Assembly (NCBI GenBank): GCA_021773235.1
Contig: JAJFKL010000045.1
Span: forward strand, 12,150-76,149
DNA from: Gammaproteobacteria bacterium
GTDB taxonomy: Bacteria > Pseudomonadota > Gammaproteobacteria > Eutrophobiales > Eutrophobiaceae
Reading direction: 5' to 3'
DNA length: 64,000 nucleotides
In this document: positions 1 to 64,000 of the stretch, one piece after another
How the letters are laid out: the number at the start of each line of letters is the position of its first letter
Numbering within the stretch: the first letter of the stretch is position 1
The notes under the pieces: generated by a model
Told to the model about the DNA's origin: nothing
Databases searched by the model: none
What the model saw: the letters and a program-made list of their open reading frames with translations, nothing else
Position numbers and translations under genes: made by a program

Positions 1-66
1 GCCAGCATAAGATACTGCAGGCATACTAGCAATCAAGGCCAATAATATTATAGATTTAACTTTCAT
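1..66 (-). CDS. 5' end (signal peptide) of a secreted/periplasmic protein that continues off the left edge
   Basis: Reverse complement of 1..66 reads MKVKSIILLALIASMPAVSYAG. GGAGGAA Shine-Dalgarno at 75..81. Absent from the ORF track because it is truncated. Confidence 0.4.
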   Translation of the reverse strand, partial: MKVKSIILLALIASMPAVSYAG

Positions 67-96
67 CGTTTTACTTCCTCCACTTTATTAAACAAA

Positions 97-525
97 TTAA
101 TGTTGTAAAAACTTATGCAGTCTTGCATCTTTTGTACTGAAATGATTTACAAACCAGTCTTGCAATCGTTCTCCAAACTCATCTTTATCCAGTGACTCTC
201 TTTCTTCATATTCATCCATTATGTCTCTAATACTATCCAATAGTGCTTCATGATCTTCTTTGTGGTCTTCAAATTGATCATATTTCAATTGTCTCATTTC
301 TTTTTCTTCCAATGCAAAATGTGCTGATATTTGCATGAAAACTTCTCCAAGTGCGTCCAACACAGCCAAGGTGGAACCGTCCTTTTCCGCTTCATTATAT
401 AACTCATTAATTAACTCTATTAATTCCTGATGTTCAAAATCGACTTCTTTTATGCCGATTTTAAAATCATCTCGCCATTCTAATAATGCCATTCTATTAA
501 TCTCACTGAAAATAAAACCCGCCAA
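97..525 (-). CDS. Bacteriohemerythrin (hemerythrin-like metal-binding domain protein)
   Basis: 142 aa. WRDDFKIGIKEVDFEHQELI start and later His/Glu/Asp-containing helices are typical of hemerythrin-like domains. Overlaps the upstream gene by 23 nt (same operon). Confidence 0.85.
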   Translation of the reverse strand: MAGFIFSEINRMALLEWRDDFKIGIKEVDFEHQELIELINELYNEAEKDGSTLAVLDALGEVFMQISAHFALEEKEMRQLKYDQFEDHKEDHEALLDSIRDIMDEYEERESLDKDEFGERLQDWFVNHFSTKDARLHKFLQH

Positions 526-1006
526 GGTCTTTTCTAAAATCTATAACAAAAATTTCTTTAGGTTCAATATTGATTACCGTATCACTCTCATAATCGTAAC
601 CCTCTTCTCGTCCACTATCTCTTAATTTTACAATTAACTGGTGTTCACCTGGTTTGACCGAAATCCTTTCATAGATAGAAGCGGAACCATCTTTAGCTAG
701 ACCGGTAGGGTTGTACGACTTACTTAATAAATTTTCACCATCCAACATAACGTCAACATAAAGAGGTACTCTCTCCCTTGGACAATCCATAGGTCGTCGC
801 ATATTGGGGGCTAATGTATTTAATTCTTCCTGTGTAAACTTACGACATTCTTCTTTGCGTTCACTAGCATGGCTAAAACTAACCATAATCAACGCCATCT
901 CAGAATCGTGATAGGTATAGCTCGGCGAATTCGAGAAATACCCTAGCATTAAACCAAAGAGTATAAACGAAACAATCTGACCAAGCAGCTGACTAAACCT
1001 AAGCAT
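503..1006 (-). CDS. Membrane-anchored hypothetical protein
   Basis: 167 aa. One N-terminal TM helix (IVSFILFGLMLGYF) followed by a soluble domain with no motif I recognise. Overlaps both neighbours (translational coupling). Confidence 0.5.
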   Translation of the reverse strand: MLRFSQLLGQIVSFILFGLMLGYFSNSPSYTYHDSEMALIMVSFSHASERKEECRKFTQEELNTLAPNMRRPMDCPRERVPLYVDVMLDGENLLSKSYNPTGLAKDGSASIYERISVKPGEHQLIVKLRDSGREEGYDYESDTVINIEPKEIFVIDFRKDLGGFYFQ

Positions 1007-2573
1007 CGACTTTCTCGCTACTTTTGTTTATTTTATTCTGGTCTTCGAGCTGTGCGGAATCAAGTTTATTCAAACGCAGGCGAAAAGTTGTTAGCTCTTT
1101 AAAAAATTCTTTTCGCCGAGTCATGCCTGCCCAGTATTTACCGATTCGATCCTGGTTTACCCGTTTGCGTATACGGGGATCACGTTGCCCAGCTAGACGC
1201 GCATCAGTCCATTTTATCCCTAGGCGGTAACTGCAGTCACCTTCACGACATCCTGTAAGAAAGACCCCATCAGCCAGTTTTTTCGATAATACAAAATCAA
1301 TAAATGAAGGTGGCAACATACCAATACAAGGCATGGTGACCACACCTACACTTGTATCTGATACTTCCACAGGATTGAGACTGTTATCACAACCGTAAAC
1401 AATAACCCGATCAGTCCCGGTAAGATTACGCGATGCACTAATCGTTTTATTTCTCAATATTTTGATCTTATCCTCCGGTAATTCTATTCCCGGAGATAAT
1501 TCAGACTTCGTTCTAAAGGGTGTCGCCGTTGGACATGAGCCGACACAAATACCACAACTAACACAATGACTGGCATCAACAACAGCTTCCATTTTATAAG
1601 CACTACCATCGCTACGTGGTTCCATATCGATCGCACTAAAAGGGCAGTCCGCAGCACAACGACTACAACCATTGCAATTATCAAGGTGTACGACCGCGAC
1701 TTCAGCACGCTTACCCGGTGGCATCCATGGCACCATCATTAACAACAATGTCGCGCCGATAAGTGCTATCCAGACAGTTAAGCCGGAGACATTATTCATG
1801 ATGGGATAGATTGGCATATAAAACCAATCCAGATTGACTGTGGTGGGAACGATACTTAAATCAGCAGGCGCCTGACTCAACGCTGGTTTTATAAAAGAGA
1901 GTATCAATAGCATGCTAAGTGTCGCTATAGCGAGTTCCTTAGGTGGATTAACTTTGGGCGTAGCATGCCTTTGAATGTGTATCCACATAACAAATAACAA
2001 AATTAGCGGTATAGCAATATGCATGAACACCATCAGCGTGAAAAAACGCCCACTCAATTTGGCATCAGTAAGAAAATTACGCGCGATCGCTTCACCAAAT
2101 ATTGGAACCGCATCTAAAAATTCAGCCGTGGTAATAGCAATATATTGAGCAAGCTGATCCCAAACCATCCAGTAACCGGAAATACCCGCGGTAAATACTA
2201 ACCAGAGCATAGGTATTCCAGTAAACCAGGCAAACCAACGCGAACTTCGGAATCGATCCATGGCGAACTCACGCAACAAGTGCACCATCATCATCACAAC
2301 TAAAGCGTCTGATGCATAGCGATGCAAACTACGCATGATACCGCCGGCATACCATTGTTCATGCGTCAGGTATTCCAAGGACTTATACGCCTGGCTAACA
2401 CCCGTGTCGAAGAATATGTATAGGTAGAGTCCACTAACAACAACGATCCAGTAATAAAACCAACCCAATGCACCCAATTGATAAAAAGGATTCCATTTAG
2501 CGCCAAAAAGAGCATCGAACGAATCTTCAAGATGCTCAAAACATATTCTCAATAACTTCTTTAATACTTCCAC
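999..2573 (-). CDS. Fusion protein: di-haem cytochrome b N-terminal domain + 2x[4Fe-4S] ferredoxin + MvhD/FlpD-like iron-sulfur domain
   Basis: 524 aa. Four His in TM helices (SLHRYASD, MMVHLL, FMHIAIP, MWIHIQRH). Two ferredoxin motifs: CNGCSRCAADCP and CVSCGICVGSCP. C-terminal YGCDNS...PCIGMLPP...GCREGDCSY is typical of the hydrogenase iron-sulfur subunit (MvhD-type) domain. Confidence 0.8.
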   Translation of the reverse strand: MEVLKKLLRICFEHLEDSFDALFGAKWNPFYQLGALGWFYYWIVVVSGLYLYIFFDTGVSQAYKSLEYLTHEQWYAGGIMRSLHRYASDALVVMMMVHLLREFAMDRFRSSRWFAWFTGIPMLWLVFTAGISGYWMVWDQLAQYIAITTAEFLDAVPIFGEAIARNFLTDAKLSGRFFTLMVFMHIAIPLILLFVMWIHIQRHATPKVNPPKELAIATLSMLLILSFIKPALSQAPADLSIVPTTVNLDWFYMPIYPIMNNVSGLTVWIALIGATLLLMMVPWMPPGKRAEVAVVHLDNCNGCSRCAADCPFSAIDMEPRSDGSAYKMEAVVDASHCVSCGICVGSCPTATPFRTKSELSPGIELPEDKIKILRNKTISASRNLTGTDRVIVYGCDNSLNPVEVSDTSVGVVTMPCIGMLPPSFIDFVLSKKLADGVFLTGCREGDCSYRLGIKWTDARLAGQRDPRIRKRVNQDRIGKYWAGMTRRKEFFKELTTFRLRLNKLDSAQLEDQNKINKSSEKVDA

Positions 2574-2576
2574 GTT

Positions 2577-3494
2577 TTACGATGTCCCTGTGATTTTATT
2601 ATTCTGTCGCCATGCTCGCACAATAAATACTGCTATAGCACCTAGAATGAGAATACCCATAGCTATTCCAATAAATATTGAATAATCAAATTCATAACGG
2701 CCACTATGTGGATCATAAATTGTACAAAACAAACGAATATTATTTATCCAACCTTCCACCAGTGTCGATTCAGTGCGGTTACCGAATAGTAATTCTTTTA
2801 ACGGCTCAATCAGTTGTGGAGGTTCATATTTTACACCATAAATTTGCCGATAAACTTTTCCATCCGCATCAAGTAATGTTACCTGTGAAAGATGGTCAAA
2901 ACCTCTGGGTGATTTAAAAAAGATAAATCCCATATCATTACTAAAAGCTTTAATAGTCTCTTTATCAGTACTCAGAAAATCCCAGCCTGAAAAGCTAATA
3001 TTACGCTCACGTGCAAACAAACGCATGCGTTCTGGACTGTCTGCTTCTGTATCAAATCCGATAGTGACAACCGAGAAACTTTCATCGCCTAATGCATCTC
3101 GAGCAACCTCAATGACGTCAGCAAGAGAGTTGGTCAACGTTGGACAGATATGATGACAACTTGTAAAGATCATACTTACAATCAGGGGTTTTCCTCGATA
3201 TTGGGTAATATCGACAGGTTTTTTATCCTGATTAATAAAATTATAACTTTCTATTGTTCTATTTATTGCAGACTGACTAAATTCAAAGGCTTTATCTTTG
3301 TCGTATTGTTTTGCAAGCTGATGACCATCAGTGACCGAATAAGCATTGAGAGAAAAAAGATACAGGAAAACAAAACCAATCTTTTTTAGGGGGTTAATCT
3401 GGTTTGGTTTTTTATAATTTACGCATAGTACTTTAATTAAATAGAGCGACACATGATTCCCACATAATTTAAATAACCAACACATCCAGAACAC
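2577..3494 (-). CDS. senC: SCO1/SenC family copper chaperone with an extra C-terminal TM helix
   Basis: 305 aa. Thioredoxin-fold copper site FTSCHHICPT. Hydrophobic N-terminal anchor and C-terminal TM (IFIGIAMGILILGAIAVFIV). Start uncertain (M1 or M4); overlaps the ctaB end. Confidence 0.8.
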   Translation of the reverse strand: MFWMCWLFKLCGNHVSLYLIKVLCVNYKKPNQINPLKKIGFVFLYLFSLNAYSVTDGHQLAKQYDKDKAFEFSQSAINRTIESYNFINQDKKPVDITQYRGKPLIVSMIFTSCHHICPTLTNSLADVIEVARDALGDESFSVVTIGFDTEADSPERMRLFARERNISFSGWDFLSTDKETIKAFSNDMGFIFFKSPRGFDHLSQVTLLDADGKVYRQIYGVKYEPPQLIEPLKELLFGNRTESTLVEGWINNIRLFCTIYDPHSGRYEFDYSIFIGIAMGILILGAIAVFIVRAWRQNNKITGTS

Positions 3495-4335
3495 ATGCGC
3501 AGAGTAACAACGTCAGCTGTATTAATGAGGCATGGAAATTTTTTCGTGCAATCTCTATTGTTGGTTGACGTACCAAATCAAAACTAGTCTTTAAAAAATA
3601 TAAGCCGCCACTAAGTGCACCCAATAAATATAACCAACCTAGGCCATAAAAATAAGGGAGTATTGAAACCAGTACTAATGCCAACGTATGAGCAAATATA
3701 ATTTTTGCTGCTACCGGCTTTTCAAACACTGCCGGCAACATAGGCACACCAGCTTGCTTGTAATCATTGGCAAATACAAATGCCAGGCTCCAGAAATGAG
3801 GAGGCGTCCAGAGAAACAAGACTATCGCCAATAATATTGGCGCTGGAGATAAGGAAGGGTCAACTACTGCCGCACCACCGAGCACAGCAAAACTACCCGA
3901 TAATCCACCAATGACAATATTTAGCCAAGTTCGTTGTTTTAGCCAAACGGTATAAACAACACCATAGGTGAATGCACCTAGAAAAACATAGAGTGCCGCG
4001 ACTGAGTTGATTGCTATTGAAGTTCCCACCACAGAGATTAGCAACATCAACCCAATAACAGTTAACCAGTATTTATCCGCCTGAAAACGACCTGTTACAA
4101 ACGGTCGATTTCGTGTGCGCTTCATGGTTGCATCTAAATCACGTTCAACAAATTGATTAAATGCACCAGCACTGGCTGATGACATCAGTATGGCTAAACA
4201 AAACAGAAATATCTTCCACGTTTCCGGCAACGGCCCCGGCGTAATTGCGAGACCTGCAAGCCCGGTTATCATTATCGCAAAACCGATCCTGAGCTTACAG
4301 ACTGATACTAACTCTCTAATAACACCGGGCATCAT
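3469..4335 (-). CDS. ctaB: Protohaem IX farnesyltransferase (haem O synthase)
   Basis: 288 aa polytopic protein with the UbiA-family motif NQFVERDLDATMKRTRNRPFVTGR. Confidence 0.9.
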   Translation of the reverse strand: MMPGVIRELVSVCKLRIGFAIMITGLAGLAITPGPLPETWKIFLFCLAILMSSASAGAFNQFVERDLDATMKRTRNRPFVTGRFQADKYWLTVIGLMLLISVVGTSIAINSVAALYVFLGAFTYGVVYTVWLKQRTWLNIVIGGLSGSFAVLGGAAVVDPSLSPAPILLAIVLFLWTPPHFWSLAFVFANDYKQAGVPMLPAVFEKPVAAKIIFAHTLALVLVSILPYFYGLGWLYLLGALSGGLYFLKTSFDLVRQPTIEIARKNFHASLIQLTLLLCACVLDVLVI

Positions 4336-4351
4336 TATGAATGCTCCTGAC

Positions 4352-6046
4352 TTAACGCAGTGGCCAGACTTCTGCTAAGTATTTCCAGTTAACAAAGTAG
4401 TAAAGTACAAAACTCGTAAAAAAGACAACAACCAAAACAATCGTGCCCGGAATCGCAGGATGTTCTTCGTCACCATGCTCGGCAACAACTGCTGCATTTT
4501 CATCGGTAGGTACAGCCGTAGGTGCTTCAGTACTATCAACCTTCTTACCAAAGAATATCGAACCCACTGCAACAGCGATAAACATAGCACCGCCCACCCC
4601 AGCTAAAATTGCACTCATACCATTCAAGCCCATCATCAGATTGGCTGCACCTGGAAAATCATAAGGAAGCACCGCATCAGCCTGAGAAATATCCCAATGG
4701 CGTCTTGGCACACCCAGAGTTCCTGCGCCCATCATGAACACAGAGATACCAGCAACACCCAGTCCGAAGACGTAGGGCTGAAGCTTTGCCATTCCAGGAA
4801 ACATTATCTCTTTTTGAAAAATAAGCGGAATTAATAAATAGGTCACAGCCATAAATGCCAGTGTGGTCCCTGCTACAACGGTCGCATGAAAATGTCCTGG
4901 CACATATATAGTGTTATGAATTATCAGGTTGATTTGCTCAACCCCCATAACAACACCCGATATGCCACCAAGAAAGCCAAACAGTATCAAGGAAACAAAC
5001 ATCCCTGAGAAAGCGGGATTTCCCCATGGGCATTTACGTAGCCATTCAAACAGTCCATTGGTATAGCCTTTACTACGTTGTGCTGCTTCGATCTGTCCTG
5101 GCACAGTCATACCATGAACCATACTTCCGAGTACCGCCAAATAGATGGCATAACTGGTATTAAAGATTTTCCACTCAGAGCTGATACCTGGATCAACTAG
5201 TAAATGATGCGCACTGGCAAGTTGTAGAAACAGTACATAGAGGAGGAAAGCACCGCGACTAACTTTTTCAGACAAGGGTTTTGCACCCAATACCACTGCC
5301 GATATTAAATACCAGATAGAGATATGCGCCGCAACATTGATCTGTTGTGATGAATGTCCAAATGCCCACCATATAGTCCGATACATTAAAGTATCAATAT
5401 GGCTAACATAGCCGATAGACCACAGAAAAGTTGGTATTAGTATGATTGCACCTGATGCAATCGTAAACACAGCAATAATGGCTGCCACCGTTGCACCAAA
5501 GGTTACCAGGGGCACCGAACCTTCATACGTTTTTTCCTGTTTCGCTATTACCAACGTGCCGAAGAAAACAAAGCAACCGATCAAGGCACCCACGGCGAAA
5601 AGTATGACACCTGCGTAAAACGAAGGATCTGCTTTTAATGGCACATAGGATGTAAACATGACACTTGAACCACCCTGTAATACGGCAATATTAGTGACAA
5701 TTGCACCAATCAACATCAAGGCAAAACCAGCCCACGCCCATTTTGGTGTTGCCAGTCGACTCCCTAAAAGTACCGACGAGGCAAAATATAAGACCGCCAT
5801 TTCAAAGAAAATGATCCATACCACCAAGAGATTTATGCCATGTGCGGTAAGCGCAAGATAAAACCAATCTGCAGGTAACAAGTGGACAGCCTTCCAACGC
5901 GTTAATGCCACCATTATCCCAAAGAGTCCACCGACAAGCAGGAAGACTACCGCTACCACGGCGTTTGCCTTAATCAGATTTTCAGCTGATTTATAAACAC
6001 GTAACCCTGTCGTTTGGCATGTTCTGTACTGTTCATTAATTGCCAT
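4352..6046 (-). CDS. Haem-copper oxidase superfamily subunit I, B-family-like, lacking the cross-link tyrosine (candidate NO reductase subunit)
   Basis: 564 aa, about 13 TM. His ligands at TAHGINL (H69), WWAFGHSSQQ (H231), SAHHLL (H280/281) and PGHFHATV (H385/387). Gln sits at H231+4 where HPxVY enzymes have Tyr. Confidence 0.9.
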   Translation of the reverse strand: MAINEQYRTCQTTGLRVYKSAENLIKANAVVAVVFLLVGGLFGIMVALTRWKAVHLLPADWFYLALTAHGINLLVVWIIFFEMAVLYFASSVLLGSRLATPKWAWAGFALMLIGAIVTNIAVLQGGSSVMFTSYVPLKADPSFYAGVILFAVGALIGCFVFFGTLVIAKQEKTYEGSVPLVTFGATVAAIIAVFTIASGAIILIPTFLWSIGYVSHIDTLMYRTIWWAFGHSSQQINVAAHISIWYLISAVVLGAKPLSEKVSRGAFLLYVLFLQLASAHHLLVDPGISSEWKIFNTSYAIYLAVLGSMVHGMTVPGQIEAAQRSKGYTNGLFEWLRKCPWGNPAFSGMFVSLILFGFLGGISGVVMGVEQINLIIHNTIYVPGHFHATVVAGTTLAFMAVTYLLIPLIFQKEIMFPGMAKLQPYVFGLGVAGISVFMMGAGTLGVPRRHWDISQADAVLPYDFPGAANLMMGLNGMSAILAGVGGAMFIAVAVGSIFFGKKVDSTEAPTAVPTDENAAVVAEHGDEEHPAIPGTIVLVVVFFTSFVLYYFVNWKYLAEVWPLR

Positions 6047-6049
6047 TGT

Positions 6050-6595
6050 TTATATCCCCTCGTTATCGACGACATATATCCTGCCGAGCATTGTGTGATG
6101 TCCAATACCACAATATTCATTACAGACGACTCCAAATTCCCCTGTCGTCGTAGGTGTAACTGTGAGCACCATTTCGTAATCAGGATGTATTTGTAAGTTA
6201 ATATTTATCGGCTGCAAAGAAAAACCGTGCATCCAGTCCAAAGAAGATAAGTGAAGTCGATATGACTGACCTTTTTCCAATTCCAGGATTGGCCACCACT
6301 GCCAGAGTCTGGCAATCATATAGACATCTGAACCAGGAGGCGGACGGACAACCGGATAACCGGATTCTTCACGGACTGTATATTTATCCGTCATTGCTTC
6401 AGTTTTTTCAGTGAACTGTTCTGCTGTGATTTTATATGCTTCGTTAGATAAGTTTTGTTCACCATAAGCGTGCCAGTAGATCATCATGAAAAACATAATC
6501 AATCCCCAGACGAAAGCGACGATGACCCAGATAAGCTCGGATTTTGGGACAGAATCATTCCACCAGATCCTGCTTTTTGGAGGGGTAACTGACAT
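6050..6595 (-). CDS. Haem-copper oxidase subunit II with CuA centre
   Basis: 181 aa. N-terminal TM hairpin, cupredoxin domain with HGFSL and the CuA motif CNEYCGIGHHTM. A 3-nt gap separates it from subunit I. Confidence 0.85.
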   Translation of the reverse strand: MSVTPPKSRIWWNDSVPKSELIWVIVAFVWGLIMFFMMIYWHAYGEQNLSNEAYKITAEQFTEKTEAMTDKYTVREESGYPVVRPPPGSDVYMIARLWQWWPILELEKGQSYRLHLSSLDWMHGFSLQPININLQIHPDYEMVLTVTPTTTGEFGVVCNEYCGIGHHTMLGRIYVVDNEGI

Positions 6596-6615
6596 AGTGT
6601 TGTCTCCTTAAATTA

Positions 6616-6792
6616 TTATTTTGCTACAGGGATGGTAATGATTTCCATAATGCCCCAGATAACATAAAAGACAGTTGGAATAGTGACGCCGAGAAAGAGC
6701 AATAGAAAAGGATTATCTATTATCTGTTGCATGACTGGTATTCGTTCAGATTCTGTGTCGCTATCGCTAGACACGCCATTTTCTTCAGACAT
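6616..6792 (-). CDS. Small single-TM protein, first gene of the oxidase operon (possible extra subunit)
   Basis: The track ORF 6616..6843 is trimmed here to the internal ATG at 6792, which has a GGGGG Shine-Dalgarno 4 nt upstream. Acidic N-terminus, then TM FLLLFLGVTIPTVFYVIWGIMEI. Confidence 0.45.
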   Translation of the reverse strand: MSEENGVSSDSDTESERIPVMQQIIDNPFLLLFLGVTIPTVFYVIWGIMEIITIPVAK

Positions 6793-6913
6793 ATCGCCCC
6801 CTAATATATTAAAAGATCGTAGATATACTCTACTTTCATACATTTAATTTGAGTGCGACAATTTGTCCACTCAATTATAGAGAGCCAATCTATGCTGTAT
6901 TTAATCTATATGT

Positions 6914-6927
6914 CTTGACCTAGATCA
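6914..6927 (-). promoter_or_regulatory. FNR/Dnr-type box (TTGAC-CTAG-ATCAA, 9/10) upstream of the oxidase operon
   Basis: Read directly from the sequence. A TAGATT -10-like hexamer lies about 31 bp downstream on the minus strand, which is class II spacing. Confidence 0.55.
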
Positions 6928-6972
6928 AGAAGAATGGTGGAATAATACAACGAACTTATATTTCTAATATAT

Positions 6973-7155
6973 TCAACCACTTAGGGCGCGTATTACAGTA
7001 AAGGAACTCACGGCAAGTATCAAAATAATTACAAAAAAGACTAGACTGCGATACTCAAATTTTCGGCCCGAGGCTTTTTCAATCTGCACCAGTATCCAGT
7101 CTGAACCGAGATAAAGGATAATTCCGGCTAAGGTGTATGCCACTATTTCAGTCAT
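6973..7155 (-). CDS. Small two-TM membrane protein (hypothetical)
   Basis: 60 aa with two hydrophobic helices. AGGAT-like ribosome-binding site upstream. No recognisable motif. Confidence 0.35.
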   Translation of the reverse strand: MTEIVAYTLAGIILYLGSDWILVQIEKASGRKFEYRSLVFFVIILILAVSSFTVIRALSG

Positions 7156-7288
7156 TTGATTTTATCCTGATTCATTGTTTCATAAGGTCATGGTAATAAT
7201 GAATTTGCATTACTCTGTAATTTATTATTTACTCAATTCATAATTTAAAACAACCACTCATTTTAAAATTGTAACGCCTTAATAAACT

Positions 7289-8272
7289 TTGCTTGTATCA
7301 ATCATGCAATTCCTTAAAAGCAATCACTATCCAAAGAAATGTTTTTTTCTTTTGAATTGTAGCGCCTTAATCATGTCGTTACTGATTGTATTTTTAAGCA
7401 CACACATCAGGCTCGGAGAAGCGGGCTTGGGTTGCTCCCCATGGCCTGATTGTTATGCACAGCTCTCTTTTGCTGATGGTCCCAAAGGACTTCAAATACC
7501 GGACTCCGAATTTAAAATATTTCGGTCTATGCATCGCAGCATAGCAAGTATATTGGGTCTTAATATTTTAGTTATCATGTTAATAGCACTTTGGTTTCGC
7601 AAAACAACATCACCGTTATTACCAATATTGATGTTTCTAGTTGTTCTTTTTCTTTCAATATTAGGAATTGCGACACCGACAAGAAGTTTACCCCTTGTTA
7701 CATTGGGAAATATTCTAGGCGGTATAGTTTTGTCAGGTCTTGTATGGAGACAAATCCTGTCGACTAAAGACAGACCGAAAAAATCCGCACCCTTTATTTT
7801 GTTTCTAGTATCTATAACACTGACAGTGCAACTGATCAGTGGTGCCTGGGCAAGTGCAAATTACACGGGATCTGCCTGCCCGAAATTATTATCATGCACC
7901 TATACGAATGACATAACAGGCAACCTGCTCGATAGCTTAAATGTATTACGCAAACTAACACTGGATAGTGATTGCCATCTGATACTGAATGAAACATCCA
8001 GCATTATTCAATTTAACCATAGGCTCATCGCCGTAATATTATTAATAATAATTGTTGTAGCCTTATGGAAAGTAAGACGTGAATACCCCTCTTTACTCAA
8101 ACCATTAATGATTGTCAGTGTTGTTTTCTTTGCTGAGTTTATTCTCGGGGTCGTTAATGTATTAACTGAAATGCCGTTATGGACAAACACACTGCATAAT
8201 TTATTAGCAGTGGGATTATTATTTGCTACGATTAATTTAACGATGCTAATTCATCGCAATAGTGGCCATTAA
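7289..8272 (+). CDS. ctaA: Haem A synthase (COX15/CtaA family)
   Basis: 327 aa, about 8 TM. Cys pair GLGCSPWPDC, a second pair CPKLLSC, and conserved His in SMHRS, FNHRL and LHNLL. Start uncertain (TTG at 7289 or ATG at 7304). Confidence 0.75.
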   Translation: MLVSIMQFLKSNHYPKKCFFLLNCSALIMSLLIVFLSTHIRLGEAGLGCSPWPDCYAQLSFADGPKGLQIPDSEFKIFRSMHRSIASILGLNILVIMLIALWFRKTTSPLLPILMFLVVLFLSILGIATPTRSLPLVTLGNILGGIVLSGLVWRQILSTKDRPKKSAPFILFLVSITLTVQLISGAWASANYTGSACPKLLSCTYTNDITGNLLDSLNVLRKLTLDSDCHLILNETSSIIQFNHRLIAVILLIIIVVALWKVRREYPSLLKPLMIVSVVFFAEFILGVVNVLTEMPLWTNTLHNLLAVGLLFATINLTMLIHRNSGH

Positions 8273-8296
8273 CACTAGATATAACGGGATCATCTA

Positions 8297-8725
8297 ATGA
8301 GTATTGTTTGGAATAATAGAAAAAACTGGGTAAAAAGTGCACACAATACAAAATGGTGCCTGATTGGTTGTTCTATTGGAGATTTTGGTACGATTGCTTA
8401 TTTTCAGTTCAGCGAGCATAGCTTAACAACTATTACCGTTATGCTATTAGCTATGTTAAATGGCCTGTTAACAAGCATCTTACTTGAGACTATTATTTTG
8501 TATCGTTCGAGCTTCAGTTTACGAGATGCATTTATGACTGCTATTGGTATGAGTTTTATCTCCATGTTGGCAATGGAGACCGCAATGAATCTAACAGACT
8601 ATATGTTGACTGGTGGGGCGATATTGACTTGGTGGGTAATCCCCATTGCACTGTTTGTCGGTTTTATAACACCTTGGCCTTATAATTATTGGCGCTTACA
8701 AAGACATGGAAAATCTTGCCATTAA
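8297..8725 (+). CDS. Small 4-TM membrane protein, possibly DUF4396-like
   Basis: 142 aa. WCLIGCSIGDFG motif in the first TM. The family assignment is from memory only. Confidence 0.45.
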   Translation: MSIVWNNRKNWVKSAHNTKWCLIGCSIGDFGTIAYFQFSEHSLTTITVMLLAMLNGLLTSILLETIILYRSSFSLRDAFMTAIGMSFISMLAMETAMNLTDYMLTGGAILTWWVIPIALFVGFITPWPYNYWRLQRHGKSCH

Positions 8726-8811
8726 TAATCAACCGTAAAATTATTTAATCAATCTGATTTAAGTCTGGAAGCGAAACAAACATATCAAATCGATATAAAC
8801 TCTATAACTTA

Positions 8812-10182
8812 TCAACTTTGTATTTGTTCCGTTGATTTATTTAACATCGCTTTGATCACAATAACAATAAACATAAAACCACCAACCGCAGACAGTAACC
8901 CACCTATTCCCATTACGCCCATTCCGGCAATACGCTCTATTGAATCCAAACCCTGTGCAGCGCCAGCAACTTTTCGTTGAACACCGTATCCCCCAGACCA
9001 GACCAGACCGGCAATATGGAGAAACTGTCCTGAGGCATAGAACCAAAGCTGTATTTTCGAAAGCTTGAAATTAACTTTGATAAAACCCAAGGCGGGTAAT
9101 AATTGATAACAAAGCCCCATCAATGCCAATGAAACACCAACAATACAACCATGGTAATGCGCAGGGATCTTGACGTTATTGCCATCAATCATGAAACCCA
9201 TCATGCCCCCTACTCCGAATAACATTAACGAAGTCAGTAAGGCAGCATACGCTGAAGATCCTTTAGCTGAATCTACTTTCTTTTGAAACAGTGTAAATAA
9301 TATCGCCATACTCAACGGAAATACGGCAAGGCTTCCGCCAAAACTCATCAACATAGTAAATATTTGACGATGAGAAATATCTGTAACGTCATACGCATAG
9401 TAAACAAGTGGTGTCGCAAATATTGAGAGCAAACCAACACCAAACAAAAATAAGGCAACTCTCGGACTTAATGGTAGAGAGAGTCCAGCACTCGATAATA
9501 ACCATAACCAGGCCACCATCATTAACAAAGTATAGGTAAATTGAAGTACGTGTCCCCCACCCCAGAAAAGGAGTTCGTAATAAACTTCACTGACTAATTG
9601 AATAGGCAAACTAATGTATGACCAGACAAAGGCTGCCAGCGCGACAAAAACGCCAATCGCTGCACAATTTAATCCAAATCGAATAACACCTTGACCGCTA
9701 ATCGTTTCCCCAACCTTAGTCATTGCACTCATACTGAATATAACTTGCAATCCGATTCCCGCACCGAAAATAACTAGGCCAACAAGAAAAAGTGAATCAT
9801 CCAACACTGGAATATAATTACTCATTAGTGCATTGGCACTGCCCATAAAAGGTGAAATAGTAATTATCAGGGTTCCTAGAAGTACAACAATAAAACTCAA
9901 TCGAGCAAGCCATGGAAATACAGGACGACTATTTAGGCTCCATAGGACACTCGCAAAAGATAATATCCACACTAAAGAAGACAGGTTGACATGTATAACC
10001 AGAGCTGTGTGGAAGAAATCAACGAATGGAATAAGTTCACCGACTATCGGTGTTCTGGCAAGAACCAACAATACTGAGAAAATTCCTGCCCCAAATAAAG
10101 TAAGTATAGCTAACCAGAACCAGGCAACTGCCAGATCTCTTCTATAATCAGTTGGCACGTCAAGTACATATTTAAAAAACAT
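8812..10182 (-). CDS. Divergent NorB/CcoN-like (haem-copper oxidase subunit I-like) 12-TM protein lacking the HH metal-ligand pair
   Basis: 456 aa. FFHTALVIH (H58/H64), LFWGGGHVLQF (H211) and PAHYHG (H342/H344) match the spacing of NorB/CcoN ligands. There is no HH doublet anywhere, and the expected region reads PLVYYAYDVTDISHR. Confidence 0.7.
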   Translation of the reverse strand: MFFKYVLDVPTDYRRDLAVAWFWLAILTLFGAGIFSVLLVLARTPIVGELIPFVDFFHTALVIHVNLSSLVWILSFASVLWSLNSRPVFPWLARLSFIVVLLGTLIITISPFMGSANALMSNYIPVLDDSLFLVGLVIFGAGIGLQVIFSMSAMTKVGETISGQGVIRFGLNCAAIGVFVALAAFVWSYISLPIQLVSEVYYELLFWGGGHVLQFTYTLLMMVAWLWLLSSAGLSLPLSPRVALFLFGVGLLSIFATPLVYYAYDVTDISHRQIFTMLMSFGGSLAVFPLSMAILFTLFQKKVDSAKGSSAYAALLTSLMLFGVGGMMGFMIDGNNVKIPAHYHGCIVGVSLALMGLCYQLLPALGFIKVNFKLSKIQLWFYASGQFLHIAGLVWSGGYGVQRKVAGAAQGLDSIERIAGMGVMGIGGLLSAVGGFMFIVIVIKAMLNKSTEQIQS

Positions 10183-10205
10183 ATCTAATCAGTGACGCTT
10201 ATTAG

Positions 10206-10700
10206 TTAATAACTCAAAATAGACTTTTTATTTGAATCTGATTTTATAAACACCAGACCCATTGCTAAACCAAACAAGAGTTTTGAGATCAAGGTCACTA
10301 TAAGAGGCATTAAGGAAATAAATGATGGATTGAGTATCGGTAAAACAACAAAGAAATTAACAACCCACACAATGGCGAGCGTTGTAAAACTGCATACAAT
10401 AACACTACGGTTACCAAATTGACGAGCTACTGATTTTAATATTATTGCATTAAAAGAAATGGCTAATATCAGTGACAGTATCAAATGGAACAGGATACCA
10501 AGCATCGGTGCATAATAGGAGGTCGCTGTGAAAGGCAATAGTGTCACTGATATTTCTCGCGCTACATTTGTCGCACTAACTGAACTCAGGGAGCTATATA
10601 GACTAACCCAGAAGATTTCCATCATGCCACCAACTATTCCGGCTGTAATCACAGTTACATCTAAACTATTAATCTCGCTGCGGGAATATTTATTCTGCAT
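10206..10700 (-). CDS. Polytopic membrane protein (hypothetical), between nirN and the NorB-like gene
   Basis: 164 aa, 4-5 predicted TM helices, no recognisable motif. Same strand as its neighbours, with short gaps. Confidence 0.5.
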   Translation of the reverse strand: MQNKYSRSEINSLDVTVITAGIVGGMMEIFWVSLYSSLSSVSATNVAREISVTLLPFTATSYYAPMLGILFHLILSLILAISFNAIILKSVARQFGNRSVIVCSFTTLAIVWVVNFFVVLPILNPSFISLMPLIVTLISKLLFGLAMGLVFIKSDSNKKSILSY

Positions 10701-10743
10701 AAAACTTAAATCCTGTTTTTAGAATACCTAGTTTAACGTATTG

Positions 10744-12324
10744 TTAATGACTGGTGCCGCTGGATCTCGTAATTTTATTATAGACATTATATTTCCCAGA
10801 AGGCTTTTTCATCGGGAGTCGTTTAATCTCTTCGAGTGAATTAGCATCATAAATTATAATAGCACCATCGTTATCCCAAATACTCAATATCGCATAGCGT
10901 CCATCTTTTGTGAACTCAACATGCGCTGCTGTTTTACCAGGTTCCGGCTTGAGTGTTTTTACAATTTCCAAAGTGGCTTTGTCGATAATATGAACGACAT
11001 CTTTATTTGGCCCAAAGAACACATCGACCCATGCATAAGGTGTTTTTTCATGACTACGCATAAAGAACCCCGGTCCTTGTGTGTCAATACGTTTAATCGT
11101 CTTCCAGTCATTCATATCAATGACACTAACAACACCGTCTTTCAGGTTTGGGGTGGCGAGTATAGGTTTACCTTGGTATTCCCAAGTAATCCCTGAGCCC
11201 ATATGAGGTAAGCCCGGAAGATCAAGTTCTGAGTCTTTCTTTCCCAGAACCAAATCAACAACCTGGCCATTCTTTGAATTTCTGGCAGCCCCAATCAAGT
11301 ATTCATATTTCTGATCAAAGAAGAAGTCATCTAGATAATCATCCAACTCTATACGGCGCACTGGAAAAGGTTCTTGTTCCGGTGGCCCTTCATCTCGATG
11401 GTCATGTACCCAACCATAAAATGGCGGGTTATCTGAATAAGGAATTTCCCAAACTTCAGTAATGTCTTTTAATGCAGCAATAAAACTTTCACGCGGCCCT
11501 GCATCATAAACAGCACTAACACGTGAACTGTTTCCTGAATTATCTTTTACCTCGATAAGTTTGACCGGTGATAAGTCAGAGGTATTGAATATAACCAGCG
11601 TATGCGGCAAATAATTCGCGGCAATCACGTAACGACCATCACTGGATGTTGCAATGTTGCGTGTGTTTATTCCTGCACGAACTTCTGCCACTGTTTTCAG
11701 GTTATACATATCAAATTTTGATATCCAACCATCTCTCGACACAAAGAATACAAAGCGACCATCGGGTGAATATTTTGGCCCACCATGTAATGCATGTCGT
11801 GTTTTAAAACGGTGAATGGGTTCAAAGCGATCACCATCCAATACTGTTGCATGATGGTCGCCTGTTTCTACAACCAGAAACAGATTGAGAGGGTCAGCAT
11901 CAAATGTTGGTTTATTGCTTAATTGATCGTCCTTGAAATATTGAACGCGAGATTGCGTTATTTCTTTCATTCCCCACGCTGGCATTTCTTTTAATGGGGT
12001 ATAAATAAGATCTACCAGTAATGAAATTTCCTCATCATTTAGCTTACTGCCAAATGCAGGCATTTGCGTTGCTGCTAATCCATCACGTATCGATGCTGCA
12101 GCTTTTTTAGGTCTGACACGTTTTAGGTTTTCCGGGAGTAATGCCGGGCCAATACTGCCGAGACGATCCTGACCATGACATTCGGCACAATTATTTTTAT
12201 ACAATTGGGATACATCTGATTCTGCATAGACAGGAATCAGTCCACTTGTAATTATAATTAATAAAATTGAATTTAAGGTATTGAATCTAGATAACAACGG
12301 CATCGTTTGTGTTTTTCTCTTCAT
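10744..12324 (-). CDS. nirN: Cytochrome cd1-family protein NirN (dihydro-haem d1 dehydrogenase)
   Basis: 526 aa. Signal peptide, haem c motif CAECHG, then a d1-type beta-propeller paralogous to NirS/NirF. Lies after nirJ, as in Pseudomonas nirJEN. The start may be M8 (12303). Confidence 0.8.
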   Translation of the reverse strand: MKRKTQTMPLLSRFNTLNSILLIIITSGLIPVYAESDVSQLYKNNCAECHGQDRLGSIGPALLPENLKRVRPKKAAASIRDGLAATQMPAFGSKLNDEEISLLVDLIYTPLKEMPAWGMKEITQSRVQYFKDDQLSNKPTFDADPLNLFLVVETGDHHATVLDGDRFEPIHRFKTRHALHGGPKYSPDGRFVFFVSRDGWISKFDMYNLKTVAEVRAGINTRNIATSSDGRYVIAANYLPHTLVIFNTSDLSPVKLIEVKDNSGNSSRVSAVYDAGPRESFIAALKDITEVWEIPYSDNPPFYGWVHDHRDEGPPEQEPFPVRRIELDDYLDDFFFDQKYEYLIGAARNSKNGQVVDLVLGKKDSELDLPGLPHMGSGITWEYQGKPILATPNLKDGVVSVIDMNDWKTIKRIDTQGPGFFMRSHEKTPYAWVDVFFGPNKDVVHIIDKATLEIVKTLKPEPGKTAAHVEFTKDGRYAILSIWDNDGAIIIYDANSLEEIKRLPMKKPSGKYNVYNKITRSSGTSH

Positions 12325-13471
12325 TATTTTCAGGCAAACCTATTTCCTCATCGGTGAGATAACAACCCGGATCTTCTGCCCAGGGATCTCCCGTCAATTG
12401 CATTGCTCGTATACGCGTATTTCCACCGCATATATCAAAGAAAGAACAGCTATGGCAACGCCCTGAAATATTACGTGGTGTCTTTTTCAATTCCTTCATC
12501 ATCGGATCACTAGTGTCCATCCAAATATCGGAAAAAGGACGATCTTTAACGTTACCAAGACTGTAATGCCACCAATAAGTATCAGGGTGTACATCTCCGA
12601 GGTTGTCGATATTCGCGACATTAACACCGGAACTATTGCCTCCCCACTGTTGAAGTTTGGCTTTTATATGTTGCGCCATTTCAGGATGATTTTTCTCTAC
12701 CCAGTGAAGTAGATAAACGCCATCAGCATCATTATTACCAGTGACATATTCAGTTTTAATCCCGTTCTCAATATCTTGCCAACATGTTTCAAAGATCAAG
12801 TCGAGAGCATTTCGGGTCATCTGGAAGGTAGCATCGTCCTTTCTATTTCTGTTTCCTCTACCAGAGTAGTTAAGATGAGACAGATAGAACTTATCAATTT
12901 CTTCATCATGCATCAGCTTTAGTAAGTCCGGCAACGATGCATCGTTGTCCTGAGTGATTGTATAACGAATACCTATCTTTATATCGTTATCGCGACAGAG
13001 ACGGATCGCATTGATCGATGCATCGTAGGCACCTTCCTTACGTCGGAATTTATCGTGTACATCACCAATGCCATCAATGCTTATTCCGACATAGTCGTAA
13101 TCCATCGCTTTTATTTCACTGATCATATCCTTATTGATCAAGGTACCATTGGTAGAAAGGCCAACATAAAACCCCATGTCTTTGGCTCGTTTGGAAATCT
13201 CAAATATATCTGGATGTAATAGTGGTTCGCCACCTGAAAGGATTAATACAGGAACACGAAATTCTTTAAGGTCATCCATGGTACGGTAGATATCATCGGT
13301 ACTGAGTTCGTCTGGGAAATCATAATCTGCCGAAATAGAGTAACAATGTTTACAGGCTAGATTACAGCGACGTATCAGGTTCCATATCACGACGGGACCG
13401 GGTGGTTTTCTTGCGGGTCCAATCGGTGTCGGATTTTTTACTTCATCCAAATATTGTCTTATACGAAACAT
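12287..13471 (-). CDS. nirJ: Radical SAM haem d1 biosynthesis protein NirJ
   Basis: 394 aa. CNLACKHCY radical SAM cluster motif and C-terminal Cys-rich SPASM-like region (CHSCSFFDICGG). Lies within the nir cluster. Confidence 0.9.
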   Translation of the reverse strand: MFRIRQYLDEVKNPTPIGPARKPPGPVVIWNLIRRCNLACKHCYSISADYDFPDELSTDDIYRTMDDLKEFRVPVLILSGGEPLLHPDIFEISKRAKDMGFYVGLSTNGTLINKDMISEIKAMDYDYVGISIDGIGDVHDKFRRKEGAYDASINAIRLCRDNDIKIGIRYTITQDNDASLPDLLKLMHDEEIDKFYLSHLNYSGRGNRNRKDDATFQMTRNALDLIFETCWQDIENGIKTEYVTGNNDADGVYLLHWVEKNHPEMAQHIKAKLQQWGGNSSGVNVANIDNLGDVHPDTYWWHYSLGNVKDRPFSDIWMDTSDPMMKELKKTPRNISGRCHSCSFFDICGGNTRIRAMQLTGDPWAEDPGCYLTDEEIGLPENNEEKNTNDAVVI

Positions 13472-13480
13472 TTTTTATCC

Positions 13481-13987
13481 TTATTGAGTATTGCCGATGC
13501 GCATACCCGTTTTTTTCAATATACGTGTGCTGTATAACACGGTGTGTTGTCGATTTGCAGCACCTAGTATAGCTGCAATCTCATTAATATAATTATCGGT
13601 TGTTTGTTTATCATACCCATGCACCATTGCAAACAGGTTGTATGGCCAATCGGGTAGGTGCCGTGGACGATGATAACAATGACTAACAAAATCCAGGGCG
13701 CCAATTTTGTTACCTAATTCATTTATTTTTTCATCAGGCACATCCCATACCGTCATTCCATTTGCACGGTAACCCAATCGATAATGATTTGGAACAACGC
13801 CAATTCGTCTGATAATACCTTGTTCAAGCAGCTTACCAATTCTTTCTATAACCAGTTTCGGTTCAAGCTCAAGTTGTTCTGCAATGACATGATAAGGCCG
13901 GGCGGTAATAGGAAAGCCTGCTTGTGTCGCTTCAATAATCCTTCGATCAATTTGATCCAGTGTGGTGTTATCTGAATTACGCATCAA
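13481..13987 (-). CDS. nirH: Sirohaem decarboxylase subunit NirH (Lrp/AsnC-like)
   Basis: 168 aa. Fourth of four tandem AsnC-like paralogues (D-L-G-H order). Confidence 0.8.
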   Translation of the reverse strand: MMRNSDNTTLDQIDRRIIEATQAGFPITARPYHVIAEQLELEPKLVIERIGKLLEQGIIRRIGVVPNHYRLGYRANGMTVWDVPDEKINELGNKIGALDFVSHCYHRPRHLPDWPYNLFAMVHGYDKQTTDNYINEIAAILGAANRQHTVLYSTRILKKTGMRIGNTQ

Positions 13988-14420
13988 ATTTCAATCTCAC
14001 AAAATATTCATCAAGTTTAGGCATTGCAAAAGTCGGATAACCTGTTTGTGTTTCAATATCCGCAAGTAAATCTTCTAATTGAGATTCAGATTCTGCAGCA
14101 AGAACAAACCAGACATTAAGTTCATGTGTCCGTTCATAATTATGCGCAACTTCAGGGTAACTATTAACAGCCTCAATAACTTTTTCAAGATCATGTTCAG
14201 GAATTTGCATGGCAACCAAACAATATATGCCTCCAAGCATTTCAATATTATACAATGGCCCAAATCGACTTAAGGTACCATCATCACGTAGTGCTTGAAC
14301 GCGCAGTATTAATTCATTTTCTTCCAGATTTAATTGTTCTGCCAGCATGGCAAAAGGTCTTTCACATACAGGAAAACCTTCCTGCATGTGATTAATGATA
14401 CTTCGGTCAACCTCGTTCAT
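13977..14420 (-). CDS. nirG: Sirohaem decarboxylase subunit NirG
   Basis: Track ORF trimmed to the ATG at 14420, which forms an ATGA overlap with the nirL stop. MNEVDRSIINHMQEGFP is an AsnC-like HTH start. Confidence 0.8.
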   Translation of the reverse strand: MNEVDRSIINHMQEGFPVCERPFAMLAEQLNLEENELILRVQALRDDGTLSRFGPLYNIEMLGGIYCLVAMQIPEHDLEKVIEAVNSYPEVAHNYERTHELNVWFVLAAESESQLEDLLADIETQTGYPTFAMPKLDEYFVRLKFDA

Positions 14421-14935
14421 GTTTTTATTCCAGGCTGTGAAATATAATTTGCCGCGCATTGTTTAAAACGTCTTTTACTAAACAGTACCTCATAAGGCAC
14501 ATCACACCAGTCGTTTTCTGAAATCATTTCTTCTAATAGCAGTGTTACTTCATTACGCGACTTCCCATGAATCATACAAAATAAATTGTAGCGCCATTCG
14601 GGTAATTGTCGGGGACGGCGGTAGCACAATGTAATGAAAGGATAAGATTTGATTTGATTGCCGACAGCCTGAACCTGATCGTCCGCAATATCCCAGACCA
14701 CCATCGCATTCTCCCTATAACCCAATTCATGGTGACGGACCACAACACCAAAGCGTTTAAATAAACCACGCTCTATTAAACTGGATATCCGATTGATGAC
14801 TTCCGCTTCCGAGATACCTAATTGGTCACTAATTTCAGCGTAAGGACGATCGGCTATAGGCAAACCATTTTGTATACTGGCGATTAACTGGTGCTCGATA
14901 TAATCGAGTCCGTTATTATTTAGTGCTGATTCCAT
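14417..14935 (-). CDS. nirL: Sirohaem decarboxylase subunit NirL
   Basis: 172 aa AsnC-like paralogue; second in the D-L-G-H series. Confidence 0.8.
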   Translation of the reverse strand: MESALNNNGLDYIEHQLIASIQNGLPIADRPYAEISDQLGISEAEVINRISSLIERGLFKRFGVVVRHHELGYRENAMVVWDIADDQVQAVGNQIKSYPFITLCYRRPRQLPEWRYNLFCMIHGKSRNEVTLLLEEMISENDWCDVPYEVLFSKRRFKQCAANYISQPGIKT

Positions 14936-15429
14936 TTCAAATTAAAACCTAAATCAATATGGAATGCCTCTTCTAAAGGCAAACGTAATAATTGACATCC
15001 TGTCTTTTCTTTTATTTCGCTTAATATTATTTCCAACCGTTTTTCATCTGCGGCCGTAATCACAAACCAAAGGTTAAACTTATGTTCCCGTTCATAGTTA
15101 TGATTAACTTCGGGGTAACTGTTTACCATTTCTGCGATTTCATTCAGTTTTTCTTCAGGGACTAATAATGCCGCTAACAGGCTGGCACCGATAGTATTGG
15201 GTTTTATTACTGGACCAATTCGGCTAATGGCACCCTCGGCAATTAATCTTTCATAAATATTTAATACTTGGCTTACATCAACTCTATAACGATCCGCAAT
15301 CTCGTGAAACGGTTGTGATGATAATGGGAAGTCATGCTGAAAATCATTCATCAATACTTTTTCCAATGAGGTGTAAGGCTGGTCATTAAACTCACCGTAT
15401 TCAATATTTTTATCCAATGCTTTTGTCAT
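14920..15429 (-). CDS. nirD: Sirohaem decarboxylase subunit NirD
   Basis: 169 aa AsnC-like paralogue directly after nirF. Confidence 0.8.
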   Translation of the reverse strand: MTKALDKNIEYGEFNDQPYTSLEKVLMNDFQHDFPLSSQPFHEIADRYRVDVSQVLNIYERLIAEGAISRIGPVIKPNTIGASLLAALLVPEEKLNEIAEMVNSYPEVNHNYEREHKFNLWFVITAADEKRLEIILSEIKEKTGCQLLRLPLEEAFHIDLGFNLKWNQH

Positions 15430-15431
15430 CG

Positions 15432-16604
15432 TTATAAACCTATCTTGTGTGCTCGATGCGTGAAGAAAATCCCACTGGGTTTATCTACGGAAATTTCAGC
15501 AAGAGCATCAAAGGTTTCCGTATCATAGACATCAACACGATCTTCATCTCTTATAGACACCCAGACCTCTTCACCGCGTGGCGTAAACTCCATATGCAAA
15601 ACAGCTTTACCCGGTGAGAGTTCTTTCACTATCTCCATCTTTGCGGTATCAATAATTTGCAGGCGGTCATTCTTAGGAAATGCAAAATTAACCCAAACAT
15701 GCCTCCCATCTGGTCTGGCGATGGCAAATACCGGTTGGCCATATGTTTTAATACGTGCGACTTCTTGCCAGCTATCGGGGTCAATGATGACAACGGCGTG
15801 TTCGCCAATTGCTGGGATAAAGAGATGTTTTCCAGCAAGCGCCCAACCTTCCAAGTGTGGCATTTTATAGACGGGTAGCTTTTCTGTACCTCGACCATAA
15901 TTAGTTAATACCTTCTTAACACCTTTATCGATATTCCAGAGGTCAAGAACGGCGAGACCATTCTCGCCAAATAAACCGGCAATGTAATAGCGACCATCAG
16001 GCGTTATTAGTGCGTCATAGGGCTGTAAACCAACATTCTTGAATTTTGTAATAACTGGTTTATTAGGATCATTAATATCAACCACCCAGATTTCACCCGC
16101 ATCATAAAGACTGAAGACAAAGCGTTGCCCTGGTGCATCAACCAAACCAACCACCTTTGAAAATTCTCCTGCGCCATATTCAGCAGGTATGTCGGTAACG
16201 GGTGCGAGTGTTTCTGAATCAAATATGCGAACACCGCCCGGCTCATAATTTGATACGGCGACCAATTTTCCATCTTGTGAAATTGCCCCGCCAATACTAT
16301 TACCCGCTTGGATAATGCGCTTATTGATTTTGTTGGTAAGCAAATCTATTTTTGTTAAACCACCATCGCGACCAAATACGAACGCATAACGTGCGTCACG
16401 TGAAAATGTCGCCGACGCATGGGAGAGGTCGCCTAATCCTTTAATAATGCCTATATCGGTTCGTTTGCTGGTATTAATCAACTTAACCTGACCAACAGCA
16501 CGCTCAATGATAATGCCTAAATCACCAGTGCCTTTTAATTCTGCATGAGAATTTACAGCGATCAGCAAACCAAGACATAAAACTATTTTTCTTATGAAAA
16601 TCAT
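15432..16604 (-). CDS. nirF: Haem d1 biosynthesis protein NirF (cd1-like beta-propeller without a haem c domain)
   Basis: 390 aa. Signal peptide, d1-type propeller similar to the NirS/NirN C-terminal domains, no CxxCH. Position follows nirC. Confidence 0.85.
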   Translation of the reverse strand: MIFIRKIVLCLGLLIAVNSHAELKGTGDLGIIIERAVGQVKLINTSKRTDIGIIKGLGDLSHASATFSRDARYAFVFGRDGGLTKIDLLTNKINKRIIQAGNSIGGAISQDGKLVAVSNYEPGGVRIFDSETLAPVTDIPAEYGAGEFSKVVGLVDAPGQRFVFSLYDAGEIWVVDINDPNKPVITKFKNVGLQPYDALITPDGRYYIAGLFGENGLAVLDLWNIDKGVKKVLTNYGRGTEKLPVYKMPHLEGWALAGKHLFIPAIGEHAVVIIDPDSWQEVARIKTYGQPVFAIARPDGRHVWVNFAFPKNDRLQIIDTAKMEIVKELSPGKAVLHMEFTPRGEEVWVSIRDEDRVDVYDTETFDALAEISVDKPSGIFFTHRAHKIGL

Positions 16605-16605
16605 A

Positions 16606-16941
16606 TTAATTGCTTTCTAATATTCCAGTTTTAAGTTGTTTTACCATCCAGCTTACTTCCTGTTTATCAAGAATTCCCTTCCAGGGAGGCATAGGCGTTC
16701 CTTTAACACCATTCATAATGATGCTAGATAATGCCTCGGGAGATTTATCCTTGAGTTTTTCAGGTGTCAGTGAAGTGCCTAAACCACCTTTCAATGTCAT
16801 TCCATGACAGGAACCACAATCATGTTTTATCAAATGTAATAATTCTTGTTGGCGGTCATTGGGTATATCAGTCGCTATAACAGCACAGGGAAAAATCAAC
16901 GTTTGAACAAACAGACTACCTATTAATGTCTTGATGAACAT
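16606..16941 (-). CDS. nirC: Monohaem cytochrome c55X NirC
   Basis: 111 aa. Signal peptide, single CGSCHG motif, and Met in MPPW. Position precedes nirF. Confidence 0.75.
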   Translation of the reverse strand: MFIKTLIGSLFVQTLIFPCAVIATDIPNDRQQELLHLIKHDCGSCHGMTLKGGLGTSLTPEKLKDKSPEALSSIIMNGVKGTPMPPWKGILDKQEVSWMVKQLKTGILESN

Positions 16942-17513
16942 TATTTTCCGGCCATAAGATCGTTATCGATATATTCAACACGCACATATTTTTGCAGGCC
17001 CATCACTCTTGCTTCTCGATCATTTCCGTTTACCGTTATATTCCATACAGCAAGTTGATTTACCCCAGTCGGAATTAAATTTGATTCCTGCATTTGCTTT
17101 AGGACTGCCACAGGATAATTATCGGAAGATGGCTCGCCCAACTTGTCCGAAAGATCCTTGCGAACAGAATCGGAATTCACTAATCCGGGGAAAATTTCAA
17201 TGACTAGTGCAAGACGATCTGAATTTGCCGGGAAGACATAAAGTAAATCAGTGGTTATCCAACTTTGTTTTCGTTTGGCAAAAATCAAATGGTCACCATC
17301 AGTATCTTCACTACTCGAAAAGTCCACACCATCTTTTTCAAAAACAGCACGTACTTCCTCTGCTGACATACCGAAACTAGTGCTGAGATGGCCTTGCAGT
17401 TGTGTTTCTGCAATAACGTTATTAATATTTGTTAGTGCAAATATAAGAAATAAGATCTTTATTAATTTATTAATCATTACTACTAAGCTTTTGCTCTCAA
17501 TTAAATCTATCAA
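16941..17513 (-). CDS. Secreted hypothetical protein embedded in the nir operon
   Basis: 190 aa. Signal peptide (ILFLIFALTNINNVIA) and no recognisable motif. Its stop overlaps the nirC start. Confidence 0.5.
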   Translation of the reverse strand: MIDLIESKSLVVMINKLIKILFLIFALTNINNVIAETQLQGHLSTSFGMSAEEVRAVFEKDGVDFSSSEDTDGDHLIFAKRKQSWITTDLLYVFPANSDRLALVIEIFPGLVNSDSVRKDLSDKLGEPSSDNYPVAVLKQMQESNLIPTGVNQLAVWNITVNGNDREARVMGLQKYVRVEYIDNDLMAGK

Positions 17514-17540
17514 GTAGCAAAGAATCTCCTCTAATTAAAT

Positions 17541-17873
17541 TTACTCAACGATAATCGTACCGATCATATCTTCATGAGGTTCGCAACGATAAGGATAGGT
17601 GCCCGGTTTGTCGAATGTCCTCTCCCATGTTTCTTCTGGAAAAATGTACTCAGCTTCAGGAAAGCCTTCAGCTTCAAACCAGACACTGTGATATTGACGT
17701 TTCTCTACGTTCAGCCATTTAACGGTGGTTCCCACCTTTACTGTAACGGGCTCTCCGTTTCCATATTGGGAATCTTTAATTTCAACGATAACAGTCTCAG
17801 CAAAAACGGAAACAGCGCTCAAAGAGAAACATAATGCTAGTACAACATTATTAATCAATAGCTTTGTGTTCAT
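17541..17873 (-). CDS. Small blue-copper protein (cupredoxin, amicyanin-like loop)
   Basis: 110 aa. Signal peptide. Type-1 Cu ligand pattern: H in QYHSVWF, and C-x2-H-x2-M in YRCEPHEDMIG. Confidence 0.7.
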   Translation of the reverse strand: MNTKLLINNVVLALCFSLSAVSVFAETVIVEIKDSQYGNGEPVTVKVGTTVKWLNVEKRQYHSVWFEAEGFPEAEYIFPEETWERTFDKPGTYPYRCEPHEDMIGTIIVE

Positions 17874-17946
17874 TTTCTTATCCTTCTAGTTGTGTGTCTC
17901 TGATTTGACATACTGAAAGTAGAAAATACTTATAAAAATATCAATA

Positions 17947-19689
17947 TTATTGTTTTACTGCATTGAGTTCAGCTTCGTCATTATCAAAACCTAGTTTATA
18001 ACCTAGAGATACATGATGGTAACGACCATTGGTATAATCATCATGGATTGCAAAACCAAAGTTATATACTTGATCAGTAACCAAACTAACATCACCTGAC
18101 TTATCAGAAACAAGTTTGCGTTTCATCACGATAGTCCAAACACCATCAGACAAACTGGATGTAGACTCTGCACCCTGACCACCTTCCATATAACGTTGTT
18201 CAAGAATGTAGCCATCTTCAGATTTGCCAGTGCCAGCCTGATAACGAATCAGATCCATGAAATGACCTGCTTCCAGTTCAGCTTTGATTTCATCTTCATT
18301 CTTAAGTTTGTCCCAACCACCTAATTTTTTACCGCCACGTCCCTTGAGTTCAATTTTGGTACGACTCTCAGTAATGAACTTACTAATACCTTGTTCAAGA
18401 TTCAGAGCTAAACCACTTGCAGATAAATCGTCTGCGGTCGGCTCAAGAGGCATACCTTTCGCATCAATATGACAAGTCCCCCAGCAACCTGCCCTGTCAG
18501 CGTAAGTAACATCATCAGTTGCTAACATAATGGCAAATTTTATCTGGTTATCAGCATCCATCTTGCCACCATCAACAAAAGGCGCAGGCGTGTGCGCTGT
18601 TTCTGGAAATTGGAAGCGCATATAGAGATTTTCTCCATCATGGGTAGCTCGAACACTAACAGGGATACTGCCTCGTTTATCGGGTATTACTGTATCCGTT
18701 TCTGCCAGATACTCATGCTCTCCGGAAACGATTAGCTCCCCGATATCAACAGTCTCTTCGTCGTGACATTCGAAACAACGATCTCCCGAATTAAAAGCTC
18801 GCTTACCACTATGGTTTTTACCTAAGGTCCATTCCATTGAAGCTTGTCCTGGATAAAAGATATTAATTAATCGTTCAGGTGCCTTTTCCCAATCAACACC
18901 AGATGAGTCCGACGCTGCAGATGCAGGAGCAGCCTCTGTAACTTCTTCAGCGACGGCTGTTTCCTCTTTAGCGACTTCTACTTTTTTAGGTTCTACAGCA
19001 GCTGCTTTTGTTTCTTTTGGTTTTTTGTCTGCATTCATGAACTTATCATAGGCCTCAGGTATAGGGCGTATGAAATCAGGGTTGGGTTTTTCCAGTTCAT
19101 CTTTTTCTTCTTCGGTTAACTGGTCATGTACTTTCTTATGCGCAATACCCTTATGACAATCAATACAGGTCTGGCCTGTTTTCATTGCATTATAATGTTG
19201 TTTACGAGCACGCGGTTTTTGTGCTGCCGGATCCATTGTCGATATTTCATGGCAATTACGACATTCTCTGGAATCGGATGCTTTCATCCGTTTCCACTCA
19301 CTTTTGGCCATGTGTAGACGGTATTTTTCGAACTTTTCTGGCGTATCGATCGTACCCATTACTTTGTGCAATAACTCATTACTCGCCTGTATTTTACGTT
19401 TTATCTTATAAAGCCAGGGACGAGGAACATGACAGTCCGGGCAACCAGCCCTGACACCACTTCGATTTGCATCATGAATCGTACCTTTATATTCCTGATA
19501 CACATTATCTTCCATTTCATGACACGAGATACAAAAATCCATTGTATTCGTTGCTTCCATTCCCGTATTAAAACCGCCCCAAAAAATCACTCCGATAAAC
19601 ATGAAGAAAATGGCAACACCCAAGGTAGTACCAAAAATAATTTTTCGGTTAAGAAAACTGGAAAATATATGATTATCTGGTCGTGTCAT
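17947..19689 (-). CDS. nirT: NapC/NirT-type tetrahaem quinol dehydrogenase fused to a C-terminal haem-binding (EB_dh/DOMON-like) domain
   Basis: 580 aa. N-terminal TM; CISCH, CPDCH, CRNCH and CIDCH motifs. An Ala/Glu/Lys-rich linker is followed by about 310 aa carrying CFECH and CWGTCH, and [16 protein letters not shown]. Confidence 0.85.
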
Positions 19690-19750
19690 GATTTTTATCT
19701 TTATTTTGTGTGCTGTAATCGTCAGCTTATTGATTACAATTATTTATTGT

Positions 19751-19786
19751 AAAAAATGGGCATGAAAATAGATTTCATGCCCATTT
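19751..19786 (-). terminator. Rho-independent terminator after nirS
   Basis: On the minus strand: 13-bp perfect stem AATGGGCATGAAA/TTTCATGCCCATT, 5-nt loop, then a T-run. Confidence 0.7.
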
Positions 19787-19823
19787 GTCATAGTTACACC
19801 ATCATAAAAGTAGACTTACACAT

Positions 19824-21452
19824 TTATGTCACGTGATGTACACGGTTATAAACGTTGAACTTACCTGTTGGTGTTTCCAACCCTTTAATTCGGGCTTTCT
19901 CTTCCAGAGTCTTAGCGTCATAAATAACGATTTCACCCTTATCTCTATCACCCGCACCACGTGCCCAGACAGAGACCCAAACTTCGGTACCGTCTTTATT
20001 GAACTCTTGATGTACAGCAACAGCCTTGGGATATTCAGTTACCCGAATGAACTTAACAATTTCACGCGTCTTCTTATCAATCACGACCACACTTTGTTGA
20101 ACCTCTGGTTCTGGATGCTTGGTTTGATCCGCCCATACATAATCAGAATTAGGGTGGGTTCTGACGAATAATCCAGGACCATCTGTTTCAACGGTGTAAC
20201 ACAGCTTCCAGGCTTGGTCTGGATGGTCTTTAGGGTCATTACCCCAAACAGCAACCTTACCTTCACCAAGGTGGGTGGTACCTGCGACTGGTCCACACTC
20301 TGGATCGTTCCAGTTAGCACCAGGACCAGGATGTGGCATCTTGCCAGTTTCAATAGAGGCAACAAATTTACGTGTTACTGAATCCATAATTTCCATACGG
20401 TTTGAGGCGTTTGCCGCAATCTGGAAATAACGTTGTGTTGGATCGAAGAAACCATCATGTAGAAATTTGTGACTATTAATCTGTTCAATACGCAGGTTAT
20501 CAATATCACTGTAGTCTACCTGCCAAAGTTGACCTAATTCTTTAATCGCAACAATCCAGGTTGGTGCATGAGGTGTGTTGTAGATAGCCGCAACACGTGC
20601 TTCGTTTACAAAATCACCATCAACATTCACGCCGCGAGTAGAAACAACTTTTAGTGGTTCCATGGTCTTCGCATCAAGGATAACGAAGTGAGGAGGCCAG
20701 TAACCACCACCGATAATGTATTTATCTTTCCATTCGCCGAAATGTGACACCGCAACGTCACGAGCATCGTAAGCAACTTGCGTATCGGCTACTACCTTTG
20801 GCGGGTTCATCCATAGATCGATTTTACTCATCTTGCCATCTCGACCTTGGGTGTACCAGAAACGACCATCTGAGCTTTCTTTTAAGACGTGTATCGCATA
20901 ACCAGTATCAACCTTTGCAATAACCTTCTTGGTATCGCCATCGATAATACCTATCTTGCCTTCATCACGCAGGATGACGAGGAAAAAATTCTCCCAATTA
21001 AGGCTATGTTCAGGCTTAGTCGGGTAATCTTTAGGAGCAATATGAGTCTTCCAACGTTCCTTCATCAGAGCTAGCGACATCTCAGCAGGAACCGGTGGTT
21101 CCATCTGGATGTAAGTTGCCAAGTCTTTAATTTGTTCTTTCGTGAACATATCGTCAAAATTATTCATACCCTTCTCAGTACCAAGGGCGATAATTTTTTC
21201 TAGACGTTTTTGACCTTTTTTACGGGTCTCTTTAGGTTCTAGACTCTTACCTGTTGCACCTTTACGAAATGCGCCATGACAGCCAGCACAACGTTGAAAA
21301 TAAAGTGCTTTTGATGACTCGAACTTCTCTTCTGACAAGGTCGGTTCAGCTTCGTCTTTGGCGAGCACTGCACCAGATAAAAAGAAACAGACTGACAAGC
21401 AGACTAATCCAAGCATCCGCTTAATTGTTACAAATCCTGTATATAGCTTCAT
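19824..21452 (-). CDS. nirS: Cytochrome cd1 nitrite reductase NirS
   Basis: 542 aa. Signal peptide, FQRCAGCHGAFRKGATGKSLEP haem c domain, d1 beta-propeller, C-terminal GKFNVYNRV. Confidence 0.95.
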   Translation of the reverse strand: MKLYTGFVTIKRMLGLVCLSVCFFLSGAVLAKDEAEPTLSEEKFESSKALYFQRCAGCHGAFRKGATGKSLEPKETRKKGQKRLEKIIALGTEKGMNNFDDMFTKEQIKDLATYIQMEPPVPAEMSLALMKERWKTHIAPKDYPTKPEHSLNWENFFLVILRDEGKIGIIDGDTKKVIAKVDTGYAIHVLKESSDGRFWYTQGRDGKMSKIDLWMNPPKVVADTQVAYDARDVAVSHFGEWKDKYIIGGGYWPPHFVILDAKTMEPLKVVSTRGVNVDGDFVNEARVAAIYNTPHAPTWIVAIKELGQLWQVDYSDIDNLRIEQINSHKFLHDGFFDPTQRYFQIAANASNRMEIMDSVTRKFVASIETGKMPHPGPGANWNDPECGPVAGTTHLGEGKVAVWGNDPKDHPDQAWKLCYTVETDGPGLFVRTHPNSDYVWADQTKHPEPEVQQSVVVIDKKTREIVKFIRVTEYPKAVAVHQEFNKDGTEVWVSVWARGAGDRDKGEIVIYDAKTLEEKARIKGLETPTGKFNVYNRVHHVT

Positions 21453-21557
21453 CTTTATTTCTCCAATTTTATATACACTTAATTACTTCATTAACTATTG
21501 TTATTTAAAACAAACTCCCGAAGTTTTAGCTCCGAGAATTTATGCTTAGTTTCACTA

Positions 21558-22874
21558 CTAGAATTTAATCTGTCCCCATATCCATGTCTTGGTGACATCA
21601 GAAGCTCGACTTCCTCCTCGAGCAATATTGGTTGCATTGGTATCGGCATCATAAAATCCAACTTTTGCACCCACGGTGTAGTGTTTTTTAAATGTCTTTA
21701 CCAACAACAAGTCAAGTTCATCTCCATAGTCGTACCCCAAATTATCCGACTCGATCATATGGTAAGAAGCAATAAACTTGGCGCCAAACGCCTTAACCAC
21801 TGCTGTGAAATAAGCATCTTCGATACCGTCACCAGGTGTTGTAAGGAATCTATCTGTCCAACCCTGAAAAGCGTGACCTGTAGCGAGTGGCGTTCTGAAA
21901 GAATTAGTGCCATTGCCTGTGAGCACTTCATAATCGAACTTCAAAACAATTGCCTTAATAAAGTTACCCGGTACATATTTAATACCGACCTCACCAAGAT
22001 AATAATCTTCATCAACGTTAGCAGTATTGTCTCCATAGTCTTCCTGAGTTGCGTATTCGCCGGCATAGAGAAGCTTCAACTTTTCCGAAACGGGATATCC
22101 ACCGCTGATGCGCCCACCATAGGTCTCTGTAGAATTTGCTGTAGAATTCTCAAAGTCTAAAAGGTATGCGTAACCTTCTAGTTTGGCGTAATTAAAGCGA
22201 TCATATTTAAGGTTGATAAAATGCGAATCACTATCGAAATTAGCCCTTGCACTGATAACGGCTTCATCGGTAAAAATACGATTGACGTTCCATGAATAGG
22301 CATAATTAATTGTTGTATACGGCAATGATTTATTTTGGAAAGTAAATGCATCATGATTTTGCCAATTCTGACGCCACAATACAGTACCCATAAAACGGTG
22401 AAACGGTGCATTTCGGTAAGTAATGATCTGGCGTCCCAGTTTAAATGTGCTTCCATTTAAAAACATACCTTCTGTACCGGTATAACTGATGAAACCCTCA
22501 AGCAAGTCTGTTTCTGACGGATCAGCAACCACAGCAAATTGCGTTTTGGCGTTGGAACGTCCGGTTCCATCATTAAAATCATCCTCAAAGACATCACTGA
22601 CATCCTGCCCTAAAATACGTAGACCAAAACCGTGGAAACTGCCGGTGGTATAACCCAAGGTTGTTCTTATAGTAGAGGCATTTGCCTGATCGGTTGCGGC
22701 ATTATCATCCACATGCTCAAAACGATAACGGGCAGAAAAATCGAACTTTCCTCCCTTTATTGCCTCCCAAAGGGGGTCATCACTGCCCTCAGCCAAGACT
22801 GACTGACAAGATAGTGCGACGAAGATAGACACAAGATACTTACTCACGCACTTAAAAGTGCTGAACTTGTTCAT
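21558..22874 (-). CDS. Outer-membrane beta-barrel protein (porin; AlgE/alginate-export-like by recollection)
   Basis: 438 aa. Signal peptide ending VLA-EG. Alternating amphipathic strands, aromatic-rich, and a C-terminal ...WGQIKF typical of OMP termini. Confidence 0.7.
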   Translation of the reverse strand: MNKFSTFKCVSKYLVSIFVALSCQSVLAEGSDDPLWEAIKGGKFDFSARYRFEHVDDNAATDQANASTIRTTLGYTTGSFHGFGLRILGQDVSDVFEDDFNDGTGRSNAKTQFAVVADPSETDLLEGFISYTGTEGMFLNGSTFKLGRQIITYRNAPFHRFMGTVLWRQNWQNHDAFTFQNKSLPYTTINYAYSWNVNRIFTDEAVISARANFDSDSHFINLKYDRFNYAKLEGYAYLLDFENSTANSTETYGGRISGGYPVSEKLKLLYAGEYATQEDYGDNTANVDEDYYLGEVGIKYVPGNFIKAIVLKFDYEVLTGNGTNSFRTPLATGHAFQGWTDRFLTTPGDGIEDAYFTAVVKAFGAKFIASYHMIESDNLGYDYGDELDLLLVKTFKKHYTVGAKVGFYDADTNATNIARGGSRASDVTKTWIWGQIKF

Positions 22875-22955
22875 TTTATTATTCCTCCGAATATCAAGTA
22901 TTATTAATAAATTTTTAGATTGGCCACATAATATGATTGAATCAACAAAAATTAC

Positions 22956-22969
22956 TTGATGCAGATCAA
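22956..22969 (-). promoter_or_regulatory. Perfect FNR/Dnr box TTGAT-GCAG-ATCAA upstream of the porin-nirS unit
   Basis: 10/10 match, read directly. A TATTAT -10-like hexamer lies about 31 bp downstream on the minus strand, about 82 bp before the porin ATG. Confidence 0.65.
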
Positions 22970-23122
22970 ATGGCTGCTTTTATTTTTGCGCACTATTTTT
23001 TAATAATTATTAGTAGATTCAAGCAGTTATTGATTGCCTTAAAAACAGGCCGTGGAATGATTCGAACAAAGCAATTCCTGACCACAGCAGTTGGTGTGAT
23101 CTTTAAGTTTTTTTTGTAGTAC

Positions 23123-23136
23123 TTGATTCAGATCAC
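23123..23136 (+). promoter_or_regulatory. FNR/Dnr-type box TTGAT-TCAG-ATCAC (9/10) upstream of the membrane hemerythrin
   Basis: Read directly. TACAAT at 23159..23164 is 32 bp from the box centre (class II spacing). Confidence 0.5.
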
Positions 23137-23265
23137 TTCATTGAGGCTTAACAATAGCTACAATAACGACGAATACAGATCTGGCCTTAGAAAGTGGAAG
23201 GTGTACAAACATAGTCAGATTACTGAATATTCGGAAAATTTTATTTATTACTAGGAGAGGTCAAC

Positions 23266-23847
23266 GTGGTCAGAAATCTTATTATGCTTGGCATGGCGAT
23301 CTTGGTCGTGTCGTTAATTGCCCTAATCATTATCGGATTCCTATCTGGTATTTCAAACCCACTGCCGTGGATTTCAATGGCAATTCTTGCAATAGTGATC
23401 TTGACTCATAATAGAATTGTCAAATATAGATACCTGGAATGGAAAGAAAGTTACAGTGTAGGAATTGAGTCGATAGATAATGATCATAAAAAATTAATCC
23501 AATTAATTAATAATTTACAAACAGCAATTGACTATAAAACAAATAATGAATTTGAAAAAAAGACATTAGCTGAAGTCATCGATTATACAAAATACCATTT
23601 CTCCAGAGAAGAAGACCTCATGGAAAATAATGGGTATTCAGATTTCGTAGCGCATAAGGCACAACACGAAAAAATGATAGCGAAGGTGACCGAGCTTGTA
23701 CAAGCCTATGAGAAAGATGAATCAGAAGGTATTAAAGCTGGCGCGATTGAATCATTACTTATGTATCTTAAATCCTGGTTGATCAACCATATTAATGGGA
23801 CCGATCAAGAGTATTCCGAATATCTGATCAGTAAAGGTGTTAAATAA
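23266..23847 (+). CDS. Membrane-anchored bacteriohemerythrin (2 TM + hemerythrin domain)
   Basis: 193 aa. GTG start with AGGAGAGG Shine-Dalgarno. Two N-terminal TM helices, then WKESYSVGIESIDNDHKKLIQLIN, a hemerythrin-like domain. Confidence 0.8.
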   Translation: MVRNLIMLGMAILVVSLIALIIIGFLSGISNPLPWISMAILAIVILTHNRIVKYRYLEWKESYSVGIESIDNDHKKLIQLINNLQTAIDYKTNNEFEKKTLAEVIDYTKYHFSREEDLMENNGYSDFVAHKAQHEKMIAKVTELVQAYEKDESEGIKAGAIESLLMYLKSWLINHINGTDQEYSEYLISKGVK

Positions 23848-23949
23848 AATTATTTTTTTTAATAACTAACACAGAGATTTATATATCACTATCAACCTTT
23901 ATGCTCTATAGAGGAAAGAATAAACGTTTATTCCATCAACAACCCGGCA

Positions 23950-25341
23950 TCATGCTGGTGGTTCAAACCAGGACAGGGATTCATGTAACTTAACTACTTC
24001 ACCGATAATAATCATTGTTGGGGGTTTAATATCATGTTGCTTTGATATTTCAGGTAAGGTTGCCAAATCACCAATGTGGACTTTTTGCTGCGGCGTTGTT
24101 CCTCTTTGTATCAAGGCTGCTGGCATTGTATTTGGTAATCCTCGTGTAATCAATTCCCGACAAAATAATTCCAAACCCATAACACCCATGTATACAACTA
24201 TAGTTTGTTTTGGTTGAATCAAGGTTTCCCAATTAAGATCCGTACTACCGTCCTTTAAGTGTCCCGTGATAAAGACACAGGTATGCGCATAGTCTCTGTG
24301 TGTTAATGGGATACCCGCATAACTCGCACAACCTGAAGCTGCAGTAACCCCTGGAATCACCTGAAACGGAATATGTTCAGCAGCGAGTAATTCTATTTCT
24401 TCTCCACCTCTACCGAATATAAAAGGATCGCCTCCTTTAAGCCTTAAAACACGTTTCCCCTGTTTCGCCAAGTCTACTAATAACTGACTGATGTCTTCTT
24501 GAGGCAAGGCATGCTGGTTACGCTTTTTTCCCACATATATACGTTCAGCATCTTTACGGCACAAGTCAACAATCACTGGGGCAACTAATCTGTCGTAGAG
24601 TACAACTTCCGCCTGCTGCATTAATCTCAACGCACGAAAAGTTAATAGATCAGGGTCACCCGGTCCGGCACCTACCAGGTAAACTTCTCCTGTTTTATTA
24701 ATAGTATCAGCGTCATCAGATAGCGTTTTTTCGAGAGCGCTCAGCGCTTTTTTCTGTTGCCCGACATAAATCATTTCGGCAATGGGGCCTTGTAATACAT
24801 TTTCCCAATAACGTCTACGATGTTGCATATCTGGATACTTTGCTTTAACAGCATTGCGAAATTTCTGCATCAGCTGAGCCAAATTACCATATGAAGATGG
24901 AATCAAAGACTCAAGACGTCCGCGCAATAGTCGCGCTAAAACAGGTGAGGCTCCTCCTGTAGAAATTGCAATTTGCACCGGATCTCGATCAACAACTGAT
25001 GGCATAATAAAACTACACAGTTCAGGATTATCAACCACATTGACCGGCAAATTTCTTTCTTTAGCTAGCTCAGATATACGCTTATTAACCGCGGCATCAT
25101 CAGTAGCTGCAATAACCAATGTTTTTTCTTGCAGATTATCTTCATTGAAGTCACTGCATATGTAGGTAATTAATTGATTATCTGCCAATGCTGATAATGC
25201 AGGGCAAAGTTTAGGTGCAACTACTATGACTTGCGCATTGGCTTTTCGTAACTGTTCTACCTTGCGTGCAGCGACAACACCTCCTCCGACAACGAGACAA
25301 GGCGTTATAGTTATATCTAAGAATACAGGAAGATACTTCAT
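23950..25341 (-). CDS. cysG: Sirohaem synthase (precorrin-2 dehydrogenase/ferrochelatase + uroporphyrinogen-III C-methyltransferase)
   Basis: 463 aa. N-terminal Rossmann VVGGGVVAARK; C-terminal SUMT domain VGAGPGDPDLLT ... GGDPFIFGRG. Confidence 0.9.
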   Translation of the reverse strand: MKYLPVFLDITITPCLVVGGGVVAARKVEQLRKANAQVIVVAPKLCPALSALADNQLITYICSDFNEDNLQEKTLVIAATDDAAVNKRISELAKERNLPVNVVDNPELCSFIMPSVVDRDPVQIAISTGGASPVLARLLRGRLESLIPSSYGNLAQLMQKFRNAVKAKYPDMQHRRRYWENVLQGPIAEMIYVGQQKKALSALEKTLSDDADTINKTGEVYLVGAGPGDPDLLTFRALRLMQQAEVVLYDRLVAPVIVDLCRKDAERIYVGKKRNQHALPQEDISQLLVDLAKQGKRVLRLKGGDPFIFGRGGEEIELLAAEHIPFQVIPGVTAASGCASYAGIPLTHRDYAHTCVFITGHLKDGSTDLNWETLIQPKQTIVVYMGVMGLELFCRELITRGLPNTMPAALIQRGTTPQQKVHIGDLATLPEISKQHDIKPPTMIIIGEVVKLHESLSWFEPPA

Positions 25342-25501
25342 GATAAATGATTCATATCAGCTCATGATAAGAAAAACAATTGACGAATTCAATCCAATTA
25401 AATGCAACTCAATAATTTAGACTGAAAGGATAAACTAAACTACTAAGGGTCTTATTGCTTTTTTTATCCAATAATAATATTGAATAAAAATACTCTCTCA
25501 C

Positions 25502-26185
25502 TTAAACCGAACTGTTTACATATTCTTGTAGACATTCGATGTCTTCGAATACAATATGGCTGCTACGATCAGATATTACGCCATATTCTGTTAATTGATT
25601 GAAAGCACGTGAGAGGGTGCCTGGTTGCACGCCTAAGTGCGCCGCCAATACTGTTTTGTTAAATGGTAGCTCAACGCTTTTTTCATCTGAATGTTGTTCT
25701 ATAAGTTCGAGAAGAAAAATCGCCAATCGTCTCGGAACACACATAGTCTTATATTGTTCAAACTCATTGACCAATGTATTAAGCTGTCCTGACAGGCGCG
25801 CAATTATACGCATAGCAATATCAGGGTCCTCTTGTATCATTTTTCGCAAAGCAGTAAGTTTTATTTCAAGCAGAACACACGATGAAGCTGCGTAGGCATT
25901 TGCAGGATAACGTCCTATCACCAAAGCTGCTGGTTCGGCAAAACTTTCTCCATCCTTAAAAACATGTAAAACCGATTGTTCAGCTTTCGCATTTTCCTTA
26001 ATGATCGATACCCATCCCTGTATGATAAGAAAAAATGCATTTGCCTCATCACCTTGACAAAAGATAATCTCATCTTTGGCAAATGAAATGAGCTTAGATT
26101 TGCTGCAAATCTTTTCAAGTTGGAACTCATTTAATCCTTTAAATAAGGTTGCATTCTGAAGTTTCTCAATTGCATCCGTGATCAT
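25502..26185 (-). CDS. Crp/Fnr-family transcription regulator, Dnr/NnrR-like (no FNR Cys cluster)
   Basis: 227 aa. cNMP-like beta-roll and C-terminal HTH TVLAAHLGVQPGTLSRAFNQL. Lacks the N-terminal CxxCxxxxxC of FNR. Confidence 0.8.
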   Translation of the reverse strand: MITDAIEKLQNATLFKGLNEFQLEKICSKSKLISFAKDEIIFCQGDEANAFFLIIQGWVSIIKENAKAEQSVLHVFKDGESFAEPAALVIGRYPANAYAASSCVLLEIKLTALRKMIQEDPDIAMRIIARLSGQLNTLVNEFEQYKTMCVPRRLAIFLLELIEQHSDEKSVELPFNKTVLAAHLGVQPGTLSRAFNQLTEYGVISDRSSHIVFEDIECLQEYVNSSV

Positions 26186-26271
26186 TATTTTTTATTCCGA
26201 GCATTTATTAATGAATAATATAACCAATATAATACGGATATTCTTTAATTAAACACCGAATTTTCGTTAAA

Positions 26272-26294
26272 TCGATATAAATAGTTTATATCGA
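26272..26294. promoter_or_regulatory. 10-3-10 perfect palindrome TCGATATAAA-TAG-TTTATATCGA upstream of the regulator gene
   Basis: Read directly. Lies about 90-110 bp upstream of the 26185 start codon. The binding protein is unknown. Confidence 0.35.
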
Positions 26295-26624
26295 GACCTT
26301 TCATAAACCCTGTGTATTTATAAAATTACTGACTGGGAGCTAAAGCTCATTGCCGCTGCAGCTATCACCGTAACTCCTTTTAAACTGTATTCTTTGATTA
26401 TTTTGTATGTTATTGCCAGAATTTCCAATAAACATCATTATAGAAGCCTGAAATCGTTAATAATTCTGGCAATACTAGTGAGATTCTCCTATAGTGCGTT
26501 CAGCTACAGTTAGTGTTATTGGCAGTTTTGGTCTTTTCCATCCGTGATACTCTCATGAATTCCCCGTTTCATTAACCTGTACAAAACACAAAATTTGTTT
26601 AATTTAATTCAGGTGAAAAGAGAC

Positions 26625-26825
26625 ATGGCAACAGGAACAGTAAAGTGGTTTAACGAATCTAAAGGTTTTGGTTTTATTACTCAGGATGACGGCGGCGCTG
26701 ACGTATTCGTACATTTCAATGCGATACAAGGTACCGGATTCAAAACCTTGAACGAAGGACAAAAGGTAAACTATGACGTTGAGGACAGCCCTAAAGGCCT
26801 CCAGGCAACTAACGTTTCCGCGTAA
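26625..26825 (+). CDS. CspA-family cold-shock protein
   Basis: [31 protein letters not shown] carries the RNP1/RNP2 motifs. Track ORF trimmed to the ATG at 26625, which has an AGGTGA Shine-Dalgarno. Long upstream leader, as is typical for csp genes. Confidence 0.95.
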
Positions 26826-26856
26826 GTAATACCTAATCGGATAAACCGATATAAAG

Positions 26857-26886
26857 AACCCCGTTTCGACGGGTTTCTTTTTTTTT
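26857..26886 (+). terminator. Rho-independent terminator after the csp gene
   Basis: AACCCCGT-TTCG-ACGGGTTT hairpin followed by a run of T (CTTTTTTTTT). Confidence 0.75.
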
Positions 26887-26933
26887 GGGTTTATTTGCAA
26901 TAACAACTTCAATACTCCGAAAGGGGAAAAGAA

Positions 26934-27194
26934 TTGAAAAAATTATTTATTGGCAATTTAGCCCCAAGTACAAAAGAACAAGAACTTGAAGACCTGTTCT
27001 CGGAATTTGGTAAAGTTCGATCACTGAAACTTGTGACAGATGTATTTTCTGGTCAGTGTAAAGGTTTTGGTTTTATTGAAATGGAAGGCCACGAAGCACG
27101 TGCAGCTATTGCTGGGTTGAATGGCAAAGACTTTAACGGTAAGCAGTTGAAAGTTAACTTTGAAGTCATTAAACCAGGACGCGGGCGCCGTTAA
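26934..27194 (+). CDS. RRM-type RNA-binding protein
   Basis: 86 aa. RNP2 LFIGNL and RNP1 KGFGFIEM. TTG start preceded by AAAGGGGAAAAG. Basic GRGRR tail. Confidence 0.85.
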   Translation: MKKLFIGNLAPSTKEQELEDLFSEFGKVRSLKLVTDVFSGQCKGFGFIEMEGHEARAAIAGLNGKDFNGKQLKVNFEVIKPGRGRR

Positions 27195-27268
27195 GCATTA
27201 GTACTGGGGCGACCACCGTCTCTGTCTATAATACATGTGGTGATTCCTGCAATACTGGAATCACTCAC

Positions 27269-27748
27269 TCATTTTCTAAGCAATAATTTTTCGTCAATCG
27301 CAATAAATTTAGTTGCTTGTTTCATTAACAAATCCGATGTTAATTCAGGCACGCCATAAACTTCAGCTTTGGTATTAAAACGTTTTTTGATTCGTTGTAA
27401 TAATATATCGAAATCACCATCCCCTGAAGCCAATATTACAGTGTCACAGTTTTCTGCTTCTTCAAAAACATCTAACGCAATGCCTACATCCCAATCTGCT
27501 TTTGCTGTTCCGTCAAGACGTTGCAACATGGGTTTTAGTTTTACAGTAAAACCTATCGCACGCAGTATATTCTGAAATTGCTTCTGCTTTTCATCTCCAC
27601 GATCTGTTGCATACGCAAACGCCTTTATAATTTCACGCTCACTAGTAACTTCTGCCCAAAACTTATTGTAATCAAAACTGCATTGGTGCGCCTGCCGACA
27701 CGTGTAGTAGATATTTTGTACATCAACAAAAATACTAATTTTTTCCAA
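27269..27748 (-). CDS. NYN/LabA-like (PIN-fold) domain protein
   Basis: 159 aa. IFVDVQNIYY ... ILASGDGDFDILLQRIK is the pattern of LabA/DUF88 NYN domains. Confidence 0.8.
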   Translation of the reverse strand: MEKISIFVDVQNIYYTCRQAHQCSFDYNKFWAEVTSEREIIKAFAYATDRGDEKQKQFQNILRAIGFTVKLKPMLQRLDGTAKADWDVGIALDVFEEAENCDTVILASGDGDFDILLQRIKKRFNTKAEVYGVPELTSDLLMKQATKFIAIDEKLLLRK

Positions 27749-27900
27749 TATTACACCTGCCGTTTATACTCATAGATGAGTGATATTATTGCACGCCTGA
27801 TTCCAGCCATACTCTCACAGCTTCATTGGCTAAACCATATTAATTTATTTAGTCAGAAATTATTCTGATTGAGGATAAGGTAATTAACATTTATTATATA

Positions 27901-27914
27901 TTGATATCGATCAA
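27901..27914 (+). promoter_or_regulatory. Perfect FNR/Dnr box TTGAT-ATCG-ATCAA upstream of the MlaC-like/RND/cytochrome c' operon
   Basis: 10/10 match, read directly. -10-like CATTAT/TATTAA lies about 31-34 bp downstream. The ATG is at 27973. Confidence 0.65.
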
Positions 27915-27972
27915 CATTAATTTTTGACAATAGCTCATTATTAAATGATGGCATTAATGGAGGAAAAATAAT

Positions 27973-28578
27973 ATGAAAAAACGATATTACAAGAACTTAC
28001 AAATTGTTATTTTCTTATATTTCATCTCACATATTAGTGTAGCTATTGGATTGACAGCCGATGAAATTGTCTATGAAACAACTCAGGAAGTTCTAAATCG
28101 ACTTGAAGCTGATAAAGATCGATTGCAGGCAGAAAAAAAATACATAAAGGTAATTGTTCGTGAATTAATTATGCCGCATATGGACTTCAAGACTATGTCA
28201 GCTCTGGCTCTAGGGGGCAACTGGGTGATATTAAATGGCGGCAAACAAGCTTGCTTAAGCCGTGGCTTTAAGAATTTATTAGTCGAACGCTACGCACACG
28301 TTCTATTGAGTTATCGTGATCATAATATTTATTATCAAACTGCCAAACCTATTGGTGAGAAAGACTATGTCTCTGTGATTCAAACATTAACCCGTTCTGA
28401 AACCAAGTCTTCAACAATAGAATACCGTATGCACCCTGATGGTGATAGCTGGAAAGTAGCAGACCTTCTTATAGATGATGTGAGTCTTATCAGAAGCTAT
28501 AGAAAAATATTTCATAAAGAAATAAAACAAGATGGACTTGTAGACTTTATTAAAAGTTTTAAGGAATGTAGTTCATAA
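27973..28578 (+). CDS. MlaC/Ttg2D-family periplasmic lipid-binding protein
   Basis: 201 aa. Signal peptide. ELIMPHMDFKTMSALALGGNW ... FKNLLVERYAHVLLSY is the pattern of the toluene-tolerance/MlaC family. Confidence 0.75.
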   Translation: MKKRYYKNLQIVIFLYFISHISVAIGLTADEIVYETTQEVLNRLEADKDRLQAEKKYIKVIVRELIMPHMDFKTMSALALGGNWVILNGGKQACLSRGFKNLLVERYAHVLLSYRDHNIYYQTAKPIGEKDYVSVIQTLTRSETKSSTIEYRMHPDGDSWKVADLLIDDVSLIRSYRKIFHKEIKQDGLVDFIKSFKECSS

Positions 28579-28617
28579 CACTATAGTTCTCCTGATAGAC
28601 GTATTTATATAAAGTCT

Positions 28618-31092
28618 ATGCCTGTGAAATTTTCGTATATATATAACCGTCTCATACTAAATAATCCTGTTGCGGTTATTCTTATATCTCTGTGCCTCGT
28701 AGCTGTTTCACTCTTTTATTCTTTTAACTTTGAGCTTGATGCATCAGGTGAGTCACTTGTATTAGAGAATGATACGAGCTTGAATTACTACCGCCAAATA
28801 AGTCAAAAATACGCTTCGGACGACTTTATCGTTATTGCATTCAAACCAACCACAAAACTTTTGTCAAAACAGTCTATTAACACTGTTCGTAGCTTACGCG
28901 ATGAACTATTAGAACTCGACAATATAGAATCCGTTAGTTCGATCCTTGATGTGCCTATTATTTATGAATCTGGATTAAAACTATCAGATATCGCAGGTGA
29001 ATTGCAGTCACTTGATTCTCCAAATATAAATTATGACGTCGCATATAAGGAATTCAAATCAAACCCACTCTACAAAGAGTTGATTGTCAGTAAAGACGGG
29101 GCAACAACTGCATTACAAGCCTTATTTAAAAGAGATCCTGGATACGATGCATTATTAAACCGACGCCAACAGTTACAATCATCAACTCATACTTTATCTA
29201 ATAGTGAAATAATTGAACTTGATGAGATAAAACAAAAAATAAAAAACAGGAACAAATTTCTTGCTGAAGTTCGTGAGCAGGATATTAAGCAAATACGCGA
29301 AATAATTGAACGACAACAAGATCAAGGAGAATTATATCTGGGCGGGATACCTATGATCACGGTTGACATGATTCAATTTATTAAACATGACCTGATTGTC
29401 TTTGGTAGCGGTGTATTCTTATTTCTAATCTTAATTCTTTCTCTGTTCTTCCATAAAGTTCGTTGGGTATTATTACCCATGTTGATATGCGCCATTACAG
29501 GCTTAAGCTCAATAGGTTTTATGGGGTTCAGCGGATGGGCGATAACGGTTATATCATCAAACTTCTTATCTATCTTGTTAATTATCACCTTGTCACTAAC
29601 GATTCATCTCATTGTACGTTATAGAGATTTACAATTAACACATCCAACGTCAACAAATAAAGAATTAATTCAACTAACAACTGCCTCAATGGCGCGTCCT
29701 TGCTTTTATACAATACTGACAACGGCTGTTGCATTTGCCTCTTTGGTTGTAAGTGAAATCAGACCGGTAATTGATTTTGGCTGGATTATGGTGATAGGCC
29801 TGAGCATAGCATTTATTGTGAGTTTTACTGTTATGCCAGCATGCTTAACTCTACTTGGCGGAACTGAAACACCTTCTCAAAACGACAGAACAAAAGCCAT
29901 TACATTATATCTCGCTAGATTGGTACATCAAAAGCCAGCTTCTATAATTATTACTTCATTAGTTCTAATGCTTTCTATTGGTTATGGCATTTCAATGCTA
30001 GAAGTAGAAAATAGGTTTATAAATAATTTCAAATCTGATACTGAAATTTATCAAGGCATGAAATTAATTGATAATGAATTAGGTGGCACGATGCCTTTGG
30101 ACATCATTATTGACCCTGATACGTCTTTTATAGAGATGAGAGATGAACTCGCAGCTGAAACTAATGAGTTGGATGATTTATTTTTTGATGAAGCGGGGGA
30201 GTTATCTGAGCCTAATTATTGGTTAAACCCAACTATGCTGGATAAGGCAAAGTCATTGCATGAATACCTGGAGTCACATTCTGTTATAGGGAAGGTAATT
30301 TCAATTGTTACGTCATTAAGTATTGTTGAAAAATTAAACGGTGCGCCCTTTGATGAATTTGAATTAGCCTTAGTACGAAAACGCATTCCAGAGTCTATTG
30401 CTGGCGATCTTGTAAGTCCCTATCTATCAGATGATTCTAATCAATTACGTTTCAGTATACGTATCATTGAATCTGATCCAGGTTTAAATCGAAAAGCATT
30501 ATTGAATAATATTTATAATTACCTAATCGACGATTTAGAATTTGAAAATAATCAAGTACATTTGACAGGGATGATGGTGCTTTATAACAATATGTTGCAA
30601 AGCCTCTATCGCTCACAAATCTTAACCATAGGCGCTGTTTTTACTGCTATTCTAATAATGTTCATTATTTTATTCAGAAACATGCATCTTGCATTAATTG
30701 CCATAATTCCTAACATATTTTCAGCCATATTAATTCTTGGGATTATGGGTTGGGCTGGTGTACCACTAGACATGATGACGATAACAATCGCTGCAATAAC
30801 AATTGGTATTTCCGTTGATAATACCATTCATTATTTACACCGCTTACAACACGAATATCCACTTTGCCACGACTATGAAGAAGCTATCAACCTCTGTCAT
30901 GGCAGTATTGGGAAAGCGATGTACTACACATCTATTGCAATTATGTTTGGCTTTGCATTACTTTCATTTTCAAATTTTATCCCGACAATATACTTTGGGC
31001 TACTCACCAGTTTTGCCATGTTTGTAGCTTTAATTGGTGATTTATTATTATTGCCCGCGATTGTATTAGTCATGAAACCAAAGATCGTATGA
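28618..31092 (+). CDS. RND/MMPL-superfamily exporter (HpnN-like putative lipid transporter)
   Basis: 824 aa. 1+5 TM / large loop / 1+5 TM architecture with two periplasmic loops, a duplicated sterol-sensing-like bundle, and the GxSxDNxIH motif (GISVDNTIHY). Confidence 0.85.
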   Translation: MPVKFSYIYNRLILNNPVAVILISLCLVAVSLFYSFNFELDASGESLVLENDTSLNYYRQISQKYASDDFIVIAFKPTTKLLSKQSINTVRSLRDELLELDNIESVSSILDVPIIYESGLKLSDIAGELQSLDSPNINYDVAYKEFKSNPLYKELIVSKDGATTALQALFKRDPGYDALLNRRQQLQSSTHTLSNSEIIELDEIKQKIKNRNKFLAEVREQDIKQIREIIERQQDQGELYLGGIPMITVDMIQFIKHDLIVFGSGVFLFLILILSLFFHKVRWVLLPMLICAITGLSSIGFMGFSGWAITVISSNFLSILLIITLSLTIHLIVRYRDLQLTHPTSTNKELIQLTTASMARPCFYTILTTAVAFASLVVSEIRPVIDFGWIMVIGLSIAFIVSFTVMPACLTLLGGTETPSQNDRTKAITLYLARLVHQKPASIIITSLVLMLSIGYGISMLEVENRFINNFKSDTEIYQGMKLIDNELGGTMPLDIIIDPDTSFIEMRDELAAETNELDDLFFDEAGELSEPNYWLNPTMLDKAKSLHEYLESHSVIGKVISIVTSLSIVEKLNGAPFDEFELALVRKRIPESIAGDLVSPYLSDDSNQLRFSIRIIESDPGLNRKALLNNIYNYLIDDLEFENNQVHLTGMMVLYNNMLQSLYRSQILTIGAVFTAILIMFIILFRNMHLALIAIIPNIFSAILILGIMGWAGVPLDMMTITIAAITIGISVDNTIHYLHRLQHEYPLCHDYEEAINLCHGSIGKAMYYTSIAIMFGFALLSFSNFIPTIYFGLLTSFAMFVALIGDLLLLPAIVLVMKPKIV

Positions 31093-31111
31093 AACTATTC
31101 TTAGCCTTAGA

Positions 31112-31573
31112 ATGAACAGAAACTTTTATATTTTCATAAGCTTCCTTATCTGTCTGATGAGTACACCTACAGCTCATTCAGAAAGCGACTTGCCAATATC
31201 ACCTGAGAAATTAGAGTTCCATGTTGTTTACAGCGAAGGCTTACGCGATATCATGCGGCGATTAAATCAATTGGTTTATAAAAAAGAATTGAGTGATCTA
31301 AATAAAAATGAGTTACGTAATCAACATCTGGAAGAGTTAGTTTATACCGTTAATGAGTTAGGTTTTGCTGCAATAGTTTTGCAAGAAGCGTTGTCTGGTT
31401 TTGATTTAAGTACAGAAGAAAAAGACATTTTTCATGCACTCGCCATACAACTGCAAAAAGAAGCCGAAAATATTAAAGAAATGGCCGAACAAAATGATAC
31501 GGTTAATATGGAACGTTCTTATAAGCGACTAAATGACACATGTGCTGCTTGTCATGAACTGTTTCGGTTCTAA
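31112..31573 (+). CDS. Class II (four-helix-bundle) c-type cytochrome, cytochrome c'-like
   Basis: 153 aa. Signal peptide, helical sequence, and a single CAACHELFRF haem motif at the extreme C-terminus. Confidence 0.7.
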   Translation: MNRNFYIFISFLICLMSTPTAHSESDLPISPEKLEFHVVYSEGLRDIMRRLNQLVYKKELSDLNKNELRNQHLEELVYTVNELGFAAIVLQEALSGFDLSTEEKDIFHALAIQLQKEAENIKEMAEQNDTVNMERSYKRLNDTCAACHELFRF

Positions 31574-31600
31574 TTTAAAGTTAATATTGGTGATATATAT

Positions 31601-32335
31601 TTACCAATCCTCAAGCGCAGTGCGAAGGTCAACCTCGAATGTCCAGCCTGTTTTTGGCTGTTGATATAAAAATTCATAAGCATCGACAATGCTCTCGATA
31701 TTTATCATTCCTTCTTCGCCTAATTTATCAGCATAGTCACTAAAATTGATATTGGCTTTTTCACCATTTATTAAACCATCTATAACAACATGTCCAACGT
31801 GAATACCCTCTTGTCCGACTTCTTTAGCCATAGCTTGAGCAAGCGTCCTTAGTGCTGCTTTAGATGCATTAAAAGCTGAAAACCCAGCACGACCACGTAA
31901 GGAAGCACTGGCGCCTGTATACAAGATTGTACCCGCACGGTTGGTTTGCATATGCCGAATAGCTTCTCGGCCAAATAAAAACCCACCAAAACAACATGAC
32001 TGCCATGCCTTTTCAAAATAATCAGCTTCCATGTCGATAATACGTCCTGGAAAATTATTCCCAACATTATAAATTGCTACGTTAACAGAACCTATTTCAT
32101 TAGCAGTATTAAACAGCTTGTTGATTTGAGACTCATCGGTGCAATCGGTTACAAGTGCCGTGGCCATACCACCATTTGTCTCAATGGCAGAAACTACATT
32201 CTCTAATTTAGATTGTGTACGTCCGGCTACGACAACATGCCTGCCTAATGAAGCAAATCGTTTGCAAAGCGCACCACCCAATCCATTCTCGGGACCAACG
32301 CCGATGATGATCGCAGTATCCATTAATTTATCCAT
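31601..32335 (-). CDS. Short-chain dehydrogenase/reductase (SDR)
   Basis: 244 aa. Gly-rich nucleotide motif IIGVGPENGLGGA and catalytic S...YxxxK-like region (ASASL...FNASKAAL). Confidence 0.85.
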   Translation of the reverse strand: MDKLMDTAIIIGVGPENGLGGALCKRFASLGRHVVVAGRTQSKLENVVSAIETNGGMATALVTDCTDESQINKLFNTANEIGSVNVAIYNVGNNFPGRIIDMEADYFEKAWQSCCFGGFLFGREAIRHMQTNRAGTILYTGASASLRGRAGFSAFNASKAALRTLAQAMAKEVGQEGIHVGHVVIDGLINGEKANINFSDYADKLGEEGMINIESIVDAYEFLYQQPKTGWTFEVDLRTALEDW

Positions 32336-32479
32336 TCGTTAAGTTAGGAATAAGGAATATAACCGTGTTAATGATAAATGTTAAGGTGCGCAGCCTGAGT
32401 ATCATCAAATTTAATTACCAAACTGAACTGTTTACGAGTTAATATATTTGCTACGAATTAGAGTCACGGGAAAATAAAG

Positions 32480-33808
32480 ATGAATACAAATACAGATTCT
32501 AAAACTATTGGCCGTTATAAAATCGAAGAGCAGATCGGCGAAGGGACATATGGCGTTGTTTATCGGGGCCAAGATCCGCTATTGAAAAGAGACGTTGCTA
32601 TTAAGGTTCCAAAAATTGACACGAACTCACCTGAAATAACATTTGAATTGGGAAAATCATTCTATAACGAGGCTCAGATTGCGGGAAATTTTACCCACAC
32701 GAACATTACCACGGTTTTCGATGTCGGTAGAGATAATGGAATAGACTATCTTGTTATGGAGCTCGTGCCAGGACGACCTCTGGATGATTACTTTAGTACT
32801 TCAGGTATTGAGGACGTAGAGGAATGTCTTGATATCATTTATAAATGTTGTGTAGCTTTAGATTTCGTTCATTATCACGGCATCATTCACCGCGACATCA
32901 AGCCGGGCAATATAATGTATAACCGACCTCAAGGCCTGGTGAAATTAACAGATTTTAGTATTTCCCATTTTCTGGAATCCAAAGAACATGTCAAACAAGC
33001 TGGCACGCTTGCGTATATGGCACCTGAACATTTTCTTGAAGCACGCGATATATCTATCCTGACCGATATCTTTGCATTGGGATGTACCATGTACAAAATG
33101 TTGGCGGGAAAAGTACCCTTCAAAGGTAATAAAGCAGAAGAGTTAGTCAACAATATCCTGCATGAAACTCCCTCTCCATTGTGGGGATTTAGAAAAGACG
33201 TATCAAAAGAGGTTTCAGCCATCGTAGATAAAGCAATGGCGAAAAAAGATGAAGACCGATATCAATCCGCATTGGATTTTGCTGCTGATCTTAAAATCGC
33301 TCATAACAATCTGATACTTGAGAGAACCAAACAAACAGCGACCGTAACATGGCCACCTGAATTAGAGTACTACACTAAATTTAGGCAAAATGACTGGTTT
33401 CGTTATTTTTCTCCTGATCAGATACAACAATTATTGCAAATCGGTTCCGTTAAAGAAGTCGGAGACGCTCAACCCATCATTACCGAAGGAGAAGCCAGTA
33501 AGGAATTCTTTTTACTGATAGAGGGCCAAGTAATGGTGATGAAAAAGGGTGTTAATATCAGCTTACTTGAGAGCGGCTCCTGTTTTGGTGATACAAGCTT
33601 ACTTGGCGAATCGACTCAACGTACCGCCAGTGTCAAAGCTGTAGGCTATGTAATTCTTTGGAATATAGATTCAGATAAAATAGATAAATTGTCGGCAGAG
33701 AACCGTTCGTCTCTGTACAAGACTCTTTTGGGTGTTTCTATGGAACGGCTTGAAGAACTGACTGGGGATGTAGCTACCTTTATAGGCGATTCTGATTTGC
33801 AGATATAA
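32480..33808 (+). CDS. Hanks-type Ser/Thr protein kinase fused to a C-terminal cyclic-nucleotide-binding domain
   Basis: 442 aa. GEGTYGVVY, AIK, HRDIKPGN, DFS and GTLAYMAPE kinase motifs. C-terminal FFLLIEGQV...GSCFGDTSLL...RTASVKA is a cNMP fold. Confidence 0.85.
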   Translation: MNTNTDSKTIGRYKIEEQIGEGTYGVVYRGQDPLLKRDVAIKVPKIDTNSPEITFELGKSFYNEAQIAGNFTHTNITTVFDVGRDNGIDYLVMELVPGRPLDDYFSTSGIEDVEECLDIIYKCCVALDFVHYHGIIHRDIKPGNIMYNRPQGLVKLTDFSISHFLESKEHVKQAGTLAYMAPEHFLEARDISILTDIFALGCTMYKMLAGKVPFKGNKAEELVNNILHETPSPLWGFRKDVSKEVSAIVDKAMAKKDEDRYQSALDFAADLKIAHNNLILERTKQTATVTWPPELEYYTKFRQNDWFRYFSPDQIQQLLQIGSVKEVGDAQPIITEGEASKEFFLLIEGQVMVMKKGVNISLLESGSCFGDTSLLGESTQRTASVKAVGYVILWNIDSDKIDKLSAENRSSLYKTLLGVSMERLEELTGDVATFIGDSDLQI

Positions 33809-33857
33809 TTAAATTTGATGGGTCAGATAGGTTTTAAAATAAGCTTGAAAGCCTTTG

Positions 33858-33877
33858 AAATGGCGCGCCCGGAAGGA
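33858..33877 (-). repeat. Direct repeat of the tRNA-Arg 3' end (att-like), partner at 36843..36862
   Basis: AAATGGCGCGCCCGGAAGGA is identical at both sites. The last 17 nt are the 3' T-stem, acceptor and CCA of tRNA-Arg. Confidence 0.7.
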
Positions 33878-34097
33878 CAGAACTGGGCACTGGATTGAAC
33901 GCCTAAAACTGCCAGCTTAGCCAAATTCAACAAATTTTTGCTTCTGAATGGCCGCAACCCAATGCAGCCTATAGTTAATTAATGTAAACATCACCCTGTC
34001 CAGCGGAAGCGGCCGTTGAGTATTTCAATTAAGTTGGTACTAATTGTTTAAAAGTGGACATTATAGGTTGACTAGTATCTCTATCTATTTGGATAGA

Positions 34098-36623
34098 TTA
34101 GGACTTGGTCTCGTCATCCTTTGACTTATTAATATCAGCCACATTATTTGAGCGATTAAGTAATTCATCAAAGGATTGTGGCTTATGAATACCATAACCC
34201 TGCGCATAGTTAACACCTATTTCTCGTAACATACCCTTGATTTCAACGTTCTCCACAAATTCAGCAATGGTCTGCATACCCATCACCTGACCAATCTCAT
34301 TAATCGATTTCACCATCGCATGGTCTATCGGATCATCAACAATATCTTTAACAAACATGCCGTCTATCTTGAGATAATCCACCGGCAGATTCTTCAAGTA
34401 AGCAAAAGAAGAAAGACCGCTGCCAAAATCATCCAAAGCAAAACGACATCCCAACCCCTTCAAAGTTGAAATAAATTTCATTGCCTGGCTTAAGTTGGCG
34501 ATGGCCATCGTCTCTGTAACTTCAAAGCAAACCTTCTGTGCTTCAACCCCGGTTTTATCAAGCTGTGTGATGATAAAGTCGAGCATATTGTTCTCAGTGA
34601 ATGACTGCCCTGAGAGATTGATGGATATGAAGTTAATCTGTTCAAGAAAAGCAGGGTTTTCCGTAAATAAACGGAACGTCTGTTCAATAACCCACCTATC
34701 TAATTGGGTGATTAGATTATAGCGTTCCGCAGCAGGTAAAAAAGCACCCGGTGGAATAATCTCTCCTTGCTCGTCGAGCATCCTGATGAGTAATTCATAG
34801 TGCTTGTCAGTGCGCTTATCAAGACTCTCAATGGCCTGTGCATAGAGGCAGAAACGGTCTTCATCAAGGGCGTGTTGTATGCGGGTCACCCACTGCATTT
34901 CACCTTGTCGTCGAGCCAACTCAGCATCTTCTTCATGATGCACATGGATGCGATTACGCCCCTTGTCCTTGGCCATGTAACAGGCGGCATCGGCATCTTT
35001 TAACAATTCGGTTAGATTGAGCGTTGCATCTGTTATTGGCACTAAACCCATACTCACGCCGACCCTAAAGCTGCGTCCTTCCCATATGAACTGATAGCCT
35101 TGAATCGCAGTTTGTAATGAGGTTGTTACGCGATGTGCATCATCGAGTGAACAGTGTTCCATCAATACGCCGAATTCATCACCCCCTAGACGGGCTAGCG
35201 TATCGCGATGCCGAACTACCTTTTGTAGCATCTTACTGAGTTGTCTGAGCATTTCATCACCGGCGATATGGCCACAGGTATCATTCACTACCTTAAATTG
35301 ATCCAAATCCATATAACACAAGGCATGTTTTGCTTTGTCCTGTTTAACTGATGAAAGTAATCGTTCTGTCCGGCGTTCAAACTCGTGCCGATTAATCAGC
35401 TCTGTCAAAGCATCGTGACTCGCCTGAAAGCTGAGTTTATCATCTGACTGTTTGCGCTTGGTGATGTCTTGCACCTGGACTATGAAGTAGAGAGGAGTGG
35501 TGTCTTGATCTCGAACTAGTGAGACATTTAACAGACAACAAACATCATGACCCTGTTTGTGTCTATAACGTTTCTCAATCTGATACTTATCAACCTCACC
35601 TGAGATTAACTTTTCGTAATTGTCAACGCTAATTTTAATATCGAGCGGGTTGGTGATGTCATTGAAATGAATTCCTATGAGTTCGTCTGACGAGTAACCG
35701 AGCATCTCATAGAAGGCCTCGTTAACTTCAACGATAATGCGTTCAGGTGAACAGATTGCCATCCCAATGGGCGCATCTACAAATGAAGCCAAAAAACGTA
35801 TATTACTTTCTTGGAGTATTGCTTCCGTCAGTTTGCGCTCGGTGATGTCCTGAAAGATTCCAGTCAGTTTTTGCGTTTTACCATTCTTTTGGGTAGTGCG
35901 ACAGGTTGCGCGCACATTGATTTTTCGACCCTTAGTAGTGTACGTTTCCAACTCTAGATCGTAGTCTTTACCATTAATAATAGCTTCATCCAGAGCTGTT
36001 GTAATAATTTCTCGAGACTCAGGCAAGAAATAGCTTACGCCAGATTCAACTGTGGGATTATATTCTTCTGGCGAGGTGTCATGTATGCGATAGGTTTCGT
36101 CAGTCCAGAACAGTTCTTCAGTATCTACATCAAATTCCCAGCCACCCAATTTAGCAATTTGCTGCGACTCCACTAAGAGTTTGCTGAGCCTCAGTAACTC
36201 ATGCACATCTTTTTTGTGCTCTGTGATATCAAGTCCAAAGGCATAGTTAAACTTTTCGTGACTGATAAACCCCCAGCGAATTTCTTTTACCGTTCCATCC
36301 TTGCAGGTCACGACAGCATCAATTGGTTCGATAGCCGTTTTTGTGGGAATAGCAGCTTCGATTCTTTCTTGCCACAACTGCCTGATGAACTCACGGTATT
36401 CCTTTTCAGGATAGGCCTTTGGCCACCAATCTAACACTGAGGGGATATCTTCCATGGTATAACCAAACAGATCTGTAAATGTTTGGTTCATATATTCACA
36501 CTCCTGACCTTCACCCTCCGAGATGACATAAATCGCTAATGGCATTGATTCCATTACGGCATGGAACCGAACATCATTCTGGATCGTTTGTACTATGTCT
36601 TCTGGTTGGGGCTTGTTATCCAA
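34098..36623 (-). CDS. PAS-PAS-PAS-GGDEF-EAL signalling protein (c-di-GMP turnover)
   Basis: 841 aa. Three PAS-like segments, GGDEF motif RLGGDEFGV, and EAL-domain motifs (FEVTET, DDFGSG). Confidence 0.9.
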   Translation of the reverse strand: MDNKPQPEDIVQTIQNDVRFHAVMESMPLAIYVISEGEGQECEYMNQTFTDLFGYTMEDIPSVLDWWPKAYPEKEYREFIRQLWQERIEAAIPTKTAIEPIDAVVTCKDGTVKEIRWGFISHEKFNYAFGLDITEHKKDVHELLRLSKLLVESQQIAKLGGWEFDVDTEELFWTDETYRIHDTSPEEYNPTVESGVSYFLPESREIITTALDEAIINGKDYDLELETYTTKGRKINVRATCRTTQKNGKTQKLTGIFQDITERKLTEAILQESNIRFLASFVDAPIGMAICSPERIIVEVNEAFYEMLGYSSDELIGIHFNDITNPLDIKISVDNYEKLISGEVDKYQIEKRYRHKQGHDVCCLLNVSLVRDQDTTPLYFIVQVQDITKRKQSDDKLSFQASHDALTELINRHEFERRTERLLSSVKQDKAKHALCYMDLDQFKVVNDTCGHIAGDEMLRQLSKMLQKVVRHRDTLARLGGDEFGVLMEHCSLDDAHRVTTSLQTAIQGYQFIWEGRSFRVGVSMGLVPITDATLNLTELLKDADAACYMAKDKGRNRIHVHHEEDAELARRQGEMQWVTRIQHALDEDRFCLYAQAIESLDKRTDKHYELLIRMLDEQGEIIPPGAFLPAAERYNLITQLDRWVIEQTFRLFTENPAFLEQINFISINLSGQSFTENNMLDFIITQLDKTGVEAQKVCFEVTETMAIANLSQAMKFISTLKGLGCRFALDDFGSGLSSFAYLKNLPVDYLKIDGMFVKDIVDDPIDHAMVKSINEIGQVMGMQTIAEFVENVEIKGMLREIGVNYAQGYGIHKPQSFDELLNRSNNVADINKSKDDETKS

Positions 36624-36845
36624 AATTCTTGACTGCCACCTTGCGAGTTATATTATTGTTGTAATGAATATTATTCCGGTATCTGTTTATATATCGGCAA
36701 TTCAGACGGGAACGGGACTATTTCAATCAACCTTATTCGGCTAAGTATATACTTAGCCGTAAAGTGTTGTAATAAGTATGGAGCGGTCATTTTGGCTTCG
36801 TAGTCTTGTACGAATTAAGGTCGATGGTTTGAAAGTGTCTGAAAA

Positions 36846-36922
36846 TGGCGCGCCCGGAAGGATTCGAACCTCCGACCCCCTAGTTCGTAGCCAGGTACTC
36901 TATCCAGCTGAGCTACGGGCGC
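36846..36922 (-). tRNA. argV: tRNA-Arg (anticodon ACG)
   Basis: Reverse complement GCGCCCGTAGCTCAGCTGGATAGAGTACCTGGCTACGAACTAGGGGGTCGGAGGTTCGAATCCTTCCGGGCGCGCCA folds as a cloverleaf with a CT-ACG-AA anticodon loop. Confidence 0.95.
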
Positions 36923-36969
36923 GTTATTTGAGAACGGCGAATAATATAGAACTACGGGATTTAGTCAAA

Positions 36970-37061
36970 TGGCGGAGAGAGAGGGATTCGAACCCTCGAT
37001 ACGGGATAAACCGTATACTCCCTTAGCAGGGGAGCGCCTTCAGCCGCTCGGCCACCTCTCC
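36970..37061 (-). tRNA. serV: tRNA-Ser (anticodon GCT), long variable arm
   Basis: Reverse complement GGAGAGGTGGCCGAGCGGCTGAAGGCGCTCCCCTGCTAAGGGAG...GGGTTCGAATCCCTCTCTCTCCGCCA. Lies after csrA, as in enterobacteria and pseudomonads. Confidence 0.95.
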
Positions 37062-37224
37062 AGATATATTTAACACAGCAATATCACCCTTTAAATTGGG
37101 TGATTTCCCAAAAACTATATGTTGTTTTGACCCTAGATTTTTAGGTCGTCAAGGATACCCTTGCCGGGATTCCGGGTAAAGACTAGTTAAAAAAACCTTC
37201 TTACTAATATTGTATTTCTAGTGC

Positions 37225-37404
37225 TTATTCAGCATCGGTTTTTTCATCCTGAATCCGATCATAAATTTCTTCACGATGTACAGCAACATCCTTAGGCGCA
37301 TTAACACCTATACGCACTTGGTTGCCACGGATGCCTAACACCGTAACGTTTACTTCATCTCCAATCATCAACGACTCACCTACACGTCGAGTTAATATCA
37401 ACAT
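37225..37404 (-). CDS. csrA: Carbon storage regulator CsrA/RsmA
   Basis: Hand-translated 59 aa: [65 protein letters not shown] Shine-Dalgarno. Below the length cutoff of the ORF track. Confidence 0.95.
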
Positions 37405-37541
37405 CTCAATTCTCCTATATCTTCCGTAATCAACGGTTTTCCATTATCTTATTAAAATAAAGTCCCTAAACGTAATCAGCGTTTCTCAAACCTAATGGTA
37501 TTACTCCATCATTTTAGCTCATCGGGTACTAAATTGGTCAC

Positions 37542-38768
37542 TTAGGCTATATTACCATCATCCAGTCCGAAAGCCGTATGTAATGTACGAACTCCAAGCT
37601 CTAAATACTTTTCGGCCACTACGACCGAAACCTTAATTTCCGAAGTAGAAATCATTTGTATATTAATACCCTCATCAGCCAATGCCTTGAACATGGTATT
37701 GGCTATACCAGCGTGTGAGCGCATACCTACACCCACCGCAGAAATTTTCACTATGGTATTATCTCCTGAAACGTCCTTTGCATCGATAGCTTTTGCTGTT
37801 TTCTGCAAAATGCCGAATGCTTTGTCATAGTCATTACGATTTACCGTGAATGTGAAGTCAGTACTATTATCCAGACCTACATTTTGCACAATCATGTCCA
37901 CTTCAATATTGGCATCGGCAATCGGTCCGAGTATCTTAGAAGCGATTCCAGGCATGTCTGGAACACCTACAATCGTCAACTTTGCTTCATCGCGATTGTG
38001 AGCAATACCTGATATCAGTGCTGCTTCCATATTTTCATCCTCATCGGTTATTAACGTGCCTGGACCATCTTCAAAGCTGGAAAGAACGCGTAAGTTAACA
38101 TTATATTTTCTGGCAAATTCAACGGAACGTATTTGTAATACCTTGGAACCAAGACTGGCCATTTCCAGCATCTCTTCGTAAGTAATCAAGGGTAGCCGTT
38201 GTGCATTCTGGACTATTCGTGGATCGGCTGTATAAACGCCATCAACATCAGTATAGATTCTACATTCATCTGCATTCAAAGCAGCTGCCATAGCTACTGC
38301 CGTCGTATCTGAACCACCTCGGCCCAAAGTGGTAATGTTGCCATTTTCATCAATCCCCTGAAAGCCTGCTACGACAACGATTTTACTTTGATCCAGTTGT
38401 TTATGAACACGAGCAGCCTCAATATCAACAATCCTCGCTTTGTTATGTTCATTATCTGTACGAATATGAACTTGGCCGCCAGTATATGAGACTGCAGGAT
38501 AGCCTTTTTCTTCCAGAGCCATACTAAGTAAAGCGATGGTAACTTGTTCACCAGTCGACAATAAAACATCCAGTTCTCGAGGCGTGGGCGTATGTGATAA
38601 CGCTTTTGCAAGCGATAGCAATCGATCAGTCTCACCACTCATAGCAGACAATACCACCACGACCTGGTTACCCTGTTTTTTTGTTTCGATTACTCTGTCG
38701 GCAACTGCTTGAATTCGTTCAATTGTGCCAACGGAAGTACCGCCATATTTTTGGACTATTAATGCCAT
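37542..38768 (-). CDS. lysC: Aspartate kinase
   Basis: 408 aa. MALIVQKYGGTSVG start and C-terminal ACT domains. Confidence 0.95.
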   Translation of the reverse strand: MALIVQKYGGTSVGTIERIQAVADRVIETKKQGNQVVVVLSAMSGETDRLLSLAKALSHTPTPRELDVLLSTGEQVTIALLSMALEEKGYPAVSYTGGQVHIRTDNEHNKARIVDIEAARVHKQLDQSKIVVVAGFQGIDENGNITTLGRGGSDTTAVAMAAALNADECRIYTDVDGVYTADPRIVQNAQRLPLITYEEMLEMASLGSKVLQIRSVEFARKYNVNLRVLSSFEDGPGTLITDEDENMEAALISGIAHNRDEAKLTIVGVPDMPGIASKILGPIADANIEVDMIVQNVGLDNSTDFTFTVNRNDYDKAFGILQKTAKAIDAKDVSGDNTIVKISAVGVGMRSHAGIANTMFKALADEGINIQMISTSEIKVSVVVAEKYLELGVRTLHTAFGLDDGNIA

Positions 38769-38837
38769 ATCGCTGATTCTAGTAAAAAGCGACGAATTCT
38801 AGCTGAACTGGGCAATATAAGGAATAGATAATAAGGT

Positions 38838-41438
38838 TCAAATCTGGTCACGAATCCAGTCTGGGACGTTTTTTAGTGCGTCTTCCAAGCCTGAGGGATC
38901 ATTTCCGCCGGCCTGAGCCATATCCGGCCGGCCACCGCCTTTCCCGCCTACTTGTTGTGCGACATGGTTGACCAGATCACCTGCCTTGATTCGATCTGTG
39001 GCGTCTTGAGTTACACCAGCGACCAAACTCACTTTTGAGTCGTTCACTGTCGCGAGTATGACCACTGCTGTGCCGAGCTTATTTTTCAATTGGTCGACTG
39101 TTTCGCGTAGGGTTTTTGGATCGATACCTTCGAGTGATTTTGCAATGATCTTAATTCCTTCTATTGTTTCTGCTTCACTGGCCATATCCGAGCCTGCACT
39201 ACTGGCCACCTTACCTTTAAGTTGTTCCAGCTCTTTTTCCAACTTTCGGGTTTTGTCGATTTGTACTGATAGCTTCGAGTCAACTGACTCAATGTCGGTT
39301 TTAAGGATCTCTGCAATACGCTGTAATTTAACTTCCGCATTTTCAATCCAGTTTAAGGCACCAACACCCGTTACGGCTTCTATCCGGCGTACGCCTGATG
39401 CCGTTCCCGACTCCGAGACTATCTTGAAAAAACCGATATCACCCGCACGTTCAACGTGTGTTCCGCCACAGAGTTCGCATGAAAAATCACCGCCTATATT
39501 CAATACTCTGACTGTGTCTTCATACTTTTCACCAAATAAGGACATGGCTCCAGAAGCCTTGGCGTTATCCAGTGACATGACTTGTACTTCAGTTGCTTCA
39601 TTCTTTAATACTTGAGAATTTACCAACCTCTCAATTTCATGAATCTGCTGTTTTGTTAATGGTTCGTTATGTGAGAAATCAAAACGTAACCGATCATCCG
39701 CAACCAAAGATCCTTTTTGTAAAACATGTTCTCCTAAAAGATTGCGTAACGCGGTATGCAATAAATGCGTTGCTGAATGATTGCGCATGATGTCGATGCG
39801 TCGTTTTTGATCGACAGACGCGCGTACAACATCCCCCACCCTTAATATACCAGTACGTAATACACCAAGATGAATATGCGATTGACCTTGTTTCTTTGTA
39901 TCTTCTATTTCAAAAAACACATCATCAGTAAAAAGTTCACCTTTGTCACCCACCTGACCACCAGACTGAGCATAGAGAGGCGTTTCTAATAATATAACGC
40001 CTCCAACATCACCTTGTTTTAAAGACTTTACATTACGACCATCCTGATAAAGCGCAATGATGGTTGTCTTTTGCTTTAAACGATCGTATCCAGTGAACTC
40101 ACTGACTAAGCTATCATCGGTATCGACAGATACACCAACATCAAACTTACTTGCAGCCCTTGCACGTTTACGCTGTTCAGCCATGGCCTTATTAAAGCCA
40201 TCCATATCTACTTTTAGATTCCGCTCACGCGCTATATCTGCGGTAAGATCAACCGGGAATCCATAAGTATCATATAAACGGAAGACATCCTCTCCTTGAA
40301 TCACATCACTATCCATTTTACTTATAACGTCATCCAGAACCTTTAACCCTTGTTCTAGGGTCTCTGCAAAACGTTCTTCTTCAGCTAACAATACTCTTTC
40401 TATATTTAACTTTGATTGTGCTAATTCAGGATAGGCTTTACCCATAACTTGTTCGAGTACATCGACTAACTTATAAAAGAAGGGTTCATTGAAACCTAGT
40501 TTGTTGCCATGTCGAATTGCACGTCGGGTGATTCTGCGTAAGACATAACCGCGACCTTCATTAGAAGGGATAACGCCATCGGAAATCAAGAATGAACAGG
40601 AACGAATATGATCAGCAACGACTTGACTGGAGATAACATCAAGATCTTTTTTACCAGCAAGCTCTCTTATTGAATGAATGATTTTTACGAATGATTCAAT
40701 TTCATAATTATTATGCACGTCTTGTATAACCGCAGTAATACGCTCGAGCCCCATCCCGGTATCAACAGATGGATCAGGTATAGGTTTTAAATTGCCACCT
40801 GCATCACGGTCATATTGTGTAAAAACAAGATTCCATATTTCAATATATCGATCCAGATCGGCATCAGCTGAGCCTGGAGGGCCACCGGGGATATCTTCGC
40901 CATGGTCATAAAAGATTTCGCTGCAAGGGCCACAGGGACCTGTATCACCCATGGACCAAAAATTATCGGCTTCACCACAACGACTAAAACGATCCGGTGA
41001 TACACCTATCTCTTTTAGCCAAATATCAGCCGCTTCATCATCATCTTCATATACCGTGATCCATAATTTAGATTCAGGTATTTTTAATTCTTCTGTTAAA
41101 TATTCCCAGGCATACGCTATTGCTTCACGCTTAAAATAATCACCAAAACTAAAGTTTCCTAACATCTCAAAAAAAGTGTGGTGGCGTGCCGTATAGCCAA
41201 CGTTTTCCAGATCATTGTGCTTACCACCTGCGCGTACACAACGCTGTGATGATGTTGCGCGTTTATATTCTCGTTTTTCTCTGCCAAGAAAGACATCTTT
41301 AAACTGCACCATCCCCGCATTGGTAAATAGCAATGTCGGGTCATTGGCAGGCACCAAAGAACCACTAGAGACTACTTCGTGGTCTTTCGATTCAAAGAAA
41401 TCTAGGAATGATTGGCGAATATCGTTACTGGTTTTCAT
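38838..41438 (-). CDS. alaS: Alanine--tRNA ligase
   Basis: 866 aa. Class II motifs, the HxxxH...CxxxH editing region (HSATHLLH ... CGGTHV), and a C-terminal DHHA1-like domain. Confidence 0.97.
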
Positions 41439-41803
41439 TATTTTAATAGTTGGCTTATCTGTTCACTGCTAAAACCGCGACTATATAGGAATCGGGATTG
41501 TTTTGCCTTAATTTGATAATCCCCAGGGACACTTTCACCGTATTTTTTTACCCTGACTTCTTCTGCCAATGACATCCAGTCTATCGATTCTGATTCGAGG
41601 CATTGTTCGATCAAAACTTGCTCAATACCACGTTGGCGTAATTCCTGAGTAATCTTATTCGGCCCCTGCCCTTTGTTAAGACTATGATGCACAAAGCTTT
41701 CGGCAAAACGTTCATCACTTTGTAGTCCTTCACTACTAAGTGTATCCAGGAGATCTTCGATTAATACCTCATCTGTGCAACGCCGTGCGAGTTTATTCGC
41801 CAA
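41438..41803 (-). CDS. recX: RecA regulator RecX (N-terminus probably extends to about 41878)
   Basis: The 121-aa track ORF starts at a TTG. The same frame stays open upstream and encodes ...[19 protein letters not shown], a conserved RecX N-terminal helix. TAATG overlap with alaS. Confidence 0.8.
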
Positions 41804-41874
41804 TTCCTTACGGCTATGTTCGCGTCTAGCCAGGAAGTCACATGCTCGTTGCAGGACTTCCTGACGTTCGGTAC

Positions 41875-42957
41875 TCAGGCAATTGCTCCTTCTGTTTCTG
41901 CCTCATCTTGTGTTGCTTCAGCCTCAGATTTAGCGATATCTTCTGCTGTTATTTTCGGCAGCAATTGTTCCCTTATATTCGTTTCTATCTCAACTGCTAT
42001 TTCAGGGTTTTCTTTTAAGAACTTACGCACGTTTTCCTTACCTTGGCCAATACGGTCATCCTTGTAGCTGTACCATGCACCGGCCTTGTCGATAAGCTCC
42101 AGTTTCACGCCAAGATCTATCACTTCTCCAAGACGAGAAATTCCTTCGCCATATAAAATTTCAAACTCAGCTTGTTTAAAGGGTGGCGCTATCTTGTTCT
42201 TCACAACCTTAACGCGGGTTTCATTACCCACTACTTCATCACCTTTCTTAATCGCGCCTATTCTTCTGATATCCAATCGAACCGAGGCATAAAACTTTAA
42301 TGCATTACCACCAGTCGTCGTTTCTGGGCTACCGAACATCACACCAATCTTCATACGAATTTGGTTAATAAATATCACACAACAATTGGCGCGTTTGATG
42401 TTTCCCGTTAACTTTCTTAAGGCTTGAGACATTAATCGCGCTGCAAGACCCATGTGTGAATCACCCATCTCACCTTCTATTTCTGCCTTCGGTACCAAAG
42501 CGGCAACGGAGTCGATAACAACCAATTCAACCGCACCACTACGAACCAACATGTCACAGATTTCTAATGCCTGCTCACCCGTATCAGGCTGCGATACGAG
42601 TAATTCATCAATATTCACCCCAAGCTTCTCGGCATAAACAGGATCAAGGGCATGTTCTGCATCGATAAAGGCACAGGTCTTACCCTGCTTTTGTGCTTCG
42701 GCAATCGCTGACAATGTTAGCGTCGTTTTACCAGAGGACTCAGGCCCATATATTTCAACAACACGTCCATAGGGTAATCCACCAGCGCCGAGGGCAACGT
42801 CCAGTCCGATTGAACCGGTGCTCACCGTAGGTACGGAAGCCACGGCTTGGTCACCCATCTTCATAACAGAGCCTTTGCCAAATTGTTTTTCAATCTGACC
42901 TAACGCCATCGATAGTGCTCTTTTCTTATCTTCTTCAATCTTTTCTGCGCTTGCCAT
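41875..42957 (-). CDS. recA: Recombinase RecA
   Basis: Walker [26 protein letters not shown]-terminus. Trimmed to the ATG at 42957, which has a GGAG Shine-Dalgarno 7 nt upstream. Confidence 0.97.
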
Positions 42958-43106
42958 GTCTAATTCTCCATTTATTGCTTTATTCAAAATACGTAAGCCA
43001 TTCCCTGAACAGCCCTCTTGGAAAGAACTATAGGCAATACATTTTTTAATGTCAATACTTTTTACTACCTATATATTTTATACTATATAATATATTTTAT
43101 TAGCTT

Positions 43107-44030
43107 ATGGCCTTATTTTGTATAATCCATGACATTAACCCTATTTCTAACAATACAATGCTGAACGATATTAAATGGGCAACACGCCAACGCTTGCAGT
43201 ACATAGAGCTTATGGCCTACTACACAGGTGTAGTCACCCGCAGTGAGGTGGCCAAAGCCTTCGGTATCTCTGACGCAGCTGCGACGAAGGATCTGAAGCT
43301 TTATAGCGATATCGCCCCTGAGAACCTGACATATAAGCACACTGTGTTTGGCTTTGTGCCCACGCCCGCATTTAAAGAGGTCTTTGCCGATCTATCTCCG
43401 GCAACCGTATTACCCATGATTGAAGCTAATCTGACCGTTGTCGGCGGCCCGAGCCAAGATAGCGCTGTCTTTGGCATCCCGGTTGATGGTCTTGCCTTGC
43501 CCAATCGATTGCCCGATAAAGCCGTGCTAGCACAAGTCACACGCGCGATTCATAATAAGAAAAAGCTCAATGTTAGTTATCATTCACTTTCAAATAGAAC
43601 TAGTGATGAAAATCGACTTATCGAACCACATGCACTAGTTAACACCGGTTTTCGTTGGCATGTGCGTGCCTACAATGAGGACACTTTTGATTTCAGGGAC
43701 TTCGTCTTATCACGATTCGAAGCCGCTGAGTGTCAAGATGAAACGGCTGATTCCAGCGCGCAATATGATGATGACTGGGTAGAGATCATCACTATGAAAC
43801 TGACTCCTCACCCTAAACTGGAGGATAAAAACCGAGCCAGCCTGCTAATCGATTACGGTAGTGATAATGACATTATCGAGATAAAAATCCGGCGCGCCTT
43901 GATTGGCTATTTACTACAACAACTGTCTGTTGATACAACGCAGGACCACTCATTAAATCCTAATAAGTACCAATTGATTGTGTTGAATCGAGATGAGATT
44001 GAGCCTTTTGCGGGTTGGGCGTTTAATTAA
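43107..44030 (+). CDS. HTH-WYL domain transcriptional regulator (BrxR/CapW/PafBC-like architecture)
   Basis: N-terminal wHTH (RLQYIELMAYYTGVVTRSEVAKAFGISDAAATKDL) and a central WYL-type segment (RLIEPHALVNTGFRWHVRAYN). Start may be the ATG at 43158. GC visibly higher than the flanks. Confidence 0.7.
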   Translation: MALFCIIHDINPISNNTMLNDIKWATRQRLQYIELMAYYTGVVTRSEVAKAFGISDAAATKDLKLYSDIAPENLTYKHTVFGFVPTPAFKEVFADLSPATVLPMIEANLTVVGGPSQDSAVFGIPVDGLALPNRLPDKAVLAQVTRAIHNKKKLNVSYHSLSNRTSDENRLIEPHALVNTGFRWHVRAYNEDTFDFRDFVLSRFEAAECQDETADSSAQYDDDWVEIITMKLTPHPKLEDKNRASLLIDYGSDNDIIEIKIRRALIGYLLQQLSVDTTQDHSLNPNKYQLIVLNRDEIEPFAGWAFN

Positions 44031-44058
44031 GTTTTCTGCTTTCGACCATGAGCGGTCA

Positions 44059-44679
44059 TTAGGCTTTTACAATCAAGTAACTTCCAGCTCCAACCATGAA
44101 ACCACCAGCTAACTTTTTTGCACCTTTTTGAAGCTTCATTCCTTGTGTCATATACATTACTTTTTTTGCAATAACTGCGTAGGTAACTTTTACTCCGCCA
44201 ACTGTCGCAATAGTTACAAATATAATTATCAGCAAATCTAAATATTCTATAGCTGCCAAGTCTATAAAAGCTGGAAATAAACTCACATAGAAAAATATTG
44301 CTTTAACATCACCAAGGGTTAAGAAGAACCCTGACAAAAAGCTGACTAAGATATTTCCTCTTAATTTTGATTCATCGACAGTATAGGTGGAATTATTTTG
44401 TGATGTTAATAATGAATATCCGATCCAAAGAAGATAAGCGCCACCAATGTATTTTATAATTACAAACATAGCGCCCATAGTTTCTGCTATAACTGATAAA
44501 CCAAGTATCGCTAAAAATATGAATACGAGATCACCAAGAACGATACCCAGAGCTACTGCCACACCATTAGATATACCAAGAGTAGCTGAACGAGTAATCA
44601 CCAGAGCAACACTTGCACTTGGAATTACCGCAAGTGTAATCATAATTAAGAAAAGTGAAACAACATCAAGAAAATTCAT
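44059..44679 (-). CDS. LysE/RhtB-family amino-acid exporter
   Basis: 206 aa, 6 TM. N-terminal PGP-less variant of the LysE pattern (ITLAVIPSASVALV...). Confidence 0.8.
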   Translation of the reverse strand: MNFLDVVSLFLIMITLAVIPSASVALVITRSATLGISNGVAVALGIVLGDLVFIFLAILGLSVIAETMGAMFVIIKYIGGAYLLWIGYSLLTSQNNSTYTVDESKLRGNILVSFLSGFFLTLGDVKAIFFYVSLFPAFIDLAAIEYLDLLIIIFVTIATVGGVKVTYAVIAKKVMYMTQGMKLQKGAKKLAGGFMVGAGSYLIVKA

Positions 44680-44736
44680 AAATCATATTTTATATATTTA
44701 TATGTCTGCTTCGGGTCGGTTGCAGTATTTTAGTAT

Positions 44737-45234
44737 TCATTCTGAATCTTTTTGCAAAAGCTCTATTAAACCTTGTATTGCTAATAGACAAGACTGTTCT
44801 CTGACCTTTAAACGGCCACCCTCAAATCGAATTCGTGTCGTTGTTCCTCCATTCCCTCGCTTGTACCAGCCCAAGCATACTGTGCCGACAGGTTTGTCTT
44901 TTGTTCCACCGTCTGGACCGGCTACCCCAGTTATCGCTACGCTATAATCTGCACGACTATTTTCGACGGCACCTCTGGCCATAGCGCTTGCTGCTTCTTC
45001 ACTGACGGCACCATATTGTTGAAGCGTATCGAACGGGACAGCTAACATTTCTTGCTTGGCTTCATTGGAATAAGTCACAAAGCCTCGTTCAAACCAGGCA
45101 GAACTACCCGGTATACGTGTCAAAATTTCAGCGAGTCCGCCGCCAGTGCATGATTCAGCTGTCGTTAACTTGCTTGAAGTTTTTAAAAACAGTTCCGCAA
45201 GTTGTTCAGCTTGTCGTGTTGCTACATCACTCAT
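44737..45234 (-). CDS. CinA-family protein / NMN amidohydrolase PncC-like
   Basis: 165 aa. TAESCTGGGLA motif and GVAGPDGG. Confidence 0.85.
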   Translation of the reverse strand: MSDVATRQAEQLAELFLKTSSKLTTAESCTGGGLAEILTRIPGSSAWFERGFVTYSNEAKQEMLAVPFDTLQQYGAVSEEAASAMARGAVENSRADYSVAITGVAGPDGGTKDKPVGTVCLGWYKRGNGGTTTRIRFEGGRLKVREQSCLLAIQGLIELLQKDSE

Positions 45235-45692
45235 GATGACTTACTTCTTTTGTCTTTAAAGAATGTCTGTATTAATGAACGACACTCATCTTCCATTATG
45301 CCTTTGTCTATTTCAACCTTGTGATTTAATTCTTCTGCTTGTAGTAGGTTAAAGATGCTGCCACACGCGCCTGTTTTAGGATCTGTAACTGCGAAAATTA
45401 TTTTGGAAAGTCTTGCATGAATAATAGCACCTGCACACATGGCGCAAGGCTCGAGCGTGACATACATCGTTGAATTAGGTAGCCGATAGTTGCCAACATT
45501 ATTACCAGCATCACGTAACGCTATCATTTCAGCATGTGCTGTGGGGTCGTTACTTGAGATAGGTTGATTCCAACCTTCGCCAATAATTTTATCTTCATGA
45601 ACAATGACTGCGCCAACAGGGACTTCATCATGCGCTCTCGCTTTTTGCGCTAATTCTAAAGCACGCTGCATCCATTTGACATCATTGTTCAT
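45231..45692 (-). CDS. tadA: tRNA adenosine(34) deaminase
   Basis: 153 aa. HAEMIAL and PCAMCAGA zinc motifs. Confidence 0.9.
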   Translation of the reverse strand: MNNDVKWMQRALELAQKARAHDEVPVGAVIVHEDKIIGEGWNQPISSNDPTAHAEMIALRDAGNNVGNYRLPNSTMYVTLEPCAMCAGAIIHARLSKIIFAVTDPKTGACGSIFNLLQAEELNHKVEIDKGIMEDECRSLIQTFFKDKRSKSS

Positions 45693-45697
45693 AATAA

Positions 45698-46351
45698 TTA
45701 GCTTTCTTCATACAAGCTTAATCCATTCGCGTTTTCTTCTGCTTCGTTAGTATTTGCCTTACTCTTTTTTCTTACAGGGTTAATCGTTGATTGGACAACC
45801 CACTCTTCATTAAACAACCCCGGTTTTGTTACTACTGTTATATACCTTCCTTTTTTAATTCTACTCAATTCTCGGTATTCATCCTTATTTAATCTCAGCT
45901 GGATGAACTCAGGCGTCTTCCGCCAGTGTTTAATTTTTGCCTGATAAGAATATTTATCACCAAAGCCCTTGTTGCCATAAAGATATTTTTTAAACGCATC
46001 TTCTACTTTAACGTCAAAGGTTTCTTCATCTTGTTGATCAAATGCACCGTTAATTATATAGCCTGCACTAAATAGAAAATAAGGGGTAGCAATAAAATTA
46101 ATGACAAGCCAGCTTGTAACATCGACAGCCCGGTAAGATTTTAGAAATTTACTTTTAATACCTTTTAAGATCAGAATAAACCCAATAATTACTGTTAAGA
46201 TGGTTACTGATAATGAAATGATATTCTCATCAACGATTCTATAATTTTCTGTAGAATAGACTAAGAAAAAAGAGCCTATGACAAAAGCAGCAATAGCAGA
46301 AATTTTTAAAAGTACAATCTTCGTATCTATATCTTTATTTTTATCGACCAT
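45698..46351 (-). CDS. Hypothetical membrane protein
   Basis: 217 aa. Three to four N-terminal TM helices, then a soluble Lys-rich domain. No recognisable motif. Confidence 0.5.
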   Translation of the reverse strand: MVDKNKDIDTKIVLLKISAIAAFVIGSFFLVYSTENYRIVDENIISLSVTILTVIIGFILILKGIKSKFLKSYRAVDVTSWLVINFIATPYFLFSAGYIINGAFDQQDEETFDVKVEDAFKKYLYGNKGFGDKYSYQAKIKHWRKTPEFIQLRLNKDEYRELSRIKKGRYITVVTKPGLFNEEWVVQSTINPVRKKSKANTNEAEENANGLSLYEES

Positions 46352-46375
46352 AGATAATTCATATAACGCTAAATT

Positions 46376-46457
46376 TTATTCCCACTAGATCGTGGCTGTG
46401 GGTTTCCCTGATAGGTCATAGCTTACGCGCGAGATGCTATCGATTTTATTAATGATC
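46376..46457 (-). pseudogene. Decayed duplicate of the guaA 3' end
   Basis: Ungapped hand alignment with 47199..47280 gives 61/82 identities. It translates as IINKIDSISRVSYDLSGKPTATI*WE*, against the GuaA C-terminus [26 protein letters not shown]. Confidence 0.8.
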
Positions 46458-47150
46458 TTGTATCCATTCTCTAGCTAGTTTCTGGGCTGTTTCAATTTCG
46501 GACAGTGTCATTTTCTTTGAAATATAATTTATGTATGTTACTGATATCTCATTTCCATTTTCTAATGCAATATCAAACCATTTAAGTGCCTCTATATAAT
46601 CATGGGGGACACCATGTCCGCTCTTATACATCTCGCCAAGATTGAACTGTGCTTTTACATCACCCTGCTCTGCTGAGGCGTTGAACCAGTGTAGTGCTTG
46701 CTTATAATCACGAGGGGTTCCTTGTCCATTCTTATACATATTACCTAGGTTAACTTGTGCCTCAACAAGTCCCTGCTCAGCAGCACTTCTGTACCAGTTA
46801 AATGCTTGTTCATAATTCTCTTTAACACTACCTTTATCACGGTACTGTCCATTTATATACATAATGCCAATATTGTATTTTGCCTCGGCAACACCCTGCT
46901 CTGCTGCTTTCTTGTACCAATAAAATGCTCTCTTATAGTCTTGAGATACGCCTACTCCTGCATCGTACATCATGGCAAGACTGAACTGTGCTGCTACCTC
47001 ACCTTCTTCTGATAATTTTTCATATAATGAAAATGCAGTGGAATAATCATGAAGCATGAATGCTTCGTCAGCATCTAAAAGCTCATTCGAATAAATAGAT
47101 AATGAGTTTAGTAGCAGAATGAATAAAATTATTTTTTTAAATTTCTTCAT
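46449..47150 (-). CDS. Secreted Sel1-like (TPR-type) repeat protein
   Basis: 233 aa. Signal peptide and about five repeats of the type A.....G..GV.QDY..A..WY.KAAEQG. Confidence 0.85.
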   Translation of the reverse strand: MKKFKKIILFILLLNSLSIYSNELLDADEAFMLHDYSTAFSLYEKLSEEGEVAAQFSLAMMYDAGVGVSQDYKRAFYWYKKAAEQGVAEAKYNIGIMYINGQYRDKGSVKENYEQAFNWYRSAAEQGLVEAQVNLGNMYKNGQGTPRDYKQALHWFNASAEQGDVKAQFNLGEMYKSGHGVPHDYIEALKWFDIALENGNEISVTYINYISKKMTLSEIETAQKLAREWIQDH

Positions 47151-47198
47151 GATTTTTATTTTCTTTGATCACGAATATATGAAGAGAACTAAAAAATA

Positions 47199-48773
47199 CT
47201 ATTCCCACTCAATCGTGGCTGGAGGCTTACCTGAAATATCATAAGTTACACGCGAGATACCTTCGACTTCATTGATAATTCGATTAGAAACATGTCCGAG
47301 AAAATCGTAGGGTAAATGTGCCCAATGTGCGGTCATGAAATCTACGGTTACAACAGCACGTAGTGAAACGACGTAATCATATTTACGCGCATCGCCCATT
47401 ACACCGACAGACTTAACCGGAAGGAAAACGGTAAAGGCTTGGCTCACTTCGTCGTATAAATTATTCGCACGAAGTTCTTCAATGAAGATATTGTCTGCAA
47501 GGCGAAGTAGATCCGCATATTCCTTTTTAACTTCTCCTAAGATCCTTACACCTAAACCAGGTCCAGGAAACGGATGCCGATAAACCATTTCTTTTGGTAA
47601 ACCAAGCTGCACGCCTAAGCGTCTTACTTCATCTTTGAAGAGTTCGCGTAAAGGTTCAACTAATTCCATCTTCATGGTGTCGGGCAACCCACCCACATTG
47701 TGATGTGATTTAATCACATGTGCCTTACCGCTCTTGGCGCCGGCAGATTCGATCACATCAGGATAGATTGTACCTTGCGCCAACCACTTCATGTCGTCGA
47801 AATCGTTTGAATGCTCTTCAAAGATTTTGATGAATTCACCACCGATAATCTTACGTTTAACTTCCGGGTCTTCAACACCACTAAGTCCATCGAGAAAACG
47901 TTGTTCGGCATCTACCCGAATGACATTAATACCCATATGTTCGGCGAAGGTTTCCATCACTTGGTCACCCTCATTCAAGCGCAATAAACCGTTATCAACA
48001 AAGACACAGGTTAATTGATCGCCAATCGCTTCGTGTAATAGTGCGGCGACAACTGAAGAATCAACGCCGCCCGATAATGCTAACAAGACTTTATCATTAC
48101 CGACCTGCTCTTTAACGCGTGCTATACCGTCTTCGACAATGTTCTCTGTCGTCCAAAGTGAATGACATCCAGCGACTTCATGTAGGAATCGTTGCAGGAT
48201 TGCCTGTCCTTGGGTGGTATGTGTTACTTCTGGATGAAATTGTAGTCCGTAAAACTTTCTCGACTCATCCGCAATACCGGCAATGGGCGCGTTATCAGTA
48301 GAGGCAATCACTTTGAAACCTTCCGGTATTGCGTCAACGCGATCGCCATGACTCATCCAAACATCTAATAAACCATGTCCTTCATCATTGACTTCATCTT
48401 GTATGTCTTTCAATAGGTTTGAATGTCCACGTGCTCTGATTTGCGCATATCCAAATTCGCGCAACTCGGAATTAGCCACCTTTCCACCCAGTTGTTCAGC
48501 CATCGTCTGCATCCCATAACAGATTCCAAGTATGGGTATGCCCATATCGAAAACTATCTCTGGTGCCCTGACCTTGTTCAGCGCTGTAACTGACTCTGGT
48601 CCACCGGATAAAATAATGGCGTTAGGTTTGAAATCTTTTATTGCCTGTTCATCCATATCAAAGGCATGGATTTCACTATAAACGCTCGCTTCACGAACGC
48701 GTCTGGCTATGAGTTGTGTGTATTGCGATCCAAAATCCAGGATCAGGATACGTTCGGAATGTATATCAGTCAT
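47199..48773 (-). CDS. guaA: GMP synthase (glutamine-hydrolysing)
   Basis: 524 aa. GATase domain (GICYGMQ), the SGGVDSS PP-loop, and C-terminal ...PPATIEWE. Confidence 0.97.
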
Positions 48774-48800
48774 TCTGGGTATTTACTTGTGGTTTGAGTA

Positions 48801-50261
48801 TTAAACTCTGTAGTTTGGTGGTTCTTTTGTGATCGTCACATCATGCACATGGCTTTCTTTATAACCCGCATTACTGATACGAGTGAACTTGGCCTTTTCC
48901 CGCATCTCTTTCAGAGATGAACATCCTGTGTAACCCATAGCGGCACGGATACCACCCGTCATTTGGTGGATTATAGCGGCCAGCGGACCTTTATAAGGAA
49001 CTCGTCCTTCGATACCTTCTGGTACCAATTTTTCAATTTCATCATTCTCCTGAAAATAACGATCAGATGAACCATGTTGTTGCGACATTGCACCTAATGA
49101 TCCCATACCTCGATAAGATTTATAGGAACGCCCCTGATAAAGCTCAACTTCACCCGGTGCTTCCTCGGTACCTGCAAACATACCACCCATCATCGTGCTA
49201 TGTGCACCGGCAGCGAGAGCTTTGGCGATATCACCTGAATAACGAATACCGCCATCAGAAATCAGTGGTACTCCTTTGCTTTTTAGCGCTTCCGCAATAT
49301 TTGCCACCGCAGAGATCTGAGGCATGCCTACACCGCTCACTACACGCGTTGTACATATTGAGCCTGGCCCAATACCAACCTTAACCGCATCTGCGCCAGC
49401 ATCAACTAGCGCAAGTGCTGCATCAGCAGTCGCAATATTGCCGCCGATAACCTGAGTATCTTTGAAGTTTTTCTTTACCCACTTGACCATGTCCAACACA
49501 CCTTTGGAATGTCCATGTGCTGTATCGACCACAATAACGTCAACACGTGATTCTACAAGTTGTTCAACACGTAGCTGTGAAGATTCACCGACACCTACAG
49601 CAGCACCTACACGCAAGCGCTCAGAGGTATCAATACAGGCACTAGGGAAATCTGATGCCTTTTGCATATCTTTTACTGTTATTAAGCCTGCGAGTTGAAA
49701 TTGATCATTAACAACTAGGACTTTTTCAATTCGGTGTTTATGCAAGAGAGCACGGACTTCTTCCTTTGTCGCATTTTCTCGGACTGTTACAAGGTCATCC
49801 TTACGCGTCATAATATTGCGCACAGGATCATCCGTTTTCTTTTCAAAACGTAAATCCCTACTGGTAACAATACCCACCAGCTCATCACCATCGACAACCG
49901 GCACGCCAGAGATATTTTTTTCACGCGTTAATTCGATAACTTCCTGGATACTGGTATGAGGTCCAACGGTTAATGGCTCTTTGATAACTCCACTTTCATA
50001 TTTTTTCACTCGCCTTACATTCTTGGCCTGTAATTCGGGACTCATATTCTTATGGATTATGCCGATACCACCTTCCTGAGCTAACGCTATTGCCAGGCCC
50101 GATTCAGTCACCGTATCCATGGCAGCGGACACAATAGGCACGTTTAGAGTTATTTCTCGGGTTAGCAGGGTTTGTAATGAGACTTCGCGCGGTAAGACCT
50201 CAGAATAATCTGGTATTAGTAAAACATCATCAAAGGTAAGCGCTTCTTCAGCAATAATCAT
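48801..50261 (-). CDS. guaB: IMP dehydrogenase
   Basis: [12 protein letters not shown]-terminus, CBS pair and the catalytic [11 protein letters not shown] loop. Trimmed to the ATG at 50261. Confidence 0.97.
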
Positions 50262-50384
50262 GAGATTTCCATATGTTGGCAAATAAATGTAAAAATAAAA
50301 TAACCGTGAATTATAGCCCCAACTCGTTCTACGGCAACCGTCTTCTGCTTTGTTTCAGTATTCTTTTCGCTTAACATAAATATC

Positions 50385-51743
50385 ATGACACCAATCAAGA
50401 GCAAATCACCCGATCCAAACGACATTTACACGATTAGTCGCCTAAACCGCGAAGTTCGCAGAGTTCTCGAAGATGTATTTCCGGCGATCTGGGTGCAAGG
50501 TGAAATGTCTAACCTCGCCAAACCGGCATCTGGCCATCTTTATTTCACTTTAAAAGACAATAACGCCCAAGTCAGGTGTGCTATGTTCAAGAATCGTCAA
50601 TCTGGTCTACGTTTCGATCCTGAAAATGGTATGCAAGTGATGGCTCGAGCCAATATCGGACTTTATGAAGGTCGCGGGGAATACCAGCTCATCATCGAAT
50701 CATTAGAGCCCGCCGGGGCTGGTGCATTACAAATTGCCTTTGAAGCATTAAAGCAGAAGCTTTCTTCAGAAGGTTTATTTGCGGAAGAACACAAAAAGCC
50801 ACTCCCTCTATTCCCAGAAACTATTGGCATTATCACCTCGGCAACCGGCGCAGCCGTTCAAGACATCCTGAGCATTCTTAAACGTCGATACCCGTACGGC
50901 AAGGTGATTATTTATCCAGTTCCTGTACAGGGTGAAGGTGCGGCGATAAAAATAGTTAATGCGATCAAACTTGCTGAGCAACGAAAGGAATGCGATGTAT
51001 TAGTCCTTTCGCGTGGAGGCGGGTCTCTGGAAGATCTATGGTCATTCAATGAAGAAATTGTCGCGCGCGCTATTTATGATACTGTCACACCCATCGTCAG
51101 CGGCGTTGGCCATGAAATTGATTTCACCATAGCTGACTTTGTCGCTGACCAAAGAGCACCCACTCCCTCAGCTGCGGCGGAACTCGTCAGCCCAGATGAA
51201 AACGAGACTGTTGCAAAGTTGAAGCAACATGAAGAACAACTGACCCGTTATCAAAAACAGACTATTCACAATCTCCGTCGTCATGTTGAATTGCTATCGG
51301 TACAAGTACCTCATCCGAGGCAACGCCTAATAGAATTAATGCAACGGACTGATGAATATTCTATGCGACTCAGATATAAAATTGAAAATGAGCTATCAAA
51401 TAAAAAAATAATGCTTTCTTCATGGGTAAACAAAATAAGCGAATTAAATCCTGTACACCAGGTTTCTCAACAGCTAGAAAAAGTAAAACATATACATTCT
51501 CAACTTGAGCAGTCAATAAAATTAATTATTGATAGATCTAATAACGATATTTCAAGACTGAACCATATGTTGAATACTGTCAGTCCTATTTCTACATTAG
51601 AACGGGGTTATGCCATCGTCACGGATAGCAAAACAAATACGATTGTTACTGATGGTAAGAATCTAAATGCTGGGGATCAACTTCGAATCAGGTTGTCGGC
51701 AGCTGAAATTGATTCGACTATAGATAAGATCCATGAAGATTAA
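50385..51743 (+). CDS. xseA: Exodeoxyribonuclease VII large subunit
   Basis: 452 aa. N-terminal OB fold (VWVQGEMSN) and RGGGS motif. Divergent from guaBA, as in enterobacteria. Confidence 0.95.
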
Positions 51744-52548
51744 ATTTGTTTTATTGATATTCTCGATTTATGTGTCAGCTGTTACTGCGTTAGAACTTCC
51801 TACAGAATCTGCCGTTCCCGGCGGCATTGCTATCATATCGATTCATACACTAGAAAAACCAGAGGCATATTTTCATGATCATAGAGTTATGGTTGTTGGC
51901 TCAAGCGATAATTGGAAAGCCATCGTAGGCATACCCCTCACTGAAAAGGCTGGCATACAGACACTGATTGTAAAAAATAATGATCTTGCAACAAAATATA
52001 AATTTGAAATAGAAAATAAAGAGTATGAGACACAACACCTCACCATCAAGAACAAACGTAAAGTAAACCCAAACGAGCAGGATATGTCTCGCATAGTTTC
52101 AGAAAAAGAAATTATCTCAGAGGCCAAATCACATTGGCGTGATAACGAAGATGTATCTCTACATTTTATTAAACCAACAAAAGGTCCATATAGTAGTCCA
52201 TTTGGCTTAAAACGTTTTTTTAATAAACAACCAAGAAAACCGCATAGCGGTTTAGATATCGCTGCTCCGAAAGGAACACCCATTAACGCACCAGCTGATG
52301 GTATTGTAATTAATACAGGTGATTACTTTTTTAATGGTAATACTGTATTTATAGATCATGGCCAAGGGTTGATTACCATGTATTGTCATATGAACCATAT
52401 TGATATTAAAGAAGGCACATTGGTAAAAACCGGTGATATAATTGGCGAAGTAGGCCTAACCGGACGGGTGACCGGCGCGCATTTACACTGGAGTGTAATT
52501 TTAAATAATACTACTGTTGATCCATTATTGTTTTTGGTAAAGGAATAA
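51733..52548 (+). CDS. M23-family metallopeptidase
   Basis: 271 aa. Signal peptide; [14 protein letters not shown] and GAHLHW motifs. Confidence 0.85.
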
Positions 52549-52555
52549 CAACAAA

Positions 52556-53311
52556 CTAATATCTGAGTTTATACCATACTATTCCAATATATTCGCGCAA
52601 TGCAATGCGAACATTAAACAGCGCAGAAGCATTAGGTAAATAATAGTCCCAGGATGTATTAGTCATATTAGAAGCAAACATAGTCGGTGCTGGCGTCACC
52701 TCAAGCCCCTGTTTCTCAAACATCTTAACTGCACGTAGCATATGCCATGCATGAGTAACAAGATAAATTTTTTCAATCCCATTTTCTTTTAATAGCGCAG
52801 CAGAATATATTGCATTTTCAGCAGTATTTCGTGATTTACCTTCTTGCCAAGTTACGGATGCATTGAAACTATTTTTTAATGTATCTGCCATAACTGAAGC
52901 TTCAGACATATCACTAGACACAACATAGCCACCAGAAACAAGAATAGGGAGTCCCGTCTCTCTATGTATAAAAGCAGCATAATGATCACGTTCTAATGCT
53001 GCTGTACCATCAATCGCCTTACCATACTCTTTTGCATAGGGATAACTACCAGCAGAAAGCACAACAATTGCCTGTTCCTTGTTAACTACAACAGGAGGCA
53101 CAAGCGGAGGATATTTTTCCAGGCTCTTTAGCAACGCATGAGAAAATGGGAGCCAACAAAATAAAACTAGTGACAAGGCACCGGCAAACAATAAAACACG
53201 AGCACAATATTTATATTTATTTAATAGCAATAGTCCGATTGCAATAACAACGAAGTTTAACGCAGGAGGAAGTATAATCGCTTTAATTAAAGCAACAACC
53301 GAAAAGCTCAT
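52556..53311 (-). CDS. YdcF/ElyC-family (DUF218) protein
   Basis: 251 aa. N-terminal TM helices, then a DUF218-like domain (VVLSAG...SRNTAENA...LVTHAWHMLRA). Confidence 0.8.
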   Translation of the reverse strand: MSFSVVALIKAIILPPALNFVVIAIGLLLLNKYKYCARVLLFAGALSLVLFCWLPFSHALLKSLEKYPPLVPPVVVNKEQAIVVLSAGSYPYAKEYGKAIDGTAALERDHYAAFIHRETGLPILVSGGYVVSSDMSEASVMADTLKNSFNASVTWQEGKSRNTAENAIYSAALLKENGIEKIYLVTHAWHMLRAVKMFEKQGLEVTPAPTMFASNMTNTSWDYYLPNASALFNVRIALREYIGIVWYKLRY

Positions 53312-53325
53312 GACCTAGTCAACTT

Positions 53326-54285
53326 TTAAATTGACTCGCCCGAAGCTTGCAAATCCGCATGATAAGAAGACCTTACCATCGGCGCACTAGCCACGTTGTT
53401 AAAACCTAAGCTTTCTGCAAATTGCCGTAGCTCTTCAAATTCATCAGGATGCACATAGCGTTCTACTGGCAAGTGATATCGACTTGGTTGTAGATATTGC
53501 CCGATGGTAACCATATTACAATCATGATCTTTTAAATCATTTAAGACTTGTTTAACCTCATCGATTGATTCCCCTAGGCCTAACATTAGCCCAGATTTAG
53601 CCGGGACTGCCTCATTTTTCTGTTTAAATTTTTTAATCAATTCTAATGATGCTAAATAGTCCGCACCTGGTCTAACTTTTGTATATAAAGCGGGCACTGA
53701 TTCAAGATTGTGATTAAACACATCTGGCGGCGCTTTCTTTAATATATCTAGTGCAATATCAATCTTGGAACGAAAATCGGGCACCAATATTTCAATTTTT
53801 GTTTCTGGAGATTCTGCTCTGATCTCATTGATGCAATCCACAAAATGACCAGCGCCACGGTCTAAAAGGTCATCCCTATCCACAGAAGTAATTACAACGT
53901 ACTTCAATTGCATTATTTTAATCGCATGAGCCAGATTAGTTGGCTCTTCAGGATCAAGACCTTTGGGTTTACCATGCGCGACATCACAAAATGGACAACG
54001 ACGAGTACAAATATCACCCATTATCATAAAAGTCGCAGTGCCGTGGCCAAAGCATTCACCAATATTAGGGCACGATGCTTCTTCACAAACAGTATGTAAT
54101 TTATGTTTGCGTATCAAAGATTTTAAATCTAATACTTTTTTATCTGTAGGTGCCTTGGCTTTTATCCAATCGGGTTTTCTTTCCCGCTTGCCTTCTACCG
54201 GTATAATCTTAACTGGATTTTTATTGGTCTTTAGCTTGCCACGTTTATCGCGTTCTGGCTGTTTGTGAATATTATCTTGATACAT
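53326..54285 (-). CDS. lipA: Lipoyl synthase
   Basis: 319 aa. [12 protein letters not shown] and CTRRCPFC cluster motifs. Confidence 0.97.
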
Positions 54286-54304
54286 TAATACGTCCTTTAG
54301 TTAC

Positions 54305-54940
54305 TTATGCCACATCTGACAAGACACCCGAAGATTGATCCATGTTTTTGATCAAATGTTGAGATAGCTTCCGCTTTACATCTGCAATAACAATATCTTT
54401 CTTATATTTTACTATCTGTGTACAAACCAGTCCTTCATAACCGCAAGGATTAATGCCTTCAAAAGGCTTTAGATCCATATCTATATTTAAGGACAAGCCA
54501 TGATAGGTGCCGCCCTTTTTTACTCGGACACCTAACGCAGCAATTTTTTCTCCATCGACATACACGCCGGGCGAACCTGATAATCGCTCAGCTTTTATTT
54601 CATAGTCACATAAACAATCGATGATTGATTTCTCAATCAATGAGACAAACTTCTTAATAGAATAAGAACGTTGTTTTATATCTATCAATAGGTACGCTAT
54701 TAATTGTCCTGGCCCATGATATGTTACCTGCCCCCCGCGATCTGTCTCTACAACTGGAATATTTGTTGTATTAAGTAAATGTTCTGTTTTACCAGCAAGC
54801 CCTAATGTATAGACCGGTGGGTGCTCGAGTAACCATATTTCATCATCGGTATCAGCATCACGTCGATCATTAAATTCACGCATGCGGTCATAAATTGCCA
54901 TGTATTCCTGCAGACCAAGATCTTTTATTTGGATGGTCAT
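54305..54940 (-). CDS. lipB: Octanoyltransferase
   Basis: 211 aa. RGGQVTYHGPGQ motif and catalytic Cys in NPCG. Confidence 0.95.
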   Translation of the reverse strand: MTIQIKDLGLQEYMAIYDRMREFNDRRDADTDDEIWLLEHPPVYTLGLAGKTEHLLNTTNIPVVETDRGGQVTYHGPGQLIAYLLIDIKQRSYSIKKFVSLIEKSIIDCLCDYEIKAERLSGSPGVYVDGEKIAALGVRVKKGGTYHGLSLNIDMDLKPFEGINPCGYEGLVCTQIVKYKKDIVIADVKRKLSQHLIKNMDQSSGVLSDVA

Positions 54941-55209
54941 AAGGCCATCAACACCTTTTCATGCGCAGTAAGCTCCAAATAAATATTATCTAGTTGCTGC
55001 CTGCTCTCAGCTTCCACAGTAACTGTGATTGAAATGTATTTCCCTTCTTGGCTAAGACGACTTTTTATAGCGCCTTCAGTCAAATCAGGAACATGCTTTC
55101 TTACAATTTCAACAATCAGGATATCAAAGCCTTCTTCCGCCATTCCCATTGCTTTGATGGGAAACTGACAGGGAAATGCCATAATGCTATCTTCATCAGG
55201 CTCTTGCAT
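54937..55209 (-). CDS. ybeD: YbeD-family (DUF493) protein
   Basis: 90 aa. FPCQFPIKAMG motif. 4-nt overlap with lipB (conserved ybeD-lipB pair). Confidence 0.85.
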   Translation of the reverse strand: MQEPDEDSIMAFPCQFPIKAMGMAEEGFDILIVEIVRKHVPDLTEGAIKSRLSQEGKYISITVTVEAESRQQLDNIYLELTAHEKVLMAL

Positions 55210-55281
55210 AAGATTTTACTTTTGTTCAATATTTTCAGGAAAGATTAACATATTTTCTTTAAGCTTAATGATACTAAAAGG

Positions 55282-55789
55282 ATGATTCTAAAACACGATC
55301 AAACTCTAGCTGATCTTCGATCTATTAATGCTTCTAGCGGTAAATTAAGCTGGATCGGGATCAGACCTAAACACCAACAAGCGATGATCATGCCAAAAAA
55401 GGCTATATTATTGGAAAATAAAGGTATTGAGGGCGATCATATTGCTAAAGGCTCCAGTAGAAAGCGTCAAGTGACCCTCATTCAGGAAGAACACCTGCCG
55501 GTCGTCAGTAAATAGTAGTGCTGTAAACCCAGAATTCTTGCGGCGAAACCTCGTTATCGGGGGAATCAATTTATTGGCTCTTAAAAATGAGAAATTTTCG
55601 ATTGGGGAATGTGTTCTGAAAGGGACAGGTCTATGTCATCCTTGTTCACGTATGGAAGAAGCATTAGGAACCGGGGGATATAATGCCATGCGCGGACATG
55701 GTGGAATTACAGCTATCGTGATTCGTGGCGGTACAATCGCCTTAGGAGACAGTGTCACCTTATTAGCGGAACAAATCTCAGGTGATTAA
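55282..55789 (+). pseudogene. MOSC-domain protein split by a frameshift
   Basis: ORFs 55282..55515 and 55538..55789 are the two halves of one MOSC domain (…GDHIAKGSSRKRQVTLIQEEH / …LRRNLVIGGINL…GLCHPCSRME…). The second frame is open from 55475, so the shift lies at about 55500..55515. Confidence 0.7.
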
Positions 55790-55867
55790 ACTCAACTATT
55801 GATTGTAATTTTAATACATGCCCCAAACTATTCACTATAATAGAATTATCAACCTTTGGAGAAGAAT

Positions 55868-56242
55868 ATGGATATAAAAGAAAATGCCAAAAATGTAGAT
55901 GTTTGGACCCGTGGTCTATTTATACTTATTTATGGCGTCATATTTTATTTTCTTTTTGCATTGATTTGGCTCGTGGTTATTTTCCAATTTCTCACAAAAT
56001 TAATCACAACAGAATTGAATGAGCAATTACTCGACTTTAGTGATTCTTTAACTAAATATGTTAGCCAAATATTACTCTATATCACCTTCAAGTCCGAAGA
56101 ACGTCCATTTCCATTCAGCCCATGGCCTTCAGATGATGATGCCTTGAATACTAACTCTCTTAGTAGCAATAAAACCCGAAAGAAGAAAACAACAAAGAAA
56201 AAAGCAACGAAGAAAACGCCTAAAACCCCGGACGAGACATAA
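55868..56242 (+). CDS. Two-TM membrane protein with a Lys-rich tail (DUF4389-like by recollection)
   Basis: Trimmed to the ATG at 55868, which follows a GGAGAAG Shine-Dalgarno. WTRGLFILIYGVIFYFLFALIWLVVIFQF. C-terminal KTRKKKTTKKKATKKTPKTP. Confidence 0.5.
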   Translation: MDIKENAKNVDVWTRGLFILIYGVIFYFLFALIWLVVIFQFLTKLITTELNEQLLDFSDSLTKYVSQILLYITFKSEERPFPFSPWPSDDDALNTNSLSSNKTRKKKTTKKKATKKTPKTPDET

Positions 56243-56400
56243 CTCACGTTTATCTAACTATTATGTGATGCATTTCTCTATACAGTTAGTCTGTAAATTA
56301 AAACATGTGATAGAGATAACAAATGTAGTTGCTTATTATGTAATAGAATTAACATAGTTATGAAATATTTAATTTCGAATAATTAAGTCAAGGTCACGAA

Positions 56401-57261
56401 ATGACAGAAAATAAAATAAGTCCAGCTTATCTCAGCAAGGTTCCCATTTTTGCATCGCTGAGTAATGCTGAGCTACAAGAAATCATTAATTCTTCAGACA
56501 ATGGATATGAAGAATATGAAATGAAGCAAGGCATCATTCGCGAGGAAGAGATTGGCGATTGCATGTATGTCATCTTGGAAGGCACGGTTGAAGTCTCAAT
56601 TAAGGGCAGTGCTGGCGGCCGTGAAATTTCGATTGCTACTTTACGTGCAGGTGATTTTTTTGGAGAACAATCATTACTCCCTGGTGGCACAGGAAGAAGG
56701 AATGCCAGTGTCCGTGCATTTCATCCTAGCAAGCTATTTCGTATAGATAAAAGGCATGTATTGTTAAATATTGGTGGGCTGGATGAGTCAGAAGACGTAA
56801 CCGTCCAGATGTTTAAATCAGATGAACAAGAAGTCCGCGATATGTTGGGCAAACTTCGAATATTTGAATCTCTTGCATCATCAGAATTAGATACCTACCG
56901 TTCATGGACCGAGGTAGTCACCGTGGGCCCAGGTGATTTCGTTGTAAAAGAAGATGAGCCCGGCGAACACTTATTCGTCGTTCTGGAAGGCATTGTTGAA
57001 GTTTTTATAATTGATGAAGATGGAAAGATCAACATACTCGCCAGATTGAAACCTGGAGAATACTTCGGCGAACAGGCATTAATGGATGATAGTAGCGGTG
57101 AAAGAAATGCTTATGTCAGAACGGACAATGAAACGCGATTAATAAAGATAGCAAAAGATTACTTCAAATTAGCATTAAAACGAGACAGCGTTTTAGCAAT
57201 GACCTTAAAAAAAGTAGGTGCAGCTCAAAAGGAAGAGATCTCAAAGCTTGAAGGCAAATAA
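56401..57261 (+). CDS. Protein with two tandem cyclic-nucleotide-binding domains
   Basis: 286 aa. Two copies of the FGE(Q)xLL...RNAxVR pattern (GDFFGEQSLL...RNASVRA; GEYFGEQALM...RNAYVRT). Confidence 0.8.
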   Translation: MTENKISPAYLSKVPIFASLSNAELQEIINSSDNGYEEYEMKQGIIREEEIGDCMYVILEGTVEVSIKGSAGGREISIATLRAGDFFGEQSLLPGGTGRRNASVRAFHPSKLFRIDKRHVLLNIGGLDESEDVTVQMFKSDEQEVRDMLGKLRIFESLASSELDTYRSWTEVVTVGPGDFVVKEDEPGEHLFVVLEGIVEVFIIDEDGKINILARLKPGEYFGEQALMDDSSGERNAYVRTDNETRLIKIAKDYFKLALKRDSVLAMTLKKVGAAQKEEISKLEGK

Positions 57262-57391
57262 TAATATAGTTGTTCATTAATACCCGCTACTCCCAACCCA
57301 AGCTATTCCAAAATAATTCATTTATACTATAGCTTTATGCTCGCAGTATCTGTGGCTAGCTATATCGATATTGGTAATTCTATTTTTCATC

Positions 57392-58315
57392 ATGCCCGCA
57401 TTAGAAATAAAAAACTTAAATAAAATATATTCAAATAAATTCGAAGCCTTAAAAGGGATTGATCTGAATGTAAACCAAGGTGACTTTTTCGCTTTGCTGG
57501 GTCCTAACGGCGCCGGAAAATCTACCACAATTGGAATTATTTGCGGTCTTGTCAATAAAACCTCAGGAACAGTTAAAGTCTTTGGTAATGATATAGATAC
57601 AGAGAATGATGCGGCAAAAGCCTGCATCGGAGTCGTTCCGCAAGAGCTTAATTTTTCACAATTTGAATCATGCCTGAGCATAGTACTCAATCAGGGTGGT
57701 TACTACGGAGTCAGCCGTAGTGTAGCAATGGAACGTGCTGAAAAATACCTTAAGAAGCTTGGTCTTTGGGAAAAACGTAATGAGTGTTCACGAAACTTAT
57801 CGGGGGGGATGAAACGCCGCTTGATGATCGCCAGAGCATTAATTCATGAACCTAAAATGTTAATCCTGGATGAACCTACTGCTGGGGTTGATGTTGAGTT
57901 AAGACGTTCGATGTGGGATTTCTTGATAGATTTAAATCAACAAGGCGTCACTATTGTTCTCACTACTCACTATCTTGAAGAGGCCGAAAGTCTTTGTAAA
58001 AATATAGCGATAATTGATCAAGGCATAATCGTTGAAGATACCTCAATGAAACAGCTTCTATCAAAATTAGATAAGGAAACATTCATCTTTGATTTGGTTG
58101 AGTCCATTGCTACTTTGCCCGATTTAAATGGGCTTAGTAGTAAGTTAATAGATCCTACAACTGTAGAAATTGAGATCTTGCGTAAAGATAATATCAATCA
58201 AGTTTTTGATGTTTTTACCAGTAACAATATAAATGTTTGTAGCATGAGAAATAAATCAAATCGACTGGAAGAGCTATTTCTTGATTTGTTAAATAACAAT
58301 AATAAAACGGATTAG
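57392..58315 (+). CDS. ABC transporter ATP-binding protein (ABC-2/YadG-type)
   Basis: Walker A GPNGAGKST, signature LSGGMKRR, Walker B LILDEP. Trimmed to the ATG at 57392. Confidence 0.9.
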   Translation: MPALEIKNLNKIYSNKFEALKGIDLNVNQGDFFALLGPNGAGKSTTIGIICGLVNKTSGTVKVFGNDIDTENDAAKACIGVVPQELNFSQFESCLSIVLNQGGYYGVSRSVAMERAEKYLKKLGLWEKRNECSRNLSGGMKRRLMIARALIHEPKMLILDEPTAGVDVELRRSMWDFLIDLNQQGVTIVLTTHYLEEAESLCKNIAIIDQGIIVEDTSMKQLLSKLDKETFIFDLVESIATLPDLNGLSSKLIDPTTVEIEILRKDNINQVFDVFTSNNINVCSMRNKSNRLEELFLDLLNNNNKTD

Positions 58316-58324
58316 ATCATAGCC

Positions 58325-59092
58325 ATGCAATCCCTGTTTATCCCATTCAGTACAATCGTTATCAAAGAAGTTTCGCGCTTTACACGAATTTGGGTGCAAA
58401 CTATTTTGCCCCCAGCAATAAGCATGACACTCTATTTTGTTATTTTTGGTAGCCTGATTGGTCCAAGAATTGGAACTATGAATGGGTTTGATTATATTGA
58501 TTATATAGCACCCGGTATCATCATGATGTCGATAATAAACAATGCTTATGCAAATGTAGTCTCTTCTTTTTATGGTGCTAAATTCCAGCGACATATTGAA
58601 GAGATGTTAGTCGCACCTATTCCAAACTTTATCATTCTCGCTGGCTTTGTCACCGGTGGTGTTGTACGAGGCTTTATGGTTGGAGCGGTTGTCACCATAG
58701 TAGCTCTTTTTTTTACAGATCTGCAATTGCATAGCTTTCCGATAACTATTGCTGTTGTCTTGATGACTTCGATCGTTTTTTCTCTGGCGGGAATGATTAA
58801 CGCTATTTTTGCAACTAAATTTGATGATATTTCTATCATACCCACTTTTGTATTAACACCGTTGATCTATCTTGGCGGCGTTTTTTATTCGATTGATATG
58901 CTACCTGAATTCTGGCAAAAAGTGTCTGCCTTCAACCCAATACTATATATGGTGAATGCTTTTCGATACGGCATGCTTGGAGAGTCTGATATCAGCATCA
59001 CTCACGCCTTTATTATGCTTATAGTTTTCACAATTACATTATTGATAGTTTCTTTGCAATTGTTAAATAGAGGCGTCGGAATAAAGTCTTGA
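58325..59092 (+). CDS. ABC-2 type transporter permease (YadH-like)
   Basis: 255 aa, 6 TM. Directly follows the ATPase gene. Confidence 0.9.
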   Translation: MQSLFIPFSTIVIKEVSRFTRIWVQTILPPAISMTLYFVIFGSLIGPRIGTMNGFDYIDYIAPGIIMMSIINNAYANVVSSFYGAKFQRHIEEMLVAPIPNFIILAGFVTGGVVRGFMVGAVVTIVALFFTDLQLHSFPITIAVVLMTSIVFSLAGMINAIFATKFDDISIIPTFVLTPLIYLGGVFYSIDMLPEFWQKVSAFNPILYMVNAFRYGMLGESDISITHAFIMLIVFTITLLIVSLQLLNRGVGIKS

Positions 59093-59110
59093 TATAGTCC
59101 TAGGTTAAAA

Positions 59111-59479
59111 TTATTTACCCGTATAAACACAACCTGATGTACATGTCTCTTTCACAACGATAGAGCTAAGTAATGGCAACTGTGATTTGAGTTTATACCA
59201 TAGCCATTTGGCCAAGTTCTCACTTGTAGGGTTTTCCAAGCCCTCTACCTCATTAAGGTAACGATGATCCAAACAATCAAACACAGGTTTAATTGCCCCA
59301 CTTATTTCAGCAAAATCCATCACCCAACCCGTAGTCTCATCAACATCTCCAGAGACATGTACTTCTATAGTAAAAGAATGTCCGTGTAATCGACTACATT
59401 TATGATCATCTGGTAAGTTCGGTAAGCGATGTGCTGCTTCAATAGTAAATGATTTATATATTTCCATAATTATTGGCAA
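59111..59479 (-). CDS. queD: 6-carboxy-5,6,7,8-tetrahydropterin synthase
   Basis: 122 aa. FTIEAAHRLP ... CSRLHGHSF ... ETCTSG motifs. Confidence 0.9.
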   Translation of the reverse strand: MPIIMEIYKSFTIEAAHRLPNLPDDHKCSRLHGHSFTIEVHVSGDVDETTGWVMDFAEISGAIKPVFDCLDHRYLNEVEGLENPTSENLAKWLWYKLKSQLPLLSSIVVKETCTSGCVYTGK

Positions 59480-60309
59480 TAACCTGATTTAAATTCCTGG
59501 TAAAGCTGATTAACTGTTTGCCACAAGGGACCGACCTCTCCTGTTCCTACAGGCTTATTATTCAATTGGGTAACAGGAACAATCTCCCAAGTTGAACTTG
59601 TAACCCAGACCTCATCAGCTTTCAATAAATCTTCTTCACTGATGGTTGTCTCAGAATAAGACATCTTATGATCGGACAGTATTTCAACAACTAAATCTCG
59701 CGTTATGCCAGGTAAAACATGATTATTTTTAGGCGGCGTAAGTATCTCATTCTCTTTGCAAACAAAGACATTACTTGCTGCACCCTCTGTTATATTACCG
59801 TCCCTAATCAGGATAGCTTCTTTTGCACCCTGTTGTTTTGCTTTATGCCTGAGTAACACACTCGGTAGCAGGGTAATGGCCTTAATATCACAATATTGCC
59901 ATCGTATATCCTCATGAGTTATCGCATTAATTCCGTCGGACAAATCCTTTTTTTGGATTGGTCGGCTCATTGCAAAAATTGTTGGATTTTCAGCAAGTGA
60001 AATATCGTGATCTCGTTCGGTAACACCACGCGTGATTTGTAAATAAATGGACTGTTCTGGTTGTTCACCAGACTCTATTAATTTTTCAAATATTGAGGAC
60101 CATTCTGAAGAAGGATACGGATTCTCCATGAAAATAGCCTTCAAGCTATTCTCAAGACGCTGCATGTGTTCATCAAAACGAAATATTGTACGGTTAAAAA
60201 TTGGGATGACTTCATAAACCCCATCGCCAAAGGTAAAACCACGATCAAGCACGTTAATTGATGCTTCTGAAAGAGGTTTATACTCCCCGTTTAAATAAAC
60301 CGTTGTCAT
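59470..60309 (-). CDS. Class IV aminotransferase (D-amino-acid aminotransferase-like)
   Basis: 279 aa. DRGFTFGDGVYEV start and the fold-type IV pattern with a catalytic Lys region. Confidence 0.8.
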   Translation of the reverse strand: MTTVYLNGEYKPLSEASINVLDRGFTFGDGVYEVIPIFNRTIFRFDEHMQRLENSLKAIFMENPYPSSEWSSIFEKLIESGEQPEQSIYLQITRGVTERDHDISLAENPTIFAMSRPIQKKDLSDGINAITHEDIRWQYCDIKAITLLPSVLLRHKAKQQGAKEAILIRDGNITEGAASNVFVCKENEILTPPKNNHVLPGITRDLVVEILSDHKMSYSETTISEEDLLKADEVWVTSSTWEIVPVTQLNNKPVGTGEVGPLWQTVNQLYQEFKSGYCQ

Positions 60310-60315
60310 AATTTT

Positions 60316-61461
60316 TTATTCAAACAAAAGATACACTTCATCTTTTAATCTATTAACGATACCACCTTCAACGATCGATTCGAGTGCTAATAGCGGTACT
60401 GTTGTGATATTTTTGTTTTCCAACTTTATATTTAGCACACCTTTTTGATCACCTTTATTAACTGGAGCCATGATCTTTTTATCCACCTCTACAACTGGCT
60501 CAAGTTTTTCATACTGGCCTCTTGGAACGGTAATATAGATATCCTTATTAACACTTAAGTTAAGATTATCAGTGTCTGCTTTCCATACTTTAACACTGGT
60601 AATCAAATCTCCTGCACTATAAAGTTTGTGTGTTTCAAAGAATCGGAAACCATAATTTAATATTGCTTGACTGGCTTTTGCTCTGGCATTCATTCCATCT
60701 GTCCCCATTACAACAGAAATAAGCCGCATCCCATCTCTATCAGCCGAGGCAACCAAACAATAACCAGCTTCTTCTGTATGGCCTGTCTTTATTCCATCAA
60801 CACTACGATCTCGCCAAAGTAATTTATTACGATTATGTTGTTTAATCTTATTAAAGGTGAATTCCTTAACTTTGTGTAAGGCATAAACTTCCGGGTAGTC
60901 TCTTATTAATGCCTGGGCCAACTTAGCTAAATCACTAGCAGTCGTATAGTGGTCCGGGTCGGGAAGACCAGTACTATTAACAAAGTGTGAATTGTTCATG
61001 CCTAACGTCTCTGCGTGTTTATTCATCAAATCAGCAAAGACACCTTCGGTACCTGATATATACTCAGCTAGTGCAACACTCGCATCATTTCCTGATTGAA
61101 TAATGACACCATGAAGTAGGTCATCAAGTTTAACTTGCTTATTAACCTCAATAAACATCCTTGAACCTTCTGTGCGCCAGGCTTTTTCACTCACCAATAC
61201 TTCGTCTTCTAGAGAAATTTTTCCATTCGCTAACTCACTGGCCACAACATAGATAGTCATGATCTTGGTTAAGCTGGCGGGAGGTAGTTTTTCTTCTGTA
61301 TTTTGTTCTACCAATATATCGCCACTATTAAAATCCATCACCACGTAGGATGAGGCCTTTATTGTAGGCGGAGCAGGAACAATCATTTCCCCCGCTATAA
61401 CTTGCAGCGGTACAAATACCAGAATAAATATAACTTTAAATAATCTTATTTTCATATCCAT
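60316..61461 (-). CDS. dacA: D-alanyl-D-alanine carboxypeptidase (PBP5/6 family)
   Basis: 381 aa. Signal peptide; SLTKIMT (SxxK), SGN and KTGHT motifs. Confidence 0.9.
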   Translation of the reverse strand: MDMKIRLFKVIFILVFVPLQVIAGEMIVPAPPTIKASSYVVMDFNSGDILVEQNTEEKLPPASLTKIMTIYVVASELANGKISLEDEVLVSEKAWRTEGSRMFIEVNKQVKLDDLLHGVIIQSGNDASVALAEYISGTEGVFADLMNKHAETLGMNNSHFVNSTGLPDPDHYTTASDLAKLAQALIRDYPEVYALHKVKEFTFNKIKQHNRNKLLWRDRSVDGIKTGHTEEAGYCLVASADRDGMRLISVVMGTDGMNARAKASQAILNYGFRFFETHKLYSAGDLITSVKVWKADTDNLNLSVNKDIYITVPRGQYEKLEPVVEVDKKIMAPVNKGDQKGVLNIKLENKNITTVPLLALESIVEGGIVNRLKDEVYLLFE

Positions 61462-61467
61462 TTATTT

Positions 61468-62316
61468 TTAATTAGTAACAATACGATGTTCATTAACATC
61501 ATAGTCAGTCAGGTCTGAAACAATAGCATCGGCCTGATCTATATTAGTCAGTGGTCCAATCCTGACTCGATACAGGGTATTACCAGAAACAACAACCTCA
61601 CTGATGTTTATCTTGTCTTTGCCAATTGGTGCTAGTTTTTGCTTTAAGCCTTCGGCATTAGTTAAATTGCCAAATGACCCCACCTGAATATAAAAACCAT
61701 CTTCATTCTTTACAGTAGGGGTACTTACAACAGGCGCACCTTCAGCAGTATCAACAGAGGCCGTCTGCCCTGGTCCAACAACCCTGATTTCAACCAGGCC
61801 AGTACCATTTTTCACAATATCAAGTTTAGTGGCAGCTGTATAAGAAAGATCAATAATGCGATTCTCATGAAAAGGTCCACGATCATTGACCTTAACAATA
61901 ACCTTTCTTCCATTTTTTAAATTAGTTACTTCAACATATGTAGGTAACACTAAGCTTTTATGAGCCGCGGTCATCGCATACATATCATAGGTCTCACCAC
62001 TAGAGGTACGTCGACCATGAAATTTTGTGCCATACCATGAGGCAATACCCTTCTCCACGAAGCCTTTATTACTTTCCATAACATAATATCGCTTATCAAA
62101 AACAACATATGACTTTGGATTACCGTAACGACTTTTTGGCTCATCCTTGGGCACAGCATTCGGAACTTTTGAAACATCAATCTGCTTACTAGGTGCTTTA
62201 TCACTTGAAGAAGTAGCGACGCCAACGCCCCCACAAGCCGATAAAAATAATGCAACAATCAATATAGTTACTCTTATGACAATACTTCCAGTGAGTATTT
62301 TTAAAACTAGAGTCAT
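61468..62316 (-). CDS. rlpA: Septal-ring lytic transglycosylase RlpA (DPBB + SPOR domains)
   Basis: 282 aa. Lipoprotein-like N-terminus (LSAC), GIASWYG...HGRRTSSGE DPBB motif and a C-terminal SPOR domain (YIQVGSF). Confidence 0.9.
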   Translation of the reverse strand: MTLVLKILTGSIVIRVTILIVALFLSACGGVGVATSSSDKAPSKQIDVSKVPNAVPKDEPKSRYGNPKSYVVFDKRYYVMESNKGFVEKGIASWYGTKFHGRRTSSGETYDMYAMTAAHKSLVLPTYVEVTNLKNGRKVIVKVNDRGPFHENRIIDLSYTAATKLDIVKNGTGLVEIRVVGPGQTASVDTAEGAPVVSTPTVKNEDGFYIQVGSFGNLTNAEGLKQKLAPIGKDKINISEVVVSGNTLYRVRIGPLTNIDQADAIVSDLTDYDVNEHRIVTN

Positions 62317-62318
62317 AT

Positions 62319-63320
62319 CTACTGTTCTAGAGCCTGGGATGTTTTATTAATCCGTTTTTCAATCTCTGATGCTAACTGATAGACGGCCATAGCGTATAGA
62401 TGACTATGGTTATAGCGAGTGATGACATAAAAATTTTTATGTGCCAACCAATGTTCATTGGTGTTTTTCTGTTCGTATTCAAATAACTTTAACTTCTCAT
62501 TTTTTTCAAACAGCGAATTTGATTTTATACCCAGACTTTCCAACTCAGACTCATCTACATCTGGCTTGAGACCATTGCCTAATACACTCTTATATTTATC
62601 ACCCTCTAACGTCACTTTGGCAATAACAGGCTTATCCTTTTGCCAACCATGTTCGGCAAAATAATTTGCAACACTGCCAATGGCATCATCCGGGTTATTC
62701 CAGATATCAATTATATTATCTCCGTCAAAATCTATTGCATAATGACGATAACTACTCGATATAAATTGCGGCATACCCATTGCGCCGGCGTAAGAACCTT
62801 TTAAGGTAAGTGGGTCAAAACCCTGTTCACGTGCAAGCAATAAAAACTGTTCAAACTCGTTACGAAAAAAAGCAGCTCGCTTTGGGTAGTGAAACCCAAG
62901 TGTATTTAGCGCATCGACAACGCGATAACTTCCGGCAATTCGCCCATAAAAAGTTTCCACACCAATAATTGCGGTAATTATCTCTACAGGGACACCAAAT
63001 TGTTTTTCCGCGGCCTCTAGCTTCTCCCGATTTTTATCCAGAAACTCAACGCCTTCAATAATGCGTTTTTTCTTTAAAAATATGTTTCTGTATTTATACC
63101 AAGGCAATCTTTTTTCTGCTGGTTTTGAAATTGCTTTAAGAATTGTTTCTGAAACGATGACTTGGTCAAATAGCTTTTTCAGACTTGTTGAATCAAAGTC
63201 ATATTGAGATGCCATTTTCTTAATGAAATCATCCTGCATTGTCGATACATCTGTATTAGCCTGCGCGAAAGACATCCATAGGCACAACAGAGTTATTATG
63301 AGTAATTTAATTTTTTGCAT
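62319..63320 (-). CDS. mltB: Lytic murein transglycosylase B
   Basis: 333 aa. Signal peptide; IIGVETFYG ... GAMGMPQFISSSY motifs. Confidence 0.9.
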   Translation of the reverse strand: MQKIKLLIITLLCLWMSFAQANTDVSTMQDDFIKKMASQYDFDSTSLKKLFDQVIVSETILKAISKPAEKRLPWYKYRNIFLKKKRIIEGVEFLDKNREKLEAAEKQFGVPVEIITAIIGVETFYGRIAGSYRVVDALNTLGFHYPKRAAFFRNEFEQFLLLAREQGFDPLTLKGSYAGAMGMPQFISSSYRHYAIDFDGDNIIDIWNNPDDAIGSVANYFAEHGWQKDKPVIAKVTLEGDKYKSVLGNGLKPDVDESELESLGIKSNSLFEKNEKLKLFEYEQKNTNEHWLAHKNFYVITRYNHSHLYAMAVYQLASEIEKRINKTSQALEQ

Positions 63321-63323
63321 GTT

Positions 63324-64000
63324 TTAAAATGAGAGAAAACGTCTATGAGTGTGTATTGCCATTATGATACCGAATCCAATCATTAATGTTACCATTGAGG
63401 TGCCTCCATGGCTAACCAATGGCAATGGAACCCCGACCACAGGTAACTGTCCGGTGACCATGCCCATATTCACAAAGATATAAACAAAGAAGGTTAGTGT
63501 TAAGCCACTGGCCAATAAGCGACCGAAGGTATGTTGTGCATTTATGGCAATATAGAGCCCACGTGAAATAATGAATAGGTAGATGCATAATAAAAACAGC
63601 ACACCTAACATACCGAATTCTTCACAAAACACCGCAAAGATAAAATCCGTGGATCGTTCAGGCAAGAACTCTAAATGCGATTGGGTGCCATTCAACCAAC
63701 CTTTGCCATAAAAACCACCCGAGCCAATCGCAATCTTCGATTGAATTGTGTGATATCCAGCACCTAAAGGGTCATTCTCAGGATTCAAGAAGGTCAAAAC
63801 CCGTCGCTTCTGATAGTCGTGCATGAAATACCAAAGTAAAGGAGCGCCTGCAGCTGCAAAACCTCCCATTATTGTCAGTAGACGCCATGAGATACCGGCA
63901 ATAAATAAGACTGAAAAACCGGCAGTTGCTACTAATAAAGCAGTTCCCAAGTCAGGTTGTTTTGCAATTAATAAGACCGGTATTGTTATTAACACACAGG
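63324..64000 (-). CDS. rodA: Rod-shape SEDS protein RodA (3' part; gene continues off the right edge)
   Basis: C-terminal 223+ aa with [17 protein letters not shown] and [13 protein letters not shown] motifs. Followed by mltB-rlpA-dacA. Confidence 0.9.

What the first reader, a model, noticed from the sequence alone, without database searches (positions are those of the whole stretch)
97..7155. FNR-box-driven haem-copper oxidase operon with a tyrosine-less catalytic subunit: candidate alternative NO reductase (eNOR/sNOR-like) beside the nir genes
**Seen in subunit I (4352..6046).**
- It keeps all six canonical haem-copper oxidase histidines (my numbering H69; H231; H280/H281; H385/H387). The spacing is nearly the same as I remember for Thermus ba3.
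- The residue four positions after the first CuB His is Gln (WWAFGHSSQQINV). O2-reducing A/B-family enzymes carry the cross-linked Tyr there (HPxVY).
- No Tyr follows the HH pair either (SAHHLLVDPG).

**Seen in the rest of the operon.**
- Subunit II has a complete CuA site (CNEYCGIGHHTM).
- The operon continues with haem O synthase, SenC, a cyt b-ferredoxin-MvhD fusion, a 167-aa anchored protein and a hemerythrin. Haem A synthase is divergent.
- A TTGAC-N4-ATCAA box lies at class II distance from a TAGATT -10.
- No norCB is visible in a window that encodes a complete nirS/haem d1 system.

**Established.** CuA-containing, Tyr-less, B-like oxidase families have been proposed or shown to reduce NO. 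Examples are sNOR (the norSY-senC-orf1 cluster of ammonia oxidisers) and eNOR.

**Inference.** This is the NO reductase of the island, with an unusually rich accessory gene set.
Basis: partly seen in the sequence, partly recalled or inferred. Interest (0 to 1): 0.75.

Follow-up and report, generated by a model that had tools for sequence, protein, structure and literature searches.

The report
eNOR-type nitric oxide reductase operon
This operon encodes a member of the already described eNOR family of nitric oxide reductases, next to the nitrite reductase genes of an uncultured marine gammaproteobacterium; it is a well-conserved example, not a new kind of enzyme.

Summary
Window 97-7155 (minus strand) is a tightly packed operon for a CuA subunit II, a haem-copper subunit I, haem O synthase, SenC, a cytochrome b-2x[4Fe-4S]-MvhD fusion, a 167-aa anchored protein and a bacteriohemerythrin. 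Haem A synthase is divergent.

Subunit I keeps all six metal and haem histidines. It has Gln235 where O2 reductases carry the cross-linked Tyr. Published work gives that Gln as the diagnostic residue of eNOR; sNOR and bNOR have Asn.

All 245 clade members aligned share GH-x-x-Q-Q-[IV]-N. In a 35-sequence NJ tree the 15 QQ-motif sequences form one clade (95% bootstrap). It includes Thermus (His/Lys haem-ligand variant), Thermomicrobium and a haloarchaeon, and is separate from the HPxVY B-family.

The accessory set is not unusual. Of 60 related loci with enough flank, 59 carry the cytochrome b fusion and the 167-aa gene, 60 carry SenC and 53 carry hemerythrin.

An FNR-type box sits at -41.5. Similar boxes occur upstream in 41 of 76 related loci, about 31 times the background density.

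Verdict: a new member of a known family. NO reduction is inferred, not assayed. The role of the cytochrome b-FeS module, and a second CuB-less oxidase-like gene at 8812-10182, remain open.

The parts
6915..6928 (-). FNR/Dnr-type box, TTGATCTAGGTCAA on the minus strand. Its centre is at -41.5 relative to the start implied by the TAGATT -10 at 6892-6887.
   Evidence: Sequence read; pattern scan. Similar boxes (one mismatch or fewer) lie upstream of the small ORF/subunit II in 41 of 76 related loci: 1.43 per kb against 0.046 per kb elsewhere in those loci.
6973..7155 (-). 60-aa two-helix membrane ORF (sm60). It lies upstream of the FNR box here. Function unknown.
   Evidence: ORF. tblastn homologues at the same position in 43 of 82 related loci. 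Two hydrophobic segments. Moderately conserved.
6616..6792 (-). 58-aa single-helix membrane protein (sm58). Probable small eNOR subunit, in the same position as subunit IIa (cbaD) of the ba3 operon.
   Evidence: ORF with an AGGGGG ribosome-binding site. Present in 78 of 82 related loci. Strongly conserved motif DNPFLLLFLG..P..Y.IWG. Homologous small ORFs precede subunit II in Thermus, Thermomicrobium and Defluviimonas. No Pfam or PDB match. The subunit role is inferred.
6050..6595 (-). eNOR subunit II: one TM helix plus a cupredoxin domain with a complete CuA site.
   Evidence: PF00116 and TIGR02866-like hits below cutoff. Ligands H123, C158, C162, H166, M169, conserved in 83 sequences. E20 before the TM helix is conserved; its equivalence to E15 at the ba3 channel entrance is recalled from memory, since no ba3 subunit II alignment was run.
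4352..6046 (-). eNOR subunit I (564 aa): catalytic haem-copper-superfamily subunit with Gln235 in place of the cross-linked Tyr.
   Evidence: PF00115, E 5e-66. Best solved relatives are B-family ba3, E 1e-46. Six His confirmed. GH-x-x-Q-Q-[IV]-N invariant in 245 clade members. QQ clade has 95% NJ bootstrap. At least 576 species genomes carry a relative.
3469..4335 (-). Haem O synthase (CtaB/CyoE), the first step towards the A-type haem of eNOR.
   Evidence: TIGR01473, 261 bits against a cutoff of 210. Present downstream of subunit I in 47 of 60 loci with enough flank.
2577..3494 (-). SCO1/SenC copper chaperone with a C-terminal TM helix. Presumed to load CuA.
   Evidence: PF02630, E 3e-15. Present in 60 of 60 loci. 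The role is inferred from the known function of the family.
999..2573 (-). Fusion protein: a bc1/b6f-type di-haem cytochrome b (helices A-F with a DW[FY] motif where cytochrome b has PEWY), two [4Fe-4S] ferredoxin motifs and an MvhD-like four-Cys domain. The Fe-S part is predicted to be cytoplasmic.
   Evidence: Pfam Cytochrome_B, Fer4_7 and FlpD. Haem ligands H84/H98 and H185/H199 are 100% conserved; 8 + 4 Cys are 97-99% conserved; D249-W250 is 100% conserved in 70 sequences. Present in 59 of 60 loci. Topology and function are inferred.
503..1006 (-). 167-aa protein with an N-terminal membrane anchor and a beta-rich domain holding two conserved Cys. Possibly the 'eNOR scaffold protein of unknown function' of the Ferrigenium preprint (no sequence comparison was made).
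   Evidence: No Pfam or NCBIfam hit even at E 5. Present in 59 of 60 loci. Conserved residues. The single-sequence model has low confidence (pLDDT 56).
97..525 (-). Bacteriohemerythrin (di-iron O2/NO-binding protein), last gene of the operon.
   Evidence: NF033749, 98.8 bits against a cutoff of 84. H/E/D-containing motifs typical of hemerythrin are conserved (their role as iron ligands is inferred from the family). Present in 53 of 60 loci.
7289..8272 (+). Haem A synthase (CtaA/COX15), divergent from the operon.
   Evidence: PF02628, E 2e-31. Murali et al. [quoted passage not shown]
8812..10182 (-). Second, highly divergent haem-copper-oxidase-like protein (HCO456). It lacks two of the three CuB/FeB histidines. 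It lies between nirN and ctaA. Association with the eNOR/haem A genes is suggested; function unknown.
   Evidence: PF00115, E 2e-17. hhalign against the B/eNOR alignment gives probability 99.9%. Model pLDDT 83, best fold match ba3. Sits inside the eNOR operon in L075 and L084, and next to CtaA in six of the ten contexts examined.

Best explanation
The operon encodes an eNOR-family nitric oxide reductase. This is a B-family-derived haem-copper enzyme that has lost the cross-linked Tyr needed for O2 reduction.

**Proposed mechanism.**
- Electrons from a periplasmic donor enter at CuA of subunit II.
- They pass to the low-spin haem (H69/H387).
- They then reach the binuclear site: the high-spin haem on H385 plus a non-haem metal held by H231, H280 and H281.
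- There, 2 NO + 2 e- + 2 H+ give N2O + H2O.
- Protons probably arrive from the cytoplasm through a K-channel analogue (subunit II E20; subunit I T314, S308, H311, Y246, S259, Y270, up to Q234/Q235). The step would then be electrogenic.

**Supporting genes.**
- The hemes are A-type, made by the in-operon CtaB and the divergent CtaA.
- SenC loads CuA.
- A 58-aa membrane protein is probably a third, IIa-like subunit.
- Transcription starts from a class II FNR/Dnr-type promoter, so the enzyme appears together with NirS at low O2 or in the presence of NO.
- The cytochrome b-2[4Fe-4S]-MvhD fusion, the 167-aa anchored protein and the hemerythrin are fixed companions in the proteobacterial clade. Their role is not established. 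The best guess is a quinol-linked electron or redox module, plus O2/NO handling for haem A synthesis.

**Shown here:** gene content, ligands, the Gln signature, clade membership, operon conservation and box conservation.

**Inferred:** NO-reductase activity, metal identity, proton uptake, cofactor type and all accessory functions.
For: **Sequence and family.**
- Six His ligands and a complete CuA site.
- Gln235 aligns with the ba3 cross-linked Tyr. Gln at this site is the published diagnostic of eNOR, against Asn in sNOR/bNOR and Tyr in O2 reductases (PMC8756737 Table A4).
- Q234, Q235, N237, S308 and H311 are invariant in 245 clade members. B-family representatives have V, Y, W, S and T there.
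- The QQ clade is monophyletic at 95% NJ bootstrap. It contains the Thermus protein with the HFK His/Lys low-spin ligand variant that Murali et al. describe for some eNORs, Thermomicrobium (59% identical to an Ardenticatenales protein, the order in which eNOR was reported), and a haloarchaeon.
- In the plasmid search there is a clear identity gap between clade members (45-67%) and true ba3 (31% or less).

**Published biochemistry and expression.**
- R. marinus eNOR reduces NO and not O2, uses haem As, and CtaA is frequent in eNOR operons (PMC11214002).
- eNOR subunit I and II transcripts were the most abundant of the three haem-copper oxidoreductases (eNOR, cbb3, COX) under denitrifying growth of Ferrigenium, and eNOR was detected in the proteome.

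**Context.**
- A complete nirS and haem d1 gene set lies 4-20 kb away.
- nirS or nirN lies within 10 kb in 16 of 60 related loci.
- The FNR-type box is at -41.5, and such boxes are about 31-fold enriched upstream of the operon across 76 loci.
- The genes overlap or are separated by 16 nt or less.
Against: - No activity, expression or cofactor data exist for this protein or any member of its proteobacterial subclade examined here.
- The characterised R. marinus sequence could not be retrieved, so the link to biochemistry runs through shared signature and clade, not a direct pairwise comparison.
- The tree is NJ on 35 sequences, not a curated ML phylogeny or the authors' HMMs.
- A compensating Tyr cannot be formally excluded without coordinates. 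Y270 and Y222 are clade-conserved, although both are ten or nine residues along their helices from the CuB ligands.
- Haem A synthesis needs O2 and a hemerythrin is present, which would also fit a microaerobic oxidase.
- The nearby Crp/Fnr-family regulator lacks the FNR Cys cluster and has GTLSR instead of E--SR, so the factor that reads the box is unknown.
Confidence: 0.85

Rival explanations
1. It is a ba3-like, high-affinity terminal O2 reductase for microaerobic respiration, as the public annotations say ('cytochrome c oxidase subunit I').
For: - Best solved relatives are ba3 oxidases.
- All six His and CuA are present.
- The haem A pathway needs O2.
- Hemerythrin and FNR-type control fit low-O2 respiration.
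- Every database name seen is 'cytochrome c oxidase'.
Against: - The cross-linked Tyr that supplies the fourth electron for O2 reduction is replaced by Gln in all 245 clade members.
- No conserved Tyr lies within a helical turn of the CuB ligands.
- The characterised family member cannot reduce O2.
- The clade is separate from the HPxVY B-family.
- The names come from automatic annotation, which is known to mislabel eNOR.
Confidence: 0.05
2. It is an eNOR-family enzyme, but NO respiration is not its main job. Together with the cytochrome b-FeS-MvhD fusion it forms a different machine. One possibility is a quinol-oxidising complex that uses the very high potential of NO (or another acceptor) to push the second electron to a cytoplasmic low-potential carrier. 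Another is a pure NO-detoxifying or NO-sensing device.
For: - The fusion and the 167-aa protein accompany subunit I in 59 of 60 loci.
- All cofactor ligands, and a DW[FY] motif at the position of the PEWY motif of the cytochrome b quinol-oxidation site (recalled from memory, not tested by alignment), are conserved.
- A related idea (quinol:NAD+ oxidoreductase supercomplex) was raised for Ferrigenium.
- The measured turnover of R. marinus eNOR is low, 0.68 NO per second.
Against: - No Rieske-type or other obvious high-potential partner is encoded.
- The Thermus and Thermomicrobium eNOR loci examined (L085, L087) lack the fusion, so it is not needed for catalysis.
- There are no experimental data.
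- Linkage to nirS/nirN in 16 of 60 loci favours a denitrification role.
Confidence: 0.08
3. It is an sNOR or bNOR-type enzyme: the norSY-senC-orf1 kind of ammonia oxidisers, or the Bacillus CuA-NOR.
For: It has a CuA subunit, lacks the Tyr, has SenC in the operon, and an unknown ORF follows.
Against: - sNOR and bNOR carry Asn at the Tyr position; here it is Gln, invariantly.
- sNOR lacks the ba3 S309 equivalent; here S308 is invariant.
- In the representative-library search, all full-length relatives scoring above the HPxVY B-family carry Q at the +3 position; those with Q also at the Tyr site group with eNOR-type sequences.
Confidence: 0.01

Closest known systems
eNOR of Rhodothermus marinus DSM 4252 (Murali et al. 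2024, PMC11214002), the only biochemically characterised member of the family
   Same: - Two-subunit, CuA-containing, B-family-derived haem-copper enzyme.
- Tyr-less active site with three His.
- Residues similar to the B-family K-channel.
- A-type haem and a CtaA association.
- Occurs in a nirS-carrying denitrifier.
   Different: - The R. marinus sequence could not be fetched, so identity is unknown. By analogy with Thermus and Thermomicrobium it is probably around 45%.
- Whether the R. marinus operon has the cytochrome b-FeS-MvhD fusion, the 167-aa protein and hemerythrin was not checked.
- Activity is shown for R. marinus and only inferred here.
eNOR operon of Ferrigenium straubiae KS (bioRxiv 10.64898/2026.01.22.701106)
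   Same: - Operon of eNOR II, eNOR I, haem O synthase, Sco1 and a 'scaffold protein of unknown function'.
- A cytochrome b-[Fe-S] fusion gene is also present.
- Expressed under denitrifying conditions.
   Different: - The preprint calls the cytochrome b fusions 'rather unusual'. Here the fusion is present in 59 of 60 related loci across Gamma-, Alpha- and Betaproteobacteria.
- Ferrigenium has an extra fusion with FAD/NADH domains, which is not seen in this window.
- This window adds hemerythrin and a divergent CtaA.
Thermus thermophilus cytochrome ba3 (B-family O2 reductase; PDB 1EHK, 1XME, 3S8F)
   Same: - Same fold and nearly the same spacing of all six His.
- CuA subunit II.
- A small ORF ahead of subunit II.
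- K-channel positions S261, S309, T315 and Y248 are matched by S259, S308, T314 and Y246.
   Different: - ba3 positions V236, Y237, W239, T312 and Y244 read Q234, Q235, N237, H311 and I242 here.
- E82 and Y270 are clade-specific.
- Identity to B-family representatives is only 26-31%.
- ba3 reduces O2; eNOR does not.
sNOR (norSY-senC-orf1 of ammonia oxidisers) and bNOR/CuANOR of Bacillus azotoformans
   Same: CuA-containing, Tyr-less relatives of the B-family. sNOR also has SenC in its cluster.
   Different: They have Asn, not Gln, at the Tyr position. sNOR lacks the S309 equivalent. They form separate clades.
cNOR/qNOR (NorCB, NorZ)
   Same: Same reaction and the same superfamily.
   Different: [quoted passage not shown]
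- They have a haem c or quinol entry instead of CuA.
- A Glu ligand binds FeB.
- They have no cytoplasmic proton channel.
- None is encoded in this window.

Membership tests
eNOR (haem-copper superfamily NO reductase, Hemp & Gennis 2008; Murali et al. 2024) | Subunit I of the haem-copper superfamily with the six canonical His ligands | tested here: met
   PF00115, E 5e-66. H69, H231, H280, H281, H385 and H387 are invariant or nearly so in 245 sequences.
eNOR (haem-copper superfamily NO reductase, Hemp & Gennis 2008; Murali et al. 2024) | Gln at the position of the cross-linked active-site Tyr (H-x3-Q) | tested here: met
   Q235 aligns with the ba3 Tyr. It is 245/245 Gln in the clade and Tyr in the B-family and the archaeal GHxxQY group. 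The criterion comes from PMC8756737 Table A4.
eNOR (haem-copper superfamily NO reductase, Hemp & Gennis 2008; Murali et al. 2024) | Derived from, or related to, the B-family and not the C-family/cNOR | tested here: met
   All 19 PDB sequence hits are B-family ba3-type oxidases (Aquifex 7deg, Thermus ba3). In the NJ tree it sits beside the B-type groups.
eNOR (haem-copper superfamily NO reductase, Hemp & Gennis 2008; Murali et al. 2024) | CuA-binding cupredoxin subunit II | tested here: met
   H123, C158, C162, H166 and M169, conserved in 83 sequences.
eNOR (haem-copper superfamily NO reductase, Hemp & Gennis 2008; Murali et al. 2024) | Conserved polar residues resembling the B-family K-channel | tested here: met
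   S308 and Y246 are invariant. S259 is S or N. T314 is T or S. H311 replaces T312. Subunit II E20 is conserved. The authors' own residue list (Dataset S1) was not available, and no structure was inspected.
eNOR (haem-copper superfamily NO reductase, Hemp & Gennis 2008; Murali et al. 2024) | Clusters phylogenetically with recognised eNORs | tested here: met
   95% NJ bootstrap for a clade with the Thermus His/Lys variant, Thermomicrobium (an Ardenticatenales relative) and a haloarchaeon. The R. marinus and Magnetospirillum sequences themselves were not obtainable.
eNOR (haem-copper superfamily NO reductase, Hemp & Gennis 2008; Murali et al. 2024) | A-type (As) haem in both sites; CtaA/CtaB associated | tested here: inconclusive
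   The genes for CtaB (in the operon) and CtaA (divergent) are present. The cofactor itself cannot be determined from sequence.
eNOR (haem-copper superfamily NO reductase, Hemp & Gennis 2008; Murali et al. 2024) | Reduces NO to N2O and does not reduce O2 | not testable with these tools
   Requires an enzyme assay. Shown only for R. marinus eNOR.
sNOR / bNOR | Asn at the Tyr position | tested here: not met
   Gln235, invariant.
B-family O2 reductase (ba3 type) | Cross-linked His-Tyr cofactor (HPxVY) | tested here: not met
   HSSQQ replaces HPxVY.
gNOR | One CuB His replaced by Asp; subunit II without CuA ligands | tested here: not met
   All three His and a full CuA site are present.
cNOR / qNOR / nNOR | Three His plus a Glu ligand at the FeB site (Glu at the Tyr-equivalent active-site position); no CuA in cNOR/qNOR | tested here: not met
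   Position +4 is Gln and CuA is present. No sequence similarity to NorB or NorZ structures was reported.

The most novel reading that the evidence does not exclude
The cytochrome b-2[4Fe-4S]-MvhD fusion, the 167-aa anchored protein and the 58-aa subunit form, with eNOR, a Rieske-less bc-like supercomplex.

In this reading, quinol is oxidised at a Qo-like site marked by the invariant DW[FY] motif. One electron goes to CuA and on to NO. The other crosses the membrane through the two b haems to cytoplasmic Fe-S clusters. The very high potential of the NO/N2O couple would then drive reduction of a low-potential cytoplasmic carrier.

The CuB-less oxidase-like protein at 8812-10182, which travels with CtaA and sometimes sits inside the operon, would be a further unrecognised component, for example in haem A handling.
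Probability: 0.12. Interest if true: 0.75.

Novelty: new member of a known kind. Interest (0 to 1): 0.3.

Why it matters
**Practical value.** These genes are labelled 'cytochrome c oxidase' in the public records seen here. Genome-based denitrification budgets that look only for norB or norZ would therefore score this organism, and its many marine relatives, as lacking an NO reductase. Recognising the operon as eNOR closes the nirS-without-nor gap for this lineage. It also adds a possibly energy-conserving NO-reduction step.

**Beyond the verdict.**
- The proteobacterial eNOR operon has an almost invariant accessory module of unknown function (cytochrome b-FeS-MvhD, a 167-aa protein, hemerythrin, a 58-aa subunit).
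- It has a conserved FNR-type promoter.
- A cultured carrier with the whole operon on a plasmid, Defluviimonas sp. SAOS-178_SWC, would allow genetics.

Tried and rejected
- **R. marinus reference not reached.** I tried a representative-library search, cluster names, a genome scan, plasmid tblastn and a third homologue search seeded with Thermomicrobium. None returned Rhodothermus or Magnetospirillum. The link to the characterised enzyme rests on the signature and on other recognised eNOR lineages.
- **Supplementary tables.** The supplements of Murali et al. are not held, so their channel residue list and HMM cut-offs could not be used.
- **Tree building.** A Biopython bootstrap timed out. It was replaced by a numpy NJ with Kimura distances.
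- **The 167-aa protein.**
  - No Pfam or NCBIfam hit, even at E 5.
  - The single-sequence AlphaFold model was too poor (pLDDT 56) to justify a fold search.
  - A Cox11-like metallochaperone idea therefore remains untested.
- **The 58-aa ORF.** No match to ba3 subunit IIa or anything else in the PDB.
- **The second oxidase-like protein.** Sequence and profile searches against the PDB found nothing. Only profile-profile and fold comparison showed the relationship.
- **Rejected readings.** sNOR, gNOR, cNOR/qNOR and a conventional ba3 oxidase were considered and rejected on residue tests.
- **Active-site model.** I considered modelling subunit I to look for a compensating Tyr. The tool returns no coordinates, so distances could not be measured.

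Full report
**What is in the sequence**

The minus strand of window 97-7155 carries nine closely packed ORFs; gaps or overlaps are at most 26 nt. Pfam and NCBIfam assign them as follows:
- 6050-6595: COX2-like subunit II.
- 4352-6046: COX1, PF00115, E 5e-66.
- 3469-4335: haem O synthase, TIGR01473, above cutoff.
- 2577-3494: SCO1/SenC.
- 999-2573: a protein combining Cytochrome_B, two 4Fe-4S ferredoxin motifs and an FlpD/MvhD domain.
- 503-1006: an orphan 167-aa protein with one N-terminal hydrophobic helix.
- 97-525: bacteriohemerythrin, NF033749, above cutoff.

CtaA (7289-8272) is divergent.

**The active-site observation**

- Subunit II has the full CuA set: H123, C158, C162, H166, M169.
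- The best solved relatives are B-family oxidases, Aquifex 7deg and Thermus ba3, at E about 1e-46. Their alignments put Q235 under the cross-linked Tyr of HP(V/I)VY.
- No Tyr follows the HH pair. The conserved Tyr on that helix (Y270) is ten residues before H280.
- At the ba3 K-channel positions I find S259 (ba3 S261), Y246 (Y248), S308 (S309), H311 (T312), T314 (T315) and I242 (Y244).
- Subunit II has a conserved Glu (E20) just before its helix. I take it to correspond to ba3 E15, but that equivalence is recalled from memory and no ba3 subunit II alignment was run.

**Which family**

Published work gives the residue at the Tyr position as the family diagnostic: Tyr in O2 reductases, Glu in cNOR/qNOR, Asn in sNOR and CuANOR, Gln in eNOR, Asp for gNOR (PMC8756737 Table A4 after Hemp & Gennis 2008). 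Murali et al. 2024 purified R. marinus eNOR. They showed NO but not O2 reduction and haem As in both sites. They also noted that many eNOR operons contain CtaA, that eNOR keeps a B-type K-channel, and that some eNORs ligate the low-spin haem with His/Lys.

I tested these features as follows.
- **Representative search.** A search of 1.84 billion representatives, followed by alignment, separated four groups:
  - GHxxQQ: the window, a 55% relative, and a 42% haloarchaeal protein from Natrarchaeobius.
  - GHxxQY: an archaeal group that retains the Tyr.
  - HPxVY: the ordinary B-family.
  - An odd group with HH changed to YH.
- **Genome scan.** A scan of one genome per species using, among others, the pattern GH[SMG][ST]QQ[IV]N[VL] found at least 576 genomes with a relative. 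The best 80 are 68-90% identical. They span Gamma-, Alpha- and Betaproteobacteria and one Bacteroidota MAG.
- **Plasmid search.** tblastn against plasmids gave named organisms: Defluviimonas sp. SAOS-178_SWC (67%), denitrifying Thermus thermophilus strains (45%, next to nirS) and Thermomicrobium roseum (45%). Identity then drops to 31% or less for true ba3.
- **The His/Lys variant.** The Thermus protein reads HFK at the second haem ligand, which is the His/Lys variant described for eNOR.
- **Signature.** In 245 clade members Q234, Q235, N237, S308, H311, Y246 and E82 are invariant.
- **Tree.** An NJ tree with 200 bootstraps recovers the QQ clade at 95% and the proteobacterial subclade at 100%, apart from the HPxVY B-family.
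- **Chloroflexi link.** Thermomicrobium's protein is 59% identical to an Ardenticatenales protein. eNOR was reported in that order in 2015.

I therefore file subunit I as eNOR, not sNOR. The caveat is that the R. marinus sequence itself could not be retrieved.

**The accessory genes are the rule, not the exception**

I ran tblastn with each window protein against the 80 loci and a few others. Among the 60 loci with at least 6 kb downstream of subunit I:

| Gene | Loci carrying it |
|---|---|
| SenC | 60 |
| Cytochrome b fusion | 59 |
| 167-aa protein | 59 |
| Hemerythrin | 53 |
| CtaB | 47 |

- The order is conserved: small ORF, II, I, (CtaB), SenC, cytochrome b fusion, 167-aa protein, hemerythrin.
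- The 58-aa ORF is in 78 of 82 loci. Homologous small ORFs precede subunit II even in Thermus, Thermomicrobium and Defluviimonas. By position it matches ba3 subunit IIa (my own knowledge of the cbaDBA operon).
- In 70 fusion proteins the four haem His (H84/H98, H185/H199, both H-x13-H) are 100% conserved. The eight ferredoxin Cys and four MvhD-domain Cys are 97-99% conserved. A D249-W250-[FY] motif, which by my own knowledge of cytochrome b corresponds to the PEWY position (no alignment was run), is invariant at D and W.
- With six helices (A-F) by manual reading of the sequence against cytochrome b (the hydropathy scan flagged only three membrane segments at its threshold), the Fe-S domains should face the cytoplasm. 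This is an inference.
- A 2026 preprint on Ferrigenium straubiae describes the same core operon with a 'scaffold protein of unknown function'. It calls the cytochrome b-FeS fusions 'rather unusual' and proposes a supercomplex. My counts show the fusion is standard in this clade.
- The Thermus and Thermomicrobium loci examined lack it, so it is not required for catalysis.

**Regulation**

- On the minus strand TTGATCTAGGTCAA (6928-6915) is followed by exactly 22 nt and then TAGATT (6892-6887). The box centre is therefore at -41.5, a class II arrangement.
- The window holds 14 one-mismatch boxes against 6.6 +/- 2.4 expected. Perfect ones lie at 22956 (between the nirS operon and a second hemerythrin) and at 27901.
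- In 41 of 76 related loci a box with at most one mismatch lies within 350 nt upstream of the small ORF/subunit II. The density is 1.43 per kb against 0.046 per kb in the rest of those loci.
- The Crp/Fnr-family gene at 25502-26185 lacks the FNR Cys cluster, and its recognition helix reads GTLSR. Which regulator reads the box is open.

**Surroundings**

- Upstream on the same strand lie nirS (19824-21452), a NirT fusion, nirF, four nirD/L/G/H-type genes, nirJ and nirN (10744-12324). cysG lies further upstream at 23950-25341.
- All 14 ORFs of 400 aa or more in the window were scanned, and none is NorB or NorZ.
- Between nirN and ctaA there is a second COX1-family gene, 8812-10182 (PF00115, E 2e-17):
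  - It has no PDB or NCBIfam match by sequence or by profile.
  - It aligns with the B/eNOR profile at 99.9% probability.
  - Its model (pLDDT 83) matches ba3 best, with TM about 0.7.
  - It keeps H64, H211, H342 and H344, has an invariant Q214 and F at the Tyr site, and replaces the HH pair with Tyr residues.
  - Its relatives sit next to CtaA in six of the ten contexts examined. In several Betaproteobacteria they sit inside the eNOR operon after the 167-aa gene.
  - It does not fit the active-site description of any family in Murali et al. I leave it unexplained.

**Mechanism and confidence**

The best-supported reading is a respiratory, probably electrogenic, NO reductase. It would take electrons through CuA and protons through a K-channel analogue. 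It would be built with A-type haem and CuA by the co-encoded CtaB, CtaA and SenC, and switched on with NirS by an FNR/Dnr-type factor.
- **Shown here:** the ligands, the Gln signature, clade membership, operon conservation and box conservation.
- **Inferred:** activity, FeB against CuB, haem type, proton uptake and all accessory roles.

I put eNOR membership with NO-reductase function at 0.85, a conventional O2 reductase at 0.05, a different primary role built around the cytochrome b module at 0.08, and sNOR/bNOR at 0.01.

**Novelty and interest**

eNOR was named in 2008 and characterised in 2024. It is now counted routinely: 860 of 1486 nor genes in one estuarine catalogue, where it was the most abundant and most expressed type.

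What remains of interest:
- the near-universal but unexplained cytochrome b-FeS-MvhD, 167-aa and hemerythrin module;
- the conserved small subunit;
- the FNR footprint;
- the CuB-less oxidase-like protein next door.

Noticed in passing
window 8812-10182 (-): Second, very divergent haem-copper-oxidase-like protein (456 aa). It keeps the haem ligands and the first CuB His. It has an invariant Gln at +3 and Phe at the Tyr site, and Tyr residues replace the HH pair. It has the HCO fold (pLDDT 83, best match ba3). The family has over 100 members at 59-100% identity. It was next to CtaA in six of ten contexts examined and is sometimes inside eNOR operons (L075, L084). It fits none of the published NOR families by active site.
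   Followed up: partly
window 10206-10700 (-): 164-aa membrane protein with four or five hydrophobic segments, between nirN and the second oxidase-like gene. It has only a weak YqhR-like Pfam hit (E 4e-4, below cutoff).
   Followed up: partly
window 17947-19689 (-): NapC/NirT tetrahaem cytochrome fused to an EB_dh (ethylbenzene-dehydrogenase-like haem-binding) domain, directly downstream of nirS. A possible dedicated quinol-to-periplasm electron route for Nir and/or eNOR.
   Followed up: no
window 22956-22969 and 23266-23847 (+): A perfect FNR box (TTGATGCAGATCAA) lies between the nirS-side operon (438-aa orphan protein, then nirS) and a divergent second bacteriohemerythrin. That hemerythrin has an N-terminal extension of about 55 aa.
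   Followed up: partly
window 25502-26185 (-): Crp/Fnr-family regulator without the N-terminal Cys cluster of O2-sensing FNR, and with GTLSR in the recognition helix. Best NCBIfam hit is FtrB, below cutoff. It may or may not be the factor that reads the FNR-type boxes.
   Followed up: partly
proteins P0250, P0252, P0255, P0268 (Hodarchaeales, Thermoproteota and unnamed): An archaeal group with GHxxQY. It shares eNOR-specific residues (Q234, N237, H311, E82, Y270) but keeps the Tyr. It looks like the O2-reductase grade from which eNOR arose by a Tyr-to-Gln change. Two of the four are sister to the eNOR clade in the NJ tree.
   Followed up: partly
proteins P0305, P0317, P0332 (one named Dehalococcoidia): Another odd haem-copper group: FH-x2-HY at the CuB His1 region, the HH pair changed to YH, and the first His of the helix X H-x-H motif (H385 equivalent, the high-spin haem ligand) replaced by Tyr (GYFH, AYLH, AYVH).
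   Followed up: no
L085 8983-10668 (Thermus thermophilus TF24 plasmid pTF24b): Thermus eNOR-type subunit I with HFK instead of HFH (His/Lys low-spin haem ligation). It lies beside nirS and is followed by an Rrf2-family regulator. It is annotated as a ba3-type oxidase.
   Followed up: partly
L086 8184-14930 (Defluviimonas sp. SAOS-178_SWC plasmid): A cultured alphaproteobacterium carries the complete operon on a 165-kb plasmid: small ORF, II, I, cyoE, SCO, cytochrome b fusion, hypothetical protein, hemerythrin. Subunit I is 67% identical to the window protein. A practical system for genetics.
   Followed up: partly
window 31112-31573 (+): A cytochrome c' gene (NO-binding haem protein family) lies about 10 kb from the nir cluster.
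   Followed up: no

Follow-up and report, generated by a model that had tools for sequence, protein, structure and literature searches.

A 524-aa protein, here called FUS, that joins a cytochrome b core, two ferredoxin motifs and an MvhD-like domain is encoded in the window, i.e. the whole 64,000-nucleotide stretch of gammaproteobacterial DNA that was analysed, within the operon of a heme-copper enzyme that is, on sequence grounds, an eNOR-type NO reductase. The six helices (A-F) of FUS are homologous to cytochrome b6 plus subunit IV and hold the ligands for two b hemes, while its Fer4-MvhD pair has its homologue in the C-terminal part of HdrA2. Regarding its function, we tentatively propose that FUS and the product of the next gene, p167, form a Rieske-less cytochrome b complex, possibly a transmembrane electron wire dedicated to eNOR-type enzymes.

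Gene and domains of FUS

The gene and its domains lie on the minus strand as follows:
999..2573, minus strand: FUS, 524-aa cytochrome b / 2x[4Fe-4S] / MvhD-like fusion protein (ORF, Pfam and NCBIfam domains, homologues, AF2 model)
1974..2495, minus strand: cytochrome b6-like helices A-D, aa 27-200, heme ligands H84, H98, H185 and H199 (Pfam PF00033, PDB cytochrome b6, invariant His)
1725..1940, minus strand: helices E-F, aa 212-283, with a predicted periplasmic ef loop containing LDWFY (weak ExtQ match, Foldseek, invariant residues)
1521..1697, minus strand: dicluster ferredoxin domain, aa 293-351, two CxxCxxCxxxCP motifs (Pfam Fer4_7/Fer4, invariant Cys)
1056..1412, minus strand: MvhD/FlpD-like domain, aa 388-506, with C395, C416, C442 and C447, putative [2Fe-2S] site (Pfam FlpD, PDB MvhD chains, conserved Cys)

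The earlier note had described a 524-aa ORF that begins 3 nt after senC and overlaps a 167-aa gene by 8 nt, and all of this was reproduced on reading the sequence: the start codon of FUS is GTG, the gap from the senC stop reads TAA-AAC-GTG, and the 8 nt shared with the p167 gene are ATGCTTAG. The same note had warned that the ORF could be an assembly fusion. An artefact of assembly or annotation joining separate genes has nothing in its support, having been prompted only by the unusual architecture, and is refuted, with negligible probability left to it: NCBI, JGI, ENA and Logan assemblies contain more than 100 independent full-length homologues that are as long as FUS, 531 clusters (50% identity) match FUS at E<1e-30, the architecture is kept down to 25% identity, and one confident AF2 model spans all the domains. 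A promoter and terminator scan of window positions 1-7600 returned fewer sites than the shuffled controls, and it is therefore uninformative on either.

As for the membrane domain, the Pfam profile Cytochrome_B (PF00033) matched aa 27-200 with E 2.8e-20 and 73.4 bits (cut-off 27.2), which upholds the original cytochrome b assignment, and PDB cytochrome b6 matched the core with E 3e-19. Helices B and D hold the His pairs H84/H98 and H185/H199, each with a spacing of 14 residues, at the positions of the bL and bH heme ligands; all four are invariant in 85 sequences, with relatives at 25-85% identity. The best fold match of the FUS+p167 model in Foldseek was bc1 cytochrome b (~284 columns, TM (target) 0.55-0.59, E 4e-8). 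In the ef loop, LDWFY stands at the position of the PEWY of bc1/b6f, and its D249, F251 and Y252 are invariant across all the architectural variants of FUS; the cd-region motif GYW.VWD is conserved in the family, and Q32 occupies the position of the heme cn Cys, so that no such Cys is present. The ef loop contains no K or R, and the D-E loop is basic, as is the segment that follows helix F; by the positive-inside rule and by homology, the topology check suggested beforehand places the ef loop in the periplasm and the FeS and MvhD domains probably in the cytoplasm.

Regarding these latter domains, Fer4_7 (PF12838) matched aa 299-350, and the eight cysteines, C300/303/306/310 (then P311) and C337/340/343/347, are all invariant (relatives at 25-85% identity). 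FlpD (PF02662) matched aa 407-504 with 44.8 bits (gathering cut-off 22.3). This match spans positions 26-122 of the 123 in the model and leaves its N-terminal CxxC part unmatched; the PDB MvhD chains 9sw2_D and 5odc_D matched with E 1e-7. C395, C416 and C442 are kept in at least 90% of the FUS relatives and C447 is invariant among ten aligned sequences; three of these four align to MvhD cysteines, the N-terminal ligand region being unaligned, and the module putatively binds a [2Fe-2S] cluster. Finally, aa 292-508 matched the HdrA2 C-terminus (571-775) in NCBIfam with E 8e-18. The two ferredoxin motifs and the MvhD/FlpD domain first recognised by eye are thus borne out by the Fer4_7 match, by an FlpD score above cut-off and by the conserved cysteines.

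The eNOR operon and its recurrence across genomes

The genes around FUS are the following:
97..492, minus strand: bacteriohemerythrin, 131 aa if translation starts, as is probable, at the ATG at 492; the ORF reaches a TTG at 525 (NCBIfam, synteny)
503..1006, minus strand: p167, N-terminal transmembrane helix and periplasmic 8-strand beta-sandwich, partner module of FUS (8-nt overlap, synteny, fusions, AF2)
2577..3494, minus strand: SenC/Sco1 copper chaperone, CHHIC motif (Pfam SCO1-SenC; directly upstream of FUS in 76/77 loci)
3469..4335, minus strand: heme O synthase, CtaB/CyoE (TIGR01473, 261 bits vs cut-off 210; present in 47/72 loci)
4352..6046, minus strand: eNOR subunit I, heme-copper oxidoreductase, GHSSQQ (Pfam COX1; alignment to T. 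thermophilus ba3)
6050..6595, minus strand: eNOR subunit II, 181 aa, CuA motif CNEYCGIGHHTM (NCBIfam CoxB-type matches; motif read; present in 60/61 loci)
6616..6843, minus strand: s75, small one-helix membrane protein upstream of subunit II (tblastn synteny; homologue in Turneriella)
6973..7155, minus strand: s60, small two-helix membrane protein, often the operon head (tblastn synteny, hydropathy)
7289..8272, plus strand: heme A synthase, CtaA/COX15, divergent (Pfam PF02628)
8812..10182, minus strand: HCO2, degenerate COX1-like protein without the CuB His-His pair (Pfam COX1, 63.6 bits; motif alignment)

The earlier note had placed FUS in an oxidase operon; the placement holds, but the name of the enzyme needs correction. 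Subunit I keeps the three active-site His and the three heme His (GHSSQQ, AHH and GHFH are present), while its cross-link Tyr is replaced by Gln in the alignment to T. thermophilus ba3, a signature found in all the loci. Gln at this position is diagnostic of eNOR (PMC8756737), and the sequence thus identifies the enzyme as an eNOR-type NO reductase, a heme-copper enzyme derived from the B family. Within eNOR, which uses heme A(s), NO reductase activity has been demonstrated only for the R. marinus enzyme (PMC11214002). The sNOR of ammonia oxidisers (norSY-senC-orf1) was considered and rejected, because Gln marks eNOR whereas sNOR and bNOR have Asn at the cross-link position (PMC3475470), and because their "orf1/cbaD" is a protein of ~190 aa and six helices. 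No Rieske gene was found between s60 and the hemerythrin gene, and no cytochrome c1/f subunit in the window operon; the window also encodes a NirT-type quinol dehydrogenase, a cupredoxin and NirC, which are conventional periplasmic donors.

The gene order eNOR II-I-(heme O synthase)-SenC-FUS-p167-hemerythrin recurs across the FUS loci. Subunit I was present in all 64 testable genome loci of FUS; conversely, 39 of the 44 eNOR loci selected via subunit I carried FUS, the other five lacking it in cis. The linkage persists at 29-38% identity, Turneriella parva included, and one locus taken as devoid of the reductase (L001) was rejected as such, a 141-aa C-terminal remnant of subunit I being found there. 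The neighbourhood survey suggested in the earlier note therefore upholds the linkage of FUS to a heme-copper enzyme, to SenC (76/77) and to hemerythrin (67/75), with CtaB, CtaA, PCuAC and CtaG as other frequent neighbours. No Hdr or hydrogenase genes occurred in those neighbourhoods for which genes had been called and Pfam-labelled, the tblastn surveys having been queried with window proteins only. Among the carriers are many MAGs of chemolithoautotroph-like type (e.g. Sulfuricaulis, Woeseiaceae), and heterotroph lineages have the system as well (Bradyrhizobium MAGs, Turneriella).

As for p167, the gene is present in 76 of 77 FUS loci and is fused to FUS in the majority of the distant relatives, in ~60 of 150 family representatives and in ~10 of 83 closer loci; accordingly, FUS is not the self-contained unit first described, p167 being a module of the same protein. 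The AF2 model of p167 had a pLDDT of 95.1. The note had also suggested predicting complexes of FUS, and that with p167 gave a confident model (mean pLDDT 95.3, pTM 0.92) from an alignment of the window chimera and natural fusions. Five p167-type sequences had no Pfam match even at E<=10, no PDB fold matched significantly, Foldseek giving only generic Ig/CBM-like sandwiches (E>=1e-3), and no cofactor motif was found; on the Pfam and Foldseek results p167 was rejected as a cupredoxin, Rieske, PCuAC or FixG_C-like protein. The conserved residues are H46, C54, M69, C75 and H122, the two Cys being kept in only ~75-80% of the sequences. In two rare variants, P0239 and P0225, the p167-like domain is followed by a C-terminal CxxCH cytochrome c domain, and their C-terminus must therefore be periplasmic; these variants support p167 as adding the next helix (inside to outside) and a periplasmic beta-sandwich.

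The hemerythrin matched NF033749 (bact_hemeryth) with 98.8 bits (cut-off 84) and has the complete set of diiron ligands (H32, H69, E73, H88, H92, H129 and D134, read from the sequence); its gene lies downstream of p167 on the same strand in 67 of 75 loci, and is missing or distant in the Turneriella locus and in the FNR-type and cytochrome c-type loci. The reported overlap with p167 needs the TTG start at 525 and is probably not real, because the alignment to homologues starts only at residue 12 and an ATG is present 10 nt past the p167 stop.

Proposed electron transfer through FUS and p167

The architectural variants bear on the direction of electron flow. In P0158 and P0161 the same cytochrome b core (46-52% identity), with its two hemes, carries at the same insertion point a Fer2+FAD+NAD or a flavodoxin+FAD+NADPH module in place of the FeS/MvhD part, and these variants occupy the same operon slot after SenC. 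Such modules act as NAD(P)H-oxidising reductases, and the Fer4-MvhD pair is an electron input wire in Hdr, as seen in the Mvh-Hdr structure; the replacement modules and the HdrA2 homology both therefore favour flow from the cytoplasm to the hemes, and the quinol-to-FeS direction of the earlier note is not favoured. For the wire we infer direction, donor and hemerythrin role as follows: a cytoplasmic donor would reduce the MvhD cluster, which is exposed, and the electrons would travel on via the two [4Fe-4S] clusters, heme bH and heme bL, in this order, to exit on the periplasmic side towards the CuA and heme centres of eNOR; the Qo-like DWFY pocket may also exchange electrons with the quinone pool, and the co-translated cytoplasmic hemerythrin would most likely either bind O2/NO as an accessory protein or serve the MvhD cluster as a second redox partner.

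Several observations agree with a wire serving eNOR. The domains and ligands are confirmed and the FUS+p167 model is confident; subunit I accompanies FUS in 64/64 loci and FUS occurs in 39/44 eNOR loci; direction is addressed by the NAD(P)H-flavin variants and the HdrA2-like pair. Physical association is suggested by FUS and p167 being either fused or split, and by P0266, where the core, devoid of a cytoplasmic module, is fused to HCO2 (the HCO2 of the window is 50% identical to the C-terminal half of P0266). Regarding the output, a cytochrome c-tailed variant belongs to the operon of a genuine B-family oxidase, with the order subunit II-subunit I-FUS, like the Bacillus QcrC that feeds a CuA oxidase. 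On the other hand, the operon encodes no donor for the MvhD cluster, its only soluble cytoplasmic product being the hemerythrin, which is not an electron donor; p167 has no cofactor motif and no cupredoxin, Rieske or cytochrome fold, so that no periplasmic exit route is evident; conventional donors are at hand in the window; five of the 44 eNOR loci have no FUS in cis; and purified R. marinus eNOR works with artificial donors (PMC11214002).

The hemerythrin and the DWFY pocket can also be read as parts of a quinol-driven redox loop to the cytoplasm, similar to NarI/NarH, in which electrons would run from quinol at DWFY to bL, bH, the FeS clusters, the MvhD module and finally the hemerythrin; the latter would be kept diferrous and O2-binding, e.g. 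for O2 supply to heme A synthase at low O2, or, alternatively, would reduce O2, H2O2 or NO in the cytoplasm. The Qo-type motifs are indeed conserved (GYW.VWD in the cd region, D249-W-F-Y), a complete bacteriohemerythrin follows directly in 67 of 75 loci after a gap of only ~10 nt, eNOR requires O2-dependent heme A with CtaA nearby, and P0266 lacks a cytoplasmic module, quinol being therefore its only obvious electron source. Nevertheless we consider this loop unlikely: flow from the periplasmic to the cytoplasmic side opposes the membrane potential, NAD(P)H-flavin modules make little sense as electron acceptors, and hemerythrin is absent or distant in the Turneriella, FNR-type and cytochrome c-type loci.

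A further objection to the eNOR wire is that FUS is always amid or beside maturation genes (CtaB, SenC, CtaA, PCuAC), which an assembly role fits equally well. FUS/p167 would then be a maturation reductase that powers cofactor assembly of eNOR and not its turnover, through Cu(II)/Fe(III) reduction for SenC, PCuAC or a non-heme metal site, or through electrons for heme A synthase; comparable cases are CcoG and PepSY_TM/CrpH, which serve cbb3 and other oxidases, and the ferredoxin Yah1, which serves Cox15. The position of FUS after or beside SenC (76/77), often with CtaB, CtaA, PCuAC and CtaG, speaks for it, as do the NAD(P)H-flavin and diheme b variants, which share the logic of the NOX/FRE-type metalloreductases, and the function of eNOR in vitro without FUS; there is also precedent for membrane reductases of diheme or FeS type in support of heme-copper enzymes (PMC13038864). 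Two arrangements look instead like turnover electron transfer: the core is fused to HCO2, a catalytic-type subunit, and the variant with a cytochrome c tail sits in a minimal II-I-FUS operon. Moreover, p167 matches neither FixG_C nor another chaperone family, and its two Cys are conserved in only ~75-80% of sequences. A maturation role is unlikely.

The conserved Qo-like pocket and the cytoplasmic relay of low-potential type would also suit a Rieske-less Qo-type bifurcation, with one quinol electron going to the very high-potential eNOR branch and the other reaching a low-potential cytoplasmic acceptor, either ferredoxin or NAD(P)+, by way of bL, bH and the FeS relay; reverse electron transport would thus be driven by NO reduction. 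FNR-type variants exist, many carriers are chemolithoautotroph-like MAGs (Sulfuricaulis, Woeseiaceae), and the idea is advanced for the Ferrigenium genes in the text searched of a preprint (bioRxiv 10.64898/2026.01.22.701106). This mechanism is nonetheless very improbable: no Rieske or other high-potential acceptor was found at the pocket, the second electron would need to reach about -320 mV in opposition to the membrane potential, and the system also occurs in heterotrophs (Bradyrhizobium MAGs, Turneriella); CPR-type diflavin modules are not known to run in reverse. Only a slim chance is likewise given to a supercomplex of eNOR, FUS and p167 with a Rieske-less Qo-type site that divides the two quinol electrons between the very high-potential branch of NO reduction and, over hemes b and the FeS/MvhD relay, a cytoplasmic acceptor of low potential; if it were true, NO respiration would directly yield a strong reductant, by a new mode of quinone-based electron bifurcation that needs no Rieske centre.

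Returning to the eNOR wire, the two suggestions made at the outset, electron input to the heme-copper enzyme and a unit acting with the hemerythrin, stay the leading options, and the remark that FUS in such an operon has no textbook explanation still holds. In the literature searched, MvhD/FlpD with cytochrome b and heme-copper enzymes appeared only as an incidental table entry, RME88945.1 (PMC8756737), and genes of this cytochrome b-FeS type only in the searched text of one 2026 preprint, as "unusual" (bioRxiv 10.64898/2026.01.22.701106); the current database labels are "hydrogenase iron-sulfur subunit" and "cytochrome b N-terminal domain-containing protein". eNOR reportedly belongs to the NO reductase families with the widest natural distribution (PMC11214002) and is therefore a relevant N2O source. 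About 90% of the sampled eNOR operons encode a seven-helix protein with two hemes and three FeS clusters predicted, and its cytoplasmic input modules, which exist in FeS/MvhD, FNR-like and CPR-like forms and can replace one another, imply a dedicated redox link between cytoplasm, membrane and NO reductase that is absent from current denitrification schemes. The FUS, p167 and hemerythrin genes are testable targets, Turneriella parva is a cultured carrier, and the FUS signature is a marker for complete eNOR systems in metagenomes.

Comparison with known systems

CcoG/FixG, which is likewise encoded with a heme-copper enzyme, sits in the membrane and combines two [4Fe-4S] motifs on the cytoplasmic side with an Ig-like domain at its C-terminus. 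Unlike FUS it has no hemes, and p167 has no match to FixG_C or to any Pfam family at E<=10; homology of FUS/p167 to CcoG/FixG, whose role in cbb3 oxidase assembly is mentioned elsewhere (PMC13038864), is thus not supported by the sequences. As for NOX/FRE flavocytochromes b and the MsrQ-type diheme wires, a cytoplasmic reductase feeds two stacked b hemes towards the outer face. P0158 and P0161 follow the same module logic, but the membrane domain of FUS is a bc1/b6f-type cytochrome b and is not known to be homologous to theirs.

The best NCBIfam matches were to Geobacter ExtP (core, E 3e-30) and, weakly, ExtQ (helices E-F, aa 216-294, E 8e-6), which are likewise Rieske-less b-type modules (Cbc-type), those of Ext coming from anaerobic respiratory clusters. 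The score is far under the equivalog cut-off (105 vs 290 bits), and, unlike FUS, the Ext proteins are separate polypeptides with neither the FeS/MvhD insertion nor a heme-copper partner. In HdrA2 and MvhD, as in FUS, the di-[4Fe-4S] domain is directly followed by the FlpD/MvhD domain, with conserved Cys, and in Hdr the two form an inter-protein wire for electron input; unlike in Mvh-Hdr, no Hdr, hydrogenase or flavin partner was found at the annotated FUS loci, where the pair is joined to a membrane cytochrome b and the hosts are denitrifying Proteobacteria.

With cytochrome b6 plus subunit IV of b6f and with Bacillus QcrB/QcrC, FUS has in common the diheme core with its four His, the fold of helices A-F and the cd-region motif G-Y-x-x-x-W-D, along with a putative PEWY-type motif. 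As in QcrC, a further helix leads to a periplasmic C-terminal domain, which is a cytochrome c in QcrC and in P0239/P0225, whereas in p167 it is a beta-sandwich with no cofactor. FUS differs in having DWFY instead of PEWY, no Rieske gene, no heme cn Cys (Q32), and a 230-residue cytoplasmic FeS/MvhD insertion between helix F and the next helix.

Finally, the eNOR operon of Ferrigenium straubiae follows the same logic: in the preprint text searched, II and I are accompanied by heme o synthase, by sco1, by a gene whose product has no assigned function and by cytochrome b-FeS genes, with products seen in a proteome; the cytochrome b-FeS genes are called "unusual" there, possible lineage markers, and are proposed to encode a quinol:NAD+ oxidoreductase (bioRxiv 10.64898/2026.01.22.701106), while the MvhD domain, the p167 fusion and the hemerythrin are not mentioned in that text. 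The Ferrigenium-type arrangement of an FNR-type variant together with p167 and FUS is also found in three of the loci surveyed here (L142, L153 and L174), and the cytochrome b genes presented as unusual are widespread in our data.

The FUS gene and its domains

The fused protein, called FUS here, is read from a single frame:

999-2573, minus strand: FUS ORF in the ORF listing, 524 aa, GTG start

Reading of its junctions confirmed both distances given in the earlier note: the senC stop is followed by 3 bases and then by GTG-GAA-GTA (M-E-V), and at the other end the FUS stop and the ATG of p167, the 167-aa protein of the overlapping gene, share the 8 nt ATGCTTAG. As for the domains, those recognized from motifs were recovered by Pfam: Cytochrome_B at residues 27-200 (E 2.8e-20), a dicluster ferredoxin at residues 299-350, and FlpD/MvhD at residues 407-504 (44.8 bits vs a gathering score of 22.3). 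NCBIfam adds a resemblance of residues 216-294 to the subunit-IV-like membrane protein ExtQ and, for residues 292-508, a match to the ferredoxin-MvhD C-terminus of HdrA2 (E 8e-18); PDB sequence matches comprise cytochrome b6 (E 3e-19) and MvhD chains (~1e-7). In alignments down to 25% identity, neither the four heme histidines (H84, H98, H185 and H199) nor any of the eight ferredoxin cysteines varies; C395, C416 and C442 are kept in at least 90% of the aligned sequences, and C447 is unchanged throughout one alignment of ten sequences. The cofactor-binding architecture of FUS is shown, the MvhD [2Fe-2S] site being putative.

The suspicion that separate genes had been fused during assembly was dispelled: independent assemblies contain over 100 full-length homologues, and 531 clusters (50% identity) match FUS at E <1e-30, so the gene is real. 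No model in Pfam or NCBIfam spans the whole of FUS or p167, and existing database labels for FUS read "hydrogenase iron-sulfur subunit", "cytochrome b N-terminal domain-containing protein" or "ferredoxin".

p167 and the layout of the unit

FUS had been described as a self-contained wire, a view that has to be abandoned since the unit exceeds the ORF: many representatives of the family are ~690-720 aa long, with an additional C-terminus homologous to the overlapping p167. Cytochrome b, Fer4, MvhD and p167 are fused in about 60 of 150 representatives, and the p167 module was undetected within the same polypeptide in 49 of the 150. At loci with at least 50% identity, the two genes mostly overlap by 8 or 4 nt and form a single ORF in ~10 cases; p167 belongs to the FUS unit.

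Regarding topology, hydropathy and charge place the helix E-F loop, which has no K/R, outside and the region after helix F inside, and p167 has a single helix at its N-terminus and then a domain of 145 residues; in two variants a CxxCH cytochrome c is appended after the p167-like domain, which makes that end periplasmic. Because of the p167 fusions, the hydropathy and charge pattern and the cytochrome c-tailed variants, FUS+p167 is a seven-helix, b6/subunit-IV-like cytochrome b, in which the cytoplasmic loop that follows helix F holds the FeS/MvhD insertion and a β-sandwich forms the periplasmic C-terminus. An AlphaFold2 model of the chimera of the window FUS and p167, built with 84 natural relatives, was very confident (mean pLDDT 95.3, pTM 0.92), and its best PDB matches were bc1 cytochrome b chains over ~284 columns. 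Modelled alone, p167 also gave a confident structure, which resembles generic Ig/CBM-type sandwiches only; it had no Pfam match even at E<=10.

Linkage to eNOR and the surrounding genes

The operon had been called an oxidase or oxidase/NOR operon; by its sequence, the heme-copper enzyme is of the eNOR type. Subunit I carries GHSSQQ where the ba3 oxidase of T. thermophilus has GHPIVY, so that the cross-linked Tyr is replaced by Gln, the published diagnostic of the NO reductase eNOR (PMC8756737); sNOR and bNOR have Asn at this position (PMC3475470). Subunit II in the window retains the CuA motif. Heme A(s) occupies both sites of eNOR and CtaA is often found in eNOR operons (PMC11214002); in the window, heme O synthase lies within the operon and CtaA is divergent, upstream. 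The eNOR genes sit in a nirS island: further upstream on their strand, the nir cluster comprises NirN, NirJ, NirDLGH, NirF, NirC, a cupredoxin, a NirT-type protein, NirS, CysG and a Crp/Dnr regulator. Individual ORFs of the region are as follows:

97-525, minus strand: hemerythrin ORF, TTG start
2577-3494, minus strand: SenC ORF, 305 aa, overlapping the heme O synthase gene by 26 nt
6616-6843, minus strand: s75, small membrane protein
6973-7155, minus strand: s60, small membrane protein
8297-8725, plus strand: DUF4396 membrane protein, 142 aa, Cys-His end; adjoins CtaA, between the eNOR operon and HCO2
8812-10182, minus strand: HCO2, COX1-like protein, 456 aa
16941-17513, minus strand: ORF of the nir cluster, 190 aa, no Pfam match
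17947-19689, minus strand: NapC/NirT tetraheme quinol dehydrogenase fused to an ethylbenzene-dehydrogenase-like (EB_dh) part, 580 aa, in the nir cluster directly downstream of nirS
21558-22874, minus strand: ORF of the nir cluster, 438 aa, no Pfam match
23266-23847, plus strand: second hemerythrin-domain protein, 193 aa, N-terminal extension; in the nir cluster, between cysG and the 438-aa ORF

The overlap of the p167 and hemerythrin genes claimed in the earlier note requires the TTG start and is probably not real: alignments to homologues begin at residue 12, and 10 nt past the p167 stop there is an ATG, giving a likely hemerythrin product of 131 aa. SenC homologues are 262-295 aa long, and its true start probably lies further downstream; the C-terminal part of the protein contains a transmembrane helix (aa 273-291). 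At most loci s75 and s60 are retained ahead of subunit II; an s75 homologue occurs even in Turneriella parva, and both proteins are probably small eNOR subunits.

The survey of homologue neighbourhoods found the linkage of FUS to eNOR genes conserved, seen from both sides. Selection through FUS gave 80 genome loci from Gamma-, Alpha- and Betaproteobacteria MAGs, and every subunit I among them carries the Gln signature.

Genes near FUS in the FUS-selected survey (counts from sufficiently flanked loci)
SenC: 76/77
eNOR subunit I: 64/64
eNOR subunit II: 60/61
Heme O synthase: 47/72
p167: 76/77
Hemerythrin, downstream on the same strand as FUS: 67/75

One apparent exception, in a complete genome (locus L001 7733-8140, CP070821.1), keeps of eNOR subunit I only a C-terminal remnant of 141 aa, ahead of heme O synthase-SenC-FUS-p167-hemerythrin, and represents an eNOR locus that has decayed or been rearranged. 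Fused forms at 29-38% identity have eNOR as their neighbour in an uncultured MAG and likewise in Turneriella parva, where the cluster extends into NirK, NnrS and two hemerythrins; another adjoins heme O synthase, SenC and an HCO2-type protein.

From the other side, eNOR subunit I was used to select metagenome loci; of the 44 with 3.5 kb or more of downstream sequence, 39 contained FUS. The remaining five hold true eNORs with unrelated genes downstream, and FUS is therefore a frequent but not an obligatory partner in cis. At one FUS-less locus (L097, 3638-10911), the genes after eNOR encode a multicopper protein that resembles NirK and has a cupredoxin tail, two diheme proteins of the CCP/MauG kind, and a Rieske plus molybdopterin pair like that of arsenite oxidase.

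Swapped modules and the proposed path of electrons

The best clue to function is given by variants of the FUS core, whose helices A-F are 38-52% identical to FUS and in which the FeS/MvhD part is swapped, at an identical position following helix F, for Fer2+FAD+NAD (FNR-type) or flavodoxin+FAD+NADPH (CPR-type); the cytoplasmic module is thus exchangeable. A third type (P0266) lacks a cytoplasmic module, its core being fused to a protein 50% identical to HCO2. The FNR-type variant occurs between SenC and a p167 homologue, and also in the order SenC, FNR-type, p167, FUS, HCO2, which is that of the Ferrigenium operon (2026 preprint); the CPR-type follows PCuAC-CtaG-SenC, and eNOR, FUS, p167 and HCO2 belong to the same cluster. 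A cytochrome c-tailed variant and a genuine B-family oxidase (GHPLVY) together make up a subunit II-subunit I-FUS operon. Two such loci (L093 and L094) have this oxygen reductase with the Tyr present, two SenC copies and PCuAC, so the cytochrome b family is not limited to eNOR; it is dedicated to eNOR, B-family and HCO2 clusters. HCO2, near FUS at many loci, keeps the three heme histidines, lacks the CuB His-His pair (LVYY vs AHHL in eNOR) and shows Phe in place of the cross-link Tyr; it resembles a degenerate heme-copper family left with heme only.

NAD(P)H-flavin modules of the FNR and CPR types act as reductases, the HdrA2-type Fer4-MvhD pair is the input wire in Mvh-Hdr, and the membrane potential would favour outward electron movement through FUS. 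On these grounds, the most economical reading, tentatively preferred, is a transmembrane wire from a cytoplasmic donor to the heme-copper partner. Electrons would pass from the donor to a putative MvhD [2Fe-2S] cluster, then through the two [4Fe-4S] clusters to heme bH and heme bL, and on to the periplasmic face and the partner; a conserved Qo-like pocket may offer quinol a second entry. The wire explains neither the hemerythrin nor the constant SenC adjacency, both of which support two other proposals: a quinol-driven loop that reduces hemerythrin, which we consider unlikely, and a maturation reductase, to which we assign an equally low probability. Bifurcation, an idea raised for Ferrigenium, is very improbable, being thermodynamically demanding and having no identified high-potential acceptor.

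Finally, regarding precedents, no mention of FUS was found in the accessible portions of the eNOR literature. In a Chloroflexi study, a cytochrome b6/DMSOR-beta/FlpD protein appears in a table with no comment, and the Ferrigenium preprint calls two cytochrome b-[Fe-S] genes "rather unusual" (bioRxiv 10.64898/2026.01.22.701106). Added here are how widely the linkage extends, the p167 module, the assignment of the MvhD part and the range of modules swapped on the core. FUS is of the kind of the Rieske-less cytochrome b electron-transfer modules that are attached to terminal reductases.

Follow-up and report, generated by a model that had tools for sequence, protein, structure and literature searches.

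A predicted CuB-less paralogue of haem-copper oxidase subunit I associated with proteobacterial eNOR operons

The locus: a nir operon beside ctaA and an eNOR operon

The window analysed here is a 64,000-nucleotide stretch of contig JAJFKL010000045.1 (assembly GCA_021773235.1), from a gammaproteobacterium of the family Eutrophobiaceae. It contains a minus-strand gene for a 456-aa membrane protein resembling haem-copper oxidase (HCO) subunit I, which lies between nirN on one side and ctaA and an operon for an eNOR-type enzyme on the other. The features relevant to this gene are as follows.

97..525, minus strand: hemerythrin-domain protein, end of the eNOR operon
503..1006, minus strand: 167-aa protein, a single TM helix plus a beta-rich domain
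999..2573, minus strand: fusion of a cytochrome b (N-terminal type), 2x[4Fe-4S] and an FlpD/MvhD-like domain
2577..3494, minus strand: SCO1/SenC copper chaperone
3469..4335, minus strand: ctaB, haem O synthase, UbiA family
4352..6046, minus strand: eNOR-type subunit I, closest canonical relative of the 456-aa protein by hhalign and HMM
6050..6595, minus strand: eNOR-type subunit II, a cupredoxin with intact CuA motif CNEYCGIGHHTM
6915..6928, plus strand: putative FNR/Dnr-like box (one mismatch) in the region of the divergent eNOR/ctaA promoters
7289..8272, plus strand: ctaA (haem A synthase), which converges on the 456-aa gene and is a frequent neighbour of its family
8297..8725, plus strand: DUF4396 membrane protein, downstream of ctaA
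8812..10182, minus strand: 456-aa CuB-less HCO subunit I paralogue of an OccS-like family (ORF call, Pfam, AF2, Foldseek and conservation)
10206..10700, minus strand: 164-aa membrane protein with four helices, whose small orphan family numbers 74 proteins
10744..12324, minus strand: nirN, cytochrome c plus d1-type beta-propeller, upstream of the 164-aa ORF
22956..22969, plus strand: putative FNR/Dnr-type box, perfect (TTGATGCAGATCAA), ahead of the nir operon's first gene

As an earlier note on this DNA had described, nirN, the 164-aa ORF and the 456-aa ORF follow one another on one strand, with gaps of 43 nt and 23 nt, respectively; upstream of nirN are nirJ, nirH/G/L/D, nirF, nirC and also nirS. 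Neither gap contains a terminator-like site, and co-transcription of the 456-aa gene with nirN is therefore plausible. Judged by its sequence, the perfect FNR/Dnr-type box in front of the first nir gene (start at 22874) probably controls the transcription that would read through to position 8812. No cupredoxin, NorC or CcoO gene adjoins the 456-aa gene in the window, in agreement with the earlier remark that a NorC/CcoO/CuA partner is missing there, and the nearest CuA subunit gene (6050..6595) is part of the neighbouring eNOR-type enzyme.

The subunit I of that enzyme (4352..6046) retains GH231SSQQ235 and the HxH motif, and its HH doublet is located at 280/281, or maybe one residue further on. 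It carries Gln at the position of the cross-link Tyr, which is diagnostic of eNOR (PMC8756737, Table A4). An assignment as sNOR, encoded in the norSY-senC-orf1 cluster of AOB, was ruled out, since the residue at the Tyr position is Gln and not Asn. The 167-aa protein probably corresponds to what the Ferrigenium preprint calls the 'eNOR scaffold protein'; in other genomes, the gene directly upstream of the 456-aa family usually encodes a homologue of the 167-aa protein, and a homologue of the cytochrome b-FeS fusion is usually encoded close upstream.

Predicted fold and ancestry of the 456-aa protein

The 456-aa protein matches the Pfam family COX1 (PF00115) at 63.6 bits (cut-off 34.8) and E 2e-17, which places an oxidase-like reading far above chance. 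COX1 is the sole Pfam family matched; NnrS (PF05940) and the CcsA/CcmF WWD domain (PF01578) gave no match, and no NCBIfam model matched the 456-aa or the 164-aa protein. The AF2 model (pLDDT 84, pTM 0.88) comprises 12 TM helices, and its best Foldseek match is subunit I of the Thermus ba3 oxidase (E 1e-7, TM 0.75), with further matches to A-, C- and NOR-type subunits (TM 0.65-0.76 for ba3, aa3, cbb3 and cNOR). The model and these matches bear out the HCO subunit I fold that had been supposed. Fold comparison was the only route to the PDB that worked; phmmer and profile searches of PDB sequences with the protein returned nothing.

The protein had been called NorB/CcoN-like, a label that does not hold. 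Specifically, matches of the family HMM among HCOs are restricted to eNOR-type subunits (158-174 bits), with no match to A-type COX1 or to cbb3 CcoN, for CcoN also with filters off, and Foldseek puts ba3 first. Alignment of the 456-aa family with the neighbouring eNOR family in hhalign gives Prob 99.9 and E 1.3e-33 at 26% identity. By sequence comparison, the closest canonical relative is the eNOR-type subunit I encoded 2.8 kb away, and the 456-aa protein is, by sequence and model, predicted to be a diverged HCO subunit I paralogue of the eNOR/B-family branch.

The family is large and almost undescribed, with one earlier sighting as 'OccS' (2020). It comprises more than 6900 homologues and at least 722 clusters at 50% identity with E<=1e-30, occurs in at least 576 GTDB species, and shows a mean column identity of 66% across Gamma- and Betaproteobacteria. 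Public annotations of its members read 'cytochrome c oxidase subunit I' or 'cbb3-type'. Among cultured strains, it is carried by Noviherbaspirillum sp. ST 5-3, Seongchinamella sediminis U0301, Quisquiliibacterium transsilvanicum DSM 29781 and Pelomicrobium sp. G1.

Both predicted haem sites are conserved and the metal-B site is lost

The His residues of the 456-aa protein are at positions 58, 64, 211, 271, 342, 344 and 389, with LFWGGGH ending at 211, AHYH at 341-344 and PLVYYAYDVTDISHR at 258-272. The sequence contains no HH doublet, and the ORF call, the His positions and the Pfam match confirm an oxidase-like ORF without this pair. We counted residue conservation over 142 diverse family representatives. 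The predicted haem ligands H64, H342 and H344 are present in 141, 139 and 139 representatives, respectively, and align with the eNOR haem ligands in hhalign. On the distal side, H211 and W207 are each found in 142, G210 in 142, Q214 in 141 and E203 in 131, while R403 (136/142) and K404 (137/142) form the propionate-binding motif. Both haem-ligand sets, WxxGH211xxQ214, E203 and R403-K404 are thus 92-100% conserved. By this alignment, H64 and H344 are the predicted bis-His ligands of the low-spin haem, and H342 is the predicted proximal His of the high-spin haem. The helix-II ligand, for which H58 and H64 had both been considered, is by the same measure H64; H58 occurs in 44/142 representatives.

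The metal-B site is different. Among its His residues, H211 alone is conserved, and the second and third are not. In hhalign, the HH pair falls opposite S270-H271 at the cost of an 11-residue gap, while an ungapped register with equal 37-residue spacing places it opposite V260-Y261; neither candidate pair is conserved in the 142 representatives (H271 in 39, Y261 in 75), and 63 of them contain no His whatsoever at residues 255-276. The H+4 position of the cross-link Tyr is occupied by F215 (H211-V-L-Q214-F215), with Phe in 109/142. Because two metal-B His and the cross-link Tyr/Gln position are lost, a canonical CuB or FeB could not be bound. The earlier proposal of a remodelled binuclear site therefore stands for the remodelling itself, with both haem-ligand sets kept; a two-His, Tyr-assisted site as a family feature does not, since no second or third metal-B His is conserved.

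The conserved gene context is the eNOR operon

Synteny was counted within 10 kb of 80 related loci, and a further 80 related loci were also examined. A conserved position behind haem d1 genes had been suggested from the window, and the counts contradict it: nirN sits directly upstream in 1/80 related genomes and no more than 10 kb away in 6/80, and d1 genes occur within 10 kb at 14/80 loci at most. In 58/80, the direct upstream neighbour is instead the cytochrome b-FeS gene or the 167-aa gene that accompanies it. The cytochrome b-FeS gene is present at 67/80 loci, sco1 at 61, ctaA at 51 and ctaB at 40, and eNOR subunit I shares an operon with the family gene in 53/80 genomes. The conserved context of the family is the eNOR operon with ctaB, sco1, the cytochrome b-FeS protein and ctaA. 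A cupredoxin, NorC or CcoO subunit specific to the family was found in none of the 80 + 80 related loci.

The 164-aa protein fares no better as a membrane partner. It has no counterpart at any of the 80 related loci, and its homologues are found in other, unrelated gene contexts, so the two proteins are not conserved partners. It has no PDB fold match (best E 1.5). Its match to YqhR is weak, at 20.8 bits (cut-off 27), with 1/31 homologues matching.

The position of the family gene varies with lineage. In Gamma- and Betaproteobacterial eNOR operons it occupies the accessory half, after ctaB, sco1, the cytochrome b-FeS gene and the 167-aa gene and beside ctaA; in Deltaproteobacteria it directly follows subunit I and precedes ctaB, which it adjoins in the operons of L171 and L086. 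Hemerythrin genes are present in eNOR clusters, and seven Burkholderiales loci continue with a second cytochrome b gene. Outlier loci retain ctaB/ctaA/sco1 beside an A-type oxidase, and at L076 the family gene adjoins ctaB within an A-type oxidase operon, with an Rrf2 regulator next to it. L172 and L173 are two paralogous stand-alone modules consisting of family gene, ctaB and cytochrome c, with no full-length HCO within 8 kb; they are divergent from NifU/ferredoxin/DUF1858/ScdA_N/Mrp genes of Fe-S cluster assembly and repair. L076, L010 and L172/L173 are without any cytochrome b. A cytochrome b::family fusion (P0196), without the FeS part, was found once, on a 3.9-kb contig, and a family::CtaB fusion is a singleton among 250 relatives, for which reason we downgraded it to weak evidence.

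A second context, of Occ type, accounts for 36/69 metagenomic relatives. In these operons the family gene lies between a ResB-like/CcsA gene and a gene for a thioredoxin-like protein (WCPPC). At least six clusters (50% identity) carry a 13th TM helix and a periplasmic TPR domain weakly similar to the CcmH/CycH TPR, a tail that is frequent in Occ-context members. Apparent CcsA::family or family::thioredoxin fusions in L126, L136 and L103 were dropped, as the ORF calls conflict with tblastn frames.

Relation to OccS, eNOR and other HCOs

OccS is encoded in the occA-S cluster of 'Candidatus Dechloromonas occultata', where it was described by alignment only, with a guess at a CcoN-like role in terminal oxidation or proton pumping (Szeinbaum et al., 10.1101/695007; 2020). 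Like the 456-aa family, it keeps four His, namely the haem His of both sites and the helix-VI CuB His, and has lost the cross-link Tyr; the HH pair is lost in most sequences. Metagenomic relatives repeat the occ operon, with NHL proteins, an OccP-like multihaem cytochrome of ~780-940 aa and then the HCO-like gene, and the 456-aa protein is 27-40% identical to these Occ-context proteins (E down to 2e-88). Unlike OccS, it has a nir/eNOR/ctaA context, between nirN and ctaA/eNOR, and no TPR tail. From the shared signature and operon, with OccS compared by its published description, we infer that the 456-aa family is the OccS family. Our search of the literature on such HCO-like proteins and on gene contexts with ResB, CcsA, NHL or multihaem proteins found nothing relevant beyond OccS, and the main text of Murali et al. 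(PMC11214002) makes no mention of a second HCO-like gene in eNOR operons.

The eNOR itself is a B-family-derived NO reductase (Murali et al. 2024, PMC11214002). Its subunit I shares WxxGHxxQ, the helix-X HxH and the R-R/K propionate motif with the 456-aa protein. The two differ in that eNOR retains all three metal-B His, has Gln where the cross-link Tyr would be (49/49 sequences read GHSSQQ) and possesses a CuA subunit II, while the 456-aa protein carries F215 in place of the Tyr and lacks both an HH pair and a subunit II. The NorB subunit of cNOR and CcoN of cbb3 share the superfamily fold (Foldseek 4xyd_A, E 1e-5, and 3mk7, E 9e-7) and are of similar length (~450-470 aa), and their His numbering is alike by coincidence; the 456-aa protein lacks the FeB Glu at H+4, the HH pair, the helix-VII Tyr and a NorC/CcoO partner.

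Replacement of an HCO active-site His has precedent in gNOR and NOD. In gNOR one such His is replaced by Asp (PMC11214002); NOD is a close relative and derivative of qNOR, whose subunits I and II form a single fused polypeptide, and has been proposed to work without need for external electrons. Both keep two or three metal ligands, whereas the 456-aa family keeps one, and gNOR has a cupredoxin-fold subunit, of which the 456-aa protein has none. NOD is also much longer (~800 aa).

A haem-only NO/O2 enzyme as the preferred reading

We propose, at a probability of about 0.35, that the 456-aa protein is a haem-only, redox-active enzyme that handles NO or O2. It would be a redox-active end-user of the haem O or A made by the adjacent ctaB/ctaA products. 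The low-spin haem would accept electrons from a locally encoded donor, without a cupredoxin subunit of its own; candidate donors are the cytochrome b-FeS protein or periplasmic nir/eNOR carriers in this genome, and a monohaem cytochrome c or the Occ multihaem cytochromes in others. NO or O2 would be bound at the lone high-spin haem, in a distal pocket formed by H211, Q214 and E203, and the protein would serve as a haem-only NO/O2 reductase or scavenger alongside eNOR. Its expression here would probably result from read-through of the Dnr/FNR-controlled nir operon, and it would have no role in haem d1 biogenesis.

The distal motif is as tightly conserved as the haem ligands, so ligand chemistry fits better than passive cofactor storage. 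Use of haem O is supported by ctaB directly beside the gene (L171, L086 and L076) and by the stand-alone L172/L173 modules. A link to NO is supported by the Fe-S repair genes next to those modules, by hemerythrin, by Rrf2 at L076, by the nir/eNOR neighbours and by the FNR/Dnr boxes, and varied donors are supported by the frequent cytochrome b-FeS gene, the P0196 fusion, cytochrome c and the OccP-like multihaem protein nearby. Weighing against an enzyme, we know of no HCO without CuB/FeB that acts as an NO or O2 reductase, and CuB-less oxidase variants are generally inactive. Two placements point the same way: the accessory half of Gamma- and Betaproteobacterial eNOR operons, by ctaA, where assembly factors usually lie, and the CcsA/thioredoxin-like position in Occ operons with a TPR tail, typical of cytochrome-maturation chaperones.

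Alternative explanations

The main rival, somewhat less probable than the preferred reading, is a role in haem delivery or assembly. Here the protein would be a catalytically dead mimic of subunit I that holds newly made haem O or A (haem b in the Occ subfamily) and passes it to a nascent catalytic subunit or to cytochrome c maturation, as an analogue of Surf1/Shy1 or of Thermus CbaX, which act in haem a insertion and may be likened to it in position among ctaB/ctaA/sco1 genes. The constant neighbours are indeed biogenesis genes and stay in place beside the A-type oxidase of outlier loci, and the Occ-type placement, the 13th helix with its TPR domain and the one CtaB fusion fit as well. Surf1 and CbaX are small proteins with no sequence or fold relation to the 456-aa protein, and Pfam reveals no relation to CcmF/CcsA either. 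Furthermore, a carrier would not need a distal WxxGHxxQ conserved at 99-100%, the L172/L173 modules have no client HCO nearby, the Deltaproteobacterial gene lies directly behind subunit I and ahead of ctaB, and the CtaB fusion is unique.

Rather unlikely is a pure electron-transfer or quinone-linked module, in which the two haems would relay electrons from the cytochrome b-FeS protein or the quinone pool to the eNOR CuA subunit or the Occ multihaem cytochromes, with no substrate chemistry. The prevalent cytochrome b-FeS/167-aa gene upstream, the second cytochrome b of Burkholderiales loci and the P0196 fusion are consistent with a relay; the Ferrigenium preprint suggests that cytochrome b-like proteins form a supercomplex with eNOR, and the Occ cluster, as we read 10.1101/695007, is otherwise without an obvious inner-membrane quinol dehydrogenase. 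A relay would have no need of a five-coordinate high-spin site with conserved distal His, Gln and Glu. No conserved quinol-site residues were identified, H58 being present in fewer than a third of the representatives (44/142), several loci lack cytochrome b altogether, and the P0196 fusion is a single case on a short contig.

Very improbable is a donor-independent catalyst without metal B, in its extreme form NO dismutation (2 NO -> N2 + O2) at the lone high-spin haem o/a. If true, it would supply O2 to the O2-dependent CtaA encoded next door and would explain how the haem-A-dependent eNOR matures in anoxic denitrifiers, a question raised by the Ferrigenium preprint.

The chances are slimmer still for a denitrification-specific role, in which the protein would act with the 164-aa protein in haem d1/NirS maturation (e.g. 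precursor transport) or in NO/O2 sensing. This reading, suggested by the three same-strand genes with short, terminator-free gaps and by the close relative L004, where nirN is upstream as well, is largely refuted by synteny: nirN and d1 genes are rarely nearby, the near relative L002 has nirK, a NirV-like gene and sco1 where d1 genes would be, and the 164-aa protein is missing throughout. The 456-aa protein also lacks a signalling output domain. We know of no account of how the haem d1 precursor crosses the membrane, which was counted in favour of such a role; to our knowledge, classical nirS denitrifiers have nir clusters without a family gene, which was counted against it.

That the gene is a duplicated copy of the eNOR subunit I gene which has become non-functional, as the loss of two of three metal-B ligands might suggest, is refuted by conservation, given an intact ORF, strictly conserved key residues and a family of this size and column identity.

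Implications

HCO classifications admit only sequences with all conserved His (PMC3084760), and this requirement has filtered the present clade out of surveys of oxidases and NO reductases despite its large size. Scoring the 456-aa family as an oxidase or as NorB in metagenomes is an annotation error. The family is a standard component of the proteobacterial operons for eNOR, an enzyme to which much of the N2O produced in the environment is attributed. Should the 456-aa protein prove to turn over NO or O2 in the absence of a second metal, the minimal active site of HCOs would be redefined; should it instead act as a haem chaperone, it would supply the haem-a insertion factor still missing for B-family-type enzymes.

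A haem-copper oxidoreductase-like gene ends the nir strand block

The gene encoding the 456-aa haem-copper oxidoreductase (HCO)-like protein (X, a name used here also for its family homologues) follows a 164-aa membrane ORF and nirN on one strand, with intergenic gaps of 23 and 43 nt, as the earlier note described:

8812–10182, minus strand, ORF of 456-aa X
10206–10700, minus strand, ORF of the 164-aa protein
10744–12324, minus strand, nirN ORF

Upstream of nirN on the same strand are nirJ, nirH/G/L/D, nirF and nirC, and farther upstream in the nir block are a cupredoxin gene, a NapC/NirT::EB_dh fusion, and nirS. Neither gap contains a terminator-like site, and a perfect FNR/Dnr box precedes the first gene of the X-nir strand block, so that expression of X with the nir genes by read-through is plausible in the window.

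The fusion (580 aa) joins a tetrahaem domain of NapC/NirT type to a haem domain resembling ethylbenzene dehydrogenase (EB_dh), and the 110-aa cupredoxin follows it; the pair (17541–19689) might serve NirS as an unusual module for electron input. The first gene after the perfect FNR/Dnr box (gene and box within 21558–22969) encodes a 438-aa protein of no Pfam family, which is probably an outer-membrane beta-barrel, since a signal peptide is present and its C terminus reads ...GQIKF; its homologues adjoin an HCO-like gene or ctaA in related loci L007, L013, L038 and L048. A hemerythrin-domain gene lies on either side of the denitrification region: the first (97–525) closes the eNOR operon, and the second (23266–23847) diverges from the nir operon and has a one-mismatch FNR-like box upstream (23123–23136). 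A DUF4396 membrane protein gene (8297–8725) lies directly after ctaA, convergent with X.

The neighbouring operon encodes an eNOR-type NO reductase

A second HCO is encoded 2.8 kb from X (subunit I, 4352–6046), accompanied by a CuA-type subunit II (6050–6595), ctaB and sco1. The cluster also contains a cytochrome b::2[4Fe-4S]::FlpD fusion, a 167-aa protein and a hemerythrin, with ctaA divergent. At the cross-link tyrosine position, subunit I carries glutamine (GH231SSQQ235), and GHSSQQ is invariant among 49 homologues. The residue at this position is Q in eNORs (B-family-derived NO reductases), Y in oxidases, E in c/qNORs, and N in s/bNORs (PMC8756737). Judged from its sequence, 97–8272 is a complete eNOR-type NO reductase operon, which standard annotation would call cytochrome c oxidase. 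The pair of cytochrome b-FeS and 167-aa genes recurs in ~67/80 related genomes.

X derives from the eNOR/B-family branch

X matches Pfam COX1 (63.6 bits; cut-off, 34.8), and its AlphaFold2 model, computed with 35 homologues as input (pLDDT 84, pTM 0.88), shows an HCO fold with 12 transmembrane helices. In a Foldseek search of the PDB with this model, only HCO subunit I chains were matched at E<1e-3, the top match being Thermus ba3 (B-family; E 1.3e-7, TM 0.75), followed by A-type, cbb3, and cNOR chains, while sequence searches of PDB chains gave no match. Profile–profile comparison aligns the X family with the neighbouring eNOR family (probability 99.9, E 1.3e-33, 26% identity), and an HMM built from 142 diverse members of the X family gives eNOR-type subunits 158 and 174 bits; even with filters off, it matches neither of two A-type COX1 proteins nor one cbb3 CcoN. 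By these comparisons X is a derivative of the eNOR/B-family branch and is not NorB/CcoN-like as proposed earlier, the similar histidine numbering being a coincidence.

The family keeps two haem sites and one metal-B histidine

X contains histidines at 58, 64, 211, 271, 342, 344 and 389; the motifs quoted in the earlier note are where it placed them, and X has no HH doublet. Aligned with eNOR, H64 corresponds to the helix-II low-spin haem ligand, H211 to the helix-VI metal-B (CuB/FeB) ligand, H342 and H344 to the helix-X HxH pair, and R403-K404 to the haem-propionate-binding RR pair. The X profile retrieved 1599 clusters (50% identity) at E<=1e-3, 722 of them at E<=1e-30, and conservation was counted over 142 representatives of these clusters. 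Histidines H64 (141), H211 (142), H342 (139) and H344 (139) are kept, as are distal-side residues W207 (142), G210 (142), Q214 (141) and E203 (131) and propionate-site residues R403 (136) and K404 (137). H58 is poorly kept (44/142), residues 255–276 contain no histidine in 63/142 members, an HH doublet occurs sporadically (14/142) in no fixed column, and the Tyr/Gln cross-link position is F in 109/142. The counts indicate that the family retains both haem sites, with their ligands conserved, and exactly one of three CuB/FeB histidines, the metal-B site being lost. The 'two-His, Tyr-assisted' site suggested earlier is local to the window protein rather than a family trait (H271, 39/142; Y261, 75/142). 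Strong purifying selection acts on the family.

X is associated with haem-a machinery, not with haem d1 genes

When each GTDB species was represented by one genome, at least 576 species were found to carry a relative of X. The best 80 matches to the window X, a set biased by this choice, come from Gamma- and Betaproteobacteria and one Nitrospirae MAG, and include four cultured strains. Neighbours in these loci were identified by tblastn with window proteins. The direct same-strand upstream gene is the 167-aa protein in 45/80 loci, cytochrome b-FeS in 13/80, and nirN in 1/80; within 10 kb of X lie eNOR subunit I (53), ctaA (51), sco1 (61) and nirN (6). The conserved position behind haem d1 genes assumed in the earlier note is thus not found, and this synteny essentially excludes a haem d1-related role. 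The usual order is II-I-(ctaB)-sco1-cyt b-FeS-167 aa-(hemerythrin)-X-ctaA. The II-to-ctaA block is split in the window and in the relatives nearest to it: X stands behind nirN in the window and in related locus L004, and in L002 it is preceded by nirK, a NirV-like gene and sco1.

Where no eNOR is nearby, X is still beside haem-a machinery:

COX3-SCO1-COX2-COX1(A-type)-ctaB-X-Rrf2, in a Nitrospirae MAG
X facing ctaA-sco1-ctaB, beside an A-type oxidase
X facing COX3/SCO1

Deltaproteobacterial MAGs have the order II-eNOR I-small 44/48-aa ORF-X-ctaB-sco1. A single genome contains two paralogous copies of a stand-alone module, X-ctaB-monohaem cytochrome c; both diverge from genes for NifU, ferredoxin, DUF1858, ScdA_N and Mrp and lack a full-length HCO within 8 kb. 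X is associated with ctaB/ctaA and haem-a HCOs, and cytochromes of varying kinds are encoded alongside.

The conserved 44–48-aa single-helix ORF (...APGTFVLALIFL.TF...YF.NFKYLS..W; L171 7797–7931, L086 2473–2619), located between eNOR subunit I and X in these Deltaproteobacterial operons, possibly encodes a small subunit of eNOR. The window subunit I ends similarly (...FVLYYFVNWKYLAEVW), which suggests that the helix was fused to or split from subunit I. The duplicated module is in Thermodesulfobacteriota MAG GCA_040961615.1 (loci L172 and L173), where mini proteins of 134–140 aa (L172 6554–6958, minus strand; L173 6695–7117, minus strand) with a Pfam COX1 match and an HVHF motif resemble HCO helices X–XII; their genes lie between NifU/ferredoxin and DUF1858/ScdA_N/Mrp, divergent from X-ctaB-cytochrome c.

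The 164-aa protein, proposed earlier as a partner of X, is absent from all 80 X loci, even at E<10. It matches no curated family, its sole match being a weak YqhR hit below cut-off that is not repeated in homologues, and its model, a four-helix membrane bundle, has no fold match in the PDB. It has only 74 homologues, and homologue genes occur behind an eNOR cluster that has no adjacent X, beside nar/cbb3 genes, or in unrelated places. The 164-aa protein is no conserved partner of X.

A TPR-tailed subfamily and its probable counterpart OccS

Several X representatives have a 13th helix and a C-terminal TPR domain, which is predicted to be periplasmic from its position after that helix. Among 69 resolved loci of 80 metagenomic loci seeded with this subfamily, and biased accordingly, 36 are occ-type and 20 haem-A/eNOR type. 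The recurrent occ-type operon, NHL-NHL-multihaem cytochrome (780–940 aa)-ResB-like-CcsA-X(±TPR)-thioredoxin-like-histidine kinase-sigma-54 regulator, is the occ cluster known from 'Ca. Dechloromonas occultata'. It is widespread in metagenomes (L091–L170, e.g. L122, L133, L135); its multihaem cytochrome is OccP-like, its ResB-like protein is short, X often bears the TM13+TPR tail, and the thioredoxin-like protein has a WCPPC motif. OccS was described as retaining the histidines of haem a and haem a3 and a single CuB His, the Tyr being absent and the HH pair absent in most sequences, and was guessed to act like CcoN (10.1101/695007); a literature search for OccS found no further paper. Identity of the window X to proteins from Occ contexts is 27–40% (E as low as 2e-88), and the signature is the same, so this kind of protein has been glimpsed before, OccS being a putative member; the size of the family, its eNOR ancestry and its main genomic association had not been described.

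Possible functions of X

The main rival to an enzymatic role, that X is a haem-delivery or assembly factor, is rather unlikely in our estimate; it is supported by the placement of X among accessory genes, the flanking CcsA/thioredoxin genes and the TPR tail, and weakly by the fusion of X to a C-terminal haem O synthase (CtaB; P0306, L086 2629–4875), since this fusion is unique among 250 relatives. A pure electron relay with the cytochrome b-FeS protein, suggested by the tight adjacency of that gene and by a single fusion of an N-terminal di-haem cytochrome b to X (P0196, L088 2–2287), is improbable.

We tentatively favour X as a haem-only, redox-active NO/O2-handling enzyme, with a probability of about 0.35. 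The stand-alone X-ctaB-cytochrome c modules suggest that X itself uses haem O and takes its electrons from a cytochrome c, and the 99–100% conservation of the distal WxxGHxxQ suggests ligand chemistry at the high-spin haem. The neighbouring Fe-S-repair, hemerythrin, Rrf2, nir and eNOR genes argue for a link to NO.
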